A stretch of 64,000 nt of DNA. Origin: Leucoraja ocellata (taxonomy: Eukaryota). The translations under genes were made by a program, and so were the position numbers. Location of the stretch: contig JAWMAR010000026.1 of assembly GCA_036785375.1 (NCBI GenBank), positions 7,812,001 to 7,876,000 on the forward strand. Reading direction: 5' to 3'. Shown piece by piece: positions 1 to 64,000 of the stretch; the stretch's first letter is position 1; the number at the start of each line of letters is the position of its first letter. The notes below the pieces were generated by a model. That model was not told the DNA's origin. It did no database searches and saw nothing but the letters and a program-made list of their open reading frames with translations.

Positions 1-560
1 GGTTCACCTGTATCTCCTCCAACCTCATCTACTGCATCCGCTGCTCTAGATGCCAGCTGATTTACAACGGTGAGACTAAGCAGAGGTTGGGCGATCGTTT
101 CGCCGAACACCTCCGCTCGGTCCGCAAAAACCTACCTGAACTCCGGGTGGCTCAGCACTTCAACTCCCCCTCCCATTCCCAATCCGACCTCTCTGTCCTG
201 GGTCTCCTCCATTGCCAGAGTGAGCAACACCGGAAATTGGACGAACAGCACCTCATATTCTGCCTGGGTAACCTGCAGCCGGCGGGCATGAACATTGAAT
301 TCTCCCAATTTTGCTAGCCCTTGCTCTCCTCCCCTTCCTTAACCCTTGAGCTGTCTCCTCCCATCCCCCCCGCCCTCGGGCTCCACCTCCTCCCCTTTTT
401 CCTTCCTTCTCCCCCCCCACCCCCTATCAGTCTGAAGAAGGGTTTCGGCCCGAAACGTCATCTATTTCCTTCGCTCCATAGATGCTGCTGCACCCGCTGA
501 GTTTCTCCAGCATTTTTGTGTACCTTTGATTTTCCAGCATCTGCAGTTCCTTCTTGAACC
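1..560 (+). mobile_element. Penelope-like retroelement 3' fragment (GIY-YIG endonuclease end plus terminal repeat)
   Basis: Translates to ...NLIYCIRCSRCQLIYNGETKQRLGDRFAEHLRSV...[11 protein letters not shown]...LQPAGMNIEF (GIY-YIG-type), followed by a CT-rich tract and ctgaagaagggtttcggcccgaaac. Confidence 0.8.
432..459 (+). ncRNA. Minimal hammerhead-ribozyme-like motif in a Penelope terminal repeat
   Basis: CTGAAGA-a-GGGT-TTCG-GCCC-GAAAC-GTC: CUGANGA and GAAA core boxes around a stem II. Stem I pairing is weak. Confidence 0.45.
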
Positions 561-846
561 CTTCAATCTAGTTTGACCATTCAGTTTAATCTCAGTTGAT
601 CAGTGAAACAGCAACAAATTGATGGAAAGCATTTTGCAATTAACTTGATAATTTTACAGTTGAGGTGGCTTGATTTGTTTTGGAATATTATTAAGAAATA
701 AATTGGACAAACAAAGCTTGGAAGGTGTTGAACACTGTGTTTGGATCCTGGAACTTCTCCCCACAGATGTTTGCCCTGTTCATAGATTTAACATTCTACA
801 GGTTTTACACAAATCAGCAAATAATTGGCTTTATCAGTGTTAGATC

Positions 847-1010
847 NNNNNNNNNNNNNNNNNNNNNNNNNNNNNNNNNNNNNNNNNNNNNNNNNNNNNN
901 NNNNNNNNNNNNNNNNNNNNNNNNNNNNNNNNNNNNNNNNNNNNNNNNNNNNNNNNNNNNNNNNNNNNNNNNNNNNNNNNNNNNNNNNNNNNNNNNNNNN
1001 NNNNNNNNNN
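847..1010. other. Assembly gap (others at 35519-35737 and 54416-54587)
   Basis: Runs of N. Confidence 1.
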
Positions 1011-1194
1011 AATCCCGTAGCACTGCATCCTGTTTATCAGTGCCAAAAGCACAAATACAGACTATTGTTTATTACATAACAAAAAGGGAAATATTGATGC
1101 TAATAAGCGGGTCAGCCTTGTTAGAGTAGGATGAGTACCTATGTCTGTATGATGAGGATGAAAATTGATTTACTTTTTTCTCAATCTTTTACAG

Positions 1195-4100
1195 TTGAAA
1201 ATGGAGACCATTGTGATTTCTCCATTTTGCGCAACATGCTAATCAGGTAAAGTTCATCAGACAATGAGAATGAATCATTGAATCATTGTGTTATTGCAGC
1301 ACAGTGTGACGTGCTCCGTAACTGTAATTAATGACACATTATTCTTTCACTGTATTTCATTTTCTCTTTAGTGAAAATCCAATTTTCATTTGAGAGTGCT
1401 GATAAACGCCATCCTTGGAGGCAATTAGTCTTTTTATATAAGACAAAAGAATCTCAGTTTCTGAGCTATATTCCAGGGTTGTTGGCAATCAGGGAAAATG
1501 TTTTTGCCATCCACAAATGGTGTAGTTGACCTGGGAATGAGCTACATCACAATCTTGGGATATTGTATATGGTTAGTGAGGGTACGAATAGGAAGATAAG
1601 ACGGCTGAATGTTTGTTGAGAACCTGGTGCTGGGAGCAGGAGTTCGGGTTTTTCGATCATTGAGATCTCTACTGTGTCAGAGGTGACCTGTACAAGAGAG
1701 ATAGGCTGAGGGGTGGCCTTAAGAGATTTATGAGATTATGAGGGGCATAAGTAGTGTGGATTGTCTTTTTACTAGGTAGGAGAGCCTAGAATTTGGGGAT
1801 CTGTCTTTTTTTCCACATAGGGTGATGAATAACTGGAACGAGCTGCCAAAGGAGCTGGAGGCAGTTACCACGTTTAAAGATGTTTAAACAGATAGTTAGA
1901 TAGGAAAGGAATTGAGAGAAACAGGCCTAATCCAGGTAAGTGGCATAGGAGGCATCATGGTAGACATAGACAAGGTGGGCTGACAGGGCCCATTTCTCTG
2001 TGGCATTATTCTGTTTGTTGGTGGGTGGTTTTAGCTATTGGGGAATAAACTGTGCCTCCTGGGTTTGACACAAGCTTAGTGTTGAGTTATACTTGTGATC
2101 TGCAAGGAAGCTTCAACTCGCGTCCTAGTCATGCTTTTATTGCAGGACACATATGCAGGATCTGAAGGAGATTACCAACAATATCCACTACGAAAACTAT
2201 CGAAGTCGAAAGCTGGCAGCTGTGACGGGCAATGGAGTTGACGCCAGTAAGACGAAAGGCCGCCTCACCAGGTGAGCTCCATGGAAAATATGCTGCCTGT
2301 TGCCCAGTTAGCTTGCAAAACAAACACACCATAAATTTATCCACATGCCGATTAATAAGATGAGCAGTAACCAAACATCAGATTTGCGCTGCAGCACATT
2401 GAGCTGCATGGAGATGTTGAGCTGTGTACTTGAACTTTGTTGCACTGCCTTCCCCCCCATAACCTCTGACATGCTTACTAATCAAGAATCAAGACCCCTG
2501 TCCATTGACTGATCAGATATATCCTAGGATATTGTGTGAAACCAGAGAGGAAATTGCAGGTGCCCTGGTTGAAATTTACGAGTAGTCCTTAAATTCAGGA
2601 GAGGTGCTGGAAGACTGGAGGGGGTGGCAAATGTTGTGCCTCTTTTCAAGAAAGGCTGCAGGGAAAATGCTGGGAACTATAGGGTGGTGAGCTTAACATC
2701 TGTAGTTGGAAAGTTACTGGAGAGTATTCTGAGGGACAGGTTATACAGCCATTTGGATTGGCAAGGGCTGATTAGGGATAGTATGCTTTGTAGCATACTT
2801 ACTAACCAACCCATTTGCATGTACATCAAAATTGTTCACATTACAAACAACAGATGTCCCGACACACATCCCTGCGGAACTCTACTGGTCAGGGACCTAC
2901 AGCCAGAACAATATATCTTTACACCTCAACCCAGTATCTTCTATCAGTAAGCCAGTTCTGAATCCAACAACCACGGATAGGACATAACAACAATAACAAA
3001 CAAATAAATAAATTATTAGTTATTCTAAGTAAAACAGGCCATGACAGTGCAAAAACACATATGGCATAGAGCAACCATAGTACAAAGCCCTTCATGAATT
3101 GGTGTTGAGTTAGGGTTGTAGTTAGGGTTGTGCAAGGTGTTTCAAGAACCTGATGATTAATAGGGAAAAAACACTTTTTGAACTTGGAGGTACCAATTTT
3201 CAGGCACCTGTAACTTCTTTCCACGTCAGCAGTGAGAAGAGTGCATGGTCAAGATGGGGTGGTTTTTGATTATGCTGCCTTCTTGAGGCATTGCTTCTTG
3301 TAGATCTCTTCAATGGTGGGGAGGCCAATACCTGGAACTCTCCAATGCCGTCTCGTGTTACATAAAATTGAAGAATTGGCATAAAGCAATAGGGGCATAA
3401 TTCAATTCAATTCAATTCAACTTTATTGTCATTGCACAAATACGAGTATAGGTACAACGAAATGCAGTTTAGCGTCTGGTCATAGTCATAGTGCAAGATA
3501 GTAGAAGTAAAAATACAAAATAAGCATACAATAAAAATAAAAAATACTGGTTAACAATGTGTGGATTGTGGATGAATTATAACTGTATACAAATGGGAGA
3601 GTCTAAAGCTAGCGACGGGACTCTGAGTTCAGCAGTGTAATGGTGTTGTTGGAAAAGCTGTTCCTCAGCCTGCTTGTGCGAGACCTGAGGCTCCTGTATC
3701 GCCTCCCTGATGGGAGGAGGGCAAACAGTCCATGGTTAGGGTGAGAGGGGTCCTTGATGATTTTCCCGGCCCGTCTCAGACACCGTTTTCGGTGGAGGGC
3801 ATCCATGGCCGGGAGTGGGGCATCGATGAAGCGGTTTTCACCACCCGTTGCAGTGCCTTCCTGTCAGCTGCGGTGCAGCTGCTGTACTATACCGTGAAGC
3901 AGGTGGTCAGGGTGCTTTCGATGGAACAGGGGTAGAAGTTGGACAGGATCTGGGGGGGGGGGGACAGGTGAGCTTTCTTGAGCCTCCTCAGAAAGTAAAG
4001 GCGTTGCTGCGCCTTTTTGATCAATTTGGTGGTATTGAGGGGCCAGGACAGATCCTCTGTGTACCCCGAGGAATTTGTAGTTGGAGACGCGCTCCACCTC

Positions 4101-6320
4101 AGTCCCGTTTATGTGGATGGGGGTATGCCTGCCACCTCTGGTCTTCCTGAAGTCAACAATGATTTCCTTTGTCTTCTTTGAGTTGAGGACGAGGTTATTG
4201 TTGGCACACCAGGCTGACAGGTTCTGGACCTCCTCCCTATAGGCTGATTCGTTGTTGTCACTGATCAGTCCTACCACCGTGCTGTCAGCGGCAAATTTTA
4301 TGATGGAGTTGGAGCCATACTTAGGGACGCAGTCATGGATAATGAGGGAGTAGAGGAGAGGGCTGAGCACACAGCCCTGTGGCACGCCAGTGTTCTGTGT
4401 TAGAGTGGAGGAGGTGAGGTTGTTGATCCTAACAGACTGTGGTCTGTTGGTGAGGAAATCCAGTGTCCAATTGCAGAGAGAGGTGGTGATGCCAAGTCCG
4501 CTGAGTTTGGTGATCAAGCTGGCAGGGATGACAGTGTTAAAGGCGGAGCTGTAGTCGATGAACAACAACCTGATGTAGAAGTAGTTGTTGTCCATGTGGG
4601 TCAGGGCAGAGTGTAGGGCCGCAGATATGGCGTCCTCTGTAGACCTGTAGGCAAACTAATGGGGGTCCAGTGTGGGAGGGAGGCTGGCTTTGAGGTGAGC
4701 CAAGATCAGCGCTCAAAGCACTTTGCAATGACGGGTGAGTGCCACTGGGCAGGTCGTTGATACTCCCTGAAGCAGACTGTTCGGGCCCTGACACAATGGT
4801 TGAGGTCTTGAGGCAGGGAAATGCGTTTAGAGTGCTTAGGCATCACAGGCAAAGTCGACCAAAACATCTTGTTTCTGTGCTGAATATTTCTTTATTATTC
4901 TATGAACAGGATGCAGGTGTTGACCTTGCTGTACTAGCATTAAGGACAGTTAAAAGGAGAAACTGGAGAGAGCATCCTTTTTTTGTGAAACTTCCTGTGC
5001 CGGCTTGCGTGCGACTTCCTTGTGGAAGGTACTTCAGTAAATGGTCACGGAGCCTGCTGTTCAATCTTGGGTTTGTTTGGCGGACGATAGGCCTAGTCAT
5101 GCTCACTGCCTGCCCAGAACAAATTGAGGCACAGTTAAAGTGCAAGAAGGTAATTGACTTTTATTAATGCAGGAGCCCTCTCGCTGAGATGGAGGAAGAG
5201 CGTCGAGAGCATGTGGCGAAGATGAAGAAAATGGAGACTGAGATGGAACAAGTGTTTGAGATGAAGGTCAAGGAGAAGAAACAGAAATTGAAGGACTCTG
5301 AGAATGAAGTAAGCTTTTCTACCCACCATCCCCACCCCACATCTCCATTGACCCTTCCGTATGCTTTCTGCACCTTCCTCTCTCTGTAGCCTTTGACTGC
5401 AACTAATGGCATTCTGGTGTTTTGTAACCCATCCATCTTGGTGTCCTCTGCTTGATCCAGAATATGTAATTCTGTCCCTACCTGGACACATCTGTACTGA
5501 AAGAGAGTGGTTGGTTTGAATTGGACATTACCTAGGGAGCATGACTGATGTACTCAACTATTTCAGAGTGTTATAGAAACTAAAGGCGCTCTTCTTCCTT
5601 TCCTGTTGCCACTCCCTCTTCACTCCTACTCCACTACCTTCCCCTTCTCCCTTCCCTGGCTTCCCCTCCTTCTGCTCTCACTTTCCCTTTACTGCCACCT
5701 CCTTCCTTGCTACCCCCACCCTCCCTCCCTCTCCTCCTCCCTTCTCTGTCTCCATGCCCCTGTAGCTGCAGCGCCGACATGAACAGATGAAGAAAAACCT
5801 GGAGGCTCAATACAAGGAGTTGGAGGAGAAGAGGAAGCAGTTTGAGGAAGAGAAAGTAGCATGGGAGGCAGAGCAACGCTTGTTGGAACAGCAGAAACTG
5901 GATGCTTCAAAGTTAGTGGTAATTGTACTTGAGGGAGTGCATGAGGATATATGTGTGGGGGAAACGTTGAGTGTGAATGGGCATTGTATAGCAATGGGGA
6001 GACCTGCTCTTGGGTGTGGGCTGAGAAAATGAGGGAAGAGTGTGACAAAGGTGGCTGTGAGAGGTGGTGTAAATAAGGGAGCGTGTACAGCTAGCTGCAG
6101 GTATGAGGGAGATGGTACATGGGTACATGAAAGGAGAGTGGAGACAGTGAGCATGAGATGAGGGATGAAAACTTGCATGCTACTGCATGTCACTGCCCTC
6201 CATGGACGGTTCCTCTTGTTCTGCATATTGTGTGTGCTGTGTTTGAGTGAATTAACTTTTTCTTTTTCCATCCTTCCCAGAACAATGGAAAAGAACAAGA
6301 AGAAAGGGAAGATCTTCTGA
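1195..6320 (+). CDS. SEPTIN7: Septin-7-like gene, last five coding exons (5' part outside window or in gap)
   Basis: GT-AG exons 1195-1246, 2146-2271, 5173-5308, 5766-5911 and 6281-6320 join in frame: (V)[165 protein letters not shown]. This matches the SEPT7 C-terminal coiled coil and KKKGKIF end. It could be a SEPT7 paralog rather than the ortholog. Confidence 0.92.
2490..2785 (+). mobile_element. CR1 LINE fragment (RT region)
   Basis: [37 protein letters not shown], a CR1 ORF2 motif. Confidence 0.8.
3398..4790 (-). mobile_element. Rex1/Babar-type non-LTR retrotransposon, 5'-truncated and degenerate
   Basis: RT motifs [47 protein letters not shown]; C-terminal [24 protein letters not shown]; (TTGAA)n tail at about 3398-3420. 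Lies in a septin intron. Confidence 0.8.
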
Positions 6321-6646
6321 AGAGGTTTATTATTAGTGCAAATGTTTTAAGGCTCATTCCTTTGGCCATACTGCAACGGAGAGACATTGCTTAAATCTGA
6401 TCAGACAATTACTTAGCTCCCTGCAAGCCCAGGGCTAGTGAAAAAAACAGTAAATTCTTCATATGTTCCTGGCACTGAGCTCCTTTACAGTGGGCCTCTT
6501 GTCTTGTCTTAATATCCCATGAATCACAAGCTGTGTGGTAATGATGACATTTGGTACCTGCTGCTCATGCTGCATGCTCCTCACACTGTCCCCCCCCCAT
6601 GTGAGAGTAAAACTCAGCTCCACATTCTGTCTGCTTGGTGTGTGAT

Positions 6647-6659
6647 TGCCACCTAGTGG
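6647..6659 (-). promoter_or_regulatory. CTCF-like motif
   Basis: Minus strand CCACTAGGTGGCA fits the CTCF core CCASYAGRKGGCR. Confidence 0.5.
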
Positions 6660-7224
6660 CAGATTCTTCATATGCTGCCACACACTCATCCAACACAAGG
6701 ATCACAGTGTGGCCCCATCCAGTTTGGCCATTGTATCCTCCTCTGGTATTAATTTCTTGAGCAAGTTGTGCAATTCCAGTGCTGGTAATTGTGGTTTGCA
6801 AAAGGTCAGCAGTCTCGTTGGTTCACACTGGGCCATAGAAACAGATCACTGAAGTGCTGATTTTAATCATTCAACGCAAAACAAAATGAACAATTTTTGT
6901 TTCATAATTGAAGTGAGGTTATGTTTAATGAGTGGTTTGAATATAGTGAGTCTCGTGCGATAACAATCATTATAAATGGGCAGGACAGAAACATATTGAT
7001 TCTCTATTTGTATTGGTATTTCACCAGCTCAAATGCCCCATGGATCAGGATTGGTTGGTCATGAATGGGCCACCTGGTTGCCAGTCATGTGCAATGATTC
7101 ACTGTATTTGGAGTAACTGGTTTTCTGAATGGGGGCAAGAGCTTCTATGTGGGGAGACATCTTGTCCTCCAGTCAAACAAACCGATGCAGTGGCAGGCTG
7201 CCCTTCATTTCAGTTCATACAATG

Positions 7225-7510
7225 ACGCAGCGGTTGAATTACTGTCTTAGAGTCAGAGACCTGGGTTTGATCCTGACCAAGGGTGCTGCCTGTACACAGT
7301 TTGTACGTTCTTCCTGGGACTGTGGTTTTCGCAGTGTGTTCTGGTTTCCTCCCACATTTCAAAGTAGTGCAGGTTTGTAGGTTAATTGGCTTCTGTAAAT
7401 TGCCCCTAGTATGTTGAATGCGAAACTGGGATATCATAGAACTTGTGTGAATGGGTCAGCATGGATTTGGTGGGACGAAGGACCGGTTTCTACACACTAT
7501 CTCTAAACTT
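7225..7510 (+). mobile_element. tRNA-derived SINE in the septin 3'UTR
   Basis: B-box-like gggtttgatcc, core ggtttcctcccacat...gtaggttaattggc...aaattgcccctagt and a ctctaaact tail. Related copies at about 17985-18262 (-), 23705-23985 (+), 28940-29195 (-) and 49704-49930 (+). Confidence 0.7.
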
Positions 7511-8853
7511 AACAGCTGCAGAGTCCATGGTGACACTACACATAATTTCACATCCAGCCCAGGAGGGGAGTCAGAAGAAAATTGTATGTTTTATCCAGTC
7601 TGGTGGCTACATTTCTTGAATCGACTGACTGGTGGAACGTGTCGTGTAAGTAATGTAGAAAAGTGCTGGGGGATCTCGACAGGTCAGCAGCATCTGTGGA
7701 GGAAATGGACAACCAACGTTTTAGGTTGGGTCCCTGCATCAGAGTCTGAAGAGCCAAAACATTGTCCATTCCCTTCCTGAATGCTGCCTGACCTGCAAAG
7801 TCCTTCCAGCATTTTGTGTTTTGTTCAAGATTCCAACATCTGCAGTTTCTTGAGTCTCAAATATGGTATAGGTTTGCTGTGCTACTCTGTTACATGTAAA
7901 TCCCGGGCAACCCCATTTGTTCATATGCTTTCTGTGGCAGCGTCCGTTGAGAAGCTGCATTGTTCCCTTCTTCCCACAGGTGCTTGTGTCTCCTGCTTAT
8001 TTTCTTTGCTAGTTTTGCATGGGGAAACAAGCAAAGTGCTTTTAGATCACTGCAGATACATTTGTAAAATTGGTGTTGTAAGACATTACTCTGCTTCAGC
8101 TCCAGGGTGGATCCCAAACCATGAATGACACAACAGCCAGAAGGTTGGTATTGTATTTCTCCCCAGCTGATCCATCTTCTTTGCATATGAAAGATCAGAA
8201 GTTTCAGCCTTGTGTCCAAACCTCTCACTGCTTTGTGGCCACTTCTTCCTTCTGTACTGATGACTCTGTACTAGGTCGTGTACCCACATTCTCCATCGTC
8301 TTCCTCCTATTTTTTTTTTGTCTAATCTTACCCCTTCTCTCTTTCTCAATACTGGGTGTCTCCCTGTCACTGTCAAGGCCTTTGAGTGCTGGGATGGGAT
8401 TTTTAACCCTTCTGCTTTTTCACATGTGCTCTGCATTGGGGCTTCTTGGCCTTTCTATGTTGGGAGGGGTCCCTTCCTCTCAGCCTCCCCCATCCTATAT
8501 TCTCTACTTGCTGTCCTGTCACTTAGTCCTCACCAAATCCCTCTCGTGGAAATGGCTTTCTTGATCTGCACTGTGGTGTCTCAATGTTAGCTCTGAGTGG
8601 TGAGCTCTCCCTTATTGGCTCGCCCTACCCTATGTTGTATCAGTGGCCCTGTGCATTTTCTGCCAATAATTTGGTTCGCTGTGATAAACTTCCATCAGCC
8701 ATGGTGTAAGAGGAGGAGGAGCAACGACACTTCAGGGAGAGGAACTTGGAACTGTCTCATTGAATTGAAATGTTATCCTTGGTGTTTTTTTTTAAAGAAA
8801 TAAGCTTTACTTGATGTTTTATAATCTTCACTGCCACTTAGTATACATATTGA

Positions 8854-8859
8854 AATAAA
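8854..8859 (+). promoter_or_regulatory. Candidate polyadenylation signal of the septin gene
   Basis: AATAAA about 2.5 kb downstream of the stop codon, after a U-rich UTR-like stretch. Not verified by transcripts. Confidence 0.4.
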
Positions 8860-9939
8860 CAGATAATCTCTCCAGTTCAAGCATTCCACTCGCAGATGTC
8901 TCTGTTTTTGCTTTATACGTTCAGTCTGACCCCCATAGCTTGTACCCATGGTGTGGATGTGGTGAAGTGAATGGCTAAGATTATAGCAAATCCGGTACAA
9001 GGAGTTTTGTTGCTGGTGATCAGTGCCAGCAGCTCACATATCAGGCTACTAAACTAGAACATGAAGAAATTAAAAGGGATATCCTGCACAGAACTCCCCA
9101 AAATCTCTGTGCATATCCGAGCAAACTCCTTTTATTTATTGGTTTTGATTAGTGCTGATAAACTCTGAATGCCAATATCTATTTGTACCATTGAGCAGAA
9201 TTTAGTTAACTGTCATGGATTTCCTATCCAGGGATTACTGAGCGGGTTGGGTCTATTCCACAAGGTTAGCTGACCAACCTATGTCAAACATATTAAAAAG
9301 TAAAATAATGCATTTACTGGAAATTGGCTCCCCACAATGCATAATCGCGTTCCGATGACTGGGTGCACCAGGCTCCCTATTCCTGTGGTCTGACAACAGA
9401 CTGATGTGATGGAAGCATTAAAATAGGGTGATGTCACCTCCATCCCCTTCTGTTGCACACAGCAGGGTGATGCATGGGGATTTGCTCTATATTCCAAAAT
9501 CACTAAAAGCTACAACGGTATGGTGCATGCTGATCAGGGGCAATACCCACCAGGTGTACAGATACATAGAAGACATATTAATCTGAATACTCCCATACTG
9601 ACTGCACCCTTGACATTACCTGTGGGAACTCCTTTCAATTTCTTCAAGTTTCTTCATGGGCACTGGCATGCCTGCCTTTTTGTCGATTACATCAGTCTTT
9701 GTTCCAAACGTACGTTGACACCATCCCCAAACTCTCTACTACATTGAAGACTACATTGATCAGGGTTGCTTGCACCCGTGCAGAAATCATGATTTCATTA
9801 ACTTTGCCACTAATTTCCACCTTGCCCTTAAATTCACTTGGGCTATCCCTGACACCTCTCTCCCCTATCATGATCTCTCTGTCTCTATCACTGGGGCAGA
9901 CTATTGAGTTAGTTATCTGGTATTAACCTAGTTATCTGG

Positions 9940-11400
9940 TTAATGCTTCCCCCCGTGGTGGCTGGGAGCTCAATATGCAGGTGTATTCAATATTCAGGAA
10001 GGATAGACAGAAAGGAAGAGAGAGAGAGAGAGAGGGGGGGGGGGGGGGCATTGCTGGTTAAAGAGGAGATGAATGCAATAGTAAGGAGAGACACTTTGGA
10101 TGTGGTAGAATCTGTATCGGCAGAACTTCAAAATAACCAAGGGCAGAAAACACTTGTTGGAGTTGTTTTTTTGTTTTTTTTTTATATTTTATTTTATTAG
10201 AAGTAAGCACAGTCATATGGCACCAAAGTGCCTAATATATATTTTCATAATACATTTTATGTACAACTTTTTTTTTTGTTACATTGAAAAAAGATGAGAA
10301 TAAGAAAAAGAAGTTAGATAGTAAAGGATAGAAAGATGTGAAATATATAGTGTGTGAAGAAAGAAAACGCGTAAATGAAGAAAGTTGAGAGAGAAAATAG
10401 TGAAAAGAAAAGGAGATCATTATTTATAGTCTTGACCAACCCTCGTCCAGTCCTGAAACAGTTATTTTTTACAATTGTGTTGCACCATATGATTCCAAAA
10501 AAACGACGAATGGAGACCAACTCGTTTTGTTGGAGTTGTGTACAGACCACCAAACAGCAGTAGTGAGGTTGGGGATAGTATCAAACAGGAAATTAGAGAT
10601 GTGTGTGGCAAAGGTACAGTAGTTATCTTGGGTGACTTTAATCTACATATAGATTGGGCTAACCATATTGGTAACAATACTGAAGAGTATTTCCTGGAGT
10701 GTATATGGGATTGTTTTCTAAGCCAATATATATATATATATAAGGTACACAAAAAAGCTGGAGAAACTCAGCGGGTGCAGCATCATCTATGGAGCGAAGG
10801 AAATAGGCAACGTTTCGGGCCGAAACCCTTCTTCCGACATATATAGGAACCAACTAGAGGGCATGCCATCATAAACTGGGTATCGTGTAATGAGGAAGGA
10901 TTAGTTAGCAATATTGCTATGGAAAGCCCCTTGGGCAACAGTGAAAATAATATGGTGGAATTTTGCATTTAGATGGAATGTCACAGTTCCATCAGAAACA
11001 GCCAGAGGAAGCAGCAAACCAGAGGACTGGGAGAAATTTAGAATTCAACAGGAAGAGAAGGGTTAATTAAGAGGGGAAAGATAGAGCATGAAAGACAGCT
11101 TGCGGGGAACAGCTTTAGATATGTGAAGAGAAAAAGATTAGTGAAGACAAATGTAGGTCCCTTACATTCAGATACAGGTGAATTTATAATGGGAAACAAG
11201 GAAATGGCAGACCAGTTAAACAAGTACTTTGGTTAGGAAGACACAAACAATCTCCCAGAAATACTACGGGACTGAGGATCTAAATTGGTGTTAACTATGG
11301 AAGGTGTAAAGTGCGGAAGAGATTTACTGAAATGATTCCAAGGATGGTGGATTTTAGTTCTGCCGATGGACTGCAGAAGCCGACGGGGTGTTTTCTTAGT
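9940..11400 (+). mobile_element. Fragmented old CR1 LINE (endonuclease region) with nested insertions
   Basis: GGALLVKEE, YRPPNSS, VILGDFNLHIDW motifs, interrupted by a Penelope-type short repeat at about 10740-10840. Confidence 0.7.
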
Positions 11401-11499
11401 GGGTTGCGGGGAGATTTGAGCCGGGATTAACTAATATAGTTAACTCGTATAACTAAATGTTAATGATTACTGTGCGGTCAACTATCGAACACTATATGA

Positions 11500-11513
11500 C
11501 CAGTAGGTGGCGA
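11500..11513 (+). promoter_or_regulatory. CTCF-like motif
   Basis: CCAGTAGGTGGCGA fits the CTCF core; in non-repeat DNA between the septin gene and the IgSF cluster. Confidence 0.55.
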
Positions 11514-14400
11514 TGATATGCCACGTATTATGTGTGCTCGCCGCCATGTTAAATACATTTCCTCTGAAGTCCATGTTGTTTCACAGCATGAAAAAGAAAC
11601 AGCATTATTATTCCTTTCACATCCCGTCACAAGATCTTCTTTAAAAAAACAGAAATGACATCGAATAATGTTGATAAGTTTTATGATTAGATTTCTCGCC
11701 CAAGTAAGCTCTCATAAGGATCAGGTGGTCTTGTGAAGCGAGAACTAATTTTCGATGCCTTTCAGCGTGAATTGACAGGAATCTATGATATTCAGCTGGT
11801 GTGATGCCATCAAGCTAACAAAAATCCATCAAGCAGTCAGCAACTTCCTACACAAGCTAACAAAACTGCCCCTCACAATTAAAACATTCTCAACACATTT
11901 TTGGTCAAGAAAAAACATTGGACATAGAACAGCACAGCACACGAAATGCCCCTCTTTGCCCACTATGTTTGTGCCTAATAATATGTCAATTTAAACTGAC
12001 CAGCTGTCTAGAGATAATCAATATCGCTCTATTGCCTATCCAGAAGCATCTTAAATGCCATGATGGCATCTTCCTCCACCACCACCCCTGGCAGGTGCAT
12101 TCCAGGCCCCCGCCACTCTGTGTAAAAACGTGCCCCGCACGTCTCCCCTAAAATATCCCCTAGAAATAATTAGTTTTTTAAGCAGCTGAGTGCTAACGGA
12201 AATGTAAAAGTAAACTTGAGATTAAAGTACAAATCGATGCACGGAACCGTACTTCCACAAGTAACTGCCAATATTTCTCAAATTGTTTATCAGAAAGGTT
12301 GGTACTCCTGATAAGGAGGGCGGAATATCCAATTTTTCTGTGAATTGTTTGATTTCTTGATTTTCTCGCCTGAACTCCCCGTGCAGTTGTAGAGCGGCTG
12401 CTCCACAATGCCAGAGACCCAGTTCAATCCTTCTATTTGTTTATTATATTATCCATTCAGTACTGTGTTTACAAACCTTTTATGCCGCCGCACGTAAGAA
12501 TTTCATTGTTCTGTTTCAGTACATATGGACTACATATGTACTAATAAAACGTGGCCTCACATCGCCAGAGGCCAGGGTTCAATCCTGACCTGGTATGCCC
12601 TGTGCGGAGATTGCGCGTTTTCTCCACGTGCTCCAGTTTTTTTCCCTCCCACATCCCAAATACGTGCCGATTTGTATATTAGTTGGCCTCTGTATAGTTC
12701 CCCTTGCGTAGGTATTTAGAAAGTGGTTGGCCGAAGGTCGGCGTGGTCTGGTTGGTCCAAATGGTTCAAGGGTGAATGATTCAATTGTGATTTTACTGAC
12801 ACATGAGCGAAGTGCCAACAGGGAGAAATTAAAAAGACTCCACTGGAGCATTGCAATACCCCGGATCCCCGATTAGCAATTGTACAGAAATATACTGAGC
12901 CCGTTTGCAAGAGGCGCCATGTTTTGGCGCCATGTTCAAAGTACTCGCTCCAGTTCTTTCGAGCCAGGCAGTTTCAAGCAAGTTCAATGCTTTTTCCCCA
13001 TCTCCAGCCATTTCGTTCATTTGAAATTCAGTAAACAAGATTTAAGAAGTTATGTATATCTAATGTTGATGTTAATTTAATCTTCAGGGTGACACCAGGA
13101 AAACAGCGGGTAGTCCATGGAACCTGCCTCCACCCGCTGCGTTTCTCCAGCATTTTTGTCTAACTACCATTTTTGATTTGTTTTGTTTTGGTTCTGCCCA
13201 TCACCTTCATTCTATGTCCCATAGTTATCATTTTCTAGAAACTGTTTCCCTCACTCCACTTTCACTCTAATGTGCTCGTGATTTAACATCCCACGATCAA
13301 ATCCCCAAGGTATCTTTTCAGTTCTATGGGAAACTTCTTTCAGCTTCTACAATCTATCCACAGAACTAAAGTCCCTCATCCTTGGAATCATTACCATAAA
13401 TAGCTACTGCCCCTCACATGTCACCGCAGAGGCGATGTAGTTCAGAATTACAGCATCAAAACAGGTCTCTCGAGGTCGGCTGCGGGTGGCACCCCCTAGA
13501 GTCGAAGGTGGGCGGGCGAGGGGAGAGGGACACAAGCAAAGATACTAGAGGAGGTGACACCGAATAGAAACTAAGCAGGCCTGTGGAACATGCATACACG
13601 GGTAGGAGATTTTTTTTAATTGGAGGCATCGGATGGAGCGAGGAATCAGCTTCCGCCTCTATCATTGGATCCTCAATGTACTGACCCACCGACAGAAATG
13701 AGTGACAGCATCTCCTCCACAATAACAATCAACACTGGTGGCTCGAAAAATTGCATTCTCAGTCCCCTACTATACTTCCTTTACACACGATTGTATAGCT
13801 AAATTCGGCTCAAATTATGTCTTCACGTTTGCAGACGATACCATTGACAGAAGGTACTATCAGCAGAAGGCACAAAAGTTTCACAGCGGAAACCACCTGA
13901 CTCAGGAGAAATGTGAGACTCAGGCATCTGAACGCTCCTTCCATAAGTTACATTCGACACAACAACACCACTACGATTCACCACTACCGCCACACACCCC
14001 ATTGTGGACATTGGACTTTGTCTAAGGAGTTTATGCGCCGCAATGGTTAGAAATGAGAACACTATGTCTATTTCCCCTTTGGTGTATCTATTGTACTTGA
14101 GTTTGAACTGATTCTATCTATGTATGATATATCTGATAGACTTGGATAGCATGCAAGACCATGTTTTTCATTGTACCTGTGACAATAATAAACCCAAACC
14201 TAAATGTAAAATGACCGGACAAGAGGACTTATGCATTCTCTTTAGCAGACGAGTTAAATTGAACGAGTTTCAGATGGAAGGAGATGACGTGCGTCAGGAA
14301 GTTGTCAGTGCCTTAGGATGCCGTCTGTGTTCCAGGGAGTAACTGAAATCTGAGAGAGGAATGGGCGAGACGTCCAGTACAAACAACATTTCGGGGCGAA

Positions 14401-14660
14401 ACATAGAAACATAGAAAATAGGTGCAGGAGTAGGCCATTCGGCCCTTCGAGCCTGCACCGCCATTCAATATGATCATGGCTTATCATCCAACTCAGTATC
14501 CTGTACCTGCCTTCTCTCCATACCCCCTGACCCCTTTAGCCACAAGGGCCACATCTAGCTCCCTCTTAAATATAGCCAATGAACTGGCCTCAACTACCTT
14601 CTGTGGCTGATAATTCCAGAGATTCACCACTCTCTGTGTGAAAAATGTTTTTCTCATCTC
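14401..14660 (-). mobile_element. CR1 3' end with (TTTCTATG)n tail
   Basis: [16 protein letters not shown]...[12 protein letters not shown]; same family as the copies at 16741, 23098, 33658 and 43950. Confidence 0.8.
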
Positions 14661-15479
14661 GGCCGTTTTCCTCATCTTCGATACATGGCATTTAATGTTT
14701 TACATCAGTGTTTCACGACAAAATTATTCTCTCAGTCAAGTTTCATCTGCCCAACAAATCTTTATTTCGAACTATATTCCTTCACAGATGGACCGAATAT
14801 TCCCATATTTCTGCTCCAGCTAATATTTCTTATTTCAACATCAGCCAGCAACACACTTTCTAAAATATTTACCGGTAAAAATGATTGTGCACTCCTTTCT
14901 TGTGCAAGTCCCAACAGCAGTCAGATTCATCATATCTGCACAGTGGCGTACTCTAACAGGTAAAACAAGTCAATATCGGAACTCTTATTCTCATGATAAT
15001 TCAGCTACACATGACTTTCCCGCCTTCTTAGTTACAGAAATATTCTGCTAAACGTTTTATTCATGATTTTCAACGGCTCTGCGTCATGTTTACAAGAAGA
15101 CTCCAGAAATATCATGTTTAGGCAAAGCTTCAACATTGCTTGTTAATTTATCACTGTATTGCCATCTTGTCCGTTGCCTCCGATGTGTTCGGAATCAAAA
15201 CAAATAATTGGTATTTAAAATAGTTAGTGTATACCGTCATGTCCCGAAATGTTTTATAATTCCACAACATTAATTAAGTTGATGAACTTTAAACTAGATT
15301 ATGTTAATTAATTAATGATTTGTCAAATAACATTTAGCTGCAAGCTTTCAGACCAGACTTCCAGTACTGAACAAATACGCGCAAAAGCGCAGGCTCAGCA
15401 CGCTCACACCCAGAGAGAAAAACGGGCATAAACCTTCTTACAAACCCATGCTCATGAAAAACCCAAACCACCTAAACAG

Positions 15480-15770
15480 ACGTGCGCTCACAGATACGCA
15501 CACACACACGCACACGCACACACACACGCACACACGCTCGCACACACACAAACACATACACACAAACACGCACGCGCACATACACACATACGTTTACACA
15601 CGCACGTATACACACGCGCACGCATACACACGCACGTACACACACGCACAAACACACACATACACGCACACAAACACACACACACGTACACACACTCTAA
15701 TACACACGCACACACAAGCGAGCACACACACACAGAGCCACACAGAGCCACACACACACGCGCGTGTGCA
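15480..15770. repeat. Degenerate (CA)n/(CG)n microsatellite
   Basis: About 290 bp of alternating purine-pyrimidine; gives spurious HT/CV ORFs. Confidence 0.95.
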
Positions 15771-15964
15771 ATGAGCAAGAAATAATGATCCGCTTTAATT
15801 TGAAGTTGTCGGAATTGCCACATTGACATTTTTATTAACAGATGGCAGTTCGTGTGGTTCAGGTTAATGTAGTCTCCAGCTCATCCAATTATTTATTTGT
15901 CCTGCTGCATCATTGGTCATTGTTTCAAGTGGATATCTAGAGGTTATTCACGCCACTTTCGTTC

Positions 15965-16024
15965 TCAATCTTTGCGCCATTTACGATGGTGTACTGGCGT
16001 ATATTCAATCTCCTCCTTAATGAT
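15965..16024 (-). CDS. Probable terminal cytoplasmic exon of gene A with ITIM-type motif IEYTPV
   Basis: Acceptor gattttatag, then phase-0 IIKEEIEYTPVHHRKWRKD*. Linkage to the TM exon needs an intervening phase 1-0 exon that is not firmly identified. Confidence 0.5.
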   Translation of the reverse strand: MIKEEIEYTPVHHRKWRKD

Positions 16025-19000
16025 CTATAAAATCAACGGATTTTGTAGTTAGCTCACAACCGTGTAGAGTCGCCCAAATGGAATATTCCATTCGCCGTTC
16101 AGGAGAAAATCGCATTTGGCTCCGTGTTTGTTTCACATATTTCAATCGCTCAAATGGATACTAAAATCGTTACGAAAGATTATATTGATGAATGTTGGTA
16201 GGGAAATGCTTCTCCTGTTGTATTCGAAGGCGCAAAAACGTGATCAGGGTAATGTTGCAACAATTGGGCGTTAGCTTGTTGACATTAGATTTGGAATAAC
16301 TATGACAAGTATTGGGCGAGCAGAATTGCAGAATCAGGTCTTGTTCGTAAGCACCTGATGACTTTCTAAAGAATTGTATAGATTTTTGAAGCAGTCCATC
16401 TTTTCGAATGGGCATGCATTTCCTTCATATGGTATTTTATTCGTTTTAAAAGGATTATTGCAGTTGGAAAGGGTGCAGAGATATTTACGAAGATGTTGCC
16501 AGGACATTTGCCAATGTGTTCCAGGCCCCCACTACTCTCTGCGTAAAAACGTTGCCCGCACATCCCCATTAAACGCCCACCCCCCAGAAATAATGTAGCT
16601 TTTTAAGCAGTTGAGTGCTAACTGAAGTTTAGAAGAAGACATGCAATTGCAGTTAAAATCGAAACACGCGTCCATATTTGAACTCGTAACTAAGAACATT
16701 TCCCATCTACATGCGATACTAAAATACGGCATGACCAAAGTCAGGACTGTCTTATGAAGAAAGACTGGATAGACTTGGTTTATACTCTCTAGAATTTAGG
16801 AGATTGAGAGGGGATCTTATAGAAACTTACAAAATTCTTAAAGGGTTGGACAGGCTAGATGCAGGAAGATTGTTCCCGATGTTAGGGAAGTCCAGGACAA
16901 GGGGTCACAGCTTAAGGATAAGGGGGAAATCCTTTAAAACCGAGATGAGAAGAACTTTTTTTCCAGAGATTCACACAGAGAGTGGTGAATCTCTGGAACT
17001 CTCTGCCACAGAGGGTAGTTGAGGCCAGTTTATTGGCTAAATTTAAGAGGGAGTTAGATGTGGCCCTTGTGGCTAAGGGGATGAGGGGGTATGGAGAGAA
17101 CGCAGGTACGGGATACTGAGTTGGATGATCAGCCATGATCATATTGAATGGCGGTGCAGGCTCGAAGGGCCGAATGGCCTACTCCTGCACCTAATTTCTA
17201 TGTTTCTATGTTTCTATGTTTCTATGTAGCTGCATAATGACGTATTGACTTGTATTAAGCGCCGCTAATACTGAAGGTAAGCATACTATTCGCCTTCTTT
17301 ACCACCCCATCTACCTGTGTTGCTGCGTTCAGTGAGCAATGAAGATGGACTCTAAGATACCCCTGCACATCAATGTTAAGTGTCTTGCCATAAACTGTAT
17401 ACTTTCCCCTTACATTCAACCCCCGAAGTACATTTTATTTTTTGCACTGGTTAATCCCCATCTGTCATTTCTTCGCCGGTTTTTGCAACTGGTCCATATC
17501 CCGCTATATCATCTGACTGCTTTCCTCACTGTCAGCATTTCCTTCAATGTTGGCGTCGTCAATAAACCTACTCAACAACCCATCTGCATTTATATCCAGG
17601 TCATTTATATGTATCCAATCCAATCTTCCAATCCAATGTGCAAGAGTTCAGTAGGAAGAGTACAAAAGTTGCAGCGAACTGTCCTCTGAAGCAGTTATGA
17701 CGTAAAATCCACGGAGGGAAGGTATTTGAAGAGCGTTCTCAAACTACATTATCACCATAATACGATTGTGAACATATACTGCGAAATATCTACTGCCGTA
17801 ACCCCTTGGGAGTCGTGGGTTTAAAATAAAAGAAACATGACATCTGTAAGATTTGAATTTAACCTGACTTAGTTTAACAATTGTAATCAATAAAACAATA
17901 TTAAACACTCTCTACGTGGGTATCCACTAATCGATTAATTGAGTAATTATGACAGATGTAACGTTGGCCTTCGTTTTTCCCAACTTAGTTTAGTTTACAC
18001 TAGTAATACAGTGCAGAAACAGATACCCGCAAACTAACACTATCCTACACACTCCAGGGACAATTTACAATTATACTAAGGCGATTAGCCTACAAACCTG
18101 TACGTCTTTGGAGTGTGGGGGAAACCGGAGCTCCCGGAGTAAATGCACGCAAGTCACGAAGAGAATGTACACACTTGGTACAGACACAACCCATAGTCAA
18201 GATCGCACCCGGGTCTCTGGCACTGTACAGCAGCAGCTCTAAAGCTGTGCCACCGTGCCGCCCGCTGTTTCCCTCTATTCTTTAAACGAACCCGAAGGAA
18301 ATTACACTGAATCTTCCTTACCTTCCTGTTTACGGAATTGGCATTTTCTCCGACTGAGAACTATGACGGTAAGGCAAACCAATACGCTCAATGTACATCC
18401 AAAAATCACGAGGAACAGCTGTGGTTTTTCTTTGGCTACGAGAATAATCATCAGCATTAATCATCTTTGGAATAATTATCATTGATGTTGTACGCAGCTT
18501 ATGCTGCAAATTTTATAAGCCCGTTTTTGTGGTGTGATGTGCACTTTCCGAGCATGCACAACAAAATCACGGACGCAAACTGTTATCCTTCGCCATTTAA
18601 AATATTACATTTATGAATATTGTTTCACTTTATTCATATTTATTTCGCTGGAACCACTATACAACTCGAGCTCAGTATGCGAACAAGCAATTATCTTTAT
18701 AATTTATTTGAGTCGACGGTAATGACGTTTTTTGATTTACAAAATATATAAACCAATTTCTGACCATATCTCGCACTAAGTAACAACGGATTTAACATCT
18801 GACCCAAATCCGCAGTGTTTTAACACGGAAGACAGTTCATTGAGGGAAGAAATTGATTTATATGTATTTGCCTCTCTCTTTTTCAGGCCAACTAGTTAAT
18901 AGAGTGAACTAGTTCAGAAATAGACCCTGCGGCTCATCTTGTCCGGATCCATCACCATGCACCCATTCCCACCAAACCCAGTTTACTCTCTCCATGTTGT

Positions 19001-21562
19001 CGTTAACTCCCCCTGTTTCCGGTTACAATACAAACCTATAGACCAGGAGACATGTGCAGAGAAATTAATCGTCCAACGGGCACATCTTTGGGACACGGAG
19101 GCCACGGGAGTTCTAGGAACAAACTCGTGCATTTATAGGGAAAACGCAAATTCCACTTAGTGGGTTAATTTGGTCATGTAGACTGACTCAACCCGGGCTA
19201 CTGTAGCTGGCAGGTAGGCACGAAAAGGCTGGAGTGACTCAGCGGGGCAGGCAACATCTCTGGAGAGAAGGAATGGGTGACACTTCGGGTCTTCAGATTG
19301 TAACTGGGAGGCGGGAGCTCTACCAGCAACACACTGTGCGGCATCATAGAATTGATGATTTTATAGAAACATATAATACATTTTATAGAAACATATAAAA
19401 TTATAAAAGGACTGGACAAGCTAGATGCAGGAAAAAATGTTCCCAATGTTGGGCGAGTCCAGAACCAGGGGCCACAGTGTTAGAATAAAGGGGAGGTCAT
19501 TTAAGACTGAGGTGAGAAAAAACCTTTTCACCCAGGGAGTTGTGAATTTATGGAATTCCCTTCGACAGGGGGCAATGGAGGCCAAATTACTGGATGGATT
19601 TAAGAGAGAGTTAGATAGAGCTCTAGGGGCTAGTGGAGTGAAGGGATATGGGGAGAAGGCAGACACGGGTTTTTGATAGGGGGCGATCAGTCATGATCAC
19701 AATGAATGGCGGTGCTGGCTCGAAGGGCCGAATGGCCTCCTCCTGCACCTATTTTCTATGTTTCTATGTTTCTATGATGACATTTTTACGTAATTCACAT
19801 TTGTCATTGCTTTTATTGGCATTTATCTTATTTTTGGAAACAGGCGCAGAACGACTATCTTTGGTGGATATTCTACAAAATTCACATGCCCATAGCAATA
19901 GGAATGACAATAATGTGAAGCTGTTTATTGCGTCCTCTATTGTCAGCACATGAAACATCGCCAGCATCTTACCCGGATTAAAACTGGCATCAACGTAAAT
20001 AGCCATAGCTGGACTCTGAAGTGTGCGGTGGGTTACCAGACAGGTGTACAAAACGCCACTGCCGGACGGCTGCAATGTTTGCAAACTGCTGGACGCTGCA
20101 TAAGTTCCGTTTGAGTTCAGGATTTTACTAGTGCTGATACCAGTCTCAATGTTGGTATCGTTTTTATACCAAGTGAAGGTGAGAGACTCCGGGTAAAACT
20201 CTCCTGTCTTGCACACGAGGACGAGATTGGACGAGTTTGTTTCCGGCGCTTTGGTGGAAAGGCTGACAGGTTCTGGAGAAGCTGTGGGACGCGAGAAAGA
20301 AGAAAAATGATTATCTGAATTACCATTTCAGTCCAGTTTAGAATCTAGTCCTTCCAATTAGACTGGACAGGTGAATACTGACGGGCTCCCCGGTTATTTG
20401 TAATCAAGAATTTTTTTTAACCAACAAGCTACAATTCGCCTATAATTTGGATGATTTTAATGTTACATTGTTCAAATCAAACCAACTCGACCGGGTTGTT
20501 AGCCTGATTAAGTCTACACAGAGAATAGCACTTCACCAGCAGCTCATTCCGCTTTTCTGTTCGCTGGCAGTTAGCCTTACTCTACGCACTCTAGTTATTC
20601 GATGTAACATTAAACAATTCTCAGTAAGTTACCTTGAGGTATACAAGGAATATTCCCATAGATTTCTGGGATACTTTATGTGCTAGATTATCACAAGGCA
20701 TTTTGCTACCGAACACCGCGCGTTGGCCTTCAGATTCCTCTTGTGCTACGTGAATCGTACAATTATATATATACCAAAAACATATATATATATATATATA
20801 AAGGCGTTCTTATCGTCTACCGTTCACTAACTGAATGATCTAAGCAACCAACGGCAGACCGACGTTACAAACATAGTGGTAGAAATAGCAACATTTTCCT
20901 TATTCAAATGTTGTAAGAAGTACATAGAGATGAACTGTTGACATTATTTAAAGATAGGTTGACCTGGCCCATTGACAGTTTACGGAGTAGCCCTTGCTCA
21001 ACAGGAACCCCGAAACGGAGTCGATGGGCGGAATGAACTAATTCTGCTCGTTTGACTTATGTACCGCACTGCAGTCCTCTCACCGTGCACCTCAAGCCTG
21101 GATCCGGTTCCTTTCACAATCTCATCTGTTTGCTGAACTACATTACAGTAGTATATCCCAGAGTCGGCGACACGGACATCAAGGATTTTGAGCAAACTCC
21201 TATCGTTTTCCAACGGAATAACCTGTTTTCTGCCATGGGAACTTGGTTGTAATAGTCCTTCATCACCAAGTTTCCACCAATTTACAATCAGACTTGCTTT
21301 GTTCGGCACCTCGCTGGTAACGCATTCGAATGTGATATCTGTTCCCACCATCACCGTGCTAGCTTTAGGGATCTGGGATATTGTCGCTGGAGCCACTGTC
21401 AAACAGAAACAAATGTTGCGATGAAATATAATGTAGATACAATAAATAGTTTAATCGTATGTAGTTACATGGATGATCAACGGGCCAAACCGACGCTGAA
21501 GTATTAGGAAGAATACCTTCATAAAAAATCCACAGCGCGCAAAGGTACAAATAGATTAACAT
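15965..21562 (-). CDS. IgSF gene A: leader-VJ-C1-TM-cytoplasmic type I membrane receptor (non-rearranging, antigen-receptor-like)
   Basis: Exons joined by phase-1 GT-AG introns: L 21517-21562 (MLIYLYLCALWIFYE), V 21084-21395, C1 19973-20281, TM 18322-18435. Probable last exon 15965-16024 (IIKEEIEYTPVHHRKWRKD*). The linking tail exon is uncertain (candidate 16355-16422). Confidence 0.85.
16741..17227 (+). mobile_element. CR1 3' end, 5'-truncated
   Basis: [34 protein letters not shown]..., ends in (tttctatg)n. Confidence 0.85.
18322..18435 (-). CDS. Gene A transmembrane exon
   Basis: 114 nt, phase 1-1: (A)KEKPQLFLVIFGCTLSVLVCLTVIVLSRRKCQFRKQE. Uncharged hydrophobic span followed by a basic stop-transfer; acceptor ttctcgtag, donor gtaag. 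Confidence 0.85.
19380..19775 (+). mobile_element. CR1 3' end in the gene A C1-TM intron
   Basis: MFPMLGESRTRGHSVRIKGRSFKTEVRKNLFTQGVVNLWNSL, with a (tttctatg)n tail. Confidence 0.8.
19973..20281 (-). CDS. Gene A C1-set exon
   Basis: 309 nt: ...NLVLVCKTGEFYPESLTFTWYKN...NSNGTYAASSSL...VLYTCLVTHRTLQSP. C1 hallmarks CxxxxFYP, W and YxCxVxH; donor gtaag. Confidence 0.93.
21084..21395 (-). CDS. Gene A V-set exon with germline J-like G strand
   Basis: 312 nt: (V)APATISQIPKASTVMVGTDITFECVTSEVPNKASLIVNWWKLG...SLLKILDVRVADSGIYYCNVVQQTDEIVKGTGSRLEVH. Canonical C, W, DSGxYYC and GxGSxLxV motifs; acceptor gacag, donor gtgag. Confidence 0.93.
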
Positions 21563-23097
21563 TGTAGAACAGAATCAGGTCTATCCAGAAACTGTGGCGT
21601 TGTTTCGTTGGAGATAGCAGTTCCCTAAAGGTCAGGTCTTGTTCGTGATACGACGTGCTCTCGTGTTGAGCGCCCAACTTGCTGCAGTTAAACCATTGGA
21701 GGAAGTGAGTTGCAGAGGAAAATGGATTTGTGCCCAAGTGACCTATTTTAGCAGGAAATGTCAGTTGAATATAAACCAACCTCCTGATTGGGCGCGAAGG
21801 GTGTGATGCTTGTCGATGACTCGCCAACAGGACACTCTCTGAACGTATGAAGCTGAAGGTATATAAGGGGAGGCGTAGCAAAGGTGACGGAGGACTGGTC
21901 TTGTGGTAGACGACACAAGCGAAGAGGGGAAAATAAGAAACGATATTCTTCTAATCCAGGATCTGTAGTTCCTTCTTACACATTTCGTCTGGATTAAGTT
22001 GGCCTAAACTACTTTCGTCCTTCAGTATTTTTCTCTTGCTCTTCATTTTGAAGGATCCAGTTCATAGTTCGAGAGGGCATTTGAAACTTCCTCTCGCCCA
22101 TTCATCGAGGCGAAATTTCTAAACTTACTCGCTCTTGATCATTATTTTCTGCTTTCTTATATCTCTGCACATTATTGATTCAGAGTGGAAGGAGTTCAGT
22201 TATCGACTCCTCTGCCTTGGAATCGCTAATGCAAGGAGCCCCGGTAGTTGTTTCGGCGGCAAAGACTCTCGATAGAGCACTGCTGAGGAATAATGTTTTG
22301 CTCCCTCGGCTCCCATGCTACTTCCTCTCAGCAGACAATAAATATTCTTCAAAGATCAGCTGTTTGAGGCAAATGTTGGTTCCCACTCCGTGGATTTTCA
22401 TTTGGCATCGAATAGTGTGCATTCTCCTGTTAACATTCACAGTCCTGGTGTTATGGGAGTAACCACTGAAGACTGAAATTGATCGATCCTGGAAAGGCCA
22501 CTGGAATAATGTCTGCACACAGATCAAGTTTTAGTTTTACAAATATGGGAGGGTGGAAACAGGCCCATTCGGCACGCCGAGTCCAATCCCACCATCGTTC
22601 AGCAGCCCACACTCGTTCTATGCAATCCCAAAACGCAAACGCTCTCTACATACGAGGCTTTTTTTTTTACAGAGGCCAATAAATGTGCAGACCCCCGAGA
22701 CTTTGGGATATGGGAGGTCGTCGAACTGGGGTCTCCGGCGCTGTGAGACACCAACTATACCCGCTCCGGCACAATGCCGCCCGTTGAGGTTGAAGGGGTA
22801 ATTGTATTGGCGTGCTTTCCCAGATAGTTGACACGATAGAAGCATGTAAGGTCATGATAGACATCGATAAGTTAATTATCGAAGATTTTTCTTTTGTTGA
22901 AACGTTGGGGTTTAATAACGTGGCTTAATGTCCGAGGAAGGATTGTGTACGGTGATCTGAGCGGTAAGAGGCAGACACTATGAGCATTTAAAATACACGC
23001 TTACATGTGCATGGTTTGGAGGGATAAAGGACAAACGCGGGCAGGTAGATGGGACATCTTGGTGCGCATGGATTAGTTTGGACGAAGGGTTTGCTTT

Positions 23098-23590
23098 CAT
23101 AGAAACATAGACATAGAAACATAGAAATTAGGTGCAGGAGTAGGCCATTCGGCCCTTCGAGCCTGCACCGCCATTCAATATGATCATGGCTGATCATCCA
23201 ACTCAGTATCCCGTACCTGCCTTCTCTCCATACCGTCTGATCCCCTTGGCCACAAGGGCCACATCTAACTCCCTCTTAAATATAGCCAATGAACTGGCCT
23301 CAACTACCCTCTGTGGCAGAGAGTTCCAGAGATTCACCACTCTCTGTGTGAAAAAAGTTCTTCTCATCTCGGTTTTAAAGGATTTCCCCTTTATCCTTAA
23401 GCTGTGACCCCTTGTCCTGGACTTCCCTAACATCGGGAACAATCTTCCTGTATCTAGCCTGTCCAACCCTTTAAGAATTTTGTAAGTTTCTATAAGATCC
23501 CCTCTCAATCTTCTAAATTCTAGAGAGTATAAACCAAGTCTATCCAGTCTTTCTTCATAAGACAGTCCTGACATCCCAGGAATCAGTCTG
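23098..23590 (-). mobile_element. CR1 3' end
   Basis: ORF 23203-23574 is the CR1 ORF2 C-terminus; near-identical inverted copy of 16741-17227. Confidence 0.85.
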
Positions 23591-24590
23591 TATCAATCAG
23601 TTTCTTGCTGTATGGCTGTGATTTGTGGTTTTCCGTCACGTTAAATGGATCTGTTCGTATTTCACGCAGTGTTCTACTGATCCATGAGGTTGACATTAAT
23701 AGGACGGGACGGTGGCGCAGCAGTTGTGTTTCTGCCTTACAGCACCAGGGATCCGGGTTCGATCCTGACTACGGGTGCTGTCTGTACTGGGGTTGTACGT
23801 TCTCCCCGTGCGTGGATTTTCTCCGGGATCGCCGGGTTAATTGGCTTGGTGTCATTGTAAATTAATGTACGTTAATTGGCTTGGTATCATTGTAAATTGT
23901 CCCTAGTGTGTTCGTGTTCGTGTGCGGGAATGGCTGCGGACTCGGTTGGCGAAGACCATGTTTCCGCGCTTTACCTCCAAATTAAAATGATCAATATGAT
24001 CAGCCATGATCACATTGAATGGCGGTGTTGACTCGAAGGGCCGAATGGCCTACTCCTGCACCTATTGTCTATTGTCTATTGTCTAAATAGACCTATCGGA
24101 TGAGGAGTCACTACTGCCTCTTAACTGGTCAGCACAAACCGAAAGTATGTCATTACTAATAGAAAAGGTCTCACAAAGGCATGGTACACAAATAAAGAAT
24201 AGATTCTCAGAGACGGATGGAGTTTTGATATAATGTGTGCAGCTATGGTCACCCCATTACCGGAAGGATGTGGACGCGTGCAGAAGAGGTCTGCCTTGAA
24301 GCTTAGAAAGAAAGTGCACATGCTGATTTAAACCTAAAACAGACAAAACGTGCTGGAGTAATTTAGCGGGCCAGGCAACATCTCTGGAGAGAAAGGATGG
24401 GTGACATTTCGGATCAGAACTCAGTCTAAAGAAAAGAAGCTGACTGACCAGCTGAGTTACTCCAGCACTTTGTCTAATTTATCTGAATGCTGCCAGATTA
24501 GAGGGAATTAGATATAAGGAGAGATTGGACAAACTTGGCTTGTTTTCTCTGGAATGTCAAAGGTTGAGGGAAGATCTAACAGAAGTATAG

Positions 24591-27500
24591 TATATTTGGG
24601 GAAGGTGGGACCTGTACAGAAAGGATGGATTGCACTTGAACCCGAGGAGGACCAATATCCTAGCGGGGAAATTTGCAAAGGCTGCTGGGGAGACTTTAAA
24701 CTAGAATGGTTGGGGCGAGGGACTCAAATAGCGAAAGCTAGTAGACAGAATGGGAGGCAGGAAGCAGAAAAGGGAAGCACTCGGCCACAAGAGGAGAAAG
24801 AAAAAAAGGAAATAAACAGAGAATAAGAGACGGGGGGTTTCTTAAATGTGCATATTTTAATGCTAGGAGCATTGTAAGAAAAGTGGATGAGCTTAGAGTC
24901 TGGATAGACACCTGGAAGTATGATGTTGTGGAGATCAGTGAAACGTGGTTGCAGGAGGGCTGTGACTGGAAACTAAATATTCCAGGATTTCGTTGCTTCA
25001 GGTGTGATAGAATTGGAGGGGCAAGAGGTGGAGGTGTTGCATTGCTAGTCGGAAGATATTACAGCAGTGCTTTGGCAGGATAGATTGGAGGGCTCATCTA
25101 GGGAGGCTATTTGGGTGGAATTGAGAAGTGGGAAAGGTGTAGCAACACTTATAGGGGTGTATTATAGACCACCAAACAGGGAACGAGAATTGGAAGAGCA
25201 AATATGTAAGGAGATAGCAGATATTAGTAGTAAGCAGAAGGTAGTGATTGTGGGAGATTTCAATTTTCCACACATAGACTGGGAAACACATTCTGTAAAT
25301 GGGCTGGATGGGTTGGAGTTTGTAAAATGTGTGCAGGATAGTTTTTTGCAGCAATACATAGAGGTACCTACTAGAGGAGGGGCAGTGCTGGACCTCCTGT
25401 TAGGAAATGAGATGGGACAGGTGGCGGAGGTATGCGTTGGGGAGCACTTCGGGTCCAGTGATCACAATACCATTAGTTTCAATATAATTATGGAGAGGGT
25501 CAGAACTGGACCTAGGGTTGAGATTTTTGATTGGAGAAAGGCTAACTTTGATGAGATGCGAGATGATTTAAAAGGAGTGAACTGGGACATTTTGTTTTAT
25601 GGGAAAGATGTAGAAGAGAAATGGAGGACATTTAAAAGGGAAATTTTAAGAGTACAGAATCTTTATGTTCCTGTTCGGTTGAAAGGAAACAGTAAAAATT
25701 GGAAAGAGCCATGGTTTTCAAGGGAAATTGGACATCTTGTTCGGAAAAAGAGGGAGATTACAATAATTATAGGCAGCATGAAGTAAATGAGGTGCTTGAG
25801 GAGTATAAGGAATGTAAAAAGAATCTTAAGAAATAAATTAGAAAAGCTAAAAGAAGATATGAGGTTGCTTTGGCAGGTAAGGTGAAAGTAAATCCAAAGG
25901 GTTTCTACAGCTATATTAATAGCAAAAGGATAACGAGGGATAAAATTGGTCCATTGGAGAGACAGAGTGGACAGTTATCTGCAGAGCCAAAAGAGATGGG
26001 GGAGATATTGAACAATTTCTTTTCTTCGGTATTCACCAAGGAGAAGGATATTGAATTATGTGAGGTAAGGGAAACTAGTAAAGTAGCTATGGATACTATG
26101 AGGTTCAAAGTAAAAGAAGTACTGACACTTTTGAAAAATATAAAAGTGGATAAGTCTCCAGGTCCTGACAGGATATTCCCTAGGACATTGAGGGAAGTTA
26201 GTGTAGAAATAGCCGGGGCTATGACAGAAATATTTCAAATGTCATTAGAAACGGGAATAGTCCCCGAGGATTGGCGTACTGCGCATGTTGTTCCATTGTT
26301 TTAAAAAGGTTCTAAGAGTAAACCTAGCAATTATAGACCTGTTAGTTTGACTTCAGTGGTGGGCAAATTAATGGAAAAGATACTTAGAGGTAATATATAT
26401 AAGCATATAGATAAACAGGGTCTGATTAGGAACAGTCAACATGGATTTGTGCCTGGAAGGTCATGTTTGACTAATCTTCTTGAATTTTTTGAAGAGGTTA
26501 CTAGGGAAATTGACGAGGGTAAAGCAGTGGATGTTGTCTATATGGACTTTAGTAAGGCCTTTGACAAGCTTCCTCATGGAAGGTTGGTTAAGAAGGTTCA
26601 ACTGTTGGGTATAAATGCAGGAATAGCAAGATGGATTCAACAGTGGCTGAATGGGAGAAGCCAGAGGGTAATGGTGGATGGCTGTTTATCGGGTTGGAGG
26701 CAGGTGACTAGTGGGGTGCCTCAGGGATCTGTGTTGGGTCCTTTGTTGTTTGTCATGTACATCAATGATCTGGATGAAGGTGTGGTAAATTGGATTAGTA
26801 AGCATGCAGATGATACCAAGATAGGGGGTGTTGTGGATAATGAAGAGGATTTCCAAAGTCTACAGAGTGATTTAGGCCATTTGGAAAAATGGGCTGAAAG
26901 ATGGCAAATGTAGTTTAATGCTGATAAATGTGAGGTGATACACCTTGGCAGGACAAATCAAAATAGGACGTACATGGTAAATGGTAGGGAATTGAAGAAT
27001 ACAGTTGAACAGAGGGATCTGTGTATAACCGTGCATAGTTCCTTGAAGGTGGAATCTCATATAGATAGGGTGGTAAAGAAAGCTTTTGGTATGCTAGCCT
27101 TTATAAATCAGAGCATTGAGTATAGAAGCTGGGATGTAATGTTAAAATTGTACAAGGCATTGGTGAGACCAAATCTGGAGTATGGTGTACAATTTTGGTC
27201 GCCCAATTATAGGAAGGATGTCAACAAAATAGAGAGAGTACAGAGGAGATTAACTAGAATGTTGCCTGGGTTTCAACAACTAAGTTACAGAGATAGGTTG
27301 AATAAGTTAGGTCTTTATTCTCTGGAGCGCAGAAGGTAAAGGGGGGACTTGATAGAGGTCTTTAAAATGATGAGAGGGATAGACAGAGTTGATGTGGACA
27401 AGCTTTTCCCTTTGAGAATAGGGAAGATTCAAACAAGAGGACATGACTTCAGAATTAAGGGACAGAAGTTTAGGGGTAATATGAGGGGGAACTTCTTTAC

Positions 27501-27733
27501 TCAGAGAGTGGTAGCGGTGTGGAATGAGCTTCCAGTGGAAGTGGTGGAGGCAGGTTCATTGGTATCATTTAAAAATAAATTAGATAGGCATATGGATGAG
27601 AAGGGAATGGAGGGTTATGGTATGAGTGCAGGCAGGTGGGACTAAGGGGGAAAAAAGTTGTTCGGCACGGACTTGTAGGGCCAGGATGGCCTGTTTCCGT
27701 GCTGTAATTGTTATATGGTTATATGGTTATATG
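24591..27733 (+). mobile_element. Long CR1 LINE (end of ORF1 plus almost complete, broken ORF2 APE-RT)
   Basis: ORF1 end WGRWDLYRKDGLHLN; APE motifs ISETWL, YRPPN, VGDFNFP, SDH; RT motifs YMDFSKAFD, SGVPQGSVLGPLLF, HADDTK; several stops and frameshifts; (ttatatgg)n tail. Confidence 0.92.
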
Positions 27734-29569
27734 AAAGTATAAGAAGCATAAATAGGGTAGAGAGTGAGGACCTATTTCAAGGGTTGGAAATGTCAGACGA
27801 GCGGGGTTTATGGGAGTAGAGCAAAGTTTATTGGACATTTTTCGGGCAATTGTTTTACAGAGTGGGCGGTGGGTAGCTGGAACGCTGCTGTTGTGGTGGT
27901 GAAGCCAAATAAAGTGTAATAATAGTGTTTAAGAAACTTTTAGTTAGGCACATGGATATGCAAGAAAAAGGGATATCTAAAGGAAAAAAATACCGTAATT
28001 TCAAGCTCAATGGATAATAGGGATGACAGTAATGATCATGGACGGACACAATACTTTGTTAAACATATATAAAACAAAAACAGACATCAATTTTGCTGCA
28101 CGAAAAAAAGGGAGACAAACTTCTGGTGGACGACGTTTCAGGCAACACCGGTGGAAGGTAAATGATGGACCTTTCGGGTTGGGACCAGGATCTTCAGTTT
28201 CTTGTGGACCAATTTTGCTATCGCGTATTTCTGGTTTTACACATGATAAAACAAAATGCCACTGCATATTCGGAAAGTTTAAGACACGCGTTACTGAGTT
28301 ATATCCCGCATTCAAATAATCGCAGCAACTTCTTCAGCGTTCATACTCCATCGGACAAACCTAACGCATCCATTAAACAGGTTCAAATGTTTATGTACAT
28401 CATTAAGAGCTTTGCAATGACAATTGTTACCGTGCGCTGAACGAATACATTTCAAATGCGCCAATGCTATTGACCTATAACATCGATCATACGATTTGTG
28501 TTGTAACAGCTACAATTAGAAAGCACATATTGTGTTTCCATTACGTTGTTTCCAATGCGTGATATTAAAGATAGGCGAGAAACTGCTTCTTTGCACGCAT
28601 CGGTACGCGAGTGAGGATTACGCAATAATTTTCAAGGCCCCAGTAACCACATTACGGTGATGGTTCCAGTCAGATAAAAAACAAAACACTTGTTTGCGAT
28701 GGTAATGAAGCATCCGTTCTTCATCTCTTCTGTTTTGCAAATAAAATTTGCCCCATCTCTCAGCAAGTTGCATGTTTTCATTTAAAACGGAATATATTTA
28801 TATTCAGGCCATTAGCAAGCCAGATTCTACGTGTGCTAATCCACAAAACAATGTTTGCAATTCGCTCTCATCCACATGTTTGTTCATAACATGTACGGTC
28901 AGTGAAAAGGGGAAGCGAGTGCGTGCTGTGCAGCATAGCTTAGTTTAGTTTAGTTTAGAGATACAGCACGAAACAGGCCCGTCGAGTCCGTGCGGACCCG
29001 TGTACACTAGTAGTATCCTACACACTCGGACAATTTATAATTTTACCGAAACCAATTAATCTACAAACCTGCTGGTCTTTAGAGTGCGGGGGGAACCGGT
29101 ACACCCGGACAAAACCACAGGAAGAACGTACAAACTCCGAACCCTGGTCTCTGGTACTGTAAAGCAGAAACCCTACTGCCACTCCTTCGTGTCGCACTTA
29201 ATACGTATACTTAATACATGGAGCCAAACAATTGGGAAATAGATATAATTACACATTTGGGAATCGCTCTGAGGCTGCGGAGACTGCTCCCCATGTAAAC
29301 TTAAGTGACGTGGAAACAGCTATAAGAACGGAATGGTGTGATTTGTCTGTTATTCAAATCACGCAAATACCCCTGGGATCAGAAAAGACTGAAACAGCCT
29401 TCACAATGAGAAGGCGATTGGAATGCGGGATCTGCGATCTGCACAATAAGTCTCCAATTTGGAAACAGAATCATGGCATTATTTTTATGTAACTGAATAT
29501 AACTCATTTCATAACTAAAGATCATGTGTACGGTTTTGTTACATTAACAGAGAAAGTTATTTAGTTACA

Positions 29570-30360
29570 TAGCGTGGAAACAGGCCCTTTGGATCAACTA
29601 GTCCACGCCGACCAACATGGCCGGTCTACACTGGACTCACTTGCCTACGTTTGGTCCTTATCCATCTAAATCTATCTTGTCCATGTACCTGTCTAAATGT
29701 TTCTTAAGCAATGTGATAGTACCTGCCGCAAATACCTCCCCTGACAACTCGTTCCCCACACCTACCACCATTTGTGTAAAGACATCGCTCCTTAGGTTAT
29801 TAAAACGTTTCCCCTTCACCTTAAACCTATGTCCTCTGGTTGTCAATTCCGCTACTCTGGGAAAAAGTACCTTATCTATTTCTCTGCTGACCTCTTTAAG
29901 ATTACCTGTCGTCTTCCTGCACTCCAAGGAGGCCTGCTCAACCTCTCTCTATAGCTCAGAACTGGAATCACGGCATCATCCTCGTAAAACGTATCTGCAC
30001 CCTTTACATCTCAACAACATCTTTCGTGCACTAGACTGACCAAAATTGAACACACTACTCCAAATATGCCCACACCAATGTCTTACACAACTGTAACCTG
30101 ATCTCCCAACATCTATACTCAATATTCTGACCGATGTGGTCAGAATGCTGAAAGCCTTCTTGGCCAATGTGCTGAAATACTTCTTGGCCATCCTATTTAC
30201 TTGTGACGCCACTTTCAAGGGACTTTGTACCTGCACTTCCATATCTTTCTGCCCTGTAACACTCCCCAGAGACCTGCCATTCACTGTGTAGATCATACTT
30301 TGGGTTGACCTCCTAAAATGCTCATGCATTTCAATATTAAACTTCATCCACCATTCCTCT
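29570..30360 (-). mobile_element. Old CR1 3' fragment, duplicated with the gene unit (paralog about 51590-52360)
   Basis: TRGHRFKVKGKRF...FTQMVVGVGNEL. Its junction into a Penelope fragment (gggacaggggaaagt) is shared at about 30362 and about 52364. Confidence 0.7.
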
Positions 30361-31511
30361 TGGGACAGGGGAAAGTTTTCCGTGAGGAGGTGGTTTTGGT
30401 GGGAAGAGATGAATGGACCATGGAATTGTAGATGGAGTGGACTCTGCAAAAGGCAGAGTGGGGTGGAGATAGGAAACTATGAATGCTGTTCGGATCCCAT
30501 CGGAGGTGTTGGGAATGTTGGATGATGATGAGATGAATACGGAGGCTGGTGGAATGAAAGGCAAGGAACAGGGGATCTCTAACTTTATTGCTTCAACCAA
30601 GGAGTTTCAGAGGGAGTGGTCCCTGCAGAGAGCAGAAGAGGAGTTGAGTATAGGAGCAAATAGGTCCTTCTGCAGTTGTACAGGGCTCTAGTGAGACCAC
30701 ACCTGGAGTATTATGTGCAGTTTTGGTCTCCAAATTTGGCAAGTCAGGTGTTTGTCAGGACGCTTCATAAATGTTGCAAGAGCAAGATTCCAAACAATGT
30801 CTGGGAAAGAACTGCAGATGCTGGTTTCAATCGAAGATAGACACAACATGCTGGAGTAAAACTCAGCGGGATATGCAGCATCTCTGGAGAGAAGGGATAG
30901 GTGAAATGTCAGGGGAATGGGCGGGACAGAGATAGAATGTAGCCGGAGACGGTAAGACTGGTGGGAGAACTGGGAAGGGGGAGGGGATGGTTTGGGTGGG
31001 AAGGGACGAGTTGACCAGGGAATTGCGGAGGGAACGGTCTCTGCGGAAAGCAGCAAGTGGTGGAGATGGGAAGATGTGGCCAGTAGTGGGATCTCGTTGG
31101 AGGTGGAGGATTATATGCTTTTTCCAAACAATCTCTGCAGGAGTAAATTCACTTTTGGATCCCCTCTAAACACCGAACATTTTGCATGTGTCTTTTTGTT
31201 TTTCATGTTCAAATAAGGAGGTGCCTCCTTTCACAAAACGTATGCAATTTCAAAGAACACAGTAGCCAAGCGAAAGGACACCGACGTTTACTGGCGCATA
31301 ACTTGGGCAACTGGTTATGACCCATTTCACCCCTAGTGTTGAATGTGGGCTCAGTTGGTTAGGAGCTTTGACGTCAAATCAGTGCTTGATGCTTGTAATA
31401 TGGAACATCTCGCCATTTCCCTGAGGGCTGTTGCTGCCTTCTTGTTGTCAGATCATAGACGAGTTGATAAGTAGCTACACAAATAACAAGACGTCACTTT
31501 GAGCACGGAAA

Positions 31512-33632
31512 CTACTTGGGAATCCATTCCGAATAGATACCATCTGCCCCTCGCATTGGCTTCATTGGCTGTGAGTTGTCCGTGTAATTATGCCAACGAT
31601 TTGTGTTTCCTCCTGTCTTGTTTCCCGTCGTAGCGACAGGCGCGTAAATCACTTTACCAGGCATTGGTTTCTGCTTGGTCTGCGAGATGAAAATTAGAGG
31701 GAAGACATTAGTTCATGTTTTTAGCCGCTTTGATCCTCACACATACCCGAGCGTTTTGCAGGATCAGAAATGAAAGTAATAAAATGGACGGGGAGATAGA
31801 TGTTTGTTTACATCAAAGATTGACACAAAATGCTGGAGTACGTCGCATCTCTGGAGAAATTGGATAATTGACGTTTCGTGTAGGGACCCTTCTTCAGCCT
31901 GACTGTCGGCGAGGGACTGGTGAGAGCCCAAGAGGGATACATGATCGCGACCGTGGGGCCAATTAACCGATTTGCAGTGGAAGGGGCTGGAAGGGGGGTG
32001 GGGGGTCGGAATTCGTATATTAAAAGGTACCTGTGCATACAGCGTCCTTTCTTGATTCACCTTCCTTGGAATGTTCCGGGGTTTACTCAGATTTAGCGCA
32101 GCATAAGGCACCATCGCTTCACCTGCACGTTGCATGGACTGAACGAGAAAAGTATACATCTTCTCAACAAAGGTGCATTAATGCTGGCGCAGAACGACAC
32201 TATCAGGCTCTAAAACGGTTTCGAGGGCCCATTACATGAATAGTTCCATTGCCAATAACCTATGCGCACGATGTCGATCACTTCTCCTGCTCTAACATTA
32301 CCCCAAAAAGCAAGTTAGATCAGTTTAGCTAAGTAAATCGCAGTTTGGGGATGGCGGGGGGGGGGGGGGGGGGGGTCACAAGCCGTAAATGGCCTTTGTT
32401 TTCTTCGTAAACGTCTTATTTGCTTATTCTCAACATTCATATACGTAAAAAAGCAAATTACAGTCAATGGATTGAACGCAAACATTTTATCTAGTTCCCG
32501 GTTTATCATTTGATTTTACATCAACATTCAGCTTCTAGTTCCAAGTCAATGGCAGACTGTGCAGCTGCATTGGCCTGTCATCATCGGAGGGGATGCATAA
32601 AAAATGTGTCTTACTCAAATTTACAAAGCGTTATTTGAACTACAACACATTCTGTGGACTGTTTGGATGCCCTTACTGAAAGCATGTGACATTGTTGCAA
32701 GAGACAGTTCAGGGAATGTTCAATGAGATGCCAGTGGGTGCTTTGGGATTTCAGGACAGCTTAATCTTGTGCTGATTGGACCCCCCGAGAAGGAGAGGGG
32801 GTCGACTTACTGCCGTTTTATTGGATTGACATGGTAAACACTCGGGGATGCTGATAGTCATTAATGTATTTTGGAGCCGCAGCAGCCTCGGGAAATGGGG
32901 ATGGGCGGGGGGCATTGCCATTGAAAGGAGGAGGGAATTTGCCAATCAGAAATTGAGAGATTTTGGAGCGTCAAGCTCCAGAAAGCCACATGAAAATGAA
33001 ACTCCGATTATATTTGTCACCAGCATGAGAATCACAATACATGCGTGGATGGCGGAGGAGATGGACGAAGAATGTTGAATCAGCCGAAAGCCTATTGTAT
33101 GGTGACATCATACTCGATTGGATTAATGGTCTCCTTTTGCTCCTGGAATTTTGAATTTTTCACTGAGATGTCGACAACAGGCAGGAACTGCGATTAGATT
33201 CTATTTTGTGTTGGCCTGCGACGATGCCCATGGACCTGGGGAAGCGCTTCAGGGGAAACTTAAATTAAACAATTTGTGGCCTGCAGTTGCATGCAGTGCG
33301 TGCCAGGCAAATGCGGCAGATATGCATCCGTAATAGGCACTCGTGATTTTGCTCAGAATGTAAGACCTTTTTATAGACCCTGGCATTTTGTAGACACGGG
33401 TACGGTTTTTAGAAGTGAGTGCAATATACCAGCTTGGCAATATGGATTTTCATCTAACATTCGAGTTAACGGACAAAACCTTTCGGACGGTTGTTACCGA
33501 GAGGCACTGGGAGCAATAAAACAGGTAATTAATTTGAGCTGTATAGAAGGCAAGCGCAGTATTTTAACTTTACTTATTTCATACATACCAGTTGCCCAAT
33601 AACATCGGATCTTTCTTCTTCCTTCCGCGTAC
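31512..33632 (-). CDS. Gene B cytoplasmic cassette 2 (three exons, two ITIMs)
   Basis: 33589-33632 (G)[14 protein letters not shown]; 32031-32138 [36 protein letters not shown]; 31512-31679 [55 protein letters not shown]. ITIMs are VPYAAL and VIYAPV. Confidence 0.78.
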
Positions 33633-36196
33633 CTGGTCAATTATTAATATTAATTACATAGAAACATAGAAACATAGAAAATAGGTGCAGGAGTAGGCCA
33701 TTCGGCCCTTCGAACCTGCACCGCCATTCAATATGATCATGGCTGATCATCCAACTCAGTATCCTGTACCTGCTTTCTCTCCATACCCCCTGATCCCTTT
33801 AGCCACAAGGGCCACATCTAACTCCCTCTAAAATATAACCAAATGAACTGGCCTCAACTACCTTCTGTGGCAGAGTTCCAGAGATTCACCACTCTGTGTG
33901 AAAAATGTTTTTCTCATCTCGGTCCTAGTGTTGTAAGTTTCTATAAGATCCCCCCTCAATCTTCTAAATTGTAGCGAGTACAAGCGGAGTCTATCCAGTC
34001 TTTCTTCATATGATAGTCCTGACATCCCAGGAATCAGTCTGGTGAACCTTCTCTGTACTCCCTCTATGGCACGAATGTCTTTCCTCAGATTTGGAGACCA
34101 AAACTGTACACAATACTCCAGGTGTGGTCTCACCAAGACCCTGTACAACTGCAGTCGAACCTCCCTGCTCCTATATTCAAATTCTTTTGCTATGAATGCT
34201 AACATACCAATCGCTTTCTTAACGGCCTGCTGCACCTGCATGCCTACTTTCAATGACTGGTGTACCATGACACACAGGTCTCGTTGCATCTTCCCTTTTC
34301 CTAATCGGTCACCATGTAGATAATAGTCTACTTTCCTGTTTTTGCCACCAAAGTGGATAACCTCACATTTGTCCACATTATACTGCATCTGCCATGGATT
34401 TGCCCACTCACCCAAAATTACTTATCTAGATTTTAAAAAATGGAATTTTGTCACCCGAAAAAGACGGTGAACATAGAGTTAGGGGGTAATATAGATCGAT
34501 GGGAATGATCATGTGCAAAGTCATGGGTTTATTGCGAATCATTATTAATTCGCCTTTTAATCCTAGCGTGTTTTCGGAAGTCTTCTTGCTGGTAAGGAAA
34601 TTGAATCTCCAGTTACCAACCTCTCCCAGTTGCTGGGGTTCATAACATTTTGACCTGGGAGTGAGCAACTACCAAGTACCCCGTGAAATTGAGTGGCCGT
34701 GAGGGCATCCCGATATTCAAACTGTCGGGATTCAGTTACCGGTGTATTTTTTTCAGTCTGGATAGTCGTTGTTTGACTAATTCAAGTTACAATAAACACG
34801 AATGGCGAACAGCTAACTGAATAGCTAACGGGGATGAATGAGTCCAGTGTACAAGCTTAGCTTTCATGGTAACAGGAAATTTCACAGGATCAATAATTAA
34901 CGGACAGAAAATAGAAATATAGAAAGAAAGTGTACAGCAATGTGTACTCGTGATGATCTCAGCCGGGGAATCATGCTGGACCAACAGCAAAATTCGTGAA
35001 AATTACAGAGAGACACAGCTATGGTAATAAAGAAATTATAATCTGTCTAGATTTCCAAAATAATGTCAAAGAGGTTGGCGACAAAATTAAAAAAAAAGAT
35101 CAGAGAATAGTAATTATCGACAGGTTGCAGAATTGATGGAAGGCAGGTTGTGGGAAAGAACGCAGACTAAAGTGCGGGTGAATCAAGAAAGGGCGCTAAA
35201 GTGCAACTGCTCACGGAAAGCAATGGGCGCAGTTGTGCCGATTTCTCCTGTCTTGTTTCCCGTCGTAGTAATCACTTTACCATGCATTGGTTTCTGCTTG
35301 GTCTGCGAGATGAAAATTAGGGAAAAACATTAGTTCAATTTTAAAGCTGCTTTGAATCTCACACAGACCCGAACGTTTTGCAGGATCAGAAATGAAAGTA
35401 ATCAAATTAATGGGCAGGTGCTTGTTTATATCAAAGATTGACACGAAGTGCTGGAGTACGTCAGCGGGCCAGGTCACGTCTCTGGGGAAATTGGATACCT
35501 GACGTTTCGGGTAGGGACNNNNNNNNNNNNNNNNNNNNNNNNNNNNNNNNNNNNNNNNNNNNNNNNNNNNNNNNNNNNNNNNNNNNNNNNNNNNNNNNNN
35601 NNNNNNNNNNNNNNNNNNNNNNNNNNNNNNNNNNNNNNNNNNNNNNNNNNNNNNNNNNNNNNNNNNNNNNNNNNNNNNNNNNNNNNNNNNNNNNNNNNNN
35701 NNNNNNNNNNNNNNNNNNNNNNNNNNNNNNNNNNNNNGAGCCGACGAAAAAACAGTGCAAATCGGGGCTGGCATCAGATGACAGGTAAGCTGGTTCCTGA
35801 TAGGTTGACTGTCGGCTAGGGACTGGTGAGAGCCCAAGAAGGTCCGATTTCGTATGTTAAAACGTACCTGTGCATACAGCGTCCTTTCTTGATTCACCCG
35901 CCTTGGAACTTTCCGGGGTTTGCTCAGATTTAGCGCAGCATAAGGCACCATCGCTTCACCCGCACGTTGCATGGACTGAACGAGAAAAGTATACATCTTT
36001 TATACAAAGGTGCATTGATTCTTGCGCAGAACGACACTATCAGGGTCTAAAACGGTTTCGAGGGCCCATTACATGAATAGTTCCAATGCCAATAACCTAT
36101 GCGCACGATGTCGATCATTCTCCTGCTCTAACATTACCCCAAAAAGCAAGTTAGATCAGATTAGCTCATTAAATCGCAGTTTGGGGATGGTGGGTG

Positions 36197-36227
<31 letters not shown>

Positions 36228-39200
36228 GCGACCCAAGCCGTATACGGCAATTGTTTTCTTCGTAAACGACTTTATTTGCTTATTCTCAGCATTTATATAC
36301 GCAAAGAAACATATTGCAGTCAACTGATTGAACGCGAACATTTTCTCTACTTCCCGTTTTTTCCATTTGATTTCACATCACAATTCAGCTTCTGTTTCTA
36401 AGTGAATGTCAGACTGTGCAGCAGCATTGGCCTGTCATCTTCTGAGGGGAGGCAGCAAAAAATGTATAGAAGTCTTAGCTCAAATTTACTAAGCGGTGTT
36501 TGAACTACAGCAATAGACACTATACAATAGGTGCAGGAGTAGGCCATTTGGCCCTTCGAGCCAGCACCGCCATTCAATGCGATCATGGCTGATCATCCCC
36601 AATCAGGACCCGTTCCTGCCTTCTCCCCATATCCCCTGACTCCACTATCTAACAGCCCAACAAAATATGTGGACTGTTTTGATGCCCTCACTTAAAGCAA
36701 GGGACATTGATACACAAGACTGTTCAGAGAATTTTCACTGAGATGCCAGCGGGTGTTTTGGGTTTCAATTTATGAGGAAAGACAGGACACTCCCCCCCCC
36801 CCCCCCCTCCCGAGAAGGAAAGGGGATCTATGTACTGCTGTTTTATGGGATTGACAGGATAAACACTCGGGGATGCTGATAGTCATGAATGAATTTTGGA
36901 GCCGCAGCAGCTTCCGGAAATGGGGATGGGTGGTGGTGGGGGAGGGGGGCATTGACATTGAAACGGGGAGTGAATTCGCCTATCAGAAATTGAGAAAGCA
37001 ACATGAAGATGAAACTCTGATTATATTTGTCACCAGCATGAGAATCACAATATATGCATGTATGGCGGAGGAATTGGACAAAGAATGTTGAATCAGCCGA
37101 AAGCCTGGGGAAATAGACTCGATTGGCTTAATGGTCACCTTTGGCTCCTGATATGATCCTGAATTTTGAATTCATCACTGAGATGTCGACAGCATGCTGG
37201 AACTGCAATTAGTATGTTTCGTGTGTTGTCCTGCGACTATGGCCATGGGCTTGGGAAGACGCTTCGAGTGAAACATAAATTAAATTATTTGTGGCCTGTA
37301 GTTACATGCTGTGCGTGCCAGGCAAATACGGCAGATATGCATCCGTGATAGGCACTCATGACTTTGCTCAGAATGTAAGAGCATTTAATAGACCTTGGGC
37401 ATTTTGTAGACAACTGGTACGATTTTTAGAAGTGAGTGCAATATATCAGCTTGGCAATATGGATTTTCATCTAGCATTCGTGTTAACGGACAAAACCCTT
37501 TGGACGGCTGTTACCGAGAGGCACTGGGAGCAATAAAACTGCTAATAAATTTGTCGTATAGAAGGCAAACGCAATATTTTAACTTTACTTATTTCATACA
37601 TACCAGTTGCTCAATAACATCGGATCTTTCTTCTTCCTTCCGCGTACCTGGTCAATTATGAATATTAATTACTTATCTAGATTAAATAATAGAATTTTTC
37701 ACCCGAAAAAGACGGTGGTGTGATAGAGTTAGATGTTAATATAGATCGATGGGGATAATCATGTGCAAAGTGATGGCTTTATTGCCGAATCATTATTAAT
37801 AATAGAGCAAATATGCCGATGCCTCTGCAATAGGTTCCCAACCAGTGACATGCTGCTCACCGGTCTGTATTTCCTGGAATATCTCCGCTTCGCTGCTGAA
37901 TCAAGTTTGCTGCTCCCCAGTCCTGCAGGGATTCGGCTGTGACTAGAGAAAATCTAATGATCAGCTCTTAATAGCCTGTGATAGGTTCCACCAAGCCATG
38001 GGATTTATCCACTTTAATGCTCTTCAAAGGCCCAAACACCACTTCCTTCTTGATGTTCAGCTGCCCAATATGTCACTTATCCGAACATTGATCTCACTGT
38101 GCTCCATACTCCGTAATGATTTTCCGTGATGAATAGAGATGCAGAGTTCTAATTCCTTGGAAGGTGCCAGTCCATGAGATATGGAGGAGTAAATGGATAT
38201 TAGAGAGAACTCGCACCATATGCGCTGATCGTCATAAAACACAATATCATAAAACACAAATGAAACACGGTTGAAGGCAGGAGACTGAAAACGGGAGACA
38301 TTATGCTAAGCACATTGACCACGGTCGATGTAACCAGGAGAGTTCTGGTGGGGCCGGTTTCAAAACATCCTGAAGAAAATGGGAACTATACATATAAGGA
38401 AAGTATAAATAAAGATCAAGCTCGGTCCCTTTGATCTCGTTATGAAAGATAAGGGATGACGACAAGGTTGTCTTTAAAATTAATGGAAGTTCTGAGAACA
38501 TTGATATGGAAAGAATGACGCGTCTTGTGGGAAAGATCAAAAACATAGGCGGTCATTAGAAGGTAGGACTAAAGAAACGTTACGTTAGAAAAAAATATTT
38601 GGGATATTGGAACCAAGGTGAGTTGGTGCAGCGAGTTGCACGCACGACATGGGAAGCCGAGCAGGCAAGCGAGAGAGAAATAAAAATGGTTAATGGTCTT
38701 AGATTTGTAGGAAATTGTGAGAAGGTACGAGAGGTGGGCGAACTCCGGCCTGCGCTGCAATCTAATCGGCTGCAATGAACAATAATGTTTATACCTTTGA
38801 GAGTTCCTATGTTTCCCTTTCTGGAGCTATAACACTTTGGGAAAAAATGCTTACATTATTTCTTACCTTTAATTTTCCTTGCAATACAACGCTTTGCAAT
38901 GACAAGTGCCAATAGCAACGATACAAGACCGCTCACTGCGCATATCGAAATCATGACGTAATTGACGTGATCTGTAAGATTGAAATACATCAGGTATACC
39001 GTATTGTTTTTATACAGATAGTTGTGTGTGCCTGGAAAACGTTGCCAGGGGTGGTGGTGTTGGAGGTAGAATCGAACGTGGGCTTTATGAGTCTTTTGTG
39101 GAGGCACATCGACATACAATGTGTGGATGGAAATAGATCACTTGCTGGGAGTGGAAATTATTTTAACTTGCATCATGTACGACCCGGACATGGCGGGATG

Positions 39201-42200
39201 AAGAGTCTGGTCCTGTGGTGTGCTGTTCTATATTATATGTCAAACAAATAAAACTGGCTTTTAGGCCTCATTTTATGAAACTATTCCTGTAAACGAGAAA
39301 GCCTGGTTTTCATACTTTACAAAAAAAAAAAGCTTTAAAAAGACCATCCGGAGTATTTGCTTTTTCCTTGTTAAAAGGAAACGCCAATATTAGCGATAAT
39401 ATTTAGTTGACACTTCAGATTAAATCGGAGACAGCAAACCGGCGGTCCGACACAGTTATATCCGCTTTAAAATTCAGGAATTTCAATGAGTATATTTTTA
39501 GTGTGTTACTTTATTTCAAGGTTCACATTGTTGGAAAATTCGTGACTTGTAGCAAGTTATGTCATGTTCAGGGAATGAGGTAGAACGTTTCAGCTCTGTG
39601 ACCTTTCGGCCATGAGCGGATAGTAGGTCGTGTATCCATCTTACACCTCTGCGCTGACTTACCTGGCTGTGGAAGCAGAATGGCAGAGCGAGATATGTTC
39701 ATCGGACAACGGGATCACGGGAAATGTTAGAATCGAACAATTGTCCCACGCAGTGGCCGGGAAATATTCGTGTGTTTGTTAGGGGAGTGCTGTCCTCAAA
39801 CACAAAATAATAGTAGACGCGACGAGGTAGTTGATATACTGCAGAGATTAGCAGGCTCGGATCAATTGCATTTTAAAACGTACGATGTGACTGTTCATGT
39901 GTAAGTTGAAACATACAGGCACATGCTTATATTTTGAGGAATATAGAAACCGGAAAACATATTACACTATTCTGGTGCACTGATAAAAGATTTAAGGCAG
40001 GTCGTGGAACTTTGGGCCTCATAGAAGCAGTGGACCCAAAAAGCACGTGATGCCGTGGTAAATGCTTGAAAATCACTACTTTTAATTTAGGTCTGTGCAC
40101 AGGTTGTTTGCGAGAATTATGAGATCATAGTGGCCGGTTCAGTGAAGAGTTGAGAGAAGTTTGGGGTCTTCTCGTTTGGGCAGAAATGAAGGGCAATTGG
40201 TCACGGGGGATGCTTTACTGGGGCAATTACAACCCATTTCCCCTGAAGAAAAAGGAAAACCAGCGGTTATACCGTATCGAGGAGATTTGTAGGAGTAGCT
40301 TTCTTCAGATTCGGAGTGCAGCGCCTGACATGTTGGAGGTAGCAGCTCCCAATGAAATTTGTCAAAAGACAATTTTGCGTGTACTTGATGAGAGCATTTG
40401 AGGCCACATGGAATTCCAGCGGATGTGATTATAATAGAGGGATCTTCAAGGTTGAAAGTTTCAGGCCAGGACTAACGGTAATTCGTATCATGCGACATTT
40501 TGTGAAATCTCAAACTTTACGTATATTTCTATGGTAATAGAGATACACAGTCTTACCTGTGTCGGAGTTGATGACAACGTAAGTAGCTGCTGCAGGAACA
40601 CGGTGAGTTACATGATTCACAAGGCAGGTGTAAACGGTGCCGGTCGGGCCATACTGTGTCACCTTTAATCGGCTGGAAGCTTCATACAATCCATCTGCGG
40701 TGGGCTTGTTGCTATTAACTAAAACCGTTGTAATTTTTATACCATCTTTATACCAGATGAAGCTGATATCCTTTGGGTAAAAGGGAGATGTCGCGCAGAG
40801 AATAAAGAAGGATTCCGTCTTCTCGGGAATTCCAGAGTAAATTTTCAGTGGAGTTGGCGGAACTAGGGAATGAAGGTCAGTGATACGTTTATATTAGTAG
40901 AAAATAAGTGCGCGGAGTGTGAATGGTTAATGTGAGGCGGATTCGCGCGTTCATTGTGCTTTTATATTAATGTAAACTGAATCTTTATACCCGATTTGAC
41001 ATCAGAGATGTCGTTTACTCTCAATTCCTCCGTCTACGCCGCATCTGCGCGCAAGATGATGTGTTCCATACCAGGACATCTGAGATGCCTTCATGCAATA
41101 GGAAACAGGGGTTCCATCATAAACGATGCCCTCACTGGTGTCTCCTCGATATCCCGCAGCTCCGCGCTTGCCCCCCCCCCCCCCTCCCCCAGTCGCAACA
41201 GGGGCATAGTCCCCCTAGTCCTCACCGTTCACCCCATCAGCCGTCGCATACAGCACATGATTCTCCGGCATTTTCGCCACCTCCAACGGGATCCCACCAC
41301 TAGCCAACACTTTAACTCCCCCTCCTATTCCCACACTGATCTTTTTGTCCTGGGACTCTTCCATTGTCAAAGTGATGTCCACGGTAAATTGGAGGAACAA
41401 CACCTCGTATTTCGCTTGGGCAGCTTAAGCCCCAGCGGTATGAATATTCATTTCTAATTTCAAGTAACTCTTGCCTTCGCTCTCTTTCCAGTTCTCCGAC
41501 TAATCTGACTGTCCTCGTATACATTTTATCTCTGTTTACCTTGTTGTTCCCTTCTCCTAGCTAACAATGATCTATTCTACATTCTACATTCTACATTCCC
41601 CCTTTGTCTCGTATTGACACCACACATTTCCTTATCTCTGTGTCTCCGTCTCCCCTACCAGTCTGAAGAAAGGTCTCGACCCGAAACGTCGCCCATTCCT
41701 TCTATCCAGAGATGCTGCCTGTCCTGCTGAGTGACGCCAGCATTTTGTGTCTATCTTCGGTTTAAACCAGCATCTGCAGTTCCCACAACATGATGGTAAA
41801 TGTGTTGTTCTTGCCACACTGAGGTCTCGGGGAAATGCCAAACATGGAAATGTTGAATAAAAAATGTGAATACAAAATTCTGAAAAATGTAATTTAGTTG
41901 TGATATGAGAATTTTGGGTGGACTGTTCGGGATACCTTGCAGGTCATTTGAAATGTTGATGGAAATTTAGGTTCCGATTCTTCGCTATTTTACGTCCGCA
42001 ACATTAGCGTCCAAACTTATTCATGTGGAGGCCACGGCTACAATTGAATGACTCTAACGTCCAATATATAAACAAGCACTTGATCTAACGCAGGCGAAAT
42101 GGTACATCGTATGGGGTCACCCACTACCATAGTTGCATATGTCTCTTGCGTATTCACGGCGGGCACTACAATGCTACCTGTATTGTACTGATGTTATGCT

Positions 42201-42966
42201 GTGCTTTGGAAATAAACATCCAATACATAAGATACGTTTTGATTAATATCGCTAACACGTCTTGTTATACATATCAGCATGCAGACCATCTATGGTATGA
42301 TTTACCAATTGCAATATTTATAATATTCATCTGGCTGTATGAATGATTAAAATCTGAAAACAACACGTTACTTGCAGGGCAATATCACAGTCGCGAAATC
42401 GCATTCGTTACACGTTTAAATATACTTACCCAACACAACTAATGTCGATCCGGTTCCGTTGCCAACTAAAGTGCCCCGGCGGGTGATGGTACAATAATAT
42501 ACTCCGGCATCCTGTCGGCTCACATTGGCTATTTTCAGGAAGCCACTGAATTTAGTGCTGACGCCGGAAATCGTTCTCCCGTCAGGGTCTGGGATGAAAA
42601 AATCATTTTCACCCTGTTTCCACCAATGTACGCTTACGCTGGGCCCTTCACGAAAGAAGGGAAGAGAGCAGTGAAACGAAGCATGTTGGCCCGTCGAGAC
42701 ATTTATTGCTTGAGGAAATTGATTTACTTCGTCTGCAGTTTCCCCAGAGCCTAAAGGAAAGAAAAACAGGCCAGATTAGGAATATTTCACCCCAGAAGGT
42801 TAAACGCAAGAGCAGGGCTAATTGTAGATGGAAATAAAGACACGCATTAAAGAAACCTTGAATAGATGTAGGTTTTAGTCTGTATAAACGGTTTATGGGG
42901 ATGCCATGTACCTGTGAAAATTATCCCCCAAAAAATGAAACAGCGAAGTGCAATACTGGACAACAT
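31512..42966 (-). CDS. IgSF gene B: leader-VJ-C1-TM inhibitory-type receptor with ITIM tail (tail exons duplicated)
   Basis: L 42912-42966 ([18 protein letters not shown]), V 42430-42750, C1 40557-40862, TM 38867-38971. Tail cassette 1: 37604-37647, 35868-35975, 35183-35302. Tail cassette 2: 33589-33632, 32031-32138, 31512-31679. Introns are GT-AG and phases are compatible (1,1,1,1,0,0). Confidence 0.9.
33658..34415 (-). mobile_element. CR1 3' fragment inserted about 24 nt upstream of a tail-exon acceptor, 6-bp TSD AATTAC
   Basis: aattac at 33652-33657 and 34416-34421. The empty site is seen in the paralogous cassette at about 37667-37680. Confidence 0.85.
35183..37647 (-). CDS. Gene B cytoplasmic cassette 1 (three exons)
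   Basis: 37604-37647 (G)[14 protein letters not shown]; 35868-35975 [36 protein letters not shown]; 35183-35302 [39 protein letters not shown]. An N gap lies in the last intron. Confidence 0.75.
38867..38971 (-). CDS. Gene B transmembrane exon (neutral TM)
   Basis: 105 nt: (D)[34 protein letters not shown]. Acceptor tcttacag, donor gtaag. Confidence 0.9.
40557..40862 (-). CDS. Gene B C1-set exon
   Basis: 306 nt: (V)[40 protein letters not shown]...[12 protein letters not shown]...[26 protein letters not shown]. Confidence 0.93.
41005..41790 (+). mobile_element. Penelope-like remnant in the gene B V-C1 intron (paralog 61570-62045)
   Basis: LRLRRIC..., [27 protein letters not shown] motifs and a ctgaaga...gaaacgtc terminal repeat. 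Confidence 0.75.
42430..42750 (-). CDS. Gene B VJ exon
   Basis: 321 nt: (G)[106 protein letters not shown]. Strong polypyrimidine acceptor, donor gtaagt. Absent from the ORF track. Confidence 0.93.
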
Positions 42967-43949
42967 TCTGCAGCAAGTGATGACAGGACGTGTGGAGCAG
43001 TGAACGTATCTGAAGGTTGAATTGTCAGACGATGAAGCGCGTCACTCCTTCTGTGATTGCAGCGCGGCTCTTGTCGATGTGGCGAGACTTAATTTTACTT
43101 GCATTGCTGTCAACAGCGCCACAATCGGCTGTGGACTTTCACTGAATGAAGAGAAAGCAATACACCAAACAAATATAACGTAGATGAGCTCTAAAATCCT
43201 GCGTTTTGCATCTAGTTGGGCTAAATTGACTCCCCGCCTCCCCAATCAAACCACACACCCCAACCCTAGCAGTCCCATTCCGCCATCCCAACGTCATCAC
43301 CCCGGATCGCTACCATCCCTGACCACGACCCACCGCTCCCCCTCCCCTCACCGCACCGCCCATTTCGTCCCTTCTCGCTTCCACTCCAATAATCAGCGAG
43401 TCCTTGTGCTAACACAAGCTATGATGACGACATTTAAGCGCTAATCCCCATTTTTGTAATTCCCCTGCTCTCCATACTGAATTTAGATTGATCTTCCGCG
43501 CAGGATGAAGAGAAAAGTCCTCATTTTGTTCAGTTAGTCTCTGCAAAAACATCGGTACACTTGTGCAATGATAGCGGAAGTTTGCGTCATTTCAGCAGAA
43601 AAATCTGCGAAATCATTTCAGATAAGATTGGTGAGACCCATTGGTCTATAGTTTAGCAAAGAAATAGATAACGCATTCTTAAAGTTCGTAACAGAGGGAG
43701 GTATTCGCCATTCAATAGAGATTGCTGGTGAAACAGCGTCGGATTTAACAGGAAACAACCATAAATTGCTTCACCGCTGCTTCTGAGGCATTCGTTCTTC
43801 TGTTGTCGGCGTTTCTGCTTTCGCCACCACCGAAAAGCTCTCAGTGTTACGTCGGTTTGGTGAAACGGTTTTGTATTATTCAGTGAGAAAATCCATAATC
43901 GACGAGGCGGGCACGGTGAAACATATAGCAGGGGACCGGGGGTCAAATT

Positions 43950-45610
43950 AGATGGATGAAGTGAGTAAAATCCAGGTTAGCCGGGAAGTGGTGTTAGGTA
44001 GATTGAATGGATTAAAGGCCGATAAATCACCAGGACCAGATAGGCTGCATCCCAGAGTACTTAAGCAAGTAGCCCTAGAAATAGTGGGTGCATTAGTGAT
44101 AATTTTTCAAAATTCTTTAGATTCTGGAGTAGTTGCTGAGGATTGGAGGGTAGCTAATGTAACCCCACTTTTTAAAAAGGGAGGGAGAGAGAAAACGGGG
44201 AATTACAGTCCAGTTAGTCTAACATCGGTAGTGGGGGAACTGCTAGAGTCAGTTATTAAAGATGGGATAGCAGCACATTTGGAAAGTGGTGAAATCATTG
44301 GACAAAGTCAGCATGAATTTATGAAAGGTAAATCATGTCTGACGAATCTTATAGAAATGTTCGAGGATGTAACTAGTAGAGTGGATAAGGGAGAACCAGT
44401 GGATGTGTTATATCTGGACATTCAGAAGGCTTTCCACAAGGTCCCACATAAGAGATTAGTATACAAACCTAATGCACACAGTATTGGGGGTTCAGTATTT
44501 ATAGATAGAGAACTGGCTGGCAGACAGGAAGCAAAGAGTAGGAGTAAACGTGTCATTTTCAGAATGGCAGGCAGTGACTAGTGGGGTACCGCAAGGCTCA
44601 GTGCTGGGACCCCAGCTATTTACAATATATATTAATGGTTTGGACGAGGGAATTGTATGCAACATCTCAAAGTTTGCGGATGACACGAAGCTGGGGGGCA
44701 GTGTTAGCTGTGAGGAGGATGCTAGGAGGCTGCAAGGTGACTTGGGTAGGCTGGGTGAGTGGGCAAATGCATGGCAGATGCAGTATAATGTGGATAAATG
44801 TGAGGATATCTACTTTGGTGGCAAAAACAGGAAAGTAGGCTATTATCTGAATGGTGGCCGATTAGGAAAAGGGGAGATGCAACGAGGCCTGGGTGGCATG
44901 GTACACCAGTCATAAAAAGTAGGCATGCAGGTGCAGCAGGCAGTGAAGAAAGCCAATGGTATGTTAGCATTCATAGCAAAAGGATGTGAGTATAGGAGCA
45001 GATAGGTTCTACTGCAGTTGTACAGGGTCTTGGTGAGACCACACCTGGAGTATTGCGTACGGTTTTGGTCTCCTAATCTGAGGAAAGACATTCTTGCCAT
45101 AGAGGGAGTACAGAGAAGGTTCACCAGACTGATTCCTGGGATGTCAGGACTTTCATATGAAGAAAGACTGGATAGACTCGGCTTGTACTTGCTAGCATTT
45201 AGAAGATTGAGGGGGGGATCTTATAGAAACTTACACAACTCTTAAGGGGTTGAACAGGCCAGATGCAGGAAGATTTTTCCCGATGTTGAGGAAATCTAGA
45301 ACAAGGGATCACAGTTCATGGGTAAGGGGGAAATCTTTTAGGACCGAGATGAGAAAAATATTTTTCACACAGAAAGTGGTGAATCTCTGGAATTCTCTGC
45401 CACTGAAGATAGTTCTGGCCAGTTCATTTGCTGTAATTAAGAGGTAGTTAGATGTGACCCTTGTGGCTAAAGGGATCAGAGGGTATGGAGAGAAGGCAGG
45501 TACAGGATACCGAGTTGGATGATCAACCATGATCATATTGAATGGCGGTAATGCTTGAAGGGCCGAATGGCCTACTCCTGCACCTATTTTCCATGTTTCT
45601 GTGTTTCTAT
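43950..45610 (+). mobile_element. CR1 LINE RT half upstream of gene B (same insertion at 63730-64000 upstream of gene C)
   Basis: KSPGPDRLHPRVLK, SGVPQGSVLGPQLF, KFADDTKLGG; same 5' junction (ggggaccgggggtcaaattagatggatga) in both paralogs. Confidence 0.9.
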
Positions 45611-47779
45611 GTGATTTGTTGCCCAGATGGTGGGCTTTGGACCGACTATTGTACGTTTTCCAAGCAGAAATACCGTTCACCGCCGTAACCCATATACCGA
45701 TGGAAATGCCGAAATACGTGCCAAAAATTGCTAAACATGGAGGAAATCAAGCCAGACTCAATACTTCATAATTTGATTGTCCCGGCAGTGATGCAGGCAC
45801 GGTTAGTGTAGTTTAGTGTCGGGGAGTGGATGCAAGCGGAGGGGGGAGTGCGTGTAGACAGGTTAAACTATGTCAACGTCAATGAAGAATTCACAGGGGT
45901 TGTGCGGACACCTGTTTCTATAGTTTGCGCAAAGCTGTTTGATTGCTAATAAAGGCGTTCAGCGATTAATTATTATCAGGTTATCAGTTCACATAAGCAA
46001 TCCAATTGCTCCAAATACGGCAGGATTAGGAAGACAGCGGAATAAACTGCATGGTTGTGACTATTTGGAATATAATATTAGTAAGATAATCGTTTGAGCA
46101 ATATACTGACAACAATTACCGGTTTCTAAAACCCTATTCTATATGTGAGTATGGCGAATTCTCTGTGAAGAATCGCTAATTGTATGAGTTGTGGTTATAT
46201 AAAAATAGCCTGGCAAAGTTTGCTGGGATGCAGAGAAATCCGTACCTCACTGTTAGTTATTTTTCTATCTTCCTAGATGCTCCAATGTACTTGCATAAGT
46301 CCTTCGGACATTGTAGTCTGAACTGCTTTACTTCCTGTGGACGCGAAACCTGGAGGTAACTGGAGACTCCACAGATATCCAGATGGAATGCAATCAGAAA
46401 GCAAAGAGGCCCAGTCCTGCTTTACGTACACGGTGCTACAAGCTACTGTATATCCAAGGCGGGCGCCACAGTTGGAAGTAATGACCTGGATCAGTAAATG
46501 CCTAAAGTAGTTGAAAGTGCTGACCTGAATTAGAGGGTTTATACTATAGTATTGTCACATCCTTGTGTGCTGGTTGTCAATCAATGCCTGAATCCCAATA
46601 ATCCATGGAAATCCATATATTACAAGGAATAAGGGACTCTGGACAGAGACGTTTCCTTATATCATGACATAACCGTTCTCTTAATGAAAGCAAGACAAAG
46701 AAGTTATGATCGACTTCGGCAAGCGAAGCGTTGCACATACCCTGGTATACATTGATGCTGCTAAAGTAAAGATGGCTGAAAGCTCCAGGTTTTTAGGAAT
46801 ACATATCACCAACAATTTGTCCTAGACCAGCCACGTCGATACAATGGCAAATAAAGCACACCAATACCTCTACTCTCTTAGAAGGCTTGGGCAGTTACGC
46901 ATGTCCCCAACAGCCCAGCCTCAAAAGATGCGCCATTGAAAACATTTTATCGGGCCGCATCAAGGCATGGTTTGGGAACAGCTACTCCCAAGACAGCTAG
47001 AAATTACAGCGAGTTGCGGACGTACCCCAGACTACCACGTAGACTAACCTCTCTTCGGAGTCAGGGGATATGGGGAGAAGGCAGGAACGGGCTAATGATA
47101 GTGGATGATCAGCCATGATCACATTGAATGGCGGTACTGGCTCGAAGGGCCAAATGGCCTACTCCCGCACCTATTATCTATTGTCTATTGTTGTTAATCC
47201 CGCACCTGACTGCTCAAATGAACAAAGAGGCGACTGGACACACGTAAACACACACAGGTATATATGGGGAAATACCAATGTGGATTCGCGTTTGATTCAT
47301 CGAATCAGAATGGAGAACAGTGAACAAATGAATCCGAGTGAAGTGGAGGGATGAGATACATCTGCTTTTGTAATGGTATCCGTACAGTGGATATAGTAAG
47401 CATGGCTTTGTGCATGAGAGACGAATTTGCCAGAGTATTTTGAAGAAGCAGCAAAGAAGATTGCTGGTGCCAGGGCCATAGACGTCGTCTAAATGGATTT
47501 TAGCAAGGCATTTGAGAAGTACAAAGGACAGTATAGCATAGGCACGGGCCTTTTGGCCAGGTATATCTGCTCCGAACATAATGCTGAAATTAGGTATAAT
47601 TTTAAGGAGAAACAGGAATCACTTAAAGGGTTTAATTTAGATTGGAAGGGAGTGGGATCCGAAGGAAGACTGAGAGATGAGATGTTGGAAGCCGTATGCA
47701 TGGAGATGAAATAAGATCAGACGACATAATAGAAAGGATTACCGTAGGGAGTGAGGAAGGGCTGTTGGATTGAATTGCA

Positions 47780-48830
47780 CTTATTTTTTAATGCGAGAGG
47801 CCTTATTGCTAAATCAGATGAACTCAAGGTGTTGATAGGTCTGTGCGACTGGAATGCCGTAGCCATTAAGGAAACCTGGCTAACAGAGGGACAGGACTGG
47901 CAACTTAATGTTCCGGGATACAGGTGCTGCAGGAGAGATAGATCTGGGGTAAAAGAGGAGGGGGCTGTTGCTTTATTGATTAAGGAGAATGTCATGGCAC
48001 TAGTCCGAGATGACATTACTGGTAGTTCGTCCATTTAGACTATATGGTTAGAGTGGAGACATAAAAAAGGGGATTATCACCTTGTTGTGACTCACAAATA
48101 GTTAACATGAATTAGAAGAGCAGATATGCCCCAGCATTGCTGGCAGCTGCAAGACTAATAATAAGGTTATCATGATCGGGGATTTTAACTTTCAAACATA
48201 CACTGGGACTGCATTGTGTAAAAGGCTTAGGTGGGGTGGAATGTGTCAAATGTGTTCAGGAACGTTTCCTCATGCAACATGCAGAGGGCCCGACATGGTA
48301 GAGGGCAGAGCTTAATCTACTCTTAAGAAATTGGGAAGAGCATGTGACTGAAGCGTTCTTTGTGTGAGCCTTCTGCGACCGTTGACTGCTGTTCGATTAG
48401 TTTAAAGATAGTTTAAAGATAGTTAAGGATAGAGATAGGGCCATCCAGCCCGTTAAATTACCAGATTGGGGCAGGGCCTACTTTGATCGTATTGGACAAG
48501 GAATTGCTTCAGTTGATTGCACGCGTTTAATTGCGGGAAACGAAGCATTTGAAAAGTTGGATGCTTTAAAAATTATGATTACAAGAGTTCTGGGCAGGCA
48601 CATTCATGTTAGAATGAAAGGAAAGCACCTGGGTGTGAGGAAGTTCAGATAATGAGAGAAACTGAGGTTTTACTATGGAAAAAGGCGGTGGCATCTCAGA
48701 ATCTGGGACAGTTAATGGAAGGTACTTGAGGTAAGTCGGTATTGCGGTCGATGAAGTACTGAACGTCCTAAGTTGTGTGAAGGTAGACAAACCCCCCAGG
48801 CTTGATCAGATCTTTATAGAGGACACAGTA
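47780..48830 (+). mobile_element. Degenerate CR1 endonuclease region
   Basis: FNARGL...AIKETWLTEGQDWQLNVPGYRCCRRDR...GAVALLIKE. Confidence 0.7.
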
Positions 48831-50397
48831 GGAAGCTAACAACTCGCAACTCGTAACTCATGTAATTTATTAGCTAAACATGTTTTTCAACATACAGAGA
48901 ATTTGATTTGCCATACAGTCATACCAAAAAAGGCAACAAGACACAAATACATAAAAATTAACACAAACATCCACCACAGCGGCTCCACCACATTCCTCAC
49001 TGTGATGGAAGGCAATAAAGTCTCATCTTCTTTCCTCCAATGAAGACAATGCCCCCCCCCCCCCCCCCCCCTGTGACGCCATTATCAATACGCTGGACTC
49101 TACCATTCAGTATAAACTCAACTGACCCAAATACAAGTACTGCAGCTACAATAAGTAACACAATCGAGAAGGTGCGTGTCCATGTGTTACTCCAACTTTT
49201 TATGTCTATCTTTGCGGAGAAGGTCAAATAATCCCTGTTCAAGCCGTACACTGGGCTTATCCCAGAAATCTATCTATATTACATTGATGATTGCATTGGG
49301 GCTCCCATGCACAACTCACAGATTTCATTAACATCACGACTAAGTTTCATCCCGCACTCAAGTTCACTAGGACCATCTCCGACATCTCCCTTCCGTTTCT
49401 TTATCTCACTGGCTCCAACACAGGAAACAGAATATCGACTGACATATATTATAAACTCACAACTATTTAGATTACACTTATTCCCACACTGGGTCCTACA
49501 AAAACTCTGTCCCCTACTCCGAATTCCTACGTCTACGCTGCATCTGCGCCCAAGATGACGTGTGCCAAACCAGGACATCCCGATGTCCTTATTCTTTAGG
49601 AAATGGGAATTCTCGTCATCCATCACAGATGAGGCCCTCACCCGGGTCTCCCCAGTAGCACAGCAGCTGTACTCCTGCTGACCCTCTCTCCAGTTGCAAC
49701 ATGGCGGCATGGTGGCGAAGCGGTGGAGTTGCTGCCTTACAGCAAATGCAGCAGACACCGGTTCGATCCGAACTACGGGTGCCGCCGTACAGAGTTTGTA
49801 CGTTCTTCCTGTGACCTACGTGGGTTTCTCCGAGATTTTCGATTTCTTCCCACACTCCAAAGACCTACAGGTATGTAGGATAGTTGGATTGGTAAATGTA
49901 AACAAAATGTCCCTAGTAGCTGGGTCTCTAAATTCTAAATTAAACGGAGTAGGTCATAGATCATAAGGTCAGAAGGTGGGGTCAAGGAAAGCGTTCACGT
50001 CGCAGCCCTGTTTCCACCCATCTTACCACCACCACGCACAAGAAGCACAAGAAACACAAGATGCAATTGTATGCAGATGCCGAGAAATGTGTTTAGCTGT
50101 GGCTGTACATTATCTAATCGTGTGATGTGGACTCGATAAGAAGGTCAGAAGGTCATAAGTGATAGGAGTAGTATTGGGCCATTCGGCCCATCAAGTCTAG
50201 TCTGCCATTCAATAATGACTCATCCCTCCTAAAGGTTGATGCAAAAAAGTTATGAAACTCCTCTGCCATTTCTTTATTCCTCATTATCACTTCTCCTGCA
50301 TCATTCTCCAGAGACCCAACTTCCACTCTTCTCTGTCTTACTCTTTATATAACTGAAGACATTCTTACTATCGTCTTTTATTTTATTGGCTATCTAT

Positions 50398-50741
50398 AGA
50401 GCCTGTCGCACGAGCATGCGACTCCATGCGGCAAGCACGACCTAATCGATCCCACCTCGATCGCCGGAGCCGTATGGAGTTGTGCGGAGCTGGTCCCGAC
50501 ACCGCGCGGGGCTCCGAAAAACTGACCGTGTCCAAAGATTCCGCGAGGCCCGCAGCCGCCTCGACGCCGTACGCAGCGTCTTGACGCCGTACGCAGCGTC
50601 TTGACGCCGTACGTCACGCGCGAACTTCCCGCGGACTTCGCTCGAACTTCACGTCACTCACTCGACGTCCACCCCCCCCCCCCCCCTTCTGGTTTGGTCG
50701 CGCTCGCCGCATTCAGGTCGCATGCTCGTGGGACAGGCCCT
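50398..50741. mobile_element. MITE with about 25-bp terminal inverted repeats (PIF/Harbinger-like), GC-rich
   Basis: Left end agagcctgtcgcacgagcatgcgac versus reverse complement of right end agggcctgtcccacgagcatgcgac. Internal 20-bp tandem repeat gacgccgtacgcagcgtctt; splits an older CR1 fragment. The superfamily is inferred. Confidence 0.75.
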
Positions 50742-53700
50742 TTACCTTCGTATTTCATCTTCTCTCACCTTCTATTGTTCGGTAAAGCTTTCTGTTTCTC
50801 TGGCTTCCTACTAATCTCCGCTTTGTTATACGCCTTCTCCTTTAGTTTTACACTGTCCTTGACTTCCCTTGTCTTTGTCCCACTAGAATCTTTCTTCCTC
50901 TTTGGAATGAAAAGATCCTGCATCTCCTGGATTATTCCCAGAAATTCCTGCCATTGCTGTTCCACTGTCACCCCTGATATGGTCCCTTTCTAGTCCACAC
51001 TTTTCACCCCATCGGCCCTCGCATACAGCACACATTTCTCCGACATTTTCGCCAGCTCCAACGGGTTCCTACCACTAGCCATATCTTCCCATCTTCACCC
51101 CTTTCGGCTTTGCGCAGAGGGCGTTATCATTCTACAATTCCTTATCCACATCTGTCGTTTTCACACCATATTCTTCCATATCTCTAGAATTCCTGTCGCC
51201 TGACTCTCAGTCTAATGAAGGGCCTCGATCCAAAACGTCACCCATTCCTTCTCTCCAGAAATGCTGTCTGTCCCGCTGAGTTACTCCAGCATTTTGAGCA
51301 TATATTCTGGGTAAATCAATATCTGTAGTTCTTCCCTACACCCTTAAAGCACTTATGTCAAGTGTTAGGAGCGAAATGGTTGCAGAGACGACATTCAGTC
51401 CAGTGGATGTACATGAGGCCACATCGGGAAGGGCGGATATAGTACATAAGTTTGGTGGCGGTGCACGTGAAATTCTGTCTCACCTGGAAGGAGTGCCGGG
51501 GTCCCTGAATGGAGGCGAGGGTGGAGGTATAAGGACAGGTGTTGCATTTCCTGCGGTTAGACTTATTGAGAATCATAGAGTCACATCGCCTATAAACAGG
51601 CTCTTTATCACAACTTGCCCGCGCCGACCAACGTGCCGCATCTGCACTCGGCCCACTTGCATGTGTCCTTAACCATCTAAACCTATCCTGTCCATGCACC
51701 TTTCTAAAGGTTTTGTAAACATTGTTACAGTATCTGCTTCAACTAACTCCTCTGGCTACTCGTTCCACACACCGCGCACCCTTTGTGTAAAAAAGATGCT
51801 CCGCAGGTTCTAATTAAAAATGTCTACACTCACTTTATACCGATCTCCTTTGCTTGTCCATTCCCCATCTCTGGGTAAAAGTACCACATTCCTCTCATGA
51901 TCGTGTTCGCCTCTCTAAGGTCACCCCGTCGCCCTTCTGCACCAAGGAATAAAGTCCTAGCCTGCTCAATTTCTCTCTATAGCCCGGACATGTGTTCTGG
52001 TAACATTCTCGTTTTACTTCTCTGCAACCTTTCCATCTTAATTGCATATTTCCTGCAACCGAGTGACCAAAACAGAACACAATACCATGAGTGTTGCCAC
52101 ATCAATGCCATGCATAGCTGTAACATGGCCTCCCAACCTCTATATTAAATACTCTGGCTGATGAAGGCCGATGTGCTGAAAGCGTTCTTGGCTACCCTAT
52201 CTACTTGTTACTTCCAAGGAACTATGTACCAGTACTCCCAGATCCGTCCGCCCCGTCACTCCCCAGAGCTCTGCCATTCACTGTGTAGATCCTGCCATGG
52301 TTTACTTCCCAAAAAGCAATAGCTCACACATCTCTATATTAAACTCAATGCACCATGCATTAGGGGACAGGGGAAAGTATTCGGGAGGAGGTGGTTTGGG
52401 TGGGAAGGGATGTACGAACCATGGAATTGTAGAAGGAGTGATCTCTGCAAACACAGATTGGGTGGAGATGGTGAGATATGATCGATGTTGTAATCACATC
52501 AGGGATGCCGGAAATGCAGGATTATGATGTGGTGGATGCGGAGGGTATGATTAGTGGTGGGATCACATTGGAGGTAACAGAAATACCCAAGACTGAAGTA
52601 TTGGATTCAGTGGCTAGTGGGGTGAAAGATGAGGTCAAAGGGACTCTATCCTTGTTCTGTTTGGGGGGGAAGGGGAGCGAGAGCAAAGCTATAGGGCACA
52701 GAGGGGACGCGAGTCAGGGGTCCATCTATGACAGAAGGGGACCACTAACATTACTAAAGCAAGACGACGTCTTGAATGTCCTCGATTAAAAAAGCCGCAT
52801 CGTGGGAGCTAATGTGGTGCAGTCGGTGGAATTGAGAATAGGGGATAGCGTCTTTGCATGAGCCATGGTGGAAGGAAGTGTAGTCCAGATAACTGTGGGA
52901 GTCTATAGGCGTGTAGTAAACTTCAGTTCATAGTTTGCCCCCTGTGGCGGAGGCAGAGAGATCAAAAAAGGGAAGAGAGGTGTCGGAGATATTCCAGGTG
53001 AAAGGGTCCCGACCGGAAACGTCATTAATCTGAAGAAGGGTCTTGATCTGAAACGTCACCGATCCCAAGTTTTCCAGGAATGCTGTCTGGCCCACTGATT
53101 TACCCAGCAGTTTGTCTTCCTTGTTAAACCAGTTTGATCATATTATTATCAATTGCTTTGTCTTTCGATTGGCTACACACCGTATCGTCAGTCTCTGCTT
53201 TAGTCCTTTACCACACCACTTCCTATTCCCTGCTTCTGTACTTGCACGAACACCTCTGCTTCTCTACTCTCCTGTTGTTCTCAAATAAGGCCATGAAAAT
53301 GATATGCTTATTTTGTTACTGATTTTACGGATCCAGCAATAACCGCGGAGCATTTATTACGTGAACACCGACCCTTACAATATTATAGATTTCGCAATCC
53401 CAAAGCTCCAGCCCTTTCCATTGAATGATATTTGAAGGCTATTATCCTTTAATGGTACACGGTGGACGGCTTGATAGTACTCATGTATAGTCTTTTCTTT
53501 GACTGATAGCATGCAACAAAAGGCTTCCCACTATATGTTTATTTTTCCCCAACCGAGTCAAGACGGATTGGTTTCGTCTCTGATCGTTTCGATTTTTATT
53601 CATATGATGTACAGCGTTTCCATTTCTGATCATGTTTGTTTTTAATCTTCAAACATTCAGCGATTGCAAAGCGACTGGAAAGAATGCGGTAAAAGCACGC

Positions 53701-54645
53701 TTGGGAGTGCATATTATTTTACAGAAATTATAATTTAGGTGCCTACCTTTACAAAGCATATGCAAAGACAGGGAGCACAGTTGCTAAACGCATGGATACC
53801 GAAACTTACTTGAACATAACTTTGTCAATCATTTGCAATCCATTTCACCCCAAGTGTTGAAGGTGAAGGGCTCAGTTGGTTAGGAGTTTTGACGTAAAAT
53901 CAGTGCTTCATGCTTGTAATATAGTAATCTCGTTCTTTCTCTGAGGGTTGTTGCAGCTTTTTGTCAGAGAATGGACGAGCTAATAAGTAATTACACAAAT
54001 AACAATACATCACTTTGAGCACGGACACTACTTGGGATCCCATTCTGAATAGATTACATCAGCACCTCGCATTTGCTTTATTGGCTGTTAGTTGTCAGTG
54101 GCATTATCCGTACAATTGTTTGCTCTCTTTTCTTGTTTCCTGCCGTAACGAGCGGAGCGTAGATCACTTTAGCATGCATTGGTTTCTGCTTGGTCTACAA
54201 GATGAAAATTAGGGGGAAGAACATTAATTCATTTTTAAGTTGCTTTAAATCTAATGGAGACGCGAGAGCATCGTAAGATCAGAAATTATTACAACAGGCT
54301 GCCAACTAAAAGTTATAAAAATGAACGGCAGATACTGGTTTATACCAAAAATAGTGCTGGAGTGAGTCAGCGGGTCAGGCAGCATATCTGACGAAAATGG
54401 GCAGGTGACTCTTGGNNNNNNNNNNNNNNNNNNNNNNNNNNNNNNNNNNNNNNNNNNNNNNNNNNNNNNNNNNNNNNNNNNNNNNNNNNNNNNNNNNNNN
54501 NNNNNNNNNNNNNNNNNNNNNNNNNNNNNNNNNNNNNNNNNNNNNNNNNNNNNNNNNNNNNNNNNNNNNNNNNNNNNNNNNNNNNNNTGGGGAGGCGGAA
54601 CTGAGGCGAAGAAAAAACAGGACCAATCAAGGCCGGCAACACTCC

Positions 54646-54730
54646 CTAAACTAAATTAAACTAAGCTCATCTAAACTAAACTAAACGAAATATATCTAAA
54701 CTAAACTAAACGAAATTAAACTAAACTAAA
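54646..54730. repeat. (CTAAA)n microsatellite
   Basis: Imperfect pentamer array abutting the ITIM-exon relic of gene C. Confidence 0.85.
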
Positions 54731-54900
54731 AATAAGGCACAATCGCTTCCATAGACAAAACGAGAAATCTTCTAAACAAAGGTGAATTGATTCTTGCGGA
54801 GAACGACATAATCAGGCTCTAAAATTGATTCGATGGCCCATTACAGGAATAGAAGTGTCTATCAATTCTGCTGCTCCAACAGTACTAAAAAAACGAGTAA

Positions 54901-56513
54901 TAGAGCCCCCCATAATGTTTGGGACAAAGACCCATCATTTATTTAATTGACTCTGTATTACACAATTTGAGATTTGTAATAGAAAAAAAATCACATGTAG
55001 TTAAAGTGCATATTGTCAGGTTTTATTCAAGACCATTTAATACATCTTGGTTTTACCATGTAGAAATTACAGCTGGTTTATACATAGTCCCCCCCATTTC
55101 ATGCCACCATAATGTTTGGGACACATGGCTTCACAGGTGTTTGTAATTGCTCAGGTGTGTTTAAGGGGGTTCTCAGCACCTAGTCTATCCTCCAGTCTTT
55201 CCATCACATTTGGAAACCTTTATTGCTGTTTAACAACATGAGGACCGAAGATGTGCCAATGAAAGTCAAAGAAGCCATTATGAGTCTGAGAAACACGAAT
55301 AAAAATGTTAGAGACATCAGCCAAACCGTAGGCTTACCAAAATCAACTGTTCAGAACATCCTTAAGAAGAAAGAGTGCATTTTTGACCTTAATAATCGCA
55401 AAGGGACAGCCAGGCCATGGAAGACCTCCACTGCCGATGAGAGAAGAATTTTCTCCATAATAAAGAAAAATCCCCAACCACCTGTCCGAAAGATCAGAAA
55501 CACTCTTCGGGGGTCAGGTGTGGATTTGTCAATGACCTCTCTCCGTGGAAGACTTCATGAACAAAAATACAGAGGCTGCACTGCAAGATGCAAACGACTG
55601 GTTAGCCGCAAAATTAGGATGGCCATGTTACAGTTTGCCAAGAAGTACTTAAAAGAGCAACCGCAGTTCTGGAAAAAGGGCAGATGAGACAGATGAGAGG
55701 AAGATTAAGATATCAGAGTGATGGCAAGAGCAAAGTATGGAGGAGAGAAGGAATTGCCCAAGATCCAATGCATACCACCTCATCGATGAGCCAGTACCTG
55801 GGCATGTATGGCTGCTGAAGGTACTGGCTCACTTATCTTCATTGATGCTACAACTGCTGATGCTAGGAGCAGAATGCATTCTCAAGTGTATAGACACATC
55901 CTATCTGCAAAATATCAAACAAATGCATCAAAACTGGCCGGCAGTTCATTCTACAGCAAATCAATGACCACAAACATATTGCTAAAGCGACAAAGGAGTT
56001 TTTCAAAGCTAAAAAAGGTCAATTCTTCAGTGGCCGTCAATCACCCGATCTGAACCAAATTGAGCATGCCTTTTATATGCTGAAGAGAAAACTGATGGGT
56101 ACTAGCCCCCAAAACAAGCATAAGCTAGAGATAACTGTAATACAGGCCTGGCAAGGCATCGCCAGAGAAGACACCCAGCAACTGGCGATGTCAACGAATC
56201 GCTGACTTCAAGCAGTCATTGCATGCAAAGGATATGCAACAAAATACTAAACATGACTACTTTCATTTACATGACATTGCTGTGCACCACACATTATGGT
56301 GCCCTGAAATGGGGGGAGGGAACTATGTATAAACACTGCTGTAATTCCGACATGGTGAAACCAAAATGTATAAAAATGCACTTTTTTAAAAATCTGACAA
56401 TGTGCACTTTAACTACATGTGATTTTGTTTTCCATTAAAAATCTCAAATTGTGGAGTACAGAGGCAAATAAATGAGTGATGGGTCTTTGTCCAAAACATT
56501 ATGGAGGGCACTG
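54901..56513 (+). mobile_element. Tc1/mariner transposon (IR/DR type), full length, broken transposase
   Basis: About 230-bp imperfect inverted repeats, each with two ccataatgtttgggaca-type direct repeats; right end cactg|TA. Transposase remnants VRDISQTVGLPKSTVQNILKK...TARCK...FAKKYLKEQPQFWKK and SPDLNQIEHAF. The empty site (gttagatc) is present in both gene B cassettes. Confidence 0.92.
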
Positions 56514-56812
56514 TAGATCTGATTAGCTAAAACAATCGCCGTGTGGGGATGGCGGGGGAAGGTTTCCTAGCCGTAAATGACCCTTATTATCTTCGTAAAC
56601 GTCTTTGCTTTATCTTAGCATTTACAAACGCAAATAAGCAAATTACAGCCAACTGTTTGAACGGAAATAATCGCGTACGCGATTTTTCATTTCATTTCAC
56701 ATCAAAATTCTGTTTCCAAGTGGTTGTCAGTGTGCAAAGTAGCAAAGACGTCGTCTGTTTCGATGCGCTTAAGGAACACTGTCGCCTGGATCCATTTTAG
56801 AGCCTGATAGTG

Positions 56813-56948
56813 TTTAAGAGGGAACTGCAGATGCTGGAGAATCGAAGGTTATACAGAAAAGCTGGAGAAACTCAGCAGGTGCAGCAGCATCTATGGAGCG
56901 AAGGAAATAGGCAACGTTTCGGGCCGAAACCCTTCTTCAGTCTGAACC
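56813..56948 (-). mobile_element. 136-bp Penelope-terminal-repeat insertion with a 16-bp flanking direct repeat
   Basis: ttagagcctgatagtg at 56797-56812 and 56949-56964; the insert is nearly identical to the reverse complement of about 430-558. Confidence 0.8.
56913..56940 (-). ncRNA. Minimal hammerhead-ribozyme-like motif
   Basis: CTGAAGA-a-GGGT-TTCG-GCCC-GAAAC-GTT on the minus strand, with palindromic AACGTT. Confidence 0.45.
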
Positions 56949-58439
56949 TTAGAGCCTGATAGTGCCGTTCTTCGCAACAAAGTTACACGACACAGTTCAG
57001 AGAAGGTCCACTGGGATGATTGCGGGTGCATTGGGGTTTCTTTCTATGCGCAAATAGAGGGCAGCTTGATTCTGTACTGATTGGACGTCCTACCACTGTC
57101 TTCGAGTCTTCACATGGTAATTACTGGGCATGCAGTGGGTGCCAGGCAAAAACGGCACATATATGCATCCGTGGTAGGCATTCCGGTTTTTGCTCTGGAT
57201 GTACGAGCATTTAACAGACCTTAGACATTTTGTTGACAAGAGGCACGAATTTTTAGAAGTGAGTGCAATATATCATCTTGGCAAGATGGGTTTTCATCTA
57301 GCAATCGTGTTAACGTACAAGACCCTTTCAACGGCTGCTACCGAGAGGTATTGGTAGCAACGATACTGCTATCTAATTTCCGTTGTATTGAAGGCAAACA
57401 CAGATATTTTAACTTTACTTCTTCCATGGGCGTGTAAATGTGAAATGTTACTTCAGATTAATCTAAGGGCAATTAAATGCATCCCAGACTACCGACAGTT
57501 ATTTTTAGGACCATGCTTCATTTGTGAGTACATACCATTAATATCAGACATTTCTCATTCCTTCTGGGTACCAGGTAAATTAAAAATACTAATTTCTTCT
57601 CAAGTTACAAAAATGGCATTTTGTCACCCGAAAAAAAGCGGTTCTCATAGAGTTGGTGGTTAATATAGATCGATGGAGACGATCATATGCAAAGACATGG
57701 CTTTATCCCGAATCGATATTAATATGCTGATGTCGTTAGCCTTTTAATTCTAGTCAGTGTTTTTTCGGGAGCCAGGCCGCTGGTAATTAAATAGAATCTC
57801 CAGTTAGCATTCTCTCCCGATTGCTGGGATTCATATAATTTGACCTGGCAGAGAGCAAATACGGAGAGGCAGGGCTTTGACCATGAAAACAAATGTAAAC
57901 TGTCTAGATTTCCAAAGGAATGTCAGATAGGTTGGCAACATATGACACATGAAAAAAGATCTGCGAATACGTAATTAGAGACAATTTGCAGATCGATTCG
58001 TGGCTGGCTGCGGGAAAGAGACTAAACCTCAACTGCTCACAGAAAGCAATGGGCGCAGTTGTGTTGCTTCCAGTCCTGCAAATTGTTCGAACCAGAATCA
58101 AACCTGATTCCTGAAGTATGGGTGACACATAATTGGACGGGTGACACATAATTGATCTTCAGTACTGAGGGGAACAGCACGATACAGTAGGATATTAGTA
58201 TACTTAAAAATGGGCGGAATGGCGAATATGAATACTTTCATGGAAGGGAGACCACTCATTGTAACATAAAACATAAATACACAGCATAGGAAAATGCCCC
58301 TCGGCCCACAATGGCTTTGTCGACCGAGATGACAAGATAAATTAAGCTATTTTGCCCAAGAAAAGAGACATCACGAGCTTCCCTTTCTATAGCTATAGCT
58401 CCCTGAACAAAATGCTTAATTGGGTTAAATTTTCTTTAC

Positions 58440-58538
58440 CTTTATTTTTTCTTGCAATACAACATGATGCAACGAGAAGAGGCAGTAGTAACGTTACTAA
58501 ACCGCACATTATCCTGACACAATTGATGATGTAAATAC
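58440..58538 (-). CDS. Gene C transmembrane exon with intramembrane Arg
   Basis: 99 nt, phase 1-1, same acceptor context as the gene B TM exon (atttcaatcttacag). Arg (AGG) aligns to Cys of gene B. Confidence 0.85.
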
Positions 58539-61500
58539 CTGTAAGATTGAAATACATAAGATACATATGAATATCGTAGCTCCTGAAATCGGAAAATCCC
58601 TCTCCCTTGAATCTGATGTATTACGCTGCAAGCTCAGAAATCTACTAATAATTTGAACATTTGCGAAAAGCAAACAAATACAATTGACAGATTTGAATTT
58701 AATAAATTTAATAAAATTGATGTTTGGGAGGAAGGTTGTCAAAGGTTACAGCAGGCATTATATCACTGTCTAGTTACCTTTTTTGTTTCTCTTAGTGTAC
58801 TCACGAAATGTCTTCATATTTTCCTTAATATTATTTGCTAGAATTATCCATTGCCTTTTTTTTGCCCGTTTGATTTGCTTCTTAATTATGCTCCTCAGTC
58901 TCCTAAACTCCTTCAAGGATACGCTTCATCCCAGCTGCCTATAACTGGCCCATACCTCCTTTTTTCCTGACCAGAGACTCAAATTTGCATGTCACCTGGG
59001 CTTCTTTACTCTCATTTGCCTTACCTATTACTTTAGCATGAACATGCATGCTTAGAACTCTCGCCTTTGCACTTTGAAGAGCATTCCATTTCCCCAAAGC
59101 TGCTTTGGCTGCAAATAACCTACTCAACTCAATCGTTGTAAGTTAAAATGATGCAAAGTGCTGGATTAACTCTGCTGGTCAATAAGTATCCTGGTTGGGT
59201 CTGCTCCAAGCCTCCACCAAGCGTTTGTAAATTCCTGTCGAATACCATCAAAGTTGACCTTGCACCAGCTTCGGACTTTAACCTTGTGGACGAACCCTGT
59301 GTTGATTCAAAACTATGTTCTCGCAAATAGAACTGTAGTTACTGGTCCCTAAATGTTCACCCACCAACATTTGTGGAGTCAAAGGGTAATTCAATGTGGA
59401 AACAGGCCTTTCAGCCTAACTTGCCCACGCGGACCAATATAGCCCATCCACACTAGTTCCACTTGCCTGCCGTTTGGCCCATGACCTCCTAAAACTATCC
59501 TTTCCATGCGCTGGTCCAGATTTATTTTTGCCCTCTAATTTTTTATTCCCCTCCTCTGAGAAAAATACCGTGCGTTTACCCCATCTGTTCCCCTAATGCG
59601 GAGAACTTCTATAAGATCACCGCTCATCCTTCTGCAGCACAAGGAATAAAGTCTGAGCCAGTTCAATCGCTCCCTATAACCCAGGCTCTCGAGTCCTGGT
59701 AACTCCCTCGTAAATCTTCCCTGCACCCTTTACAGTTTAACAACATAATTCCTGTAACAGGATGGCCATAACTGAACACAATACTCCAAATGTTGCCTCG
59801 CCAATGTCCTGTGCAATTGTAACACGACCTCTTAACTTCTATACTCAATATTATGAATGATGAAGGCTACTGTGCCGAACGCTTTCTTGCTCATGCTTTC
59901 AGGCGTACTTTTATGAACCTATTCATATAAGTGAGAAATAATGTTTTTCATACTTTACTACGAGAACAACAGCTTTAAAAAACGAACCGGTGTTCACTTA
60001 TTCCTTATTAAAATGAAAGTTCAATATGAGAGATACTCCTGATTAAATCGGAGACAGCAAACCGTCTGTCCGACTCACAAATTATATTCGCTTTAAAATT
60101 CAGGAATGTCAATGAGAATATTTTCAGCGTGTTACTTTATTTGAAGCTTTAAATTATTTGCAACATTTCTGATCTGTATGAAGTAATGTCATGTTCAGGG
60201 AATGGGAGACACCGTTTCAGCTCCTTGGACTTTCGGCAAGGAGCAGATACTAGCTCATGTATCCATCTTACACCTCTGCGTTGACTCATCCGGCAGTGGA
60301 GACAGGGCGGCAGAGCGAGATATGTTAGTCGGATATCGGGATCACGGCATTTTGATTAGAATCAAACAATAGACCCTCGCGGTGGCGGGGAATGGTTTCT
60401 GTGTTTGTTATGGGAGTGCTGTTATCCTACATTAAAAAAAAAAAACAGGAGACGTGAGAAGGTCGTTGTTAGACTGGACAAATGAGCCAAGATATGCTTA
60501 TATTTTGAGGAATTTGGAAGCATACGGGAAAGAGGAAATATTACACAATTCTGGTAAGCTGATAAAATATTTAAGGCAGATCGTGGAACTTTAGACCTCA
60601 TGGATGAAGCAGTGGATCCAAAGGACAGGATACCGTGACAAATGCTTGAAAATCACTAATTTTTAATTTAGGTCTATGCACAGGTTGTTTGCGAGAATGA
60701 TAGATGAGATCATTGTGGCTGGTTCAGTGAAGAGTTGGGAGAAGTTTGGGGTCTTCTCGTTTGGGCAGAAACGAAGGGCAGTTGGTCACGGGGGATGCTT
60801 TACTGGGGCAATTACAACCTATTTCCCCTGAAGAAAAAGGAAAACCAGCGGTTATACCGTATCGAGGAGATTTGTGGGAATAGTTTTCTTGAGATTCGCA
60901 GCTCCCAATTAATTTGTCAAAATACAATTTTGCGTGTACTTGATGAGAACATTTGCAGCCACATGGAAATCGAGCGGATGTGATTATAATAGACGGATCT
61001 TCATGGTTGATAGTTTCAGGCCCGGACTAACGGTAATTCATATCATGCGACATTTTGTGAAATCTCCAGCTTTACGTATATTTCTATGGTAATAGAGATC
61101 TTACCTGTCCTGCCTGTGTCGGAGTTGATGACAACGTAAGTAGCTGCTGCAGGAACACGGTGAGTTACATGATTCACAAGGCAGGTGTAAACGGTGCCGG
61201 TCGGGCCATACTGTGTCACCTTTAATCGGCTGGAAGCTTCATACAATCCATCTGCGGTGAGCTTGTTGCTATTAACTAAATCCGTTGTAGTTTTTATACC
61301 ATCTTTATACCAGATGAAGCTGATATCCTTTGGGTAAAAGGGAGATGTCGCGCAGAGAATAAAGAAGGATTCTGTCTTCTCGGGAATTCCAGAGTAAATT
61401 TTCAGTGGAGTTGGCGGAACTAGGGAATGAAGGTCAGTGATACGTTTATATTAGTAGAAAATAAGTGCGCGGAATGCGAATGGTTAATGTGAGGCGGATT

Positions 61501-62968
61501 CGCGCGTTCATTGTGCTTTTATAATAATGTAAACGGAATCTTTATACCCGATTTGAAATCAGAGATGACGTTTACTCGTGCTGTCTAGTGAAGAAAAACA
61601 TGATGGTAAATGTATATCCCACTCTGCGTCCTGTAGAGACTGTATCCCCTATTCCCAACTCCTCCGTCTACGCCGCATCTGCGCGCAAGATGAGGTGTTC
61701 CATACCAGGACATCTGAGATGCCTTCATGCAATAGGAAACAGGGGTTTTCCCCCTTCCATCATAAACGATGCCCTCACTGGTGTCTCCTCGATAACCCGC
61801 AGCTCCGCGCTTGCCCCCACCCCCCCCATCCCCCCAGTCGCAACAGGGACATAGTCCCCCTAGTCCTCACCGTTCACCCCATCAGCCGTCGCATACAGCA
61901 CATGATTCTCCGGCATTTTCGCCACCTCCAACGGGATCCCACCACTAGCCAACACTTTAACTCCCCCTCCCATTCCCACACTGATCTTTTTGTCCTGGGC
62001 CTCTTCCATTGTCAAAGTGAGGTCCACCGCAAATTGGATGAACAATTGAATGACTCTAACGTCCAATATATAAACAAACACTTGTTCTAACGCAGGCGAA
62101 ATGGTACATCGTATGGGGTCACCCACTACCATAGTTGCATATGTCTTTTACGTATTCACGACGGGCACTACAATGCTACCTGTATTGTACTGATGTTATG
62201 CTGTGCTTTGGAAATAAACATCCAATACATAAGATACGTTTTGATTAATATCGCTAACACGTCTTGTTTATACATATCAGCATGCAGACCATCTATGGTA
62301 TGATTTACCAATTACAATATTTATAGTATTCATCTGGCTGAATGAATCATTAAAATCTGAAAAAACACGTTACTTGCAGGGCAATATCACAGTCGCGAAA
62401 TCGCATTCGTTACACGTTTAAACATACTTACCCCACACAACTAATGTCGATCCGGTTCCGTTGCCAACTAAAGTGCCCCGGCGGGTGATGGTACAATAAT
62501 ATACTCCGGCATCCTGTCGGCTCACATTGGCTATTTTCAGGAAGCCACTGAATTTAGTGCTGACGCCGGAAATCGTTCTCCCGTCAGGGTCTGGGATGAA
62601 AAAAGTATTTTCACCCTGTTTCCACCAATGTACGCTTACGCTGGGCCCTTCACGAAAGAAGGGAAGAGAGCAGTGAAACGAAGCATGTTGGCCCGTCGAG
62701 ACATTTACTGCTTGAGGAAATTGATTTACTTCGTCTGCAGTTTCCCCAGAGCCTAAAGGAAAGAAAAACAGGCCAGATTAGGAATATTTCACCCCAGAAG
62801 GTTAAACGCAAGAGCAGGGCTAAATGCAAATGGAAATAAAGACACGCATTAAAGAAACCTTGAATAGATGTAGGTTTTAGTCGGTATAAACGGTTTATGG
62901 GGATGCCATGTACCTGTGAAAATTATCCCCCAAAAAGAGAAACAGCGAAGTGCAATACTGGACAACAT
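58440..62968 (-). CDS. IgSF gene C: leader-VJ-C1-TM receptor, near-identical ectodomain to gene B, Arg in TM, short tail (activating-type candidate)
   Basis: L 62914-62968, V 62432-62752, C1 61105-61419 (9-nt in-frame extension at the donor), TM 58440-58538 (G)[32 protein letters not shown]. All open and GT-AG. The 3' end is uncertain: intron read-through gives [15 protein letters not shown], and splicing to 54194 gives DQAETNAC*. Confidence 0.85.
59395..59890 (-). mobile_element. Old CR1 3' fragment in the gene C C1-TM intron (absent from gene B)
   Basis: [28 protein letters not shown]...SGDLIEV. Confidence 0.75.
61105..61419 (-). CDS. Gene C C1-set exon
   Basis: 315 nt; [15 protein letters not shown] and YTCLVNH motifs. 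4 substitutions versus gene B plus a 9-nt extension. Confidence 0.92.
62432..62752 (-). CDS. Gene C VJ exon
   Basis: 321 nt, 4 nt different from the gene B V exon (I>V, D>T, L>W). Ends [23 protein letters not shown]. Confidence 0.93.
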
Positions 62969-63729
62969 TCTGCAGCAAGTGATCACAGGGCGTGTGGAGC
63001 AGTGAACGTATCTGAAGGTTGAATTGTCAGACGATGAAGCGCGTCACTCCTTCTGTGACTGCAGCGCGGCTCATGTCGATGTGGCGAGACTTAAGTTTAC
63101 TTGCATTGCTGTCAACAGCGGCACAATCTGCTGTGGACTTTCACTGAATGAAGAGATAGCAATACACCAAACAAATATAACACAAGCTATGATGACGACA
63201 TTTAAACGCTAATCCCCATTTTTGAAATTCCCCTGCTCTCCATACTGAATTTAGCTTGATTTTCCGCACAGGATGAAGAGAAAAGTCCCATTTTGCTCAG
63301 TTAGTCTCTGCAAAAACATCGGTACACTGTTGTGCAATGATAGCGGATGTTTGCATAATTTCAGCAGAAAAATCTGCGCAATCATTTCAGATAAGATTGG
63401 TGAGACCCATTGGTCTATAGTTTAGCAAAGAAATAGATAATACATACTTAAAGTTCATAACAGAGGGATGTATTCGCCATTCAATAGAGATTGCAGGTGA
63501 AACTGCGTCGGGTTTAACAGGAAACAACCATAAATTGCTTCACCGCTGCTTCTGAGGCATTCGTTCTTCTGTTGTCGGCGTTTCTGCTTTCGCCACCACC
63601 GAAAAGCTCTCAGTGTTACGTCGGTTTTGTGAAACGGTTTTGTATTATTCAGTGAGAAAATCCATAATCGACGAGGATGGCGGTGGGCGGGCACTGTGAA
63701 ACAGGTAGCAGGGGACCGGGGGTCAAATT

Positions 63730-64000
63730 AGATGGATGATGTGAGTAAAATCCAGGTTAGACGGGAAGTGGTGTTAGGTAAATTGAATGGATTAAAGACC
63801 TATAAATCACCAGGGCCAGATAGGCTGCATACCAGAGTACTTAAGGAGGTAGCCCCAGAAATAGTGGGTGCATTAGTGATAACTTTTCAAAATTCTTTAG
63901 ATTCTGGAGTAGTTCCTGAAGATTGGAGGGTAGCTAATGTAACCCCACTTTTTAAAAAGGGAGGGAGAGAGAAAACGGGGAATTACAGTCCAGTTAGTCT
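63730..64000 (+). mobile_element. CR1 LINE (runs off the window), paralog of the 43950 copy
   Basis: Near-identical to 43950-44220. Confidence 0.88.

Follow-up and report, generated by a model that had tools for sequence, protein, structure and literature searches.

A skate cluster of non-rearranging VJ-C1 genes seems, on balance, to have switched inhibitory receptors to activating ones four times by one route, in which an arginine (Arg) at the outer end of the transmembrane (TM) segment is combined with a knockout at the TM end or in a 44-nt phase-switching exon. Ectodomains would have been matched by gene conversion, and in gene D the module would have been grafted onto an unrelated ectodomain. 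The example in the window (the whole stretch of 64,000 nt analysed) is gene C, which, judging from its sequence, is probably a duplicate of the ITIM gene B that gained a TM Arg and lost its tyrosine (Tyr) tail, likely becoming B's activating partner.

Gene C has an open ectodomain and a dead ITIM tail

Gene C is an L-V-C1-TM immunoglobulin-superfamily gene on the minus strand, and every feature named in the original prediction lies where that prediction placed it. The leader exon (62914–62968, 55 nt, GT donor; 53/55 nt identical to B), the single V exon with a J-like end (62432–62752; Pfam V-set, E 1.5e-10; four differences from B), the C1 exon (61105–61419; Pfam C1-set, E 8.9e-12; four substitutions and nine extra nt relative to B) and the TM exon (58440–58538, 99 nt, AG/GT intact) are all open, as predicted, with GT-AG sites. 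The TM exon is 78% identical to that of B and 88% to that of gene D; relative to B it has the Arg, a 12-nt in-frame loss and replacements of two basic residues. Contigs of another sample (X5) have a 1-nt gap at 61102 and another at 61106; both are at the C1 donor, which differs between B and C, and probably reflect a B-type contig.

The inhibitory twin, gene B, is also on the minus strand and has open L (42966–42912), V (42750–42430), C1 (40862–40557) and TM (38971–38867) exons. Its TM core is uncharged, and VPYAAL and VIYAPV, which we take to be ITIMs from the general consensus, are in frame. We noted that the tail of B is duplicated, a point absent from the original prediction. The first copy (35250–37647, minus strand) consists of a 44-nt exon 1a, exon 2a with VPYAAL, and a truncated exon 3a with the Tyr motif deleted; the second copy (31512–33632, minus strand) is complete, with exons 1b, 2b (VPYAAL) and 3b (VIYAPV). 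The broken exon 3a also occurs in the A. radiata model P0002, whose two C1 domains suggest that C and B were merged in it.

The lesions in the tail of C are real. The remnant of tail exon 1 (57536–57573, minus strand; exon 57571–57536) has the predicted acceptor change, with TG at 57573–57572 where B has AG. The predicted in-frame stop is likewise present, as TGA at 57557–57555, but the ancestral codon was GGA, as in gene D, and not GAA. Contigs of organisms B and C carry the GGA letter at 57557 and a second sample of organism A retains TGA, so the stop is recent. Previously overlooked was the length of this exon, 36 nt instead of the 44 nt found in B, D', E, F1, F3 and G2; the 8-nt loss puts the ITIM exons out of phase. 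Aligned to exon 2 of B, the remnant of tail exon 2 (54731–54757, minus strand, exon starting at 54755) also has a TG acceptor and ends after VPY, the rest being replaced by a TTTAG-type array (54646–54730, minus strand; TRF period 5, 17 copies), both as claimed. It is 12 nt shorter than in B, in frame, but the polarity of this supposed deletion is uncertain because a Mobula homologue, too, falls short of B's length at this point. Between exons 1 and 2 lies the predicted Tc1 element (54902–56513, plus strand), a decayed DNA transposon with a Tc1-type transposase (Pfam HTH_Tnp_Tc3_2, a Tc3-type HTH match at E 3e-11), terminal inverted repeats that differ at 30 of 224 columns, and a TA duplication flanking both sides, as expected of Tc1/mariner elements. 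The insertion site is empty in D and in both tail copies of B.

Tail exon 3 (54028–54194, minus strand) retains an intact acceptor. Its VIYAPL (54167–54150) is in phase 0, and joining the exon to the phase-1 TM exon yields the claimed eight-codon tail, DQAETNAC and a stop; a 1-nt deletion near 54117, missed earlier, removes the last Tyr motif. All four splice or read-through routes considered for C stop no more than 15 residues past the TM exon and contain no Tyr. A search for a new tail exon between the TM exon and exon 3 gave six strong acceptors, none of them plausible except that of exon 3, and AATAAA occurs downstream of exon 3 at 53600 and 53543. Exon 3 is likely still used as an eight-codon terminal exon, to which the TM exon would splice directly to give an eight-residue tail.

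Could these lesions be errors of assembly, as the original prediction allowed? A zeta-like exon elsewhere in the assembly has a 1-nt frame break, so indel errors may exist, and read support in gene C is confined to exon 1, the TM exon and exon 3, since repeats, and with them the exon 2 array and the Tc1 junctions, were skipped. Against this, short-read contigs of other samples span exon 1, TM and exon 3 without gaps, which argues against assembly error there: second-sample contigs across exon 1 and TM keep the stop, and organism C supplies a gap-free contig over the exon 3 deletion (40 of 654 difference rows from this comparison were listed). Moreover, the indels are common to D, and both the TM and the ending recur in the L. 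erinacea model P0001. Assembly error can thus be largely dismissed at exon 1, the TM exon and exon 3, and is highly improbable overall.

An older version of the tail survives in gene D

Gene D, ~78 kb from C, has its own copy of the TM and tail found in C. This copy has no acceptor change, stop or Tc1 element, so most of the lesions in the original prediction are late. Common to C and D are three older changes that the prediction did not contain: the TM Met-to-Arg substitution, the 36-nt exon 1 (8-nt loss) and the 1-nt loss in exon 3. Because D preserves this earlier state, the event order can be read from one genome. Arg gain and the two small losses, in whichever order, would have come first; the block would then have been duplicated; and neutral decay in C (Tc1 insertion, exon 2 loss, acceptor change and stop) would have come last. 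The fusion of D to a C-type tail could be recent; when named D-type proteins carrying a C-type TM were sought, only two shark proteins came back.

The transmembrane arginine of gene C is derived

In C the Arg is encoded by AGG (58513–58515, minus strand), where the TM has its outer end; the codon is ATG in B. The same column is Met in two Mobula ITIM-type proteins and Ser or Ala in shark ITIM-type homologues, so C's Arg is derived. It is kept in D and in P0001, an open RefSeq model with the TM-to-exon 3 ending of C, although P0001 is a predicted model and its N-terminus is implausible. The Arg of C stands just before the best hydrophobic window, with 20 uncharged residues between it and the inner basic cluster. 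The corresponding stretch in the Arg-bearing genes E', F2 and G1 is 15–18 residues, C and D being the weakest of the five, and C's Arg may lie at the membrane surface.

This placement bears on whether C signals at all. If expressed and non-signalling, C could act as a decoy lacking a tail, or compete with B for ligand, and the Arg would only mark where the membrane boundary has shifted. A hydrophobic core of 20 residues does follow the Arg, and the four-residue TM loss is offset by the loss of two inner basic residues. Furthermore, in the ITIM-type homologues P0004, P0007 and P0025 a juxtamembrane Arg lies just two residues outward of C's, and the short-tailed horn shark isoform P0010 has a TM resembling that of its ITIM isoform P0025. 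Nevertheless, a decoy needs no Arg, and the Arg goes with tail loss in four lineages, with a deeper TM position in E', F2 and G1 than in C and D; the stingray paralogue P0003, of the same ectodomain type, also has a TM Arg and no ITIM. We therefore regard a decoy as unlikely.

As an activating receptor, C would be predicted to signal via an FcR-gamma or zeta-type adaptor. The genome contains FcR-gamma-like and zeta-like TM exons with Asp, with two matches above the Pfam cut-off, the zeta-like exon being the one with the frame break. A complex prediction for the C TM exon with two FcR-gamma-like TM copies scored 0.05 (mark, 0.34), which speaks neither for nor against the pairing. A search across sequencing runs listed no RNA data set containing the gene, which tells nothing about its expression. 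An RNA run (organism B, ~5% read) gave zero depth in the V, C1, exon 1 and exon 3 bins and near-zero depth in the TM bin; it is uninformative on C because B-type reads would also fall on V and C1.

Gene conversion has matched the ectodomains of B and C

In 150-column windows, B and C, linked genes 20 kb apart, are 92–99% identical from the window end down to ~60750, and 77–82% identical beyond that point. This conversion tract (60750–64000; B ~40160–44220) includes the L, V and C1 exons of C, which are 98.5% identical to B, and excludes the TM exon. Differences from B in the tract number 10 in 682 nt of coding exon and 83 in 1989 non-coding sites (P 0.0006), and 1 of 160 synonymous sites differs (P 0.018), a pattern that fits repeated exon-focused conversion. 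In the contigs of three organisms the B and C ectodomains are collapsed, although a single older event would account for that as well. Such conversion would keep the L-V-C1 part of C matched to B, giving the two receptors the same ligand and opposite signs.

The tract also weakens one argument of the original prediction, which took the open L, V, C1 and TM as evidence for functional conversion: open L, V and C1 prove little because these exons lie within it. We still consider functional conversion the best reading, supported by the derived TM Arg, the early phase shift in exon 1 and the coupling seen in three more lineages. The prediction had named recent conversion onto a dead, untranscribed gene as its undoing, and half of this is what we found, the ectodomain having been recently homogenised with B. 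C may thus be dead or dying, its ectodomain intact only through overwriting by B. In simulation, a dead gene would have kept L-V-C1 open since the conversion with a probability of ~0.15, and an open TM on C's branch has P ~0.39 (~0.16 for the TM exon on both the C and D branches under neutral decay). Purifying signal was not found in C, the B and C ectodomains differing by 1 synonymous and 9 non-synonymous changes (P 0.47), and conversion between SIGLEC11 and SIGLEC16 is reported to have involved a non-functional copy (PMC5701461). dN/dS was 1.1 for the TM of C versus D and 0.57 for D versus D' (P 0.125); neighbour pairs were mixed (1.56, 0.89 and 0.21), and their pooled signal (P 0.003) stems from G1/G2. 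By contrast, the tract exons resemble B more closely than do the introns, the L. erinacea orthologue is open and modelled with the TM-to-exon 3 ending, and D would have stayed open in L-V-C1-TM with P ~0.001 if dead on its branch, a value tempered by the possible recency of its fusion to this tail. Every lesion, in addition, is confined to one side of the TM donor, as described below. A dead C is, in our judgement, quite unlikely.

A TM Arg and tail loss go together across the cluster

The cluster comprises 12 V-C1-TM genes in 264 kb, of which 11 were classifiable; gene A was left out, no tail having been found. In all five genes with a TM Arg (C, D, E', F2 and G1) the in-frame Tyr tail is gone, and all six genes lacking the Arg (B, D', E, F1, F3 and G2) have kept the tail. 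The association is significant by Fisher's test (P 0.002, or 0.005 with C and D counted once), for a 2x2 table classified after the data had been seen, and spans four separate lineages, three besides that of C. Genes in decay would likewise be expected to combine unusual TM changes with loss of the tail. In all five Arg genes, however, the L, V, C1 and TM coding stretches are open and the lesions all lie 3' of the TM donor. The three Tyr losses of F2 were considered as proof of selection and set aside as weak (P 0.02–0.08); the first tail exon of F2 has a 1-nt deletion, so these losses may be later decay.

Comparison with known receptor systems

The automatic RefSeq name is 'SHPS-1-like', and PDB 2wng, of the SIRP family, matched at E 4e-14. 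SIRP ectodomains are V-C1-C1, and SIRP-beta uses a Lys and DAP12. The skate genes resemble SIRP in their V plus C1-set ectodomain and in having ITIM-bearing and short-tailed members; they differ in having one C1 exon per gene, not two, and the label is automatic only. NKp30 (NCR3), which is MHC-linked, is a single VJ domain with no C1, unlike gene C with its C1-set exon. CD89 has an Arg near the N-terminal TM end and an Asn one turn above (PMC13107469). C reads NCVR, its Asn three residues before the Arg as in CD89-type receptors, and, as described for the FcR-gamma/zeta-coupled receptors CD89, NKp30 and NKp46, it has an Arg near the outer TM end and a short tail without a Tyr motif (PMC13107469). 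C differs from those three in the position of its Arg, on the edge of the hydrophobic core, and its adaptor binding is a prediction. The best match was PDB 9dmx (E 6e-17), which belongs to the comparison with UrIg and UrIg2. These non-rearranging elasmobranch genes also have a single-exon VJ followed by C1, UrIg2 having nine C1-type domains, and the sections of their accounts consulted contain no ITIM/Arg pairs and no mention of this cluster (PMC12227049, PMC10751288). In the literature covered, with subscription journals largely outside it, we found no description of the skate cluster.

B and C are also like KLRC, KLRI, PIR and SIGLEC11/16 in that ligand-binding exons are near-identical, TM and tail are old and divergent, and the sharp boundary of homogenisation lies in the intron before the TM; for the KLRC, KLRI and PIR opposing pairs, homogenisation of the ectodomain only has been described (PMC3210942). 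In B and C, unlike those pairs, one older event could explain the collapse in three organisms.

By analogy, paired activating and inhibitory receptors, as in KIR and Ly49, are our best reading of the cluster. There, charged TM gain and ITIM loss were followed by spread of the signalling domain through recombination, and in macaque KIR3DH exon loss caused a frameshift removing the ITIMs (PMC2213150). The skate genes share the basic TM residue, the ITIM loss and, in gene D, a putative activating domain recombined onto another ectodomain. They differ in their unrelated ectodomain (one V exon with a J-like end, plus C1), their cartilaginous fish host, an Arg at the outer TM end in place of a central Lys, and the same outcome in four gene lineages side by side within one cluster. 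Recurrent origin of activating from inhibitory receptors is documented in mammals, so the mechanism is not new; family and lineage apparently are. If function is confirmed, comparative immunologists would gain from cartilaginous fish a defined set of paired receptors whose VJ-C1 domains resemble those of antigen receptors, together with candidate markers of NK-like or myeloid cells in skates. If our reading is true, the KIR/Ly49 rule extends to the most ancient living lineage that has adaptive immunity.

Tail lesions of gene C

All the lesions that the original prediction had named in the cytoplasmic tail of gene C are present in the sequence. We followed four routes out of the transmembrane (TM) exon (read-through, tail exon 1, a cryptic acceptor within exon 1, and exon 3); each reaches a stop within 15 residues, and none encodes a tyrosine. 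The TM exon is probably spliced to exon 3, and P0001, a predicted Leucoraja erinacea model, has the same TM and the same TM-to-exon 3 ending. In the horn shark RefSeq isoform pair P0010 and P0025, skipping from TM to the last exon, the same route as the putative one in gene C, leaves one isoform with a short tail that lacks an ITIM. It is very improbable that the lesions are artefacts, since contigs from a second sample of the source organism span exon 1 and the TM exon gap-free and keep the stop. Where this stop lies, contigs from two other organisms (organisms B and C) have GGA, a comparison that is among 40 of 654 difference rows listed, where absence elsewhere is uninformative. We also noted that the C1 exon end of gene C (window 61102-61113) is 9 nt longer than that of gene B; contigs of organism C have two 1-nt gaps there.

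The tail of gene B (window 31512-37647) is in tandem duplicate. The first exon 3 copy is truncated and lost its ITIM tyrosine by an in-frame deletion, a state also present in the Amblyraja radiata model P0002; alternative splicing could yield one or two ITIMs.

Gene D as an older snapshot

A search of the 3.4 Gb genome, in which the window is C26:7812001-7876000, with the exon 3 region of gene C revealed an 88% copy at C26:7943638-7944318, and the TM region matches only gene C itself, this gene D copy (88%) and gene B (70%). Gene D (C26:7943600-7954570) is a chimera in which a D'-type L-V-C1 (V and C1 ~90% identical to D' in DNA, ~31–40% to gene C) joins a C-type intron, Arg-bearing TM and out-of-phase tail; it is open from leader to a short tail without tyrosine. 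C and D have in common the TM Arg, a 36-nt exon 1 and a 1-nt loss in exon 3. The 36-nt exon is derived, because the phase-switching exon is 44 nt in B, D', E, F1, F3 and G2. ITIM loss is thus older than the block duplication. By contrast, gene D keeps the exon 1 acceptor intact, reads GGA where gene C has the stop, shows an empty Tc1 site, and lost exon 2 by a different route. The lesions that had been read as a record of ITIM loss are therefore mostly decay after it. Non-coding C-D divergence is 12.7% and the terminal repeats of the gene C Tc1 differ by 13%, consistent with an insertion soon after duplication. We suggest that ITIM loss came early, that a block F-E-D-C was then duplicated, that a deletion in one copy likely fused the D ectodomain to the C-type intron, TM and tail, and that the tail of C would have decayed later.

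The transmembrane arginine

Gene C has AGG at the TM codon where gene B has ATG; the same column holds Met in Mobula ITIM-type proteins and Ser or Ala in shark ones, and the Arg of gene C is derived. Compared with B, its TM lacks four residues and both basic residues of the inner boundary. dN/dS between the C and D TM exons is 1.1. An Asn lies three residues ahead of the Arg, as in CD89 (QNLIR), where an Arg close to the TM top mediates binding to FcR-gamma (PMC13107469). The genome carries FcR-gamma-like and zeta-like TM exons. In the zeta-like exon (L022 near 1500, C175), a 1-nt frame break separates the N-terminal part from the helix with the Asp, either an assembly error or a real lesion.

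The best 19-residue Kyte-Doolittle window begins directly after the Arg, which 20 uncharged residues separate from the inner basic cluster; three ITIM-type homologues carry an Arg at distance 22. Both observations weaken the reading of the Arg as an adaptor contact and favor a non-signalling decoy, which we nevertheless consider unlikely.

Arginine and tail loss across the cluster

The window holds three V-C1-TM genes (A, B and C, all on the minus strand), and the surrounding 264 kb hold twelve. Pfam confirms V and C1. Three further genes carry a TM Arg and a disabled tail beside an uncharged, ITIM-bearing twin. E' (TM exon at C26:7907131) has Gly>Arg relative to E, a stop at the TM exon end and a broken next Tyr exon. 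F2 (C26:7986731) carries Arg where F1 and F3 have Leu; its 44-nt exon has lost 1 nt and ends in a weak donor, and of its four tail tyrosines three are changed. G1 (C26:7993032) has Gly>Arg relative to G2 and donor GT>GC on the 44-nt exon, and the G2 Tyr exons have no match in G1. L, V and C1 are open in all three. Canonical ITIMs are retained in B, E, F1, F3 and G2; D' retains Tyr motifs that are ITSM-like and not canonical. Tail loss thus marks 5/5 TM-Arg genes and 0/6 without Arg (P 0.002, or 0.005 when C and D are counted once), in a post hoc table that leaves out gene A (uncharged TM, tail not found) and reads the Arg of E', F2 and G1 relative to twin genes rather than outgroups. Stingray P0003 shares the ectodomain type and lacks an ITIM; its TM Arg is displaced by one column, and it is possibly a further independent case.

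Gene A (window ~18325-21400) is the third V-C1-TM gene of the window, in which we found no tail exon encoding a Tyr motif. The named proteins nearest to the gene C V exon are RefSeq models of the skates L. erinacea (96%) and A. radiata (94%), pointing to a skate as the source; those of rays and a catshark follow at 52–57%. A genome search for related V exons gave 51 matches, mostly at 28–43% identity; ~40 further related V exons lie at C26 8.42-8.50 Mb and 11.96-12.15 Mb and on contigs C578, C1270 and C105, C578 and C1270 resembling two copies of one cluster.

Gene conversion between B and C

B and C are 92–99% identical from the window end to ~60750 and 77–82% beyond, and the L, V and C1 exons of gene C all lie in this tract, where non-coding divergence is 83/1989 sites. 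These exons are open, as the original prediction had it in arguing for functional conversion, but their position in the tract makes this a weak argument: in a simple simulation with half of the B/C divergence put on the gene C branch, the probability that they would stay open in a dead gene is ~0.15. That gene C is dead is quite unlikely in our judgment. Tract exons are closer to gene B than their flanks (10/682 differences, P 0.0006), only 1/160 synonymous sites differs (P 0.018), and nine of the ten coding differences change the protein; this excess identity fits exon-focused re-conversion better than plain purifying selection. As in B/C, flanks or tails of E'/E and F2/F3 diverged more than the ectodomain (dS 0.02 and 0.045, respectively). 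Ectodomain dN/dS is mixed among pairs (1.56, 0.89 and 0.21; D/D', 0.57).

Comparison with known receptors

On balance, the sequence favors gene C as a live activating partner of gene B: it would be expressed, bind an adaptor, give an activating output and have a ligand in common with B. Gene C has one C1 only, unlike the SIRP architecture, and the presence of C1 departs from the NKp30 architecture. Its best PDB match is UrIg2, a non-rearranging VJ-C1 gene. The available parts of the UrIg literature (PMC12227049, PMC10751288) do not describe the skate cluster, nor did we find an account in the limited literature covered, whose supplementary gene lists could mention it; the receptor family and lineage are apparently undescribed so far.

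The feature is real and its mechanism is of a known kind. Activating KIR and Ly49 gained a basic TM residue and lost the ITIM, after which the signalling domain was recombined onto other ectodomains (PMC2213150); the route of gene C matches theirs, yet gene C belongs to neither family. It also matches the homogenization of paired receptors confined to ligand-binding exons (PMC3210942). The cluster gives unusually clear internal controls.
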